A stretch of DNA of 31,675 bases from Candidatus Kaiserbacteria bacterium (GTDB lineage: Bacteria > Patescibacteriota > Minisyncoccia > Phycocordibacterales > Phycocordibacteraceae), in the NCBI GenBank assembly GCA_016182285.1, contig JACOXQ010000028.1, positions 1 through 31,675 on the forward strand, given 5' to 3'. Shown piece after piece: positions 1-31,675 of the stretch. Position numbers and translations under genes: made by a program. Numbering within the stretch: position 1 is the stretch's first letter; each line of letters starts with the position of its first letter. The notes under the pieces are model-generated. The model made no database searches. It was not told the origin of the DNA and worked only from the letters and a program-made list of their open reading frames with translations.

Positions 1-1137
1 TTATTTGTCTCAAACGACTCTACGATATTTGATGCGGCGAGCGCCGCGCGCGCGCGGATGCGCGCGTATGCCGTGGCGATAGGCGAACTGCATATCGTCT
101 CTTCTGCAGATAGAGATGCGAGAGAAGAACAAGACGGAAATTTATTTTTACATCCGATACACACGTGGAAAATTTTCAGAGTTCGTGCGCTAGCGAAGCG
201 AGCGCACGAACTCATTCTGAAACACGACATTGAAGTCGTCTCCGCGCAGGACCCATTTGAACATGGACTAGCAGCCCTGCGGGCAATATCCAAAACTCAA
301 GCGCCAAAACCCAAACTGCACATTCAAGTGCACACGGACTTTCTCTCCCCATGGTTTATAAAAAGCGGGAATTGGCGCAGTCCTCGCGTGCGTATGCCGC
401 TCCTAAATCGCTGGCGCCGAAGAATCGCAGACGAAGTTTTGCAGAAGGCAGACGGCATTCGCGTTGTATCCGAGCGGGTGAAGGTGTCACTTGTCGCGCA
501 GTACGGGGACAGAATAAAAGAGCCGTCAGTAATACCGGTAACGGTTGATGCAAACGTTCCTGCTCCGGTACGCCTGCCGGAGCACCAGTTCACTTTTTCT
601 CTCATCACAGTCGGACGCTTGGAGCCGGAGAAGCGCATTGAAGACATTTTGGCGGCGCTCGCGCTCGTCGCCAAGCAGTATCCGATGGTCGGGCTCTTTA
701 TTGTCGGGGAAGGTAGCGAGCGAAATCGGCTGGAGAGAATGGCGCGCACCCTAGGCCTCGCTGACAGGGTTGTATTCCTCGGTAGTCGTCAGGACGCACG
801 CGGTTTGGTAGCGAGCGCGCAGGCGTTTATTCAGGCGAGCGCATACGAGGGCTATAGCCGGACGCTCATAGAAGCGGCGCTCGCGAAGGTTCCAATTATC
901 ACGACAGATGTAGGCATAGTCGGCGAAGTGTTCAAAGGCTATGAAGACGTTCTCTCTGTTCCTGTCGCCGACCCCACCGCGCTCTCGCTCCATATCGTCG
1001 GGCTCATTGAAGACAATGCGGTGCGGCACCAGCTCCCGCTCCGCGCCGAAGAAGCTGTCAGAGCGCACCTCGCCAATGTAGGAGATATTTCGGCTCGTAT
1101 TGCCACGGATTTCGCACAAATACTAAAGCATAAATGA
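1..1137 (+). CDS. GT4 family glycosyltransferase (5' end truncated by window)
   Basis: Frame is open from position 1 (LFVSNDSTIFDAASAARARM...), so the true start probably lies just upstream of the ATG at 58. GT-B/GT4 C-terminal motifs TVGRLEPEKRIED, FIVGEGSER and the EX7E-type YEGYSRTLIEA. TGA stop overlaps the next ATG (ATGA 1134-1137). Confidence 0.9.
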   Translation, partial: LFVSNDSTIFDAASAARARMRAYAVAIGELHIVSSADRDAREEQDGNLFLHPIHTWKIFRVRALAKRAHELILKHDIEVVSAQDPFEHGLAALRAISKTQAPKPKLHIQVHTDFLSPWFIKSGNWRSPRVRMPLLNRWRRRIADEVLQKADGIRVVSERVKVSLVAQYGDRIKEPSVIPVTVDANVPAPVRLPEHQFTFSLITVGRLEPEKRIEDILAALALVAKQYPMVGLFIVGEGSERNRLERMARTLGLADRVVFLGSRQDARGLVASAQAFIQASAYEGYSRTLIEAALAKVPIITTDVGIVGEVFKGYEDVLSVPVADPTALSLHIVGLIEDNAVRHQLPLRAEEAVRAHLANVGDISARIATDFAQILKHK

Positions 1138-2030
1138 AATTACTTATCTGTACACAGACAGTTGATAGCCAAGATTCGCATCTTGGATTTTTCGTGCGAT
1201 GGATAGAAGAGTTCGCGAAACATTGCGAGAAAGTGACAGTTATTTGTTTGCGCGAAGGGAAGCACGAGTTGCCGGCGAATGTGAAAGTGTACGAGATTGG
1301 GAAAGCAATTGGCGGTATGCAGAAAGCAGTGCGACTTGTTTCTCTTGTGTGGAGATTGCGTAAAGAATACGACGCAGTTTTTGTGCATATGAATCCGGAA
1401 TACATAGTTGTTGCAGGAGTTTTTTGGAGGCTTATGCACAAACGTATCGCGCTCTGGTACACGCACAAGAGCGTCAATCTGAAATTGCGAATCGCAACTC
1501 TCCTTGCGCACGTAGTGTTTACGGCATCCAAAGAAAGTTTTCGTCTCAAAAGCAACAAGGTCAAAGTTATGGGACACGGAATAGACACAGACTTCTTTTC
1601 TCCGGACCAAACAGCCGCGCGCGGAGATTGGGCGCTCTCCGTCGGGCGGCTTATGAAAAGCAAGCGACACGATTTGGCTATCCGAGCTACGGTACAAGAA
1701 GATAAGGAGCTACGCATTATTGGTGACGGACCCGAACAAAGACATCTTGAAGCGCTTGTGCATGAACTCGGAGCCAGAGTGCGTTTCTTAGGCGGTCTTA
1801 CACAAGCCCAACTGCGTAATGAATACCGGAAAGCCGCATATCTCATACATACGAGCGAAACGGGAAGTTTGGACAAAGTAGTCCTTGAAGCGCTCGCCTG
1901 CGGTATGCACATTCATACAAATGACACTGCCCTCAAGACGCTAGAAAACGAGAGCCCAGAATATGTAAGAGAACATCATTCGCTCCAGCGCCTCGTACCA
2001 GCGATATTGAACGCTCTGCAAACCGTGTAA
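1134..2030 (+). CDS. GT4 family glycosyltransferase (compact, 298 aa)
   Basis: SVGRLMKSKRHDLAI, IIGDGPEQ, SETGSLDKVVLEALACG; N-terminal GT-B domain with VFVHM and WYTH. Confidence 0.88.
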   Translation: MKLLICTQTVDSQDSHLGFFVRWIEEFAKHCEKVTVICLREGKHELPANVKVYEIGKAIGGMQKAVRLVSLVWRLRKEYDAVFVHMNPEYIVVAGVFWRLMHKRIALWYTHKSVNLKLRIATLLAHVVFTASKESFRLKSNKVKVMGHGIDTDFFSPDQTAARGDWALSVGRLMKSKRHDLAIRATVQEDKELRIIGDGPEQRHLEALVHELGARVRFLGGLTQAQLRNEYRKAAYLIHTSETGSLDKVVLEALACGMHIHTNDTALKTLENESPEYVREHHSLQRLVPAILNALQTV

Positions 2031-2055
2031 GCCTTATGCCCATCATAGAGGCGCG

Positions 2056-2064
2056 TGATATACT
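2056..2064 (+). promoter_or_regulatory. Extended -10 promoter element (TGaTATACT) upstream of the GtrA-family gene
   Basis: TGnTAnnnT match in the 49-bp intergenic gap, 15 nt before ATG 2080. Confidence 0.55.
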
Positions 2065-2079
2065 GCGAACATTTATCGT

Positions 2080-2514
2080 ATGATAGGAAGAGCAAAAGAC
2101 CTGTATACGCAGTTTGATGAGCGGTATCCGACACACGCGCGAATTTTTCGCTTTCTGCTTTCCGGCGGGACGGCGTTCAGTACCGACATAGTACTACTTT
2201 ATCTCTTTACCGATATCTTCGGCGTCTGGTATCTTGCATCCGCAATAATTGCTTTCATTTTCGCGTTTTTTGTTAGTTTCATTCTCCATAAATTCTGGAC
2301 GTTCGGCGACCGTTCGCGGGACGCTATGCATATGCAAATGGGAATTTATTTTCTTGTCGCGATTGTCAATCTGGCTCTGAACACGCTTTTTGTCTATGTG
2401 TTTGTCGAGTGGGTCGGATTACATTACATCATTGCACAAGTGGTGGCGAGCCTCCTTATAGCTGTCGAGAGCTTTTTCGTTTACCAGCGTTTTATATTTA
2501 AAAATACGATATGA
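2080..2514 (+). CDS. GtrA family protein (small polyprenol-P-sugar translocase-like membrane protein)
   Basis: 144 aa with about 4 hydrophobic segments; RFLLSGG...D, SFILHKFWTF and YQRFIF pattern typical of GtrA. Confidence 0.88.
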   Translation: MIGRAKDLYTQFDERYPTHARIFRFLLSGGTAFSTDIVLLYLFTDIFGVWYLASAIIAFIFAFFVSFILHKFWTFGDRSRDAMHMQMGIYFLVAIVNLALNTLFVYVFVEWVGLHYIIAQVVASLLIAVESFFVYQRFIFKNTI

Positions 2515-4166
2515 AACGGGGAACGCACCCGCTTCTTATAGGACTTTTAATTCTTTTCGTTGCAGTGCGCCTGCCAGGACTCTCTACACCATATCAACAA
2601 GACGAATTCAAGTTCGCAGTGGCTGCCGAATCTGGATTCGCCCAAGCAAGCGCCTTTGCTACTCATCCGCCCCTGACAGCGTTCTTATATTACTCTGACG
2701 CACAAGTGTTCGGCGGGTCTAATATGCGCGTCATGCCGCTCCTGTTCGGTCTCATCTCGGCATTTCTTCTTTTTGCGGTCGTGCGCAGAAGAGTCGATGA
2801 ACGTGCGGCGTTGTGGTCGGTATTTTTATACTCCGTTTCCTTTTACGGAGTTTGGGCGTCTCTCATGTTGGATACGGACGGTGCCATTTTGCCCACATTT
2901 TTTCTTGCGGCGTTATACTGTTATGACCGCGCAAAAAGCGAAAGTAGGCGCGCAATATGGGTATTTTTTCTTACGCTTGCACTTATTACCGGATTGCTTG
3001 TCAAACTTTCGTTTGTACTCGTAGCAGGAGCGCTTGTCGCGGACTTCTTGTTCGAAAAACGCAGAGACCTCACAGTAGCGCATATAAACTACTTTGTGGC
3101 TGTCACACTGGCGTTCATCTTTCTCACTGGCGCAGCTTTTGTCGCAATCAAGCTCCTCAATCCAGCATTCACAATAGGCGGCATGGTTACCCATGTACTG
3201 TACTACGCGCATCTGTCCGGGAGAAATTATTTACAAGTTGTTATTCAGAGCATTAAGGCCGTTTTTTATTTGTCGCCGCTTCTTATAGCCCCACTCCTTT
3301 TTGTCTCAAAGGATATATTGAAGAAAGTAACACCGTTTCTCTGGTATCTTGCGCTCGGTTTCGTATTTTATTTCATTCTTTTTGACTTCTCTCGCGGCGC
3401 TTTGGACAAATATCTTATGTTCACCATCGTTCCGTTGTGCGTTATCTCCGGAGCCGCGCTCTCCTCATGTTTCGTTTCTTTTTCTCCGCGCGGACATATG
3501 CGTGCGATTATCGCCGGGCTGCTTATTTCAATAGCGCTTATCGCGCTCTTGTTCACGTCGCCTGAAACAGTGTCGTTGTATCCAAAGACCGAATGGTTCT
3601 CGCGCGTGATTCGCTTTGACTGGAACATGCTTACGGCGTTTAACGGCGGTTCTGGTCCTGCCGGTTTTTATGTATCGTTCCTTTTCATCGCGTACTCGTT
3701 CCTTGTGGCGGGTGCATCCGCACTCGCAGGGCGCATTTATAAACCGTTACTAGCCGCGGCGGCCGTGGTGATGGTCTGCACCGGTATAGTGTACAACGCG
3801 GTCTTTATAGAGGAGTTCAGCTTCGGGAAAGTCTATGGAAACGCAGAAACGGCGCTCGTGCCAGCGCTCGCCTATCTGGCGACGACAGATGCCGTAACAA
3901 GAGTCAATACGCATAACGATATAGGAGCATATGAACTGAAGCATATTGGCAAATATGCTTCGCACTTCACTGCTGCTCCGCAATTTGAGTATGTTGCGCG
4001 CGAACATCTTCCGACATTTGATGGCGCGTTTCTTGTGGTTGATATTCCTCCTCTATATGACGGCTTCTATACTGATTTCTTTAATTCGTGTACCATTCTC
4101 TTTACGGCGCGATCCGGCTTCATTACCAGCACTGTCTATTCTTCATGTACCTGGACGAAGGAGTAA
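2511..4166 (+). CDS. Multi-pass GT-C fold glycosyltransferase (ArnT/PMT-like)
   Basis: 551 aa, many TM segments; N-terminal loop QQDE acidic motif followed by HPPL and MRVMPLLFG; later DTDG and LLVK; soluble C-terminal tail. ATGA overlap with the upstream gene. Confidence 0.8.
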   Translation: MKRGTHPLLIGLLILFVAVRLPGLSTPYQQDEFKFAVAAESGFAQASAFATHPPLTAFLYYSDAQVFGGSNMRVMPLLFGLISAFLLFAVVRRRVDERAALWSVFLYSVSFYGVWASLMLDTDGAILPTFFLAALYCYDRAKSESRRAIWVFFLTLALITGLLVKLSFVLVAGALVADFLFEKRRDLTVAHINYFVAVTLAFIFLTGAAFVAIKLLNPAFTIGGMVTHVLYYAHLSGRNYLQVVIQSIKAVFYLSPLLIAPLLFVSKDILKKVTPFLWYLALGFVFYFILFDFSRGALDKYLMFTIVPLCVISGAALSSCFVSFSPRGHMRAIIAGLLISIALIALLFTSPETVSLYPKTEWFSRVIRFDWNMLTAFNGGSGPAGFYVSFLFIAYSFLVAGASALAGRIYKPLLAAAAVVMVCTGIVYNAVFIEEFSFGKVYGNAETALVPALAYLATTDAVTRVNTHNDIGAYELKHIGKYASHFTAAPQFEYVAREHLPTFDGAFLVVDIPPLYDGFYTDFFNSCTILFTARSGFITSTVYSSCTWTKE

Positions 4167-5398
4167 CAAAGCACGGCCGTTTTTATCATCAGTATGTCGA
4201 CAGGCTACTGCGTTTTCTCGTTCCAAATGGTAAAGCGGTTGGCACACTGGACAAGTCGTTCCGAGGTCTTGAAGCCGGTCGGAAATATGACTACATAGTC
4301 CTGTCGGACATACTCGGATATGCTCAAGATATTGAAGAATTCTTACAGAGTGTACATGGCGCTCTCGTTGCCGATGGGCGGGTGGTGATTACACAGTACA
4401 ACTCCCTTTGGGAACCCGTCCTGCGCATCGCGTCGGCGCTTCGGTTGCGTGCGCCGTCTGTAGAACAGAACTGGCTTTCGCCGCACGACCTCCATAATTT
4501 CCTATATCTAGCTGGTTTCGAAACGATAAGCAGTGGTAATAAAATGCTGATGCCGGTGTATGTTCCTTTGTTATCTGCTCTTTGCAATACGATACTCGCG
4601 AACATCTGGCCCTTCTCCAAGCTCGGCCTCATTCACTACGTCGTCGCCCGTCCTCTGACAAGCGCCGGAACGGACAATCCTTCGCTCTCCATAGTAGTCC
4701 CTGCTCGCAACGAAGCGGGAACCATAGAGCGCATCGTCAAAGAACTGCCATCGCTGGGCTCATTTACGGAAATTATTTTTATTGAGGGTCACTCGAGGGA
4801 CAATACGCTTGCGGAAATAAAACGTGTGGCAAAACAGTACGGAAAAGAGAAACGGATTAGCTTTGCAGTTCAAGACGGCAAAGGGAAGGGAGACGCTGTT
4901 CGTAAAGGTTTTGATATGGCTACCGGCGACATTCTCGCAATTTATGACGCCGATATGACTGTCCCTCCAGAAGACGTTAATAAATTCTATCGTGCGATCG
5001 CGAGCGGTCGTGGGGAATTTATCAATGGCTCGCGTCTGGTGTATCCGGTTGAGAAGGGGGCGATGCGCGTCCTCAACTTTTTTGGCAATAAATTCTTCAG
5101 CCTTGCTTTCACCGCAATCCTCGGCCAGCCACTCAAGGACACGCTCTGCGGGACCAAGATGCTGTGGAAGAAGGATTACGAGGGCATTAAAGAAAATCGC
5201 GCGTTCTTCGGCGACTTTGACCCATTCGGCGACTTCGACCTCATGTTCGGCGCGGCGAAACTGAATCTGAAGATTGTTGAAATGCCGGTGCGCTATAAAG
5301 AGCGCGTGTACGGAGAAACGAACATCAGTCGGTGGAGCCACGGCTGGCTCCTCCTTCAAATGACGGTCTTTGCCGCCCGTAAGCTCAAGTTCTGGTAA
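4145..5398 (+). CDS. GT2 glycosyltransferase (polyprenol-phosphate sugar synthase-like) with a degenerate N-terminal methyltransferase-like domain
   Basis: C-terminal GT2: SIVVPARNEAGTI, EGHSRDNT, GKGKGDAVRKG, IYDADMT, DTLCGTK. N-terminus RFYHQY...RFLVP and YDYIVLSDILGY resembles methyltransferase-GT2 fusions. Start placed at ATG 4145 rather than 4088 to limit overlap with the GT-C gene; start uncertain. Confidence 0.85.
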   Translation: MYLDEGVTKHGRFYHQYVDRLLRFLVPNGKAVGTLDKSFRGLEAGRKYDYIVLSDILGYAQDIEEFLQSVHGALVADGRVVITQYNSLWEPVLRIASALRLRAPSVEQNWLSPHDLHNFLYLAGFETISSGNKMLMPVYVPLLSALCNTILANIWPFSKLGLIHYVVARPLTSAGTDNPSLSIVVPARNEAGTIERIVKELPSLGSFTEIIFIEGHSRDNTLAEIKRVAKQYGKEKRISFAVQDGKGKGDAVRKGFDMATGDILAIYDADMTVPPEDVNKFYRAIASGRGEFINGSRLVYPVEKGAMRVLNFFGNKFFSLAFTAILGQPLKDTLCGTKMLWKKDYEGIKENRAFFGDFDPFGDFDLMFGAAKLNLKIVEMPVRYKERVYGETNISRWSHGWLLLQMTVFAARKLKFW

Positions 5399-5419
5399 GG
5401 CAGTATACTAGCGACACGC

Positions 5420-6877
5420 ATGAGCACGAAACTTCATACAATACTTCTTGTTCTTCTTTTTGTGGTCGCCGGTTTTTTTGCGACATATCATCTTACCGAG
5501 AGCCCGCCTGTGTGGATGGACGAGGGGATATTCACGCAGGCCGCGGCAAATCTGGCAACATATGGTCAAACAGGATTGCGCGTTTCGCCGGACACGATTG
5601 AACCCTCTTCTAAACTTATAACAGTCGGTTATCCTTTCATGTATCCTCTCGCAGGCTGGTTTAAAATGTTCGACATAAGCATTCTTTCTGCGCGCTCGCT
5701 TATGGCGGTATTCATTATCGGATTCCTTCTTGTCAGCTATTTTTTCGTGAGGCGCCTGTTTGGTCCATGGCAAGCTCTTGGTTCACTTGCACTTATAGCG
5801 ACACTTCCAACACTCTATGGCAATGGGAAAAGTGTCTTGGGCGAAGTGCCGGGGTTGTTGTACCTGGTCGCTTCGCTTGTCTGCTTGTGCGTTGCTCGCG
5901 GACGCGTAACGCAGCGGTACTTATGGTTCGTGCTCGCCGGGTTGTTTGCAGGCCTCTCCGTCGCCACCAAACCGATTTTTGTACTGCTCGTTCCGGCCGC
6001 GCTCATTGGATTTTATATTGCATGGAGACGGCATGAAATGACAGTGATGGAAGTTGGCGCCGCTATCGGCGCGGGGCTGGCACCCATATTCGCATGGCTC
6101 ATTCTGCAGTTCCGCGTCAGCGATTCGGCGGGAAGTTTGCTGTCCTTTTATGTGAATCATTATCAGATAACAGACTGGTGGAGCACGATATTCGCAAATC
6201 TTCGCAATCTCGTAACCGACATCGGTCCGCTCTACCTGCTCGTCGTTCTCTCGCTATGGCTCGTCGCATACGGCATCCGGCTACGCCGACAGGAACGCAT
6301 ACCTGTGGAAGAGCATATTGTACTCGCATTCTCAGTCATTACTTTGCTGGGCTATCTGACAACGGCCGGATGGTATCGGTACCTTTTTGAAGCACAAACG
6401 TTGTCACTTCTCTTTCTCCCAAACACGCTCGCGCTCATAGCGCGAAGCGTATGCAACGGTCGATATTTGGAGAAATTAGCGATTTCTGTCATTGTCGTGT
6501 TATCTTTGTTTGGAGCATATCAGGTCATGTTCAGTTCGTTTGTCGCCGAGTCATACGGGCGGCGTCAGACAGCGAACTGGGAAGAGTATTTCAGAACAGC
6601 ATCCCCCTCGGCCTCTTTTTTCTTCTATGACGCCCCTGAAGTGGCATTCTTTGCGCAAGGGACTAAATATTATCAATATCTCAATCCGTATGATGGCATA
6701 GGCATCTTTGTCCCGGGATGGGATATCGGCAGTGCGCAACGGTCGGTCCTTACGCAGGGCAATGCAGATGTAGTCATCCTCCCGCCGGCGATCTATGAAA
6801 AAGAGAAAGACAATCTCTTCTCTGCATACGAGATTGATCGGGCGATACATAATTATTTCTTCTTGAAGAAAAAATGA
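5420..6877 (+). CDS. Second multi-pass GT-C fold glycosyltransferase (ArnT/PMT-like)
   Basis: 485 aa; PPVWMDEG first-loop motif, TVGYP, ARSL, LGEVPG, ATKP, and WYRY in a late loop; many TM segments. Confidence 0.82.
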   Translation: MSTKLHTILLVLLFVVAGFFATYHLTESPPVWMDEGIFTQAAANLATYGQTGLRVSPDTIEPSSKLITVGYPFMYPLAGWFKMFDISILSARSLMAVFIIGFLLVSYFFVRRLFGPWQALGSLALIATLPTLYGNGKSVLGEVPGLLYLVASLVCLCVARGRVTQRYLWFVLAGLFAGLSVATKPIFVLLVPAALIGFYIAWRRHEMTVMEVGAAIGAGLAPIFAWLILQFRVSDSAGSLLSFYVNHYQITDWWSTIFANLRNLVTDIGPLYLLVVLSLWLVAYGIRLRRQERIPVEEHIVLAFSVITLLGYLTTAGWYRYLFEAQTLSLLFLPNTLALIARSVCNGRYLEKLAISVIVVLSLFGAYQVMFSSFVAESYGRRQTANWEEYFRTASPSASFFFYDAPEVAFFAQGTKYYQYLNPYDGIGIFVPGWDIGSAQRSVLTQGNADVVILPPAIYEKEKDNLFSAYEIDRAIHNYFFLKKK

Positions 6878-7584
6878 AAAAAGAAGCTTTTGATTTACTG
6901 CGGGAGGCGGAGCATTCATGGTGGTACAAGGGGAGGGCTCTGGCAATCCGCGCAACTCTCGCGCGCTCTCATGTCGCCACAACGGTCGAATCAGCACTCG
7001 ATTTTGGAGCTGGGTTCGGCGGCATGTATACCGAACTTGCACGCTTAAGTCAGCGAGTGTACGCATTTGAACCAGATGCGGGCGCTCGCACTACCGCGGC
7101 ACAACAAGGGTACGTTTCCAGCTACACGACTGCTGCAGAAGCGTTGTCCAAACAGTACGGTCTTATAGGGCTCTTTGACGTTATTGAACACATTGAAGAC
7201 GACACAGCATTTCTCACGTCGCTTCGCGATGCACTTATACAGGGTGGACTACTCGCCATCACCGTGCCTGCATTTCAATTTTTATGGAGCGAACATGATG
7301 TCGAGCATCAACATTTCCGTCGCTACAACAAACGTTCTTTGTCCAAGCTTCTTTTGGGCGCTGGCTACGAGATTCTCGCGATAAGTTATTGGAATACGCT
7401 GCTGTTTCTGCCTGCCGCTCTCGTCCGCCTATTCGGTCGATCGGGCTCTTCCGCACTTGGTTTTTCTGGATTCATCAATACCCTTTTATTATTTGTGGTA
7501 AACATAGAATCAAAAATCTTGCGCTTCTGCGCGCTCCCTTTCGGGGTAAGTCTCGTCGTTGTCGCACGAAAACGCGAACTATGA
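6874..7584 (+). CDS. Class I SAM-dependent methyltransferase
   Basis: EHSWWYKGR, motif I ALDFGAGFG, LFDVIEHIEDD, ITVPA...LWSEHD...HFRRY; a family common in glycan loci. ATGA overlaps at both ends. Confidence 0.9.
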   Translation: MKKEAFDLLREAEHSWWYKGRALAIRATLARSHVATTVESALDFGAGFGGMYTELARLSQRVYAFEPDAGARTTAAQQGYVSSYTTAAEALSKQYGLIGLFDVIEHIEDDTAFLTSLRDALIQGGLLAITVPAFQFLWSEHDVEHQHFRRYNKRSLSKLLLGAGYEILAISYWNTLLFLPAALVRLFGRSGSSALGFSGFINTLLLFVVNIESKILRFCALPFGVSLVVVARKREL

Positions 7585-8438
7585 AGACCCTCGTTACAAT
7601 TGTCGCAGATGATTTTGGCCTCACGCGCGGCATTACCGATACGATACTTAAAGTTATTGACGAAGGGCCGGTACGGCTGGTGAGCATCCTCGTGAATGGC
7701 GAGGCGGTTGAGTATGCGTTGTCTGAATATAAAAAACGTTCTGACCGCCTAAAGCTCGCCGTACATCTGAACCTAACAGAAGGTAAAGCTCTTTCGGCTC
7801 CGCGGGATATTCCGCATTTGGTTGATACTCGCGGTATGTTTGTCCACTCAATCGTGAGTCTCTGGCTCTCGTACCTGTTTGGCACGCGCGCGAAGCGCGC
7901 GAAGCTCCGCCGCGAAGTACGCACTGAAATGGCGGCCCAGTGCGCGGTGGTGCGCACCGCGCTTGGCACGGATGCGCTCGCCGTGAACGGCCACCAACAT
8001 GTGCATATGATACCGTTCGTTTTTGAAGAACTTATGGCTATAAGAGGAGTGGACGCCGTGCGCATCGTTCGGGAAAACTTCTTTTTGTGCGGTATACCGT
8101 CTCCGGTGTATGTGCTCGCTCGATTTGTGCTCGCGCTTCTGTCCACGCGCGCCACGCGAAATGCCCGCGCACGCGGGATTCGGACGAACGATTGGTTTGT
8201 CGGGTTTCTCTACTCCGGGCACATGGATGAACATAAAGCGCGCGCGGGCATTGCTCACGCGGGAGAGGGCTTGGTAGAGATACTTTTTCACCCCGGGAAC
8301 GCGCGCGATGGGGAATTGCACGAATGGAGGGAATGCCGTGCTATTATCGCGTGGCACTACGCGAACGCTCGCCGGCGCGAACGCGAAGCGCTCAAAAAGA
8401 TTCAGGCGAATGGGCACATTGATTTTGTGTTACAATAA
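7581..8438 (+). CDS. ChbG/HpnK (YdjC-like) carbohydrate deacetylase
   Basis: IVADDFGL, VHLNLTEG, NGHQHVH and EILFHPG motifs. Real start ATG 7581 (ATGA overlap); the ORF-track extension to 7389 overlaps the methyltransferase. Confidence 0.88.
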   Translation: MKTLVTIVADDFGLTRGITDTILKVIDEGPVRLVSILVNGEAVEYALSEYKKRSDRLKLAVHLNLTEGKALSAPRDIPHLVDTRGMFVHSIVSLWLSYLFGTRAKRAKLRREVRTEMAAQCAVVRTALGTDALAVNGHQHVHMIPFVFEELMAIRGVDAVRIVRENFFLCGIPSPVYVLARFVLALLSTRATRNARARGIRTNDWFVGFLYSGHMDEHKARAGIAHAGEGLVEILFHPGNARDGELHEWRECRAIIAWHYANARRREREALKKIQANGHIDFVLQ

Positions 8439-8447
8439 AACGCTCAT

Positions 8448-9176
8448 ATGATATCTATTGTTATTCCGTTCTACAACGAGGAGAAACGTTTGCGCGAATA
8501 TTTCGACCCTTTCTTTGAACATATGTGCCGCGCGCTGGATGAGTTCGAATGTATCGCTGTTGACGACGGCTCTACGGATCGCACGCGAGAAATGTTGCTT
8601 GAGCGCGCGGCGCAGAACCCGCAGCTGGTCATTGCTGGCTACACCGTGAACCAAGGTCGCAGTGCGGCGGTGCGCACCGGTATGTTTAAGGCGAAAGGAG
8701 ATTTTGTGTGGGAGACCGATGCAGATGCATCATACGATGTCTCGCAATGCATAATGTTTCAGAAGTATTTAGACGAGCATCCCGAGTGCGATGTCGTTAT
8801 CGCAACGCGCGAACACAGACATTCGCGCGCGGTAGTGAATCAGCCGCCGCTCCGAATCTTTGCAGGGAAAGGTTTCCGCTGGCTCTTTCGTGTCGGTACG
8901 GGCATTTTGTTTTCGGATGTGATGGCCGGTTGTAAAATGTATCGCAGGGACGCCGCGGCAGATATCTTCGCTCATCAGTATGATAATCGGCATGTCGGCC
9001 CCGCCGAAACGGTATATGTGGCTACGAGACGCGGCTACACGGTGCATGAACTCCCCGTCACCTGGACGGATATTTCGACCTCCAATATTAAATACATACG
9101 AGATACGATCAGGACCCTGAAAGGCCTTATGGGCATAGTTATCCGCACGTTAGAGGGGAAGTATGACTCACCGTGA
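8448..9176 (+). CDS. GT2 glycosyltransferase, dolichol/undecaprenyl-phosphate hexose synthase-like
   Basis: SIVIPFYNEEKRL, VDDGSTDRT, NQGRSAAVRTG, ETDAD (DxD), DVMAGCKMY; 242 aa with no TM tail. Confidence 0.9.
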   Translation: MISIVIPFYNEEKRLREYFDPFFEHMCRALDEFECIAVDDGSTDRTREMLLERAAQNPQLVIAGYTVNQGRSAAVRTGMFKAKGDFVWETDADASYDVSQCIMFQKYLDEHPECDVVIATREHRHSRAVVNQPPLRIFAGKGFRWLFRVGTGILFSDVMAGCKMYRRDAAADIFAHQYDNRHVGPAETVYVATRRGYTVHELPVTWTDISTSNIKYIRDTIRTLKGLMGIVIRTLEGKYDSP

Positions 9177-9201
9177 TGTATTTTACGGATACGCGAGGTC
9201 A

Positions 9202-9210
9202 TGGTAACGT
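9202..9210 (+). promoter_or_regulatory. Extended -10 element (TGgTAACGT)
   Basis: TGnTAnnnT in the 43-bp gap, ending 9 nt before ATG 9220. Confidence 0.4.
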
Positions 9211-9219
9211 AGCAATCAC

Positions 9220-10251
9220 ATGGCGCATTTGCTCGATAATACGATTATCCTTATAACGGGGGGTACCGGTGCTTGGGGGCGGGAACTTACCAGACAGATA
9301 TTGGAGCGGTTCAGCCCCAAAGAGATCCGCATTTATTCGCGCGGAGAGCATGCGCAGGTGGAGATGCGTCGCGCATTTCCGGATCCGAGGATCAAGTTCA
9401 TCATTGGCGATGTGCGCGACAAGAACATCCTGAACTTTGCTATGCGCGGAGCGGATTACGTATTCCATCTCGCGGCATTGAAGCATGTGCCCATCTGCGA
9501 AGACAACTCCTGGGAAGCGGTGCTGACGAACATTTACGGCACGCAGAACATTATCGAGGCGGCCATTCAGAACAACGTCAAAAAAGTAGTGGATATTTCC
9601 ACCGACAAAGCGGTGGAGGCGTATAACCTGTACGGTGTCACCAAGGCGTGCGGCGAGAAATTGGTCATCAATGCAAACAAAAACTATCCCTCGGCCACAA
9701 CGTTCATGTGCATACGTGGCGGCAATGTGATCGGCACCACCGGCAGTGTTATCCCCTTGTTTGCGGAGCAGATCCGGAAAAATAACAAGATTACATTGAC
9801 CGACGGAAGCATGACCCGGTTTCTGATGAGCACCCGAGAAGCCATTGGCCTTGTCTTTCAAGCCTTTGAGGCGGCGAAAGGGGGAGAGGTATTCGTTATG
9901 AAAATGCCTTCGGCCACCATGGATATGGTGGCCAGGGTCATGGTGCGACTGCTCGGCGACAGTAAAACGGCCGTTGGAAATATCGGCGTCCGGCCCGGCG
10001 AAAAAATGCACGAGATGCTTATCTCCAAGAACGAGACCGTAATGGCGAAGGATCTCGGTAACGGCTATTTCGTCATTTTGCCCCATTATGCCTCTAAAGA
10101 ACTGAAGGCCTCTTATTCCAAGTACAAAAACCTTACTATCCCGTATTTCAGTTCGCAAAATACCCGCTGTCTAAAAGAAAAAGAGCTGACGGATATTCTG
10201 CAGAAAGAAATGCCTGTGTTTCTCGGGCAAAAACTGGCGCAGGTGACCTAG
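9220..10251 (+). CDS. UDP-N-acetylglucosamine 4,6-dehydratase, PseB/FnlA(CapE)-like (Polysacc_synt_2)
   Basis: ITGGTGAWG, IYSRGE, IGDVRD, HLAALKHVP, STDKAV..NLYGVTK, RGGNVIGTTGSV, GVRPGEKMHE. PseB versus FnlA cannot be resolved by eye. Confidence 0.9.
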   Translation: MAHLLDNTIILITGGTGAWGRELTRQILERFSPKEIRIYSRGEHAQVEMRRAFPDPRIKFIIGDVRDKNILNFAMRGADYVFHLAALKHVPICEDNSWEAVLTNIYGTQNIIEAAIQNNVKKVVDISTDKAVEAYNLYGVTKACGEKLVINANKNYPSATTFMCIRGGNVIGTTGSVIPLFAEQIRKNNKITLTDGSMTRFLMSTREAIGLVFQAFEAAKGGEVFVMKMPSATMDMVARVMVRLLGDSKTAVGNIGVRPGEKMHEMLISKNETVMAKDLGNGYFVILPHYASKELKASYSKYKNLTIPYFSSQNTRCLKEKELTDILQKEMPVFLGQKLAQVT

Positions 10252-10254
10252 TGT

Positions 10255-11178
10255 ATGAAAAAAATCCTCGTCACGGGAGCCGGCGGCTTCATTGGCGGGC
10301 ACCTTGTTGATGAGCTCCGAATACATCCCGAATATCTGGGACCAGACACCGAAGTTTTTTTACAGGTGCAAAGAGAAAAGTCGGCCGAAGATCTCCGCAG
10401 GGATGGCTGGTCGGTGGTCGCTGGTGATTTGACTAGTCCTGAATTATGTACACAATTGCCAGACGATCTCGGATGCGTGCTGCATATTGCGGGTTTAGCC
10501 GGCGGATCCGCGGGCGACCTTGAAAAAGCCAATGTGCAGGCGACCGAAAACCTGCTTCGGAGCATGGAAATTCGGCATGTACCAGAGCTCGTGTTCATGT
10601 CCACGGTGGCGGTGTATAAAGAATCGGAATCGCCTATCTCGGAGGAAGGTGAAATTTCTCCTTCCACGGCATACGGACATTCAAAATATGCGGCGGAACT
10701 GCTTATTCAAGAAAAAGTTAATACAAAAGCGCTTCGTTCCGCGGTCATATTACGCTCGAACAATATATACGGTCCATCTAGCGATCATGGCATGATGGCC
10801 GCCTTTATGAAAGCGGTACGCAAGGGCGAGCCAATTTTGTTGGATGGCGACGGTAGCCAGGTGCGCGAACCGGTATATGTGGATGATGTTGTCAGAGCCA
10901 TTAAAGCAAGTGCGCGGAAAGACGGAACCGGATGCGCGATATACAATATTAGCGGTAGCGAAGCTGTGACCCTTGCCGATCTTGCAAAAAGAATTCATGC
11001 CATTGCGGGCAAAGAAATCCTGGTCATGCCTTCAGGCAAACCCCCAGTTCCGCCTCTGTCACTTCGTTTGGATATTTCAAAAGCGCGACAAGAGCTCGGC
11101 TGGCAACCGCGAGTCCGGTTGGAAGATGGCCTCAAAAAGACTTGGGAAAGCATAATGTATGAATCTACTGAACTTTAA
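10255..11178 (+). CDS. NAD-dependent epimerase/dehydratase/reductase (extended SDR)
   Basis: ILVTGAGGFIG, HIAG, MSTVAVY, YGHSK (YxxxK), NIYGP, YVDDVV. Confidence 0.9.
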   Translation: MKKILVTGAGGFIGGHLVDELRIHPEYLGPDTEVFLQVQREKSAEDLRRDGWSVVAGDLTSPELCTQLPDDLGCVLHIAGLAGGSAGDLEKANVQATENLLRSMEIRHVPELVFMSTVAVYKESESPISEEGEISPSTAYGHSKYAAELLIQEKVNTKALRSAVILRSNNIYGPSSDHGMMAAFMKAVRKGEPILLDGDGSQVREPVYVDDVVRAIKASARKDGTGCAIYNISGSEAVTLADLAKRIHAIAGKEILVMPSGKPPVPPLSLRLDISKARQELGWQPRVRLEDGLKKTWESIMYESTEL

Positions 11179-12031
11179 CCGCAATATCACCTCCGAGCAC
11201 GGTGAGGATGGTATTCTTGAGAAGATATTTCAGGTCATCGGCGAAGGAGCGCGCTGGTGCGCAGAGCTCGGTGCGCTGAACGGCAAGCACGGAAGCAATG
11301 TCTGGCACCTTATCAAAGAGCGCGGGTGGGCCGGCGTTTTGGTAGAAGCCGACAAAACGTATTTTGAAAAACTGCAAAAAGAATTCGCCGAAACGCCGAG
11401 CGCGGAGTGTATCAACGCCTTTGTCTCATTTGAAGGCCCGCAGTCACTGGATAATATTTTCGCGCAAACAAATCTGCCGAAAGAGTTTGACCTCTTCTCG
11501 CTTGATATTGACGGGAACGAATATCATCTCTGGGAATCTCTCTCCGACTACCGTCCGCGCGTCATGCTTGTTGAGTTCAACCCTTCTATTCCAAACGACA
11601 TCGTCTTCGTCCAGCCACGCGACATGAAAGTTTTTCAAGGGTCTTCGCTCCGCGCTTTCGTAGAGCTCGGGAAACGAAAGGGCTACGAGCTCGTCGCCGC
11701 GAACGAGACAAACGCCTTTTTTGTACTAAAAGAATTGTTCCCGAAATTCGGCATTGCCGACAACTCAATCGATATGCTGCATACCGACCATCGATACGAA
11801 ACAAAACTCTTCCAGCTCTACGACGGGACGCTCCGCATAGCTGGGAATACGCGGCTGATATGGCACAACATGCCTATTGATGTTCGGAAGCTTCAAACCT
11901 TGCCGCGCCGCCGGCGATATTATCCGGCGAAGATAGACGCCGGAAGCGGAATGCGCGAATTTAAATACTGGGCGCGCAAACTGCCTTTCTACACGGCGGT
12001 GCAACGCGTGCGCCGGTGGCTCAGGCGATAA
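11159..12031 (+). CDS. FkbM-like (Methyltransf_21) SAM-binding protein
   Basis: SEHGEDGIL, ELGALNGKHGSN, GVLVEAD, DLFSLDIDGNEY and VEFN are typical of FkbM-related proteins in glycan clusters. Confidence 0.78.
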   Translation: MNLLNFNRNITSEHGEDGILEKIFQVIGEGARWCAELGALNGKHGSNVWHLIKERGWAGVLVEADKTYFEKLQKEFAETPSAECINAFVSFEGPQSLDNIFAQTNLPKEFDLFSLDIDGNEYHLWESLSDYRPRVMLVEFNPSIPNDIVFVQPRDMKVFQGSSLRAFVELGKRKGYELVAANETNAFFVLKELFPKFGIADNSIDMLHTDHRYETKLFQLYDGTLRIAGNTRLIWHNMPIDVRKLQTLPRRRRYYPAKIDAGSGMREFKYWARKLPFYTAVQRVRRWLRR

Positions 12032-12034
12032 AGC

Positions 12035-12916
12035 ATGGACCCGCAAAACATTCAAAACATACGCACGCGGTACGGCGCATTCTTTATAGATGTAGTGCGC
12101 GATAAGAAAATGGCGTACGCGCTTAAGAGCGCGGCGTACCCGAGCGAAGGCCTGCTTCGTTTGGCGCGCCTATTCGTGAACGAAAAGAGCGTTGTCGTGG
12201 ATATCGGCGCGCACATAGGCACCTTTGCCGTCCCGATCGCCGCTCATGCAGGCAGAGTCATCGCCTTTGAGCCGTCGCCGGCTTCCTTTGAACTCCTATC
12301 CCGGAACGTTGGAGCGGCAAACGGGAATTTCGAGCTCAAACAAGAAGCCCTGGGGAAAGAGAGTGGCAGCGGCACGATCCTCGTGCGTAACGCGTCAAAC
12401 GCCGGAGCGAACACGCTTTCGCCTGGCGACGACATTCCGGTTGCGACGCTTGACAGCGAGGTTGCGCATGCCGACTTCATAAAAATAGATGTGGAGGGCA
12501 TGGAGCTGGATGTGCTTCGCGGCGGCGCAGGGCTAATTGAGCGTGCGCGGCCGGCCGTTCTCTTTGAAGTGAATCTCTTCCAGTTGCGCGCGCACGGCAC
12601 GTCTCCTCGCGCACTGGAGCGCTTTTTCAAAACGCGGAAATATTCCCTCTATTTCCCGCTTGCGGGAAAACTCGCATGCGTTGCGAACACAACGCTGGTG
12701 TCAGCGCTCTTCGCGCCGCGCGCGTGGCTCTTCGGGAGCGACAGCGCGCCGTTCGATCTTCTCGCGGTACCGCGCGAGCGCCCGCTCCCGGTTCCGTGCG
12801 GCGGTTTTTTCCGGCTTATCAGGTATCTTATATCGGAGAACCTCACAGCAAAACTCACGCGCCTATCGCGCATCTTTTCACATGCGTCACGGCGTTATAC
12901 TGGACATACCGCATGA
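12035..12916 (+). CDS. FkbM family methyltransferase
   Basis: VVDIGAHIGTF, VIAFEPSP, FIKIDVEGMELDVLRG, PAVLFEV. Confidence 0.92.
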   Translation: MDPQNIQNIRTRYGAFFIDVVRDKKMAYALKSAAYPSEGLLRLARLFVNEKSVVVDIGAHIGTFAVPIAAHAGRVIAFEPSPASFELLSRNVGAANGNFELKQEALGKESGSGTILVRNASNAGANTLSPGDDIPVATLDSEVAHADFIKIDVEGMELDVLRGGAGLIERARPAVLFEVNLFQLRAHGTSPRALERFFKTRKYSLYFPLAGKLACVANTTLVSALFAPRAWLFGSDSAPFDLLAVPRERPLPVPCGGFFRLIRYLISENLTAKLTRLSRIFSHASRRYTGHTA

Positions 12917-14055
12917 AGCTAATCTATCTCTCGCACTGGCGCTTTCCATCTGAAAAGACGCTAACGCCGTTTGTACTGCAAACTTGTGCCCATTTCGCGC
13001 GGCTCGGTTGGGAAGTGGAGCTGTGGGTCCCGCGCCGGCATAATAATTACAAGCCGGAGGAGGACGTGTTTGAGCTCTACCACATCTCTCCGCGGTTTGT
13101 CATACGCAGGCTCGCCTGCATTGATACAATGAGCTCTCTTGGCACATTCGGATTTTTACTCATGGTGCTTACGTTCAATATATCTGCGTATTTAAAATTA
13201 CGTCACGAGCGGATGGTCGTTATATATGCGCCGGATATTCGCGACGTTATCTTGCCGCTGCTTCGAGGCATGCCGGTCTTTGTGGAGATACACGACTTTT
13301 ATATAAGCTCGTTGGATTTTATCAATCGCTTCGTATTCAAGCGCGTTACAGGGCTTATTGTGACAAACTCGCATAAACTACGACACATTGCTCTCCATTA
13401 TCTTGTATCCGGCGAGCGGATGCTGCGTCAACCCAATGCGGTAGATGTGAAAGCCTTTGACATTTCTGCTACACAAGCGGAGGCGCGTAAAAGGCTTGGG
13501 CTGCCGTCAACCGGGAAGATCGCACTCTATACCGGGCATCTCTTCGCGTGGAAAGGCGTGCATACTCTTGCCGACGCGGCGGCATTTCTGCCGGCTGAAG
13601 TTTCGGTACTTTTCGTAGGCGGAACGCCAGAGGATCGCGCAGCGCTCGAGCGGTACGTTCATGACCGATCGCTACCGCGCATCGCCTTCGTGCCGCATCA
13701 GCCGTCTGACAAAATACCGCTCTATCAGAAAGCGGCGGACGTGCTCGTTCTGCCGAATACGGCGAAGGAAGAGGCTTCGCGCGTGGAAACTTCCCCGGTT
13801 AAACTCTTTGAATATCTCGCTTCCGGTAAGCCTATTGTTGCTTCTGACATCCCTTCAATCCGGGATATCGTCTCGGAGCGGGAGGTGTTCTTTGCTCAGC
13901 CGGACGATGGGGAAAGCTTCGCACGCGTCATTGTAGAAGCACTGTCTGGCGACACTGACCGCTCGAGCGCTGCGCGCTCTCTCGCTGAAAACAGCAGCTG
14001 GGAAAAGCGCGCGAAAAATATTGATGCCCTAATGCGCCGTCTCCTCCATGTTTAA
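12913..14055 (+). CDS. GT4 family glycosyltransferase
   Basis: Start ATG 12913 (ATGA overlap; MKLIYLSHWRFPSEK). YTGHL..WKGV, ADVLVLPN, TSPVKLFEYLASGKPIVASD. Confidence 0.9.
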   Translation: MKLIYLSHWRFPSEKTLTPFVLQTCAHFARLGWEVELWVPRRHNNYKPEEDVFELYHISPRFVIRRLACIDTMSSLGTFGFLLMVLTFNISAYLKLRHERMVVIYAPDIRDVILPLLRGMPVFVEIHDFYISSLDFINRFVFKRVTGLIVTNSHKLRHIALHYLVSGERMLRQPNAVDVKAFDISATQAEARKRLGLPSTGKIALYTGHLFAWKGVHTLADAAAFLPAEVSVLFVGGTPEDRAALERYVHDRSLPRIAFVPHQPSDKIPLYQKAADVLVLPNTAKEEASRVETSPVKLFEYLASGKPIVASDIPSIRDIVSEREVFFAQPDDGESFARVIVEALSGDTDRSSAARSLAENSSWEKRAKNIDALMRRLLHV

Positions 14056-15067
14056 AGCACTTACCTTCCGACCCGCTTCCATCGGCGATGCGCTGATGGG
14101 CAAATATTTTTTAGAGAACATCCGTGCGGAGCATCCCGATGCGCGGCTCGGCATCGTCGTCGGCAGCCGAGCCGGAATGCTGAAAGACTTGTTCGCGGGT
14201 GAACCTTGGCTGGAGGTGGTTGAGGCGAATCGCCGAAACCTACCGGCACTCATGAAGATGTGGCGAGGGTGGCGAGGAAGCGAAATTGTACTCACCAATT
14301 ACACGGCAGGCACGCTGAATCTGTCCGCCAAGCTCATGGGTCGTTTACTCGCCAAACGAGGAGCGCTCGCAGGATTTGATGACTCCTCTTCTGTGAATCA
14401 CTTTCTGTACGACCACTTGCTCCCGCGCCCGATACGCGACCGCGCGGTGCGTCTGCATGAATGCGATGCTTTGCAGGCTCTCGGGGTGCCAGTAGCGCAC
14501 GAGCGTCTGACGCTTCAGTACGTGCCGATGGTCGGCGTCGCGGAGAAGTTCAGCATCAGCGGGGACTATGTCATCGTGCATCTGTTTTCGGGAAGCAAGA
14601 CACGCGGACTGGAGACGGAGCAAATGCGAACCTTGCTTATTAAGCTGCATAAGCTCATGCCCGACATCACGTTGGTCCTTTCTGGCGGCGCTGGTGATGC
14701 TTCCGAAGCGGCCGAGGCGTCGGAGGGACTGCCAGCAGTTGTCATCGCGGGCCGTGCGTCACTCCAGGAACTTATGAATCTTATCGTTGGCTCAAGGGTA
14801 GTCGTCTCGCTTGATACGGGCGTCGGCCACTTGGCGGCACATCTTGGCCGTCCGCCGGTCATTATGTCCACCTGTCTCGGGCGAATAAGCTGGTGGGGTC
14901 CCGACCAGTATGGATTCAACAAGTTCACCACAGGCGGCCCCGGCATCCCGGCGGCGTTATTTACGCGTGCGGACCGCTGTGTCGGAGGCCACGTGTTCAA
15001 GTCGTACCCTGACTGCCTTGTCTCTATCGATATGCACGCTGTCGCAGAAAAGACCGCCACTGTCTAA
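14048..15067 (+). CDS. GT9 family glycosyltransferase (ADP-heptose:heptosyltransferase-like)
   Basis: RPASIGDALM, VHLFSG, AGRASLQEL, VVSLDTGVGHLAAHLG are GT9 (WaaC/WaaF/WaaQ-type) hallmarks. Confidence 0.85.
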   Translation: MFKALTFRPASIGDALMGKYFLENIRAEHPDARLGIVVGSRAGMLKDLFAGEPWLEVVEANRRNLPALMKMWRGWRGSEIVLTNYTAGTLNLSAKLMGRLLAKRGALAGFDDSSSVNHFLYDHLLPRPIRDRAVRLHECDALQALGVPVAHERLTLQYVPMVGVAEKFSISGDYVIVHLFSGSKTRGLETEQMRTLLIKLHKLMPDITLVLSGGAGDASEAAEASEGLPAVVIAGRASLQELMNLIVGSRVVVSLDTGVGHLAAHLGRPPVIMSTCLGRISWWGPDQYGFNKFTTGGPGIPAALFTRADRCVGGHVFKSYPDCLVSIDMHAVAEKTATV

Positions 15068-16209
15068 TGGTCGTTCGTATAACGGTGGGCGATTTTCTCT
15101 AGGACGTCGAAATGTTTCTTATACCAAGCCACCGTTCGCTCTAGCCCTTCATCGAACGAGACGTGTGGCTTGAAGCCAAGCGTCTTGAGCTTTGAGGAAT
15201 CGGCAAATTGATCTGGAATCTCTATAAAATTGGACGGTTTTTCAATGGTAATGGGTTCTATATTCCTTATATCCTTCCGCAACATTGAAATAATATCGAC
15301 GACGCTCTTTATCTTCTCACAGCGCTTCGAGTCCTCTGATGTCTCGTTCTCGCTATAGGAACCGATGTTGAACGCCGGCCAGCCGTACACCGAAACGCCG
15401 CTCTTCGGTATATTCTCTTTCTTGTTGCCGTAATACTCCTGTAACTGTTCAGCTATGAACATATTGGCTCGTACCGCGTCTTCCACATAGATGTACTCTC
15501 GCAAGACTTTTTCATTCCCAATGTTGATAACAGGTGGTTTGCCAGAAAGAAGCCTCATTATAGTCCTCGGTATTAGCCGGGTAAAGTTCAAGTCTCCGGG
15601 GCCAAACATGTTGCAACATCGGGTTATACCCACAGGCAATTTGAATTGTAAAGCATAAGCCTGGGCGATCATATCAGTGCATACCTTGGACGTGCTATAC
15701 ATGTCCAGGCCTCGCAGAGCGTAATTTTCATGGTACGGCAGTTTCTCCGTCTCACCGAACGCATGGTCTCCGTACGATTTGTCGGAAGAAGCGACGATTA
15801 CCCTCGGTATCTTATTCACCCGGGCTGCCTCCAGAATATTCATGGTAGGGATTACGTTATTCTCGATGGTCGACAGTGGAGAATTTGCGGCGTCGCTCAC
15901 GATAGCAGACGCAGCCAGATGAAATACCGTATCGAATTGGTGCCTATCACAAAGACGCTTGACGTCCTGATACCCGAGCAGATTTATGTGCTCAATATCA
16001 GCTTGTGCGGGGTCATCCCCATTCTCTTTCAGAAGAAAAGAAGTATGTAAGGGGCGATTATGCCTTACCGTGGTGACTACCACAGCTTCCTCTGCCAAAA
16101 GAGCCTGAATGAGGTGTGAAGCTAGAAAGCCGTCACCTCCAGTGACCAATACTCTTTTACCGAACCAAAAATTAGCGTTTCTCTTGGTCTTCTGCCTGGC
16201 CATAATCAT
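15064..16209 (-). CDS. NDP-hexose 4,6-dehydratase / epimerase (extended SDR; RfbG/Gmd-like)
   Basis: FWFGKRVLVTGGDGFLASHL, VFHLAASAIV, ASSDKSYG, YSTSK (YxxxK), NMFGPGD, YIYVEDAV. Start at ATG 16209 or 16203; the TTG-type extension to 16254 is unlikely. Convergent stops overlap with GT9 at 15064-15067. Confidence 0.88.
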   Translation of the reverse strand: MIMARQKTKRNANFWFGKRVLVTGGDGFLASHLIQALLAEEAVVVTTVRHNRPLHTSFLLKENGDDPAQADIEHINLLGYQDVKRLCDRHQFDTVFHLAASAIVSDAANSPLSTIENNVIPTMNILEAARVNKIPRVIVASSDKSYGDHAFGETEKLPYHENYALRGLDMYSTSKVCTDMIAQAYALQFKLPVGITRCCNMFGPGDLNFTRLIPRTIMRLLSGKPPVINIGNEKVLREYIYVEDAVRANMFIAEQLQEYYGNKKENIPKSGVSVYGWPAFNIGSYSENETSEDSKRCEKIKSVVDIISMLRKDIRNIEPITIEKPSNFIEIPDQFADSSKLKTLGFKPHVSFDEGLERTVAWYKKHFDVLEKIAHRYTNDH

Positions 16210-16216
16210 TTTTGAG

Positions 16217-16222
16217 AGTATA
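16217..16222 (-). promoter_or_regulatory. -10 element TATACT for the minus-strand SDR gene
   Basis: Plus-strand AGTATA at 16217-16222, 7 nt from ATG 16209; no convincing -35. Confidence 0.35.
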
Positions 16223-16317
16223 CACCAACTTTGCCGATAGACGAAGATATGCAATAATCGCGCTGGATGGTCTTTGACTTGTATTCAACTTCAAACTACT
16301 AAATATCGGAGGGTCCC

Positions 16318-18150
16318 ATGGACCGTAAGGTAAAAGTGCTCCTCGTAGCACGGTATTACATTATCGAGCCCCTGGGACTTCTTCATCTCGTCGGGCTCGC
16401 CACATCACTCGGCTGTGAGGTGGATGTGGAACTCGTTCCCAACAACGACTTCACCGGCCTGTACCGGCGTGTGGAGGAGTGGAAGCCGGAATATGTGGGC
16501 TTCCAGATTTGGACGGGGTGGCATCTGCAGACCTTCGCCGCGTGCGACCGTGTGCGCTCTATGGGCCCGCAGGTCATCATCGGCGGTCCGCATGTCACCT
16601 ACTTCACGGAGGAGTGCGCCAAGCATGCCGACTATGTGGTCCGGGGCGACGGATTCAGAAACTTCCGTCGCATTCTGCAGGGCGAAATCGGGTGTGGGGT
16701 GCACTTCGACACCGAGCAATTGGCGGAGAAGTTCCCCTTGCCGAATCGGAGTATCGTGTATGACAAGTACCCGGTGCTCCGTGATAGCCCCATCCGGAGC
16801 ATGATCACATCAGTCGGGTGTCCGTTCACCTGTAGCTATTGCTATGCGCCGGAGTGGAACAAGATGTACGGCGGCTTTCATCACACACAGCGGTCGGTGG
16901 ACGACATCGTCCGCGAGGGTGTTGAAATCCGCGACCGATGGGGCGCGAAGATGATTTATCTTCAAGATGATATCTTCGGCTTCGACTACAAAGTGTGGTT
17001 GCCGGAGTTCGCTCGGCGGTGGAAAGAAGAAGTCGGTATCCCGTTTCATTGCCAGATAAGGCTGGAACTCACCCGCTATCGCGCGGGAGATGAACGGCTT
17101 GATTTGTTTGTGGAGGCGGGATGTACCGGCATTACTCTTGCCATTGAATCCGGCGATGCGTTCCTACGAGAGCATGTGCTACACCGCGAAATGACGGATG
17201 AGCTCATTCTGGATGGGTGCGATAAGATCCGTTCACGGGGGATGACCCTGCGTACGGAACAAATTTTGGCGGTGCCGTTCAGCAGTCTAGAGACCGACCT
17301 TTCCACTCTCGACCTCAACAATCGCATAGGACCGGAGATGGCATGGACATCCATCCTTGCCCCATACGGGGGTACAGAAATGGGGGACGTCGCTAAAGCG
17401 TTCGGATACTACAAAGGCGACAATGATGATCTTGAGGAGGAGTTCTTTAGGCGGAGCGTTATGCGGCATTCAAAAACGGCAAAGAATGCCATCGAGCCGG
17501 TAGTGCGCGAAATGGTTGAGTCCAATAAGGCAATGGAACGGGCGAATCGTCATTCGAAAAGTCCGCTCCGACGCCTTGAGGCGCGTGAGGTCGCACCGCT
17601 CGTTATGGAAGTGTCTATCCGCGACGAGCGGGACGAATTCTCCCGCAAGCATCTGAGGGGGCCGAAGCCGCTCTGCACGATTGAGTTCATGGATGATGAA
17701 GAAAATGATCGGTACGCCGATCAGATAGTCATTCTCCAGCGGCTCTTTATGTGGTTCTCGCTGGTCCCTGTGGCTATGGACTTGGCACAAAAATACGTGA
17801 TGCTCCCGCGAGAGGAATGGACGTGGAAGAAGCTCGGACAGGTGGCCTCAGAGCACTTTGAGGCGATCGGTAAGGGGAGTGATGCGGCACGATGGGTTCA
17901 AGAACTCATTCGCGCGTTCGGATGCTGTTCATTAGACGAGCTTCCGGATGTCGTGAGGGATAATCCTTACTACTTCGTATTTTTTCCTTCAAGCGCCGAG
18001 TTCGCCAAGCACGTGGTTGAATCTGGCGTCGTGCAAGAGAGCGCAGAGCCCGGTTTTCAGTTCGACAAGATTGGTCATGTGGCACGACACTGGCTGTTTG
18101 CCCGCTCGCTTTACAAAGTAGAGGAAAGCACGAAGCCAATCGCATCGTAA
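16318..18150 (+). CDS. Cobalamin-binding domain radical SAM enzyme with long C-terminal extension
   Basis: N-terminal B12-binding Rossmannoid domain (EPLGLLHL...VGFQIW...VIIGGPHVT); CxxxCxxC motif CPFTCSYC at 16819-16842; LQDDIF; LAIESGD. SD GGAGG at 16308-16312. Confidence 0.9.
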   Translation: MDRKVKVLLVARYYIIEPLGLLHLVGLATSLGCEVDVELVPNNDFTGLYRRVEEWKPEYVGFQIWTGWHLQTFAACDRVRSMGPQVIIGGPHVTYFTEECAKHADYVVRGDGFRNFRRILQGEIGCGVHFDTEQLAEKFPLPNRSIVYDKYPVLRDSPIRSMITSVGCPFTCSYCYAPEWNKMYGGFHHTQRSVDDIVREGVEIRDRWGAKMIYLQDDIFGFDYKVWLPEFARRWKEEVGIPFHCQIRLELTRYRAGDERLDLFVEAGCTGITLAIESGDAFLREHVLHREMTDELILDGCDKIRSRGMTLRTEQILAVPFSSLETDLSTLDLNNRIGPEMAWTSILAPYGGTEMGDVAKAFGYYKGDNDDLEEEFFRRSVMRHSKTAKNAIEPVVREMVESNKAMERANRHSKSPLRRLEAREVAPLVMEVSIRDERDEFSRKHLRGPKPLCTIEFMDDEENDRYADQIVILQRLFMWFSLVPVAMDLAQKYVMLPREEWTWKKLGQVASEHFEAIGKGSDAARWVQELIRAFGCCSLDELPDVVRDNPYYFVFFPSSAEFAKHVVESGVVQESAEPGFQFDKIGHVARHWLFARSLYKVEESTKPIAS

Positions 18151-18164
18151 TTGTTGGCACATTT

Positions 18165-18208
18165 AAAAATCCCGTCCCCGCTTCTCGCGCGGACGGGATT
18201 CCTTTTTT
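18165..18208. terminator. Bidirectional intrinsic terminator between the convergent radical SAM and hldC-like genes
   Basis: Perfect 10-bp stem AATCCCGTCC (18168-18177) / GGACGGGATT (18191-18200); T-run at 18203-18208 on + and A-run at 18165-18169 giving a U-tail on -. Confidence 0.8.
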
Positions 18209-18698
18209 ACTTTTTATACCGCTTGACGATGGTCTCGATGATGGTGGTGGTCGAGCGACCCTTCGTTTGCGGGGCAAGGTACACGCGGCCGCCGCCCTCC
18301 TCGACCGCCTGCTTCTCGGGAGCGAATGCAGGGGAGCGTTCACTCCCTTTACCCTTTACATGGATGTTCGGCCTAATCTTCCGCAGCCATGGGATAGGGC
18401 TCTTACTCCCGAAGATGAACACATAATCAACGCATGCAAGCGCCGCGAGTACCTCTGCCCGTTCGCGTGCAGGGACGATAGGCCGCAGGTCGCCCTTATT
18501 CTCTCGTACTGAAGCGTCGGAGTTCACTCCAAGGATAAGGAGGTCCCCAAGCTTTCGGGCGGCCGCCAGATTGCGCACGTGCCCTACGTGGATGATGTCG
18601 AAACAGCCGTTCGTGGTGATAACCTTCTTTCCGGCCTTTCGAGCGGCAGAAGCAATTTTTGCCGCCCTAGTAACTGAAATGATCTTTTGTTTTAACAT
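18207..18698 (-). CDS. hldC: HxGH nucleotidyltransferase, RfaE domain II / HldC-like (heptose-1-phosphate adenylyltransferase)
   Basis: TNGCFDIIHVGHVRNL, LILGVNSDASV, RPIVPARERAEVLAAL..VDYV, HVKG, STTTII. Strong SD TAAGGAG at 18710-18704. Confidence 0.85.
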   Translation of the reverse strand: MLKQKIISVTRAAKIASAARKAGKKVITTNGCFDIIHVGHVRNLAAARKLGDLLILGVNSDASVRENKGDLRPIVPARERAEVLAALACVDYVFIFGSKSPIPWLRKIRPNIHVKGKGSERSPAFAPEKQAVEEGGGRVYLAPQTKGRSTTTIIETIVKRYKK

Positions 18699-18710
18699 GT
18701 CGTCTCCTTA

Positions 18711-18739
18711 TTGTGTCTAGACAGACTTTACCATACACT
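18711..18739. promoter_or_regulatory. Overlapping divergent promoters for the hldC-like and gmhB-like genes
   Basis: Plus strand: TTGTGT (18711-16), 17 bp, TACACT (18734-39). Minus strand: extended -10 TGgTAAAGT at 18733-18725. Intergenic gap is only 54 bp. Confidence 0.5.
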
Positions 18740-18752
18740 AAAAGGCCTATAT

Positions 18753-19340
18753 ATGAAACAAGCAGTTTTTCTGGACCGGGAAGGCACGGTCATAACTTTG
18801 GGAGACGCTACCGGTCGCCTAAAAGACATCAAGCGCATGCGCCTATTACCAGGAGTGGCGAGTGCCATACGTCTGCTGAATAAGGCTGGTTTTGTGGTTA
18901 TCATACACACCAATCAGACCGTGGTCGCCTGGGGCCAGGTGTCTGAAAAGAAACTTCGGCATATACACGACGTGCTTTGTGAGCGATTGCGGAAGAAAGG
19001 AGCGCTGGTCGATGCGGTGTATTACTGCCCGCATCATCCCGAAGCCCCTCTGGAGAAATACCGCAAGGTGTGTAAATGCAGGAAACCAAAGGCCGGCATG
19101 ATGCTGGAGGCACTTAAGAAGTATCAGATAAAGGCCAGTCAAAGTTTTATGATAGGAGACAGCAGTAAGGATATTCTCGCAGGCAAGCGTGCAGGATTGC
19201 AGACGATATTGGTACAGACGGGCAATGCAGGCAAAGAGCGCGGAGCGGTGGCGGTAGAGCCCAACCATGTTGCAAAAGATCTTCTTGCCGCCGCTCACTA
19301 CATAAAAAATAAAAGCGCGTCCCGAAAGCTACGCGCTTGA
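18753..19340 (+). CDS. gmhB: HAD-IIIA phosphatase, D,D-heptose 1,7-bisphosphate phosphatase (GmhB)-like, with a DRE variant of motif I
   Basis: MKQAVFLDREGTV, TNQ, Zn site YYCPHHP...CKCRKPK.GM, motif IV MIGDSSKDILAG. Start ATG 18753 preferred over 18711. Confidence 0.85.
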   Translation: MKQAVFLDREGTVITLGDATGRLKDIKRMRLLPGVASAIRLLNKAGFVVIIHTNQTVVAWGQVSEKKLRHIHDVLCERLRKKGALVDAVYYCPHHPEAPLEKYRKVCKCRKPKAGMMLEALKKYQIKASQSFMIGDSSKDILAGKRAGLQTILVQTGNAGKERGAVAVEPNHVAKDLLAAAHYIKNKSASRKLRA

Positions 19341-19342
19341 AA

Positions 19343-19792
19343 TCATTCAATCCGAATTTCGTTCGGATCCAGAATCAGAACGACCGTATCTCTGTACGTT
19401 ATTCCTGGAATAAGTGGAGCGAGAATTTCAAAAGTATCTTGCTTGTGCTGATGGCGAGCCCCCTTGCTCTTATCCGGATGATAGACCCATCCGTCATAGC
19501 ACACACCCCTGAAGCACAACCGGCACTTAAAGATGAAGAAATCTTCCGTTAGGTCGGGGTGCCATTTGAGCCCGCAATAGTTTGGTTCTCGAACGAGGAT
19601 CGTACGAGTCCGTGGCGCAATGGAGACGTTCAGTGTTCCTGGATAACATCCTGAGAGATCCAGGCCTAGCTCCTTGAACAGCTGGATTTGCATCTTGATG
19701 GTGCTACCCCCGAAAGGGTTCTCCGTAGCCAGCCCTGAAGCGATTTTCCACCCCTTCACTACGATACCTTCAACTCTCTGCGAGAGACCCAT
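19343..19792 (-). CDS. Hypothetical 149-aa protein resembling the CTP-dependent riboflavin kinase (archaeal RibK) fold
   Basis: EGIVVKG N-terminus, ELGLDLSGCYPGTLNV (19642-19625) and EILAP...D.V C-terminus parallel RibK motifs recalled from memory. SD GGAG upstream; TTGACA at 19850-19845 on the minus strand. Confidence 0.6.
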   Translation of the reverse strand: MGLSQRVEGIVVKGWKIASGLATENPFGGSTIKMQIQLFKELGLDLSGCYPGTLNVSIAPRTRTILVREPNYCGLKWHPDLTEDFFIFKCRLCFRGVCYDGWVYHPDKSKGARHQHKQDTFEILAPLIPGITYRDTVVLILDPNEIRIE

Positions 19793-19885
19793 ATCAATTC
19801 TCCTGATTATGTCCTAAACATATATAACTGCAAAACTTAATATCTGTCAATAGTTTTTAGTTTCATCATGTCAGGAAACGTGTGG

Positions 19886-19894
19886 TGGTATAGT
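19886..19894 (+). promoter_or_regulatory. Extended -10 element (TGgTATAGT)
   Basis: TGnTAnnnT 19 nt before ATG 19914. Confidence 0.55.
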
Positions 19895-19913
19895 AACGAC
19901 ACTTTCCAACGGT

Positions 19914-20873
19914 ATGCGCTCCACTAAAAAAATCTTGATTATCGGCGACCTTATCCTTGACGTATTCCATCACGGCACATACATTGGTCAATCGTTGTCG
20001 CATGCAAAAACACCGGTAGCATTAAGCCGTTCCTCAACTTACACATGGGGTGGAGCCGGGTTTGTGGTGCGTAACATGTTGGCTCTCGGCGGCAAGATCT
20101 CTTTTATTTCGGCCCTCGGCAATGACGACTTTGCCGAACGAGCGAATCGCTTTACTCATCCCAACCTTAAAAAATTATTTCTCCACATTCCACACAAACC
20201 GACGACGGTTAAACAGCGCTTTTGGATGGGAGAAAAGAGCCTGCTCGGCTGGCATCAGTTTGACAACTCGTTCCTCTCAGAGACATTCGCACGCACATTG
20301 CTCGCGCGCGTGCGCGCTGAATTACCCTCCGTAAACAAAGTCGTTATTGCTGATTACCGGCACGGTCTCCTGTCACCAACGCTGGCTAAAAAAATAGTCG
20401 ACGAATGTGCACATCTGCATGTACCGCTTTATGTTGATTCACAAATTTCCTACGATAACACCGGCAATCATATTTGGTACAGAGGAGCGTCATTGTTTTG
20501 TCTGAATCAAAAGGAGGCTCGAAGCATCGATCCGCGATTTAATCAAAATAAACCGGAAACTTCGCTCCTTCGTCTTCAAAAGATGCTTGGAGCTCAAGAT
20601 ATTGTAATCAAACTTGGCGCACAAGGTTCCATTGCTTTGATAGGCGATGAGTACGTTAAAACCGTCGCACATAAGGTGCGTGAGGTAGACAGCACTGGGG
20701 CCGGGGACGCGTTTATCGCCGCTCTCGCACTTGGAGAAGCTCCACCGACACGCGAAGATTTGGAGCGAGCAAACCTCTGGGCCGCTCTTTCAACGACTAA
20801 AATAGGAACCGTCATTTCTCCTACATCTGAATTTAAAGCCCATCTTAAAAAGCACCTCTCACGTCGCCGTTGA
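19914..20873 (+). CDS. PfkB/ribokinase family sugar kinase, RfaE domain I / HldA-like
   Basis: ILIIGDLILD, WGGAGFV..N, TTVKQRF, IADYRHG, VIKLGAQG, VDSTGAGDAF. The RISPEAPVPV segment of canonical HldE is replaced by QSLSHAKTPVA. Confidence 0.82.
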   Translation: MRSTKKILIIGDLILDVFHHGTYIGQSLSHAKTPVALSRSSTYTWGGAGFVVRNMLALGGKISFISALGNDDFAERANRFTHPNLKKLFLHIPHKPTTVKQRFWMGEKSLLGWHQFDNSFLSETFARTLLARVRAELPSVNKVVIADYRHGLLSPTLAKKIVDECAHLHVPLYVDSQISYDNTGNHIWYRGASLFCLNQKEARSIDPRFNQNKPETSLLRLQKMLGAQDIVIKLGAQGSIALIGDEYVKTVAHKVREVDSTGAGDAFIAALALGEAPPTREDLERANLWAALSTTKIGTVISPTSEFKAHLKKHLSRRR

Positions 20874-20898
20874 CAGACCCTCTAAATTGGTTTAGAGT
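20870..20898 (+). promoter_or_regulatory. Sigma70-type promoter for the EEP gene
   Basis: TTGACA (20870-75, overlapping the kinase TGA stop), 17-bp spacer, TAGAGT (20893-98); SD GGAGGT at 20929-20934. Confidence 0.75.
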
Positions 20899-20939
20899 AG
20901 TCCTTGGACACTTTGAACAACTGACATCGGAGGTGCGTC

Positions 20940-21683
20940 GTGCGAGAGCTACATAACGGCCTTCGGGTCGTCACACTCAACATGGACTGGAACAAGAATC
21001 TTGGTCGGGTTCTGCCGTTCCTGTCGGACCGTCAAGCAGATGTTGTCTGCTTGCAAGAAGTGCGTGAAGACGCCCTTCCGGTCATCGCCGAGGCGGCCGG
21101 AAACTATTACTTCTATGCGCCTATGTGCGGAGGTAAGATACATGGAGCACCTAGCACAGTCGGCATCGCGATATTCTCGCGACTGCCACTTCTGCAGACG
21201 AAGGCACGCTATTACGTTGGTGCGGCTCACCGGATCGTTGAACTTGACGAACAAACGCTGGAGAGCCGTCGAGCGACGACCTATCGGGCACTTGCGTTCG
21301 GTGGCGTGCAAAGAGGCGATACGGTCTATCGTATCGTCACCACGCATTTCACCTGGACACCAGACGGGAAAGCGGATGAATTCCAACGGCACGACCTTCA
21401 AAAGATGCTTGGACTGTTGCAGAAAGAAGGCGAATATCTCTTGTGCGGGGACTTCAACGCGCCGCGCGGGGGTGAAATTTACAAGACCCTCTCGCAGAAA
21501 CTGAAGGACAATGTGCCAGCGCACTACGTCACCAGTATTGACCCGGAGCGCCATCGCATCAAAGGGCTCAAGTCAATGGTGGATGGTCTTTTCACCACTT
21601 CTGGGTACGTTGTCTCGGATGTGCGCTTGCATTTCGGGGTGAGCGACCATGGCGCATTAGAGGCCGTTGTGTCGCGAGAGTGA
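20940..21683 (+). CDS. Endonuclease/exonuclease/phosphatase (EEP) family hydrolase
   Basis: [31 protein letters not shown] and SDH are the full EEP catalytic set. GTG start with a good SD. Confidence 0.88.
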
Positions 21684-21693
21684 GCTACTTAAT

Positions 21694-21724
21694 ATGCCGT
21701 CGCGCAAGCGGCGGCATCTTTTTT
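21694..21724 (+). terminator. Intrinsic terminator after the EEP gene
   Basis: Stem ATGCCGTCGC / GCGGCGGCAT (one G-U pair) with a GCAA (GNRA) loop, followed by CTTTTTT. Confidence 0.82.
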
Positions 21725-21836
21725 GCAAAGATTTTCCCGATTGTTTAAACAGTATTGGTTCTGAAACCATAGCGCATAATGTTGGAGTTATATTAGGGAC
21801 AGTAAATCCGTATTTTCTGATTACTCTATTTTTTTG

Positions 21837-21845
21837 TGGTAACAT
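21837..21845 (+). promoter_or_regulatory. Extended -10 element (TGgTAACAT) of the phosphonate operon
   Basis: In the AT-rich 172-bp gap, 10 nt before ATG 21856. Confidence 0.45.
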
Positions 21846-21855
21846 ACCCACTTCT

Positions 21856-23181
21856 ATGAACATGAAATGCAAGAAAACGGTGTATGTCGCCATGAGCGCC
21901 GACTTGGTGCATCCGGGGCACCTGAACATTATTAAAGAAGGCGCGAAGCTCGGCGAGGTGACGGTTGGGCTTCTCACCGACGAAGCCATCGCGAGCTACA
22001 AGCGTCTGCCATATATGCCGTACTCGCAGCGTAAGGAGGTCGTGGAGAACATCAAGGGCGTCTCGCGTGTCATTCCGCAGGTGACGCTAGACTATCGTCC
22101 GAACCTGAAAAAGCTGAAGCCGGATTATGTCGTCCACGGTGATGATTGGAGGATGGGCGTCCAGCGCGAGACGCGCAAGCAGGTCATAGAGACACTTAAG
22201 AAGTGGGGCGGCAAGCTCGTGGAGCCGGAATACACGCGCAACATCTCATCAACGGCACTCAATAATGCGCTCAAAGAAATAGGGACGACACCCGACATCC
22301 GCCTGCGGCGATTCCGCCGTCTGATCGAGACGAAGCCCCAGATCCGCGGCATTGAGGTGCATAACGGTATTACCGGTCTTATCGTAGAGCATGTCTCGGT
22401 GACGAAGGGTAATAAACGAGAAGAGTTCGATTTTATGTGGCTTTCAAGCCTTACCGACTCCACCGCGAAGGGCAAGCCCGACACCGAGCTGGTGGACTCA
22501 ACGTCGCGCTTCAATACTATCCATGAGATATTGGAAATTACCACGAAGCCGATTATCTATGACGGCGACACCGGCGGACAGGCCGAACATTTCCCGTATC
22601 TGGTGCGCACACTTGAGCGCCTTGGCGTTTCCGGCGTCATTATTGAAGATAAACAAGGGCTCAAGAAGAATTCGCTCTTCGGCACCTCGGTCGCACAGCA
22701 TATGGCAGACCCACGACTTTTCAGTGAGAAGATACGCGAACGGAAGAAGGCGCAGGTGACACCCGACTTCCTCATCATCGCGCGGCTCGAGAGCATGATC
22801 GCCGGCAAGGGAGTCGCCGATGCCTTGAAGCGCGCCAAAATGTATATTGATGCAGGCGCGGACGGCATTATGGTCCACAGTAAGGAGAAGAGCCCCAAAG
22901 AAGTGCTCGAGTTCTGCAAGGAATACAAGAAGTTTAAGCGCAGAGTTCCGCTCATCGCCGTGCCGACGACCTACGACACCATCACAGAGAAGCAACTTGA
23001 AAAAGCCGGCGTGAACGTCGTGATTTATGCGAACCATCTGCTCCGAAGCGCGTATCCCGCGATGTTGAAGACGGCTGAACTCATTCTGACTCACGGCCGC
23101 GCATCAGAAGTGGCGGAATATTGCATGCCTATCTCGCAAATCCTGACGCTCATAGAGCGCAAAGGCAATGGTGCATCCTGA
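21856..23181 (+). CDS. pepM: Phosphoenolpyruvate mutase fused to an N-terminal HxGH cytidylyltransferase domain (Fom1/AepX-type architecture)
   Basis: N-terminal [14 protein letters not shown] (HPGH 21910-21921), LLTDEAI, VVHGDDW. C-terminal PEP mutase with WLSSL, DGDTGG and the diagnostic EDKx5NS motif [10 protein letters not shown] (22645-22674), [20 protein letters not shown]. Start ATG 21856 or 21862. Confidence 0.95.
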
Positions 23182-24301
23182 AAAATTCATTGAGTCGCTC
23201 CGCCGGAACGGCATCTCGTTCTTCTCCGGCGTTCCCGATTCACTGCTAAAAGACTTGCTTGCATATATCGAGCAGAATGTTCCCGCGTATGAGCGTATCA
23301 CCGCGGCGAACGAAGGCAATGCGATAGCGATAGCCGCCGGATACCATCTGGCGACCGGCAAGGTCGCCGCAGTATATATGCAAAATTCAGGTATCGGCAA
23401 CGCAGTCAACCCGCTGACCTCACTTGCGGACAAAGATGTGTATGCAATCCCAATGCTACTCATCATCGGGTGGCGCGGCGAGCCGGGTGTCAAGGACGAG
23501 CCGCAGCATAAGAAGCAGGGCCGGATTTCGGACAAACTGCTTGATGTTCTTGAAATTCCCCATGCGGTGCTTTCAAAAACGATGTCCGGCGAAGCAATCG
23601 CATCGGAAGTCGCGCGGCTTGCCGCCCTTTCGCGGACGGAAGGACGTCCGTGCGCGCTTTTGGTGAAGAGCGGGACATTTGAGGCGTATCCTATGCGCAA
23701 GCCCGTCGCCGAGGCTGGCTCTCTCGGCAGGGAAGAGGCGATTGGGTTGGTGCTCGATAGTTTGGATGGAGGTGAAATCGTCGTCAGTACGACGGGGAAG
23801 ATTTCGCGTGAATTATACGAAGAAAGAAAGAATCGCGGCGAGAGTTTCGGAAAAGATTTTTTGACGGTCGGTTCCATGGGTCATGCATCGCAAATTGCTT
23901 TGGGGATAGCGCATCAGAAAAAAGACAGGCAGGTGTATTGTCTGGACGGCGACGGCGCTACCATTATGCATATGGGCGGACTCGCCACCGCAGGTTGGAT
24001 GCATCCTAAAAACTTTAAACACATCGTTCTCAACAATCTTGCGCACGAATCGGTCGGAGGCCAGCCGTCTGCCGCGAGCATCGTAGATCTTCCGGGCGTT
24101 GCAAAAAACTGCGGATACGCATTCGCATCAACAGCCGCAACGAAGGAAGATCTGCCGCCGCGGCTCGCAGAGCTCAAAGAGAAGAACGGACCGGCTTTCC
24201 TAGAGATACGAGTGAATCTGGAATCCAGAAAAGACCTCGGTCGTCCGAAAGAAAGTCCGTTTGAGAACAAGAAGAAATTCATGGATTTTATCGGGAAATA
24301 A
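23168..24301 (+). CDS. ppd: Phosphonopyruvate decarboxylase (ThDP-dependent, single-chain)
   Basis: [65 protein letters not shown], ThDP motif [11 protein letters not shown]...NN; directly follows pepM with a 14-nt overlap. Confidence 0.95.
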
Positions 24302-24312
24302 TCGTTGCCCGT

Positions 24313-25305
24313 ATGAAACAAACGGAATACATCGGCGCAGGAGAGCTCTCCAAACTCTCTGGCATCGTGCAGGATTTCGCACCCAGTAAAGTGTTTTTAA
24401 TAACAGGTAAGAGCTCATACATAGCGTCCGGCGCGACACAACTCGTTGAGCTCGCGCTCGCGGGAATAGATGTTTTGCATTATACCGACATTAGTGCATT
24501 ACCTCTCGACGAAGACATTAAAAAAGGAGTTATAGCGTATACATCTTTCAATCCAGACCTTGTTATCGCTGTCGGTGGCGGACACGTCATTGATATGACG
24601 AAATCTATTAACTTCCTGGCTGGTAAAAAACCGCTCGTAGCGATTCCGACTACAGCAGGCACTGGTAGCGAGGCGACCTCGTTTTCGGTCGTATACAAAA
24701 ACGGGCGCAAAACATCGCTTGAGAGTCCGGACATGCTGCCGATGTTCGCTATCGTGGACCCGAATCTCGCGATGAGCGTATCAAGAGAAACCGCTTTACC
24801 GAGTGCACTTGACGCGCTCTGCCAGGCGATAGAATCGTTCTGGTCAAACAAGGCGACGGAAGAGTCGCGCGGATACGCGCGGCAAGCACTCCAACTTATA
24901 TGGAAAAACATTATTCCGGCGATTGAAAAAAGAGACAGCGGCGCAATTACAGCATTGTGTATCGGGGCGCATCTGGCGGGGAAGGCCATTAACATTTCCA
25001 AAACTACCGCGTGTCATGCTTTTTCCTATGGACTCACGTATCGTTTCGGCGTCCCGCACGGCATCGCAGTTGCCCTATTCCTTCCGAGCGTATACCGGTA
25101 CAATAACGTCTCGGGTCTGTCGATGTCTCCAGAAGATATTGAAGGGCTGCTTAGAAGATTTGGCATAACGAACCTGTCGCAGTATGGGGTCAAACCATCC
25201 GACATTGCGATGCTTGCGGCGGAGGTCAATACTGAAAGATTGGGCAATAATCCGCGCGTAATCCGCGAAGGGGACATTATTAACTTTTTTCAGAAAATCG
25301 TATAG
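24313..25305 (+). CDS. Group III iron-containing alcohol dehydrogenase, probable phosphonoacetaldehyde reductase (PhpC/FomC-like)
   Basis: AVGGGHVID, IPTTAGTGSEAT, DALCQAIESFWS, TTACHAFSY...GVPHG; position directly after pepM-ppd. Confidence 0.85.
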   Translation: MKQTEYIGAGELSKLSGIVQDFAPSKVFLITGKSSYIASGATQLVELALAGIDVLHYTDISALPLDEDIKKGVIAYTSFNPDLVIAVGGGHVIDMTKSINFLAGKKPLVAIPTTAGTGSEATSFSVVYKNGRKTSLESPDMLPMFAIVDPNLAMSVSRETALPSALDALCQAIESFWSNKATEESRGYARQALQLIWKNIIPAIEKRDSGAITALCIGAHLAGKAINISKTTACHAFSYGLTYRFGVPHGIAVALFLPSVYRYNNVSGLSMSPEDIEGLLRRFGITNLSQYGVKPSDIAMLAAEVNTERLGNNPRVIREGDIINFFQKIV

Positions 25306-25308
25306 CGT

Positions 25309-26121
25309 ATGGAATCCATCAAAGAACTTCGCGTCAAATTGCAGACTAATGTTCTCGGACACCCGATTTTACAGCGCGTGCCCTCAATATATGTAACCCG
25401 TCTTTTTCTCCTGACAAGTATAACGGCCAATCAAATATCGGCTGTCATGATTATCGTCGGTATCATTTCAGGGGTGGTTATAGCATTCGGCTATATATGG
25501 TTAGGCCTCGCCCTTATTTATTTGAACTTAGTGCTTGATGCTGTTGATGGCGAACTCGCGCGCTATAAAAAAACATTTTCTATGCGCGGTGTCTATCTGG
25601 ACCTCGTTAATCATCTCGTGGTATTTGAAGCATTCTTTCTCGGACTCACGCTCGCGGTGTCAGAAGTATGGACGAGACCAAACTTCGTACTGCTGACTGT
25701 AGGGATTGTCGGCGCGCTTGCTATGTGCATGCGGCGAGCCATCGGAGACCTGCATCGCGTTCTTTTTGTCCGCTCTTATAGCGAGCATCCTGACCTATTT
25801 CGCATCCCGCCAACTTCTTCAGAGGCCAATACCGGAACCGCGTCGGGCGCCAAGCCTTCTTCGTTTCGAGTTCTGATGAAAAACATCCTTTGGTATCTTC
25901 ACGAATCACACGAGGGAGGATACATGATTGTCGTCCTCGTGATTGCATATGCCGCGGAACGTCTCCTTCTGCCCGGAGCGCTCCATTATCCGATTCTCTC
26001 CTGGGTCGTGCTCTATTACGGCGTGACGTTGTGCTTGTATCTGACTCGAGAGATTATCGGCGGATTCTACTCCATTGAGAGCCGCATTGCTTCTTTAAGA
26101 GACCGATTTGCCTCAAAATGA
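25309..26121 (+). CDS. CDP-alcohol phosphotransferase family membrane protein (variant motif)
   Basis: TANQIS, and DAVDGELAR-x8-GVYLD-LVN-H at 25537-25614 matches DxxDGxxAR...GxxxDxxxD except for the last residue; several TM segments. Confidence 0.85.
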   Translation: MESIKELRVKLQTNVLGHPILQRVPSIYVTRLFLLTSITANQISAVMIIVGIISGVVIAFGYIWLGLALIYLNLVLDAVDGELARYKKTFSMRGVYLDLVNHLVVFEAFFLGLTLAVSEVWTRPNFVLLTVGIVGALAMCMRRAIGDLHRVLFVRSYSEHPDLFRIPPTSSEANTGTASGAKPSSFRVLMKNILWYLHESHEGGYMIVVLVIAYAAERLLLPGALHYPILSWVVLYYGVTLCLYLTREIIGGFYSIESRIASLRDRFASK

Positions 26122-28007
26122 GTGAGAACAAGAAAAACTTATTTATTATTTATGAACTCGAGCACCTACCGGTGCTCGAGAAGCGATTAGCAACTGGAGA
26201 AAAATTTGAAGTAGTGGCGCTCGACTGGGAGGTAGAGCTTGAACTTAAGAATCGCGGGATTCCGTATATGCCGCTCCGGGAACTAGCGAAGTCGCCGGAA
26301 GGGGAGCGCGGACCAGTTGAGTTCACGCGAAAGCTCGCGCGAACCTGGTATCGGGAGAAGGGCTTCGCCTTTTTCGCGCACGACGGCATTCTGCTCGGGG
26401 AGCCGTATGAAATGCCCTTTTTGTATTACTTCCAGATGCTTTACTATAACCTCTCCGTCATCGGGCAGGTACTCGAACGCCTGCGGCCGAGCCGCGTCGT
26501 CATTCCCGAATCATTTCGATATGTGCCGAAGACGGCACTGCCGACCGAGGCGCCGTTCGTACAGATTCCGTCTGCTGTCGCCCGTCATCTCGCGCAGGTG
26601 CGCGGTCTCGAATGTGAAGTAATTGAAGTCCCTGCGGCGTATCGGCATCGGGGTGAACGACAGGCAATAGTGCGCGGCATTACAGAACGTCTTGCGCGCG
26701 CGGTCACGGCCGTAGTGAATGCCGCGGTCAGTCTCCGCAGACCGCGTGCGATAAGGCTTTTCGCGACTGACCCGTGGTCACGCATAGCTCCCTTCGTGCG
26801 CGCCATGCCGGATCTGGAGGTCGTGATGTCCCGTCGGCACGAGCTCCTCGCCATGAAAAGCGACGTATGGCGCGCCCGCGCCCGTTTCCATCATAGGCTG
26901 GACTTCGCCGGCGCACACGAGAGAACGATCGCACGCGAAAAAGCCAAGAAGTTCACTCGCGCCTTTGAGGCGCTTGGAGAGAGACCGGAAGTTGCACGGG
27001 CGTTCGTTCATGACGGCATATCACTGTGGGAAGTGGCGCGCGAAGCGCTAAGAGCGGTGATAGCGAGCGGTGAGGATATGATACAGACGATTGAGAGCAC
27101 TAAGCGCCTGCTCTCGCGGCGGCGGATTAACTGTGTCCTGCTCTTCAGTTCAGTTAAGGGATACAACAACATCATCGCTCGCGTCGCCGAACGGGCGGGC
27201 ATTCCCTGTATTGACCTGCAGCATGCACTTGCTCCAATGGATTCCAATCATCCGTATTCCCGTCTTTCTGCGCATTACCTCGCCTCATACGGCCCGCACA
27301 TGGTTCGCCAGTACGCCGCATTCGGAGTAGACCCGTCGCGGGTCATACCCATCGGTTCTCCTCGCTTTGATTCATATACCAAGCCCATGCCGGAGTCCGC
27401 GCTGGCGGCCGTGCGCGAAAAATTGCGGCTAGAGACGTCCAAACCCACGGCATTGCTCGGCATCCCGTTCGTCTTTCCCCAGATAGATTATTATGGATTC
27501 ACGAGTTATGGTGCGCGCGACATTATTGAGGATCTCGCAAACCTTGCTCGCGAAAACATGGCGAATCAGTTCATTCTGCGCCCGAAGCCCGGACCCGAAC
27601 GCTTTAGTTTTTATAACCGCAAGGAGACTCTGGAACTTTTCGGCAGCCGCGCGCGCATGGCGCAATTTGAGAACCTGCGCGCTCTGCTTTCGCTCTCGGA
27701 TATCGTCGTTTCCATGAATTCTACGCTTGCGCTTGAAGCGCTCATCCTCCATCGGCCGGTCATTCTCTACCTGACACCCCGGCTAGACCACGATTTTGAT
27801 GACTGGGAGGCGGCAGGAGCTCTGCGCATCGCCCGCGACCGGACGGAGCTCGCCCGCCATTTCAATGGCCTGCAGTCGGCTGATGCGCGCGAAGAGCAAG
27901 TCCGGCGCGCTGATAAGTTTCTTGCAGAGCAATTCTGCTTTGACGGCCGTTCTCGGGAGCGCATGGCCGCATTTTTACGCAAGGTCGTCGCCGAGCACCA
28001 GTCCTGA
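26118..28007 (+). CDS. 629-aa hypothetical protein with a C-terminal GT-B-like domain (TagF/capsule-polymerase-like)
   Basis: DLQHA, VIPIGSPRFD, LRPKPG and LLSLSDIVVSMNSTLALEALILHRPVI resemble the C-terminal Rossmann lobe of CDP-glycerol/CMP-sugar transferase-like surface-carbohydrate proteins. ATGA-coupled to the CDP-AP gene. Function not assignable. Confidence 0.6.
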   Translation: MSENKKNLFIIYELEHLPVLEKRLATGEKFEVVALDWEVELELKNRGIPYMPLRELAKSPEGERGPVEFTRKLARTWYREKGFAFFAHDGILLGEPYEMPFLYYFQMLYYNLSVIGQVLERLRPSRVVIPESFRYVPKTALPTEAPFVQIPSAVARHLAQVRGLECEVIEVPAAYRHRGERQAIVRGITERLARAVTAVVNAAVSLRRPRAIRLFATDPWSRIAPFVRAMPDLEVVMSRRHELLAMKSDVWRARARFHHRLDFAGAHERTIAREKAKKFTRAFEALGERPEVARAFVHDGISLWEVAREALRAVIASGEDMIQTIESTKRLLSRRRINCVLLFSSVKGYNNIIARVAERAGIPCIDLQHALAPMDSNHPYSRLSAHYLASYGPHMVRQYAAFGVDPSRVIPIGSPRFDSYTKPMPESALAAVREKLRLETSKPTALLGIPFVFPQIDYYGFTSYGARDIIEDLANLARENMANQFILRPKPGPERFSFYNRKETLELFGSRARMAQFENLRALLSLSDIVVSMNSTLALEALILHRPVILYLTPRLDHDFDDWEAAGALRIARDRTELARHFNGLQSADAREEQVRRADKFLAEQFCFDGRSRERMAAFLRKVVAEHQS

Positions 28008-28012
28008 TAGTG

Positions 28013-28021
28013 TGGTATAAT
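28013..28021 (+). promoter_or_regulatory. Consensus extended -10 promoter (TGgTATAAT)
   Basis: Perfect TGnTATAAT 5 nt after the preceding stop and 19 nt before ATG 28041. Confidence 0.7.
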
Positions 28022-28040
28022 AAATTTGTTAAAATTGCGC

Positions 28041-29045
28041 ATGAAGAAAAAACGCTATACGGGAATAGTCATCGGCTGCGGAAGAATCGGCGCTACGTTT
28101 GATATTGACAGCGGACTCCTGAAGCCGGCCTCTCATGCCGCCGCATTTGCCACTAACCCGCGCACAACTCTCGCGGCGCTGGTTGATTCGGATCCGATAC
28201 AGCTCAAGCGGGCCGGAGAGTATTACAACGTCACGACCTACGCCGACGCGCGCGAATGTCTGAAGGCGCTCATGCCCGACATAGTCGCTCTTGCGACCCC
28301 GCCTGGCACTCACGAAGAAATGCTGACTCTGGCTCTGGAGCTCCACATCCCTGCCATTATCTGCGAGAAACCGCTGAGCGATACGCTTGAGTCGGGCGAA
28401 CGCATGGTAGCGCAAGCCGCATTGTCAGATTCAGTCGTTGTTCTCAACCATCAACGACGCTTCCTCCCTTTATATAAGAATGCGAAGGAAAGAATTGCGG
28501 CGGGAGAATTGGGAGATATCCAGCAGGCTACTGCCTACTATACGAACGGTCTCTTGAACAATGCGACTCACACGCTGGATGCTCTGCAATTCCTGCTTGA
28601 TGACACAGCGGTATGGACTATCGGCGTACAGAACGAGCACAACACGGCTGCGCCTTTTGGCACTAATATTGACGGGCTCGTCGGATATAAGAAAGGTACT
28701 GTGGCGGTGCTACAGAGCTTCGACACTAATTCATATGGAGTGCACGATCTGCAGATCCTTGGGACTAATGGCGCCCTGATTATCCGACAGCAGGGATTCC
28801 GTTTTGAGTGGGTGCCGGTACGGGAGGGAGTCACCTTCTCCGGAGTAAAAGAGTTAGATTGGATGAGCGCGCAGACACAGACAGACCCTCGCAGTATGAT
28901 GGAGGGTACTATAGCTCACGCGGTTGAGTGCCTCGACGGAACGGTAGAGTCGCAGAGCACGCCTGAAGACGGTTACCGTACGATGCAGATTCTCGATGCG
29001 CTCGTGCGAAGCGCGGCAGAAGGAGGGAAACGAGTAATTATATAA
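28041..29045 (+). CDS. Gfo/Idh/MocA family NAD(P)-dependent oxidoreductase
   Basis: IVIGCGRIG, DIVALATPPGTH, ICEKP, VLNHQRRF, NNATHTLD. ATG 28041 chosen over TTG 28026, which lies only 4 nt from the -10 box. Confidence 0.9.
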   Translation: MKKKRYTGIVIGCGRIGATFDIDSGLLKPASHAAAFATNPRTTLAALVDSDPIQLKRAGEYYNVTTYADARECLKALMPDIVALATPPGTHEEMLTLALELHIPAIICEKPLSDTLESGERMVAQAALSDSVVVLNHQRRFLPLYKNAKERIAAGELGDIQQATAYYTNGLLNNATHTLDALQFLLDDTAVWTIGVQNEHNTAAPFGTNIDGLVGYKKGTVAVLQSFDTNSYGVHDLQILGTNGALIIRQQGFRFEWVPVREGVTFSGVKELDWMSAQTQTDPRSMMEGTIAHAVECLDGTVESQSTPEDGYRTMQILDALVRSAAEGGKRVII

Positions 29046-29048
29046 CGC

Positions 29049-30338
29049 ATGAAAAAAATACAAGACAGACCTGTATTTCTCGGAGGCACACCGGTGCTCG
29101 CAAAGCCGCTTCCCCCCATCCATGTGGTGGACAGAGAGGAGATAGCTGCTATAACCCGAGTTATCAATCGGGGTCCTTTATCGGGATTTGCCGGCGTGCA
29201 CAGTGAACGATTTTTCGGCGGAGAAGAAGTGCGCGCATTTGAAGCGGAGTTTTCAAAAAAATTCAAAGTGAAACATGCCGTATCGTTTAATTCGGCTACC
29301 ACGGCGCTTCATGGCGCCATCGTGGCGCTCGGCATCGGGCCAGGCGACGAGGTCATCGTGCCACCCTACACGATGTCGGCATCGGCGACCGCCGTACTGA
29401 TGAACGGCGCGATACCCATTTTTGCCGACATTGACGAGCGGACGTTCTGCATAGACCCGAAATCGGTGGAGAAACGGATTACGAAATACACTAAGGCCGT
29501 TATGGCCGTAAATCTTTTGGGGCAGGGCGCTGACTTTGCGGCGCTTTTGCCGCTCGCAAAAAAGCACAAACTTGCCATCATTGAGGACAACGCGCAGTCG
29601 CCGGGCGCCACCTGGCGCGGGAAGCCGCTCGGCACCGTGGGTGATATCGGTGTTTTTAGTTTGAATGTGCACAAGGCGATACAAACGGGCGAAGGAGGAA
29701 TTCTGGTTACGAATAATCCGATTTATGCGCTTCGCGCGCAGCTGTGCCGCAACCACGGCGAAGCCGTCGTTGACGACATGACCGATTACGACGCCGGACC
29801 AATCTTCGGCAGTAACTACCGCATGACAGAAGTCGTAGCAGCGATGGCGCGCGTGCAGTTGCGGCGGCTCGACTTCTTGACGAAAAAACGTGTCGCGCTT
29901 GCCGCGCGGCTCACGAAGGCACTGGCGCAGATCCCAGGTCTCACGCCGCCCTTCGTGCATTCCGGCAATACGCATGTCATACATCGGTACGCGATCCGAG
30001 TAGACGAAAAGAAGCTCGGAATCTCGCGAGATAGGCTTGTTGAAGCAATGGCCGCCGAGGGATTCAGCATGTCTCGCGGGTATGTGAAGCCGATCTATCT
30101 GCTGAAGCTGTTCCAAGAACGTAAGGCATTTAATCGCACCGGTTTTCCGTTTGAAAAAAATACCTACTACAAAGGGAACCCCGATTATTCAAAAGGGCTC
30201 TGTCCGGTCACCGAACGGATGTTTGAAAAAGAATTCACGTTCACCGATGTCTGTCAGTACCCCTACACGGCGCGGCACACTGATCTTTTTGTTGCCGCAT
30301 TGAAGAAGATTATTGCCTATAAGCATGAGCTCGCATAA
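29049..30338 (+). CDS. DegT/DnrJ/EryC1/StrS family PLP-dependent sugar aminotransferase
   Basis: NSATTALH, IGPGDEVIVPPYTMSASA, IEDNAQSPG, SLNVHK (PLP lysine), TGEGG, GSNYRM. Confidence 0.93.
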   Translation: MKKIQDRPVFLGGTPVLAKPLPPIHVVDREEIAAITRVINRGPLSGFAGVHSERFFGGEEVRAFEAEFSKKFKVKHAVSFNSATTALHGAIVALGIGPGDEVIVPPYTMSASATAVLMNGAIPIFADIDERTFCIDPKSVEKRITKYTKAVMAVNLLGQGADFAALLPLAKKHKLAIIEDNAQSPGATWRGKPLGTVGDIGVFSLNVHKAIQTGEGGILVTNNPIYALRAQLCRNHGEAVVDDMTDYDAGPIFGSNYRMTEVVAAMARVQLRRLDFLTKKRVALAARLTKALAQIPGLTPPFVHSGNTHVIHRYAIRVDEKKLGISRDRLVEAMAAEGFSMSRGYVKPIYLLKLFQERKAFNRTGFPFEKNTYYKGNPDYSKGLCPVTERMFEKEFTFTDVCQYPYTARHTDLFVAALKKIIAYKHELA

Positions 30339-31353
30339 ACGCATCCTCTGGAGCGCGAACGACCCAGGTGGAATGAACGCAATTATGCCGGTCATTTCTG
30401 CACTTGTCGCGCGCGGGGATATAATCGTCGGCCTTGCCACCGGTCCTGCGGTCGCTATGGCCAAACAAAAGGAGATTGCGGTAAAAAACGCGACGGCGTA
30501 TTCTGACGCGGAATTGTTGGAAAAAATCAATGCCGTGCGCCCCGATGTATTTCTCGCCGGTTCAAGCTCCGGCAATTCAATAGACAAAAAAATATTCAGG
30601 CTCATTCCGCATGTCCCATCGGTGTATGTGCTTGATTTCTGGTCCAATTACCGGATGCGTTTCAGCGCGGATGGAGATGACCTCAAATACTCTCCGACCG
30701 CCATCTGCATTATTGATGAACTCGCGCGGAACGAGATGCTCGCCGCTGGTTTTGAAGATAGCCGGCTCCATGTTACTGGCAACCCGCACACCGAGCATTT
30801 TATCGAAGATATTACACGCGATCGCGAGAACGCACACGAGCTGGTCTTCATTTCCCAGCCTATACGCGAAGTGGACGGCGGAAAATACGGTTTTGACGAA
30901 CATCTAGTGCTCGGGCACCTTATTCGTGCCGTGCAAAAAATGCCAGAACCGTTTCATCTGCGCATACGCCTGCATCCTAAGGACGAGCGACACAAATTTG
31001 ACGGGCTTCTCGGCGGGCGCGTTTCAATGTCTCCGGCCCACTCGCTTGAAGAGTCTCTCTCTACTGCGGGACTCGTGGTCGGCATGTTCTCTCCGGTACT
31101 CATCCAAGCGGCCACGTCGGGGAAGCGGGTGCTCTCGTATGAGCCCTGCCTGACAGGCGAGGACCCTCTTATAACGAACCGCCTCGGCCTTACAAAGAAG
31201 CTCACAACCGAACTAGAGTTGAATGAGGCGTTGGGAAAATACGCTGAGGGCGAATCGCATGCTACCGCGCTTGATGTAAATAAACTCTGGCCGAAAGGTG
31301 CTGTCGGGCGCATTTTGCAGGTCATTGATTCTCTTGTTCCACCGCGTGCATGA
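30325..31353 (+). CDS. Hypothetical GT-B-like surface-carbohydrate protein
   Basis: ANDPGG, VLDFWSNY, VTGNPH, FISQP, LRIRLHPKD and VVGMFS.VLIQA suggest a two-lobed GT-B fold. Start ATG 30325 (ORF track uses TTG 30313). Confidence 0.6.
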   Translation: MSSHKRILWSANDPGGMNAIMPVISALVARGDIIVGLATGPAVAMAKQKEIAVKNATAYSDAELLEKINAVRPDVFLAGSSSGNSIDKKIFRLIPHVPSVYVLDFWSNYRMRFSADGDDLKYSPTAICIIDELARNEMLAAGFEDSRLHVTGNPHTEHFIEDITRDRENAHELVFISQPIREVDGGKYGFDEHLVLGHLIRAVQKMPEPFHLRIRLHPKDERHKFDGLLGGRVSMSPAHSLEESLSTAGLVVGMFSPVLIQAATSGKRVLSYEPCLTGEDPLITNRLGLTKKLTTELELNEALGKYAEGESHATALDVNKLWPKGAVGRILQVIDSLVPPRA

Positions 31354-31363
31354 ATCCGTTGAT

Positions 31364-31675
31364 ATGAAAAAAGTTGAAGTACAAGTCATTATTCAAGCTC
31401 GTATGGGTTCAAGCCGCCTGCCGGGAAAGATATTGAAGCCGTATGTAGGCGGTTACGCCGTCTTGGAATGGATTATTGAGCGCGCCCGGCTTTCCACGCG
31501 CGCCGAACGCGTGGTCGTTGCGACTACTACGAATCAGAAAGACGACGCCACCGAGGATGCGTGCAGGCGCATCGGATGTGATTTCGTGCGCGGAAGCGAA
31601 GACGATGTGCTCGCGCGTTTTGCGGATGCAGCACGCGCATACCCCTCAGATGTCATCCTGCAGATAAACGCTGAC
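31364..31675 (+). CDS. SpsF/PseF/KdsB-type acylneuraminate cytidylyltransferase family protein (3' end truncated; missing from the ORF track)
   Basis: My translation: MKKVEVQVIIQARMGSSRLPGKILKPY...VVATTTNQKDD...RGSEDDVLARF...ILQINAD. QARMGSSRLPGK and RGSEDDVLxRF are SpsF-type signatures; 104 codons open to the window end. Confidence 0.92.
   Translation, partial: MKKVEVQVIIQARMGSSRLPGKILKPYVGGYAVLEWIIERARLSTRAERVVVATTTNQKDDATEDACRRIGCDFVRGSEDDVLARFADAARAYPSDVILQINAD

Follow-up and report, generated by a model that had tools for sequence, protein, structure and literature searches.

Related systems

In the described Fom1 CyTase–Ppm fusion and in PntC-type phosphonoglycan pathways a PF01467-type CyTase is fused to a Ppm carrying the EDKxxxxxNS motif and Ppd follows, and CyTase–Ppm fusions make up 23.6% of Ppm proteins (PMC6697681). 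The same arrangement is present in the window, the whole 31,675-nucleotide stretch of Candidatus Kaiserbacteria DNA analyzed here, which further resembles the fosfomycin cluster in that a radical SAM (rSAM) gene lies near genes for a Fom1-like CyTase-PepM, a Fom2-like Ppd and a FomC-like Fe-ADH. From this constellation comes the proposal that the rSAM protein is a Fom3 analogue, converting CMP-HEP to CMP-2-hydroxypropylphosphonate that CDP-alcohol-transferase-like and TagF-like enzymes would install on a glycan or lipid.

Class-B rSAM enzymes also have precedents on sugar carbons, including the C-methylases GenK, GenD1, MoeK5 and Fms7, and HpnJ, which carries out a ring contraction (PMC9204698). 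These enzymes yield antibiotics or hopanoids and not the surface glycans of CPR bacteria or DPANN archaea, and the C-methylases are likened to the window protein by their described chemistry. AprD4, a radical SAM 1,2-diol dehydratase of apramycin biosynthesis, likewise acts on a sugar ring. In its aminoglycoside cluster it works with the reductase AprD3 and not with a GT9 glycosyltransferase, and we know of no pairing of GenK, GenD1, MoeK5, Fms7 or HpnJ with GT9 or ADP-heptose genes.

We propose that this region of an uncultured Patescibacteria (CPR) bacterium with a small genome is probably a surface-glycan locus of mosaic construction, in which three separable cassettes adjoin, with an rSAM enzyme that tailors a sugar and is not an equivalent of Fom3, and with a phosphonate that is plain HEP.

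Organization of the locus

Pfam and NCBIfam matches support the initial annotation of four enzyme classes within 9 kb (a B12-domain rSAM, CyTase-PepM, Ppd and Fe-ADH), with the rSAM gene (16318–18150, forward strand) located 3.7 kb upstream of the CyTase-PepM/Ppd/Fe-ADH operon. Also in agreement with that annotation, Pfam scans of the window's 31 main ORFs revealed no Fom4-like cupin, no FomA/FomB-type kinase and no FomD-like (DUF402/FomD family) gene.

The conserved left block begins with a gene for a 290-aa protein (11159–12031, forward) with a weak FkbM-like match (Methyltransf_21, E = 3e-4) and homologues 69–74% identical at the same position in three other loci (L082, L083 and L084), followed by an FkbM-family SAM methyltransferase gene (12035–12916, forward; PF05050, 1e-19) that is kept in these three and in L098, the corresponding locus of genome G580. 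The product of the GT4 glycosyltransferase gene (longest ORF 12676–14055, forward; Glycos_transf_1) is 89–92% identical in L084 and L098, and, given the length of its relatives, about 380 aa, the gene probably begins near 12.9 kb. Next are a GT9 (heptosyltransferase-family) glycosyltransferase gene two genes upstream of the rSAM gene (14048–15067, forward; PF01075, 4e-11; 308 bits to a custom GT9 HMM), and an SDR gene divergent from that of the rSAM (15064–16254, reverse; Pfam Epimerase and GDP_Man_Dehyd). The SDR resembles NDP-sugar 4,6-dehydratases, with matches of 134–144 bits to the NCBIfam dTDP/CDP-glucose 4,6-dehydratase models that are below their cut-offs.

The 3.7-kb interval from the rSAM gene to pepM encodes an HldC-like heptose-1-phosphate adenylyltransferase (18207–18698, reverse; TIGR02199, 160.7 bits, cut-off 181.5), a GmhB-like HAD-IIIA heptose bisphosphate phosphatase (18711–19340, forward; NF006506, 158.2 bits, cut-off 178) and an HldA-like PfkB heptose-7-phosphate kinase (19914–20873, forward; TIGR02198, 148.9 bits, cut-off 345), each scoring under its NCBIfam equivalog cut-off; GmhA was not found in the source genome, which is 78% complete. 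Among them is a gene for a conserved 149-aa protein with a DUF120/CTP-dependent-kinase-like fold (19343–19792, reverse), and a domain related to it is fused to GT9 in Pseudomonadota. The last gene before the strong terminator codes for an endonuclease/exonuclease/phosphatase-family protein (20940–21683, forward; PF03372, 3.8e-17).

Terminator-like sites occur at two places between the rSAM gene and pepM. A weak hairpin (18183–18198, forward) follows the rSAM gene, at the point where it converges with the HldC-like gene, and a strong intrinsic-terminator-like hairpin with a 10-bp stem, 7 GC pairs and a T-run (21694–21717, forward) parts the heptose genes from the phosphonate operon. The earlier caveat that the rSAM gene belongs to a separate transcription unit is thus upheld and, together with the intervening heptose genes, this argues against a Fom3-like role.

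The phosphonate operon

The first gene of the operon encodes a 441-aa Fom1-like fusion of CTP_transf_like and PEP_mutase domains (21856–23181, forward; TIGR02320, 378.8 bits, cut-off 319.55) that has the Ppm-specific EDKxxxxxNS motif and is 82–84% identical in genomes G036, G580, G581 and G597. A longer ORF (21667–23181) begins with TTG at 21667, and the start is most likely the ATG at 21856 because the terminator sits inside this longer ORF and homology to relatives starts at 21874. The following genes code for Ppd (23168–24301, forward; TIGR03297, 477.6 bits, cut-off 312.5) and an Fe-dependent alcohol dehydrogenase that is a candidate phosphonoacetaldehyde reductase (24313–25305, forward; Pfam Fe-ADH); the best NCBIfam match of the latter is the phosphonate-type Phn_Fe-ADH/PsrA, at 157 bits against a cut-off of 423.7. 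Together, these three proteins should produce CMP-HEP. The Fe-ADH takes the place of the AEP transaminase of PntC-type pathways, and therefore points to HEP and not AEP.

Further downstream are genes for a CDP-alcohol phosphatidyltransferase-like membrane protein (25309–26121, forward; PF01066, 7.6e-6), which also follows the Fe-ADH gene in G036 and G580, and, close to where the conserved phosphonate block ends, a TagF-like (Glyphos_transf) protein (26118–28007, forward; PF04464, 2.4e-7) that is 43–46% identical in the same two genomes. These putative transferases differ from the LicD-like proteins of PntC-type phosphonoglycan pathways. They suggest a glycan or lipid destination, and because they are encoded in the same operon a phosphonate head group on a glycan or lipid is a reasonable reading. 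The Fom1/Fom2/FomC-type portion of the proposed fosfomycin logic is thus supported, whereas the Fom3-like role and the C-methylated phosphonate are not.

The radical SAM protein

The 610-aa rSAM protein has class-B architecture (B12-binding, 42.5 bits, cut-off 32.1; Radical_SAM, 52.7 bits), with a B12-like Rossmann domain (residues 1–130), an rSAM core (about 155–385) in which the CxxxCxxC motif is formed by C168, C172 and C175, and a clade-specific helical C-terminal domain (about 390–610); the mean pLDDT of the structure model is 92.5. No curated rSAM family cut-off in NCBIfam is reached, and the best match is to HpnJ (TIGR03471, 64 bits, cut-off 577.6). Its best solved match is AprD4 (PDB 6FD2), by sequence (phmmer, 4e-11; family profile NF033070, E = 2e-16) and by structure (Foldseek, 1.5e-16; VIA Z of 32 with 400 residues aligned and an rmsd of 3.6). 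Both proteins have an N-terminal Rossmann-like domain followed by the rSAM core, but they share 19–20% identity, the NF033070 score is 55 bits against a cut-off of 500, and AprD4, at about 455 aa, lacks the helical C-terminal domain of about 220 aa. AprD4 does not bind cobalamin (PMC12931638).

Fom3 (Q56184), the cytidylyl-2-hydroxyethylphosphonate methyltransferase of Streptomyces wedmorensis, has the same class-B architecture and is fourth among the Swiss-Prot AlphaFold models matched (E = 2e-18, TM by hit 0.58), which, with the occurrence of the Fom1, Fom2, FomC and Fom3 enzyme classes within 9 kb, speaks for a Fom3 analogue. However, the suggested closeness to Fom3 is not borne out: the two are 21% identical over residues 3–378 only, Fom3 is without the C-terminal domain, and its identity is on a par with that of the unrelated class-B enzymes PH0819 and slr0309 (22%) and BchR (19%), no closer than BchR or HpnR.

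Genomic context of the rSAM clade

When 80 genome loci encoding rSAM relatives were surveyed together with 10 kb on either side, none had a match to PepM, Ppd or Fe-ADH, even at an E-value of 1e-4. Nine of ten genomes with rSAM orthologues (42–73% identity) have no PepM at all, and the tenth has it on another contig; conversely, PepM is present in 10 of 400 Patescibacteria genomes, none of which has an rSAM orthologue. The orthologues beyond the genus thus travel without pepM, unlike Fom3, and by the test set out with the initial proposal this counts against the Fom3 reading.

The rSAM protein belongs to a clade of 35 loci (support 100/99), and a GT9 gene is found by HMM within 10 kb in 21 of these, compared with 0 of 26 in the sister group (Fisher p = 2e-7). 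A group of homologous genes identified by Pfam as GT9 directly adjoins the rSAM gene at eight loci (L002, L011, L014 and L018–L022), HldA/HldC genes (partly fused as HldE) abut it at L003, L008, L013, L016, L018, L022 and L039, and GmhA is present at L018 and L039. The SDR–rSAM pairing is retained in L084/L085 only, and in G580 a 75%-identical SDR occurs with no rSAM gene. The clade's conserved partner is therefore GT9, often with HldA, HldC, GmhB or GmhA, and not the divergent SDR with which the rSAM gene might have traveled; the earlier remark that a sugar could be methylated just as well gives the better account. The clade is widespread and biochemically uncharacterized, with hosts among CPR bacteria, Myxococcota, Nitrospirota, Verrucomicrobiota, DPANN archaea and Methanosarcinales.

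GT9 adjacency could instead reflect only shared envelope-biogenesis islands, with the rSAM acting on something other than a sugar, such as a lipid carrier or a protein. Substrates of class-B enzymes are very diverse (PMC9204698), 14 of the 35 clade loci have no GT9 gene within 10 kb, and a Stellaceae orthologue (L086) has no glycan genes nearby. We nonetheless consider this very unlikely: archaea are among the many phyla over which the GT9 contrast holds, at several loci HldE or GT9 genes are coupled directly to that of the rSAM, several of the GT9-negative loci are short contigs, and AprD4, the best solved match, has a sugar ring as its substrate.

Co-occurrence and mosaicism in the host family

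Among 259 genomes of the host GTDB family, rSAM and PepM occur together in G000, G036, G581 and G597, whereas G571 and G608 have only rSAM and G474 and G580 only PepM. The co-occurrence is well above chance (naive Fisher p = 3.5e-5; p = 1e-3 within GT9-positive genomes only), and the constellation is therefore not pure chance. At least three rSAM lineages are involved (88%, 52% and 47% identity), which indicates some link between the two cassettes in this family.

That link could be taken in favor of a Fom3 analogue, since half of the eight family genomes with either gene have both, 4–10 kb apart in G000, G036 and G597. PepM operons are nevertheless without rSAM in the 10 other CPR genomes, G474 and G580, and in the tree three rSAM lineages found in the genus each branch among relatives whose genomes lack PepM, such that a Fom3 role would need repeated neofunctionalization. 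With the sequence and context data above, we regard this role as highly improbable.

The cassettes could also be coupled through one glycan, the free phosphonate nucleotide being untouched by the rSAM; for example, the rSAM-tailored, GT9-transferred sugar, or its repeat unit, might receive HEP. This would explain their co-occurrence in the genus. Genomes with rSAM (5/5) and PepM (4/5) are enriched for GT9 (background 63/258), the two co-occur even within the GT9-positive set, and the phosphonate operon of G036 includes a GT9 gene directly upstream of pepM. Yet each cassette also occurs alone (PepM in G580 and G474; rSAM in G571, G608 and L084), and given the relatedness of the genomes and the mosaic, recombined nature of the locus, strains living side by side may simply swap the two cassettes together. 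As a specific explanation of the co-occurrence, we consider such coupling rather unlikely.

The mosaic structure is evident in two relatives. Window positions 11162–18123 are collinear with L084 at 77% nucleotide identity, beyond which L084 carries on into GT4, RmlC and RmlD genes and is free of pepM for a further 19 kb. Positions 12059–16227 and 21874–25620 match G580 (L098), where the GT9–SDR block and the PepM operon are joined and both rSAM and Hld genes are absent. G580 thus has the PepM operon without the rSAM, and L084 the rSAM block without PepM.

A model for the locus

The first cassette would be the FkbM–GT4–GT9–SDR–rSAM block; the second, the dispersed HldC-, GmhB- and HldA-like genes with the small kinase-like protein; and the third, the terminator-insulated independent operon for CyTase-PepM, Ppd, Fe-ADH and the CDP-alcohol-transferase-like and TagF-like proteins, which would make CMP-2-hydroxyethylphosphonate and transfer the phosphonate to a glycan or lipid. 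From the domain content, gene order, cassette boundaries and co-occurrence patterns seen directly here, we infer that the rSAM carries out radical tailoring of the GT9-handled sugar, either as the nucleotide sugar or after transfer. The sugar would most likely be a heptose; G036, G581 and G597 have GT9 and rSAM and no HldA-like gene, so a heptose substrate is a prediction and not a rule. Two chemistries are plausible, C-methylation as by GenK and MoeK5 on sugars, or an AprD4-like dehydration. Because this rSAM family is elsewhere found with heptose-sugar genes and not phosphonate genes, the enzyme most likely tailors a surface sugar without methylating the phosphonate, which would itself most likely be plain HEP and be attached to the same glycan as the heptose.

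Gene content of the locus

The initial annotation likened this locus to the early part of fosfomycin biosynthesis, and the four enzyme classes on which it drew are borne out by Pfam and NCBIfam scans of the window, as is the absence (by Pfam) of any Fom4-like cupin, FomA/B-like kinase or FomD-like family from the main ORFs. The radical SAM gene (16318-18150, + strand) encodes a 610-aa protein with Pfam B12-binding and Radical_SAM domains, and a gene of the heptosyltransferase family GT9 is located two genes upstream (14048-15067). The 3.7 kb separating the radical SAM gene from pepM are filled by HldC-like, GmhB-like and HldA-like genes, about which the initial annotation was silent, together with genes for a 149-aa protein and an endonuclease/exonuclease/phosphatase (EEP) family protein; two terminator-like sites and four switches of gene orientation intervene. 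The host genome (505 kb in 89 contigs, 78% complete) has a size and completeness that fit a Patescibacteria/CPR organism.

The 149-aa ORF (19343-19792, - strand), lying between the GmhB-like and HldA-like genes, encodes a real conserved protein with ESM Atlas clusters of 150-160-aa relatives (TM 0.85-0.91). Its fold resembles DUF120/CTP-dependent riboflavin kinase (TM 0.65, with a Pfam E-value of only 0.1), and a 518-aa GT9 cluster of Pseudomonadota aligns with it across 133 residues, an alignment suggesting a fusion of its domain to GT9 in Pseudomonadota.

The phosphonate operon

The PEP mutase/phosphonopyruvate decarboxylase core is assigned with both equivalog cut-offs passed: the CTP_transf_like-PEP_mutase fusion scores 378.8 bits with NCBIfam TIGR02320 (cut-off 319.55) and contains the Ppm-specific ten-residue motif EDKxxxxxNS, and the decarboxylase scores 477.6 bits with TIGR03297 (cut-off 312.5). 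The best NCBIfam match of the Fe-ADH is the phosphonate-type PsrA model, and downstream of it in the same operon are a CDP-alcohol-transferase-like gene and then a TagF-like gene. With this content of CyTase-PepM, Ppd and Fe-ADH, formation of CMP-2-hydroxyethylphosphonate (CMP-HEP) as initially proposed is reasonable; the second half of that proposal, a Fom3-like methylation of CMP-HEP, fares differently, as described below.

The longest PepM ORF begins at a TTG (21667) and contains a strong terminator (21694-21717), and homology of PepM to its relatives begins at 21874; we therefore place the real pepM start, probably, at ATG 21856, which gives a protein of 441 aa, comparable in length to its relatives at 446-463 aa. 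An EEP gene overlapping with and coupled to pepM is rejected in view of the strong terminator between them and the probable start at 21856. Relatives lacking pepM (L083:18290-20203 and L084:14054-15922) also encode a homologue of the TagF-like protein, at full length and 27% identity, next to a CTP_transf_3 cytidylyltransferase gene, and this type of transferase is therefore not specific to phosphonates.

Architecture and nearest relatives of the radical SAM protein

The radical SAM core (Pfam PF04055, 52.7 bits) has a CxxxCxxC motif at C168/C172/C175 that is invariant in 24 homologues, and it is preceded by a strongly conserved N-terminal domain, including a GGPH(A/V)T motif, that matches PF02310 over residues 6-113 and passes its cut-off (42.5 vs 32.1 bits). 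The 24 homologues yielded a confident AlphaFold model (mean pLDDT 92.5), in which a Rossmann-like domain and a radical SAM barrel are followed by ~220 aa of helical C-terminal domain, the last of these found in part of the clade. Judged from its sequence, the protein has the predicted class B architecture of a cluster motif, partial TIM barrel and N-terminal B12-binding Rossmann domain. It is the only protein with a B12-binding domain found in the window's own genome (505 kb, 78% complete).

The fold matches those of AprD4, MgmA, OxsB, CysS and TsrM (Z 25-32), and the best solved match is AprD4 (Foldseek E 1.5e-16; VIA Z 32 over 400 residues), which is also the sole clearly significant PDB match of the family profile (E 2e-16). 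AprD4 is a diol-dehydratase working on the sugar ring of an aminoglycoside; it belongs to the 'B12-dependent' similarity network and has the related domain, yet does not bind cobalamin (PMC12931638), and cobalamin use by the radical SAM protein is therefore putative.

For comparison with named enzymes we used NCBIfam models, searched the PDB by sequence and by fold, and searched the AlphaFold models of Swiss-Prot. The protein reaches none of the curated NCBIfam cut-offs for radical SAM families, scoring 55.1 bits with the AprD4 model NF033070 (cut-off 500), 64.2 bits with the HpnJ model TIGR03471 (cut-off 577.6) and 50.1 bits with the PhpK model TIGR04479 (cut-off 600). In the Swiss-Prot AlphaFold search Fom3 (Q56184) is the fourth-ranked match, aligned over residues 3-378 at 21% identity; it comes after PH0819 and slr0309 (22%), and the scores of BchR, HpnR and HpnP are similar to its own. 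The protein is thus no closer to Fom3 than to other class B radical SAM enzymes such as PH0819, slr0309, BchR and HpnR, and has no specific relationship to it. Close homologues number in the hundreds, with 458 clusters at 50% identity reaching E<=1e-30.

The radical SAM gene and pepM in other genomes

We collected 80 loci of radical SAM relatives from species-representative genomes with 10-kb flanks and searched them by tblastn with all window proteins; PepM, Ppd and Fe-ADH were found in 0/80, even at E 1e-4. Metagenomic contigs encoding an 80-87% identical radical SAM protein share a conserved block of a 290-aa protein, FkbM, (GT4), GT9, (SDR), radical SAM and GT4 genes. They have no pepM within 10 kb, and extending the search of the closest contig by another 10 kb did not reveal one. 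PEP mutase is absent from nine of ten genomes with a radical SAM orthologue (42-73% identity), and in the tenth, a 10-Mb Polyangiales genome, it is on another contig. Conversely, PepM occurs in 10 of 400 sampled Patescibacteria genomes and none of these has a radical SAM orthologue, two of them having only 26-32% identical paralogues on other contigs.

The initial annotation had named orthologues usually found without pepM as the pattern that would speak against a Fom3-like role, and this is the pattern seen: the orthologues generally do not co-occur with pepM, ppd and a HEP-forming reductase, with the window's GTDB family as the exception. A Fom3-type CMP-HEP C-methyltransferase would moreover require several independent changes of substrate in a clade that, in other genomes, lacks a phosphonate substrate. 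We therefore consider this function very unlikely, and an attractive 'Fom3-like' annotation for methylated phosphonate, which is probably wrong, is removed.

Glycosyl transferase and heptose genes as partners

ORFs of 30 loci were clustered, and HMMs built from the clusters were used for GT9 counts. One ORF cluster, identified by Pfam as GT9, lies directly beside the radical SAM gene in L002, L011, L014 and L018-L022. The window's radical SAM protein falls in a well-supported clade of 35 loci (support 100/99), and a GT9 gene is present within 10 kb of the radical SAM gene in 21/35 of these loci vs 0/26 in the sister group (Fisher p = 2e-7). By tree and gene context it is thus a member of an uncharacterised, GT9-associated clade, whose hosts include CPR, Myxococcota, DPANN archaea and Methanosarcinales, as well as many anaerobes. 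In L003, L008, L013, L016, L018, L022 and L039 the radical SAM gene is immediately adjoined by HldA/HldC genes, in part as HldE fusions or fusions to GmhB, and GmhA (SIS_2) is found in L018 and L039.

The clade is regularly accompanied by GT9 and the heptose genes, but not by the divergent SDR gene. The pairing of SDR and radical SAM genes is kept only in L084 and L085; in L082 and L083 the gene immediately upstream of the radical SAM gene is a GT9; and G580, another genome of the family, retains the SDR gene without the radical SAM gene.

An unannotated protein of 580-597 aa, without a Pfam family, adjoins the radical SAM or GT9 gene in a CPR genome of the window's genus (G036; L089:14936-16729, -) and in a Nealsonbacteria genome (L022:7088-8830, +), and possibly belongs to the cassette as well. 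The 597-aa protein, encoded divergently from the G036 radical SAM gene, has no similarity to the TagF-like protein. We also note that an Omnitrophota contig (L069) has at least 10 B12-type radical SAM paralogues in a row within one 22-kb stretch.

Mosaic structure of the locus

Two relatives delimit the segments of the window by blastn. Positions 11162-18123 are collinear with the close relative L084 at 77% identity, and L084 diverges right after the radical SAM stop codon. Positions 12059-16227 (FkbM to SDR) and 21874-25620 (PepM to CDP-alcohol-transferase-like) both match one G580 contig (C5; L098:7000-17300), in which FkbM, GT4 (92%), GT9 (74%) and SDR (75%) precede the genes of the PepM operon (82/70/68/49/46%). 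Between the two blocks, G580 has an SDR-like gene and a GT2 gene that connect them, and the radical SAM and Hld genes are absent; the insert specific to the window in this comparison (16228-21873) comprises the radical SAM, HldC, GmhB, 149-aa, HldA and EEP genes. A complete PepM operon therefore exists without the radical SAM gene in surroundings that are otherwise almost the same, and in this comparison the radical SAM gene is present or absent together with the heptose genes. The best explanation is that the window is a mosaic glycan locus, in which a radical SAM cassette linked to GT9 and heptose adjoins an HEP-phosphonate operon that is independent of it. The window's genome and G580 provide natural comparison strains, both having the GT9-SDR block and PepM operon, with and without the radical SAM gene respectively. 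In the closest relative a HicB/HicA toxin-antitoxin pair (L099:18153-18635) lies within the glycan locus, between the exporter and Wzy-like genes.

Co-occurrence in the family and the predicted substrate

Of the 259 genomes in the window's GTDB family, all of which were screened, both the radical SAM protein and PepM are present in four (G000, which is the window's genome, G036, G581 and G597), the radical SAM protein alone in G571 and G608, and PepM alone in G474 and G580, so that 4/6 radical SAM genomes also have PepM. This overlap has a naive Fisher p of 3.5e-5 with G000 left out and is enriched even among GT9-positive genomes (p = 1e-3), although both values overstate the association, given the relatedness of the genomes and recombination at the locus. 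Besides G000, GT9 is present in all radical SAM genomes and in 4/5 PepM genomes, relative to a background of 63/258, and in G036 the gene directly upstream of pepM is a GT9. At least three lineages (88%, 52% and 47% identity) are represented among the co-occurring radical SAM copies, and each is nested in the tree among sequences of other taxa whose genomes have no PepM. The co-occurrence does not rescue Fom3 chemistry for the radical SAM protein; it suggests a shared kind of glycan as the target of both cassettes in the window's genus.

The enzyme would tailor, by C-methylation or dehydration, the sugar that its GT9 partner uses, most likely a heptose. ADP-heptose enzymes are the best matches of the HldA-, HldC- and GmhB-like proteins, though below the NCBIfam equivalog cut-offs (148.9 bits vs 345, 160.7 vs 181.5 and 158.2 vs 178, respectively). 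GmhA was not found in G000, which at only 78% complete gives no evidence of absence. G036, G581 and G597 have GT9 and the radical SAM gene and lack an HldA-like gene, and the radical SAM orthologue of L086 has no surrounding glycan genes. In view of these scores, the missing GmhA, the genomes lacking HldA and L086, we word the substrate as the GT9 partner's sugar, most likely heptose. A literature search found no cobalamin-type radical SAM enzyme linked to heptose, and gave nothing helpful on B12 radical SAM C-methyltransferases acting on nucleotide sugars. The chemistry of the GT9-linked clade, which may C-methylate or deoxygenate a seven-carbon sugar, is a tractable question.

In the window's genus the two cassettes could also be functionally coupled, either with a tailored (C-methylated or deoxygenated) heptose receiving the phosphonate or with the radical SAM enzyme modifying the phosphonate after its transfer. 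We consider this unlikely; if true, this ultra-small bacterium would carry on its surface a phosphono-heptoglycan that has not been described before. With an independent phosphonate operon beside the radical SAM cassette, these tiny symbiotic bacteria put investment into both phosphonate and radical SAM decoration of their surface.

Follow-up and report, generated by a model that had tools for sequence, protein, structure and literature searches.

The head groups of most membrane phospholipids are products of CDP-alcohol phosphotransferases (CDP-APs), whose mechanism is centered on four aspartates. In the standard reaction, an acceptor hydroxyl attacks the β-phosphorus of a CDP-alcohol and CMP is lost. 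Solved members of the family include AF2299 from Archaeoglobus fulgidus (PDB 4o6m/4o6n/4q7c) and IPCT-DIPPS (PDB 4mnd). The PDB entry titles name AF2299 just "a CDP-alcohol phosphotransferase," and we know of no physiological substrates assigned to it. IPCT-DIPPS has two activities fused, a cytidylyltransferase that makes a soluble CDP-alcohol and a membrane domain that transfers it, and both substrates are soluble inositol derivatives.

In fosfomycin biosynthesis, CMP-2-hydroxyethylphosphonate (CMP-HEP) is methylated by Fom3 and then hydrolyzed. The early steps of that pathway are those of Fom1 (CyTase-PepM), Fom2 (Ppd), and FomC (Fe-ADH), and it is the Fom1-type PF01467 domain fused to Ppm that makes CMP-HEP (PMC6697681). 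A CDP-AP gene belongs to the seven-gene core of the group 1 phosphonolipid ppm clusters, also called "Burkholderiales_CDP-OH" (Li & Horsman 2022, PMC8942020). There, the CDP-AP (e.g., Mycetohabitans WP_076794436) is predicted to install the phosphonate head group. CDP-AP genes in ppm clusters and the CMP-activation of phosphonates have been described and predicted but not characterized (PMC8942020, PMC6697681). Our literature search found no paper on Patescibacteria (CPR) with PEP mutase or phosphonates.

A phosphonate cassette that includes a CDP-AP gene

We analyzed a 31.7-kb window (the whole stretch of DNA, 31,675 nucleotides) from a 0.5-Mb CPR assembly that is 78% complete. It contains five tightly packed genes, and the fourth encodes the CDP-AP, P0001. 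The features of this cassette are as follows.

21856-23181 (+): cytidylyltransferase-PEP mutase fusion (CyT-PepM), Fom1-like (PF01467 and PF13714; TIGR02320, 378.8 bits, cutoff 319.55)
23168-24301 (+): phosphonopyruvate decarboxylase (Ppd) (TIGR03297, 477.6 bits, cutoff 312.5)
24313-25305 (+): Fe-dependent alcohol dehydrogenase (Fe-ADH), probable phosphonoacetaldehyde reductase making HEP (PF00465/PF25137)
25309-26121 (+): P0001, CDP-AP-family membrane protein of 270 aa, His-type AF2299-like branch (PF01066, branch profile, AlphaFold model)
25537-25614 (+): signature motif of P0001, D77xxD80GxxARx8G94xxxD98xxxH102 (direct reading of the translation)
25612-25614 (+): CAT codon of His102, which takes the place of the fourth signature Asp (D4) (alignment to AF2299 and the Burkholderiales ppm-cluster CDP-AP)
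26118-28007 (+): GT-B-fold transferase, 629 aa (weak TagF [PF04464] and BFO_1060-family similarity in the C-terminal half)

The CyT-PepM gene probably starts at the ATG at 21856; the longest ORF begins with a TTG at 21667. Its product carries the HPGH motif and the 10-residue EDKxxxxxNS motif. With an EDKxxxxxNS PepM fused to a PF01467 cytidylyltransferase, and a Ppd above its cutoff, the window has a probable CMP-HEP-forming module. The best NCBIfam match of the Fe-ADH was TIGR03405 (Phn_Fe-ADH), at 157 bits and below the 423.7 cutoff; its position and synteny fit the assignment. The P0001 ORF has no internal stop. Its ATG lies 3 nt past the stop (TAG) of the Fe-ADH gene, as the first-pass annotation of this DNA had claimed, and its TGA overlaps the ATG of the GT-B gene as ATGA. 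The P0001 gene is translationally coupled on both sides in the window.

An AF2 model of the GT-B partner (pLDDT 81) gave only generic GT-B matches in Foldseek (UDP-GlcNAc 2-epimerase, MshA, and TagF 3l7k), and a sequence search against solved structures gave no match. The BFO_1060 family is a Tannerella nonulosonic-acid transferase family (PMC5420450). The family hints for this protein, TagF, the BFO_1060 family, and Capsule_synth in another CPR genome (G351), are all CMP-dependent enzymes. Judged by these similarities, the GT-B partner could use CMP-HEP or the CMP-sugar encoded downstream. It and the TagF-like enzyme in Segatella are not orthologues.

The three genes upstream of P0001 match in type those of the early fosfomycin steps, down to the fused PF01467 domain. 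However, CMP-HEP is transient in fosfomycin biosynthesis, whereas the window has a transferase next, in a surface-glycan context. The slot of P0001 is that of the LicD- or TagF-type phosphotransferases of phosphonyl-tailoring (Pnt) clusters, and the formal transfer from a CMP-activated donor would be the same. However, those enzymes have unrelated folds, are soluble or peripheral, and act on glycans, whereas P0001 has a polytopic membrane CDP-AP fold. The Burkholderiales_CDP-OH genes share with the window a CDP-AP clustered with a cytidylyltransferase-Ppm fusion and Ppd. Even so, P0001 is not an orthologue of the group 1 CDP-AP (38% identity over 53 residues, in the motif region only). The latter has DxxxD, its pathway leads to AEP (by an aminotransferase) and not to HEP, and it lies beside genes for a 2OG oxygenase and a protein with an LPG-synthase domain. 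Judged by sequence, the P0001 gene is a separate, non-orthologous recruitment from the uncharacterized His-type branch described below.

P0001 resembles AF2299 and has His at the fourth Asp position

Residues 77 to 102 of P0001 read D-AV-DG-EL-AR-YKKTFSMR-G-VYL-D-LVN-H, with D77 encoded by the GAT at 25537. The ending DxxxH, and its CAT codon, are exactly as first annotated. P0001 passed the PF01066 gathering threshold over residues 39 to 145 (26.8 bits; cutoff, 22) and has the family signature D1xxD2GxxAR...GxxxD3 (D77, D80, G81, A84, R85, G94, and D98). The fourth Asp of the family, D4, is absent, and His102 is found instead. P0001 is a member of the CDP-AP family in which D4 is replaced by His.

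NCBIfam matches of P0001 were to archaetidylinositol-phosphate synthase and DIPP synthase models, all of them distant and far below cutoffs. With a profile of the branch, AF2299 was the best solved match (E = 3.7e-27, 98.8 bits) and IPCT-DIPPS was next (E = 1.3e-15), whereas CDP-DAG enzymes matched at 1e-11 or weaker. H102 aligns exactly with the last Asp (D4) of the AF2299 signature LD-GVL-D. The AF2 model of P0001 is all-helical (pLDDT 95, pTM 0.89). The first-pass annotation had proposed a structural comparison, and the top Foldseek matches of the model were AF2299 (4o6n/4o6m), followed by PIP synthases (PIPS), PgsA1, and DIPPS (probability 1.00, TM 0.5 to 0.57). P0001 has in common with the AF2299/DIPPS sub-group the DGE-x-AR core and a juxtamembrane R-x-x-S...N-Q region at the N terminus. 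By profile and predicted fold, P0001 belongs closest to this sub-group, which uses soluble CDP-alcohol donors. However, the AF2299 motif ends in DxxxD and the protein carries a cytoplasmic domain at its N terminus, whereas P0001, with DxxxH, carries no extra domain but has additional helices at its C terminus. IPCT-DIPPS also has Asp at D4, and the cytidylyltransferase that is fused to its membrane domain is fused to PepM in the P0001 system instead.

The histidine is conserved in a large branch of the family

The first-pass annotation had raised the alternative that the His is unique to this sequence, through drift or sequencing error. In a word-indexed search, however, at least 83 of 90 homologues had His at the H102 position, down to ~30% identity; the named ones were from Paceibacterota and Kaiserbacteria. 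We also used HMMER to scan exhaustively 1.84 billion cluster representatives (50% identity). The scan gave 2,937 matches at E ≤ 1e-3, of which 389 reached E ≤ 1e-10. Among the best 146 new representatives listed (P0091 to P0236), 121 had [DE]xxxH (114 DxxxH and 7 ExxxH) and 2 had DxxxD. Drift or error private to the window is ruled out by these counts, and His102 is a signature of a large AF2299-like CDP-AP branch. In an alignment of 84 branch sequences, there is no variation at D77, D80, G81, R85, or H102 and almost none at A84, G94, or D98. The mean column identity of this alignment is 23%, and the motif and the His have been kept despite it, which indicates selection on the active site.

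In Mycobacterium tuberculosis PgsA1, D4 is a ligand of the second metal and is presumed to act as the catalytic base (PMC6506517). Because His replaces that residue, the His-type branch (389 clusters at 50% identity, E ≤ 1e-10) is a natural test of the four-Asp mechanism. Streptomyces and Nonomuraea orthologues have Ala in place of the His, which calls for caution about an essential catalytic role for position 4. In the literature searched, we found no description of the His-type (DxxxH) branch and no biochemical data on any member.

The DxxxH motif is not specific to phosphonate loci

We examined whether the change from Asp to His marks a phosphonate-specialized subfamily, as the first-pass annotation had claimed, and whether it is enriched beside pepM. 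In reference genomes, with one genome per species, the 80 best loci included 21 with DxxxH and 57 with DxxxA (mostly Streptomyces, also Nonomuraea). PepM, Ppd, and the CyT domain were absent within 10 kb in all 80, so that PepM was near 0 of the 21 His-type loci. PepM was present in 9 of the 40 His-type metagenome loci that had a complete gene and readable context. In a census of 401 CPR genomes, 8 had a His-type gene and 11 had PepM. The two were adjacent in 2 of the 8 His-type genomes only (the window's genome and G351), and PepM was absent genome-wide from the other 6. This coincidence gave a Fisher p of 0.018 with the window's genome, but 0.16 without it. The census enrichment is weak, and it is not significant once the window's genome is removed.

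Several independent His-type branches distant from the window also adjoin PepM (L135, L154, L158, L138, and G351/L178). In the reverse case, the CDP-APs of Burkholderiales_CDP-OH ppm clusters have a canonical DxxxD, aligned with H102, in both Mycetohabitans and B. cenocepacia. There was no CDP-AP near the PepM of a Burkholderia stagnalis plasmid. The association between DxxxH and phosphonates is recurrent, but it is neither necessary nor sufficient. Therefore, from the reference loci, the metagenome loci, the census, and the Burkholderiales enzymes, DxxxH is not phosphonate-specific. The subfamily claim fails on both sides, with DxxxH common in non-phosphonate loci and DxxxD kept in a ppm-linked CDP-AP, and the motif is unusable as a genomic marker of phosphonate transfer.

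One CPR genome (G085) has an AF2299-like CDP-AP with DxxxD at a contig edge (L179, C33:316-987) and PepM at another (L188, C34). This DxxxD-type CDP-AP may be linked to PepM across the assembly gap.

Gene order is conserved in relatives of the window

The relatives of the window with complete genes, at 42 to 89% identity, form one clade (SH-aLRT 99%). The whole order of CyT-PepM, Ppd, Fe-ADH, CDP-AP, and GT-B is kept in five loci (L088, L089, L091, L093, and L094). In eight more (L090, L092, L095 to L098, L102, and L107), contig ends leave an adjacent part of the order. The window's orthologue group is phosphonate-linked wherever context is readable. In a basal sister (L099), two RtcB-like genes precede the CDP-AP and GT-B pair, and the 7.5 kb upstream contain no PepM. 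The clades next to the window clade are PepM-free and are flanked by RtcB-like genes and GT4 glycosyltransferases. The tree was a quick IQ-TREE with SH-aLRT supports. It is weak in its deep branches, and several long branches come together in it; we drew only on the window clade, which is well supported, and on the sisters next to it.

P0001 as a candidate CMP-HEP transferase

We propose that P0001 probably uses CMP-HEP as the donor of a phosphonyl group for a membrane-bound acceptor. We infer the donor, the acceptor, and the role of His102 from its family, fold, motif, and His conservation, together with the synteny and the identities of the genes for HEP synthesis and CMP-activation. The transferase function suggested in the first-pass annotation survives in this form, separated from the idea that the His is a mark of phosphonates. 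Two observations speak for it: the orthologue clade comes right after CyT-PepM, Ppd, and Fe-ADH, and the same slot elsewhere holds LicD- or TagF-like enzymes. Specifically, Fe-ADH is followed by a LicD-family protein in Fulvitalea and in two CPR genomes (G375 and G388), by a TagF-like enzyme alone in Segatella copri, and by a CDP-AP and a large GT-B in the window, L135, and G351 (L178). Because the genes that follow this HEP module encode different transferases across genomes, the position after Fe-ADH is a transferase slot.

In the proposed pathway, the PepM domain would convert PEP to phosphonopyruvate, Ppd would convert this to phosphonoacetaldehyde, and Fe-ADH would reduce it to HEP. The fused cytidylyltransferase would then make CMP-HEP, as in Fom1. 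CMP-HEP would act as an analogue of a CDP-alcohol, with a P-C bond replacing P-O-C at the β-phosphorus. P0001 is predicted to be an active integral-membrane phosphotransferase with the CDP-AP fold, in which the metal and the diphosphate would be bound by D77, D80, and D98. Attack by a hydroxyl of the acceptor on the phosphorus of the phosphonate would release CMP and give an acceptor-O-P(O2)-CH2CH2OH ester. The part of D4, as general base, second-metal ligand, or both, would fall to His102. One point against this model is that D4, the presumed catalytic base and second-metal ligand of characterized enzymes (PMC6506517), is replaced.

The acceptor is probably membrane-bound, at the cytoplasmic face. 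A lipid acceptor of the diacylglycerol or polyprenol type would give a hydroxyl-terminated phosphonolipid. Alternatively, the acceptor might be a lipid-linked sugar of the surrounding surface-glycan locus. To our knowledge, no CDP-AP transfers to glycan, so family precedent favors a lipid or small-molecule acceptor. The glycan-locus context and the coupled GT-B gene favor a lipid, or an intermediate linked to one, that is then extended with further groups, and the GT-B transferase would act next on that same intermediate. P0001 thus adds a third candidate class of CMP-phosphonate transferase to the LicD and TagF-like enzymes. The CDP-AP would be the class that could yield a phosphonolipid, and it is found here in CPR bacteria.

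Most of the branch is not phosphonate-linked, and therefore donor specificity cannot be read from the family. This leaves room for a reading in which P0001 uses another nucleotide-activated donor (a CDP-alcohol or other NMP-activated phosphoester) and is a mere neighbor in the glycan island. The GT-B would then be the real CMP-HEP transferase, which by analogy it could be, given the lone TagF-like enzyme after the HEP genes of Segatella copri. The PepM-free CDP-AP and GT-B pair of L099 fits this reading, as do the many His-type relatives in non-phosphonate loci. However, the CDP-AP lies between Fe-ADH and GT-B in 5 of 5 orthologous loci with fully readable upstream genes, and the shorter contigs agree as far as they extend. 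Its coupling on both sides in the window also argues against a mere neighbor. No other CDP-alcohol-making enzyme is encoded in the window, where the other nucleotidyltransferases match two families, heptose-1-phosphate adenylyltransferase (RfaE domain II) and CMP-sugar synthetase. In addition, the best hints for the GT-B are CMP-nonulosonate transferases, and it lies beside a nonulosonic-acid-like branch. We consider this reading unlikely, although it is the one that we take most seriously besides our own.

The kinship of P0001 with AF2299 and IPCT-DIPPS, including the N-terminal region that the three have in common, would also suit an enzyme that makes a soluble phosphonodiester without modifying a lipid or glycan, much as DIPP synthase joins CDP-inositol and inositol phosphate. 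This is improbable for a gene that is coupled to a GT-B gene inside a 30-kb surface-glycan locus, and whose relatives have mostly GT4 glycosyltransferase and flippase genes as neighbors. Loss of D4, and the Ala tolerated at that site in actinobacterial orthologues, might instead mean that P0001 is a noncatalytic scaffold or membrane anchor for the GT-B partner. We give this very little weight, because D1, D2, the G, the R, and the His are invariant, and D3 nearly so, across a very divergent branch, and because His is a competent base and metal ligand. Finally, the original idea that Asp-to-His enables attack on the phosphonate phosphorus and defines a phosphonate-specific subfamily can draw on the census coincidence and on the several PepM-linked branches, but it is scarcely credible when 6 of 8 His-type CPR genomes and all 21 reference loci are without PepM, the phosphonate clade is nested inside RtcB- and GT4-linked, PepM-free His-type clades, and Burkholderiales ppm clusters use DxxxD enzymes.

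The surrounding locus

By its gene content, the window is a surface-glycan locus. Outside the cassette, it encodes GT4, GT2, GT9, and PMT_2 proteins, methyltransferases, sugar-nucleotide dehydratases, ADP-heptose genes, and the nonulosonic-acid-like branch. The features discussed here are as follows.

14048-15067: GT9 heptosyltransferase
16318-18150 (+): B12-binding radical-SAM protein, 610 aa, 3.5 kb upstream of the phosphonate cassette
18207-18698 (-): RfaE domain II adenylyltransferase
18711-19340: GmhB phosphatase
19914-20873: HldE-like kinase
28026-31675 (+): GFO/MocA oxidoreductase, PseC-like aminotransferase (230 bits), 346-aa protein without a family, and the 5' part of a CMP-sugar synthetase gene (CTP_transf_3)

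The CTP_transf_3 gene is cut by the window end. The families of the genes from 28026 to 31675 suggest that a nonulosonic-acid-like sugar is made beside the phosphonate genes. Downstream of the cassette, DegT recurs in L088, L091, and L093, and CTP_transf_3 recurs in L088, L093, and L094. ADP-heptose-type genes, which are unusual for a CPR bacterium, lie between the radical-SAM gene and the phosphonate cassette.

The radical-SAM protein had weak, sub-threshold matches to PhpK-family P-methyltransferases (50 bits) and HpnJ (64 bits), and its PDB match was AprD4. Its gene adjoins CyT-PepM in L088, and in L093 it lies on the other strand, ~6 kb upstream. As far as the contigs of L089, L091, and L094 extend upstream, there was no match. 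Going by its matches, it is possibly a Fom3-like modifier of CMP-HEP. However, because the matches are sub-threshold and the gene is near the cassette in 2 of ~6 loci with enough upstream sequence, we did not assign it to the pathway as a Fom3 analogue.

Other contexts of the branch

In actinomycetes, the gene order is nucleotidyltransferase, Fe-ADH_2 (glycerol-1-phosphate dehydrogenase family), CDP-AP, and GT2. By analogy, this unit would follow the same logic of making an alcohol phosphate, activating it, and transferring it. A DUF5941 gene is nearby. The actinobacterial orthologues switch between Ala and His at D4, with Ala in 57 loci of Streptomyces and Nonomuraea (within L005 to L079) and His in Streptosporangiaceae (L012, L038, and L047).

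In ~23 loci from CPR and Planctomycetota, a His-type CDP-AP gene is immediately preceded by one or two RtcB-like genes (PF01139) in the same direction. They include L101:5279-8173, L099:4592-7533, L103, L106, L113, L115, L121, L002, and L026 (Pirellulales). Usually, no cytidylyltransferase is nearby. In L101, one RtcB-like paralogue keeps HGAG (with the GMP-accepting His of RtcB), and the other reads SPSAA at the aligned segment. Based on these features, the CDP-AP may receive a GMP-activated donor made by the RtcB-like pair. A literature search found no paper on a module of RtcB and CDP-AP.

More speculatively, DxxxH CDP-APs might be general membrane "head-group primases," which place diverse nucleotide-activated phospho- or phosphono-groups onto lipid and so anchor surface glycans in CPR, DPANN, Planctomycetota, and Actinomycetota. 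The donor modules would be exchangeable, being CyT-PepM/Ppd/Fe-ADH, the nucleotidyltransferase with Fe-ADH_2, or the RtcB-like pair. We regard this generalization as doubtful. If it were true, then the RtcB-like pair would activate a phosphomonoester as X-P-P-G, a route that we know of only in RNA ligation.

A separate observation concerns "Candidatus Stammera capleta," a beetle symbiont. It has 22 plasmids of ~9 kb (CP144773 to CP144858 and CP145604), in unannotated records, and each encodes a protein of the PepM/isocitrate-lyase family with 37 to 44% identity to the PepM domain of the window.
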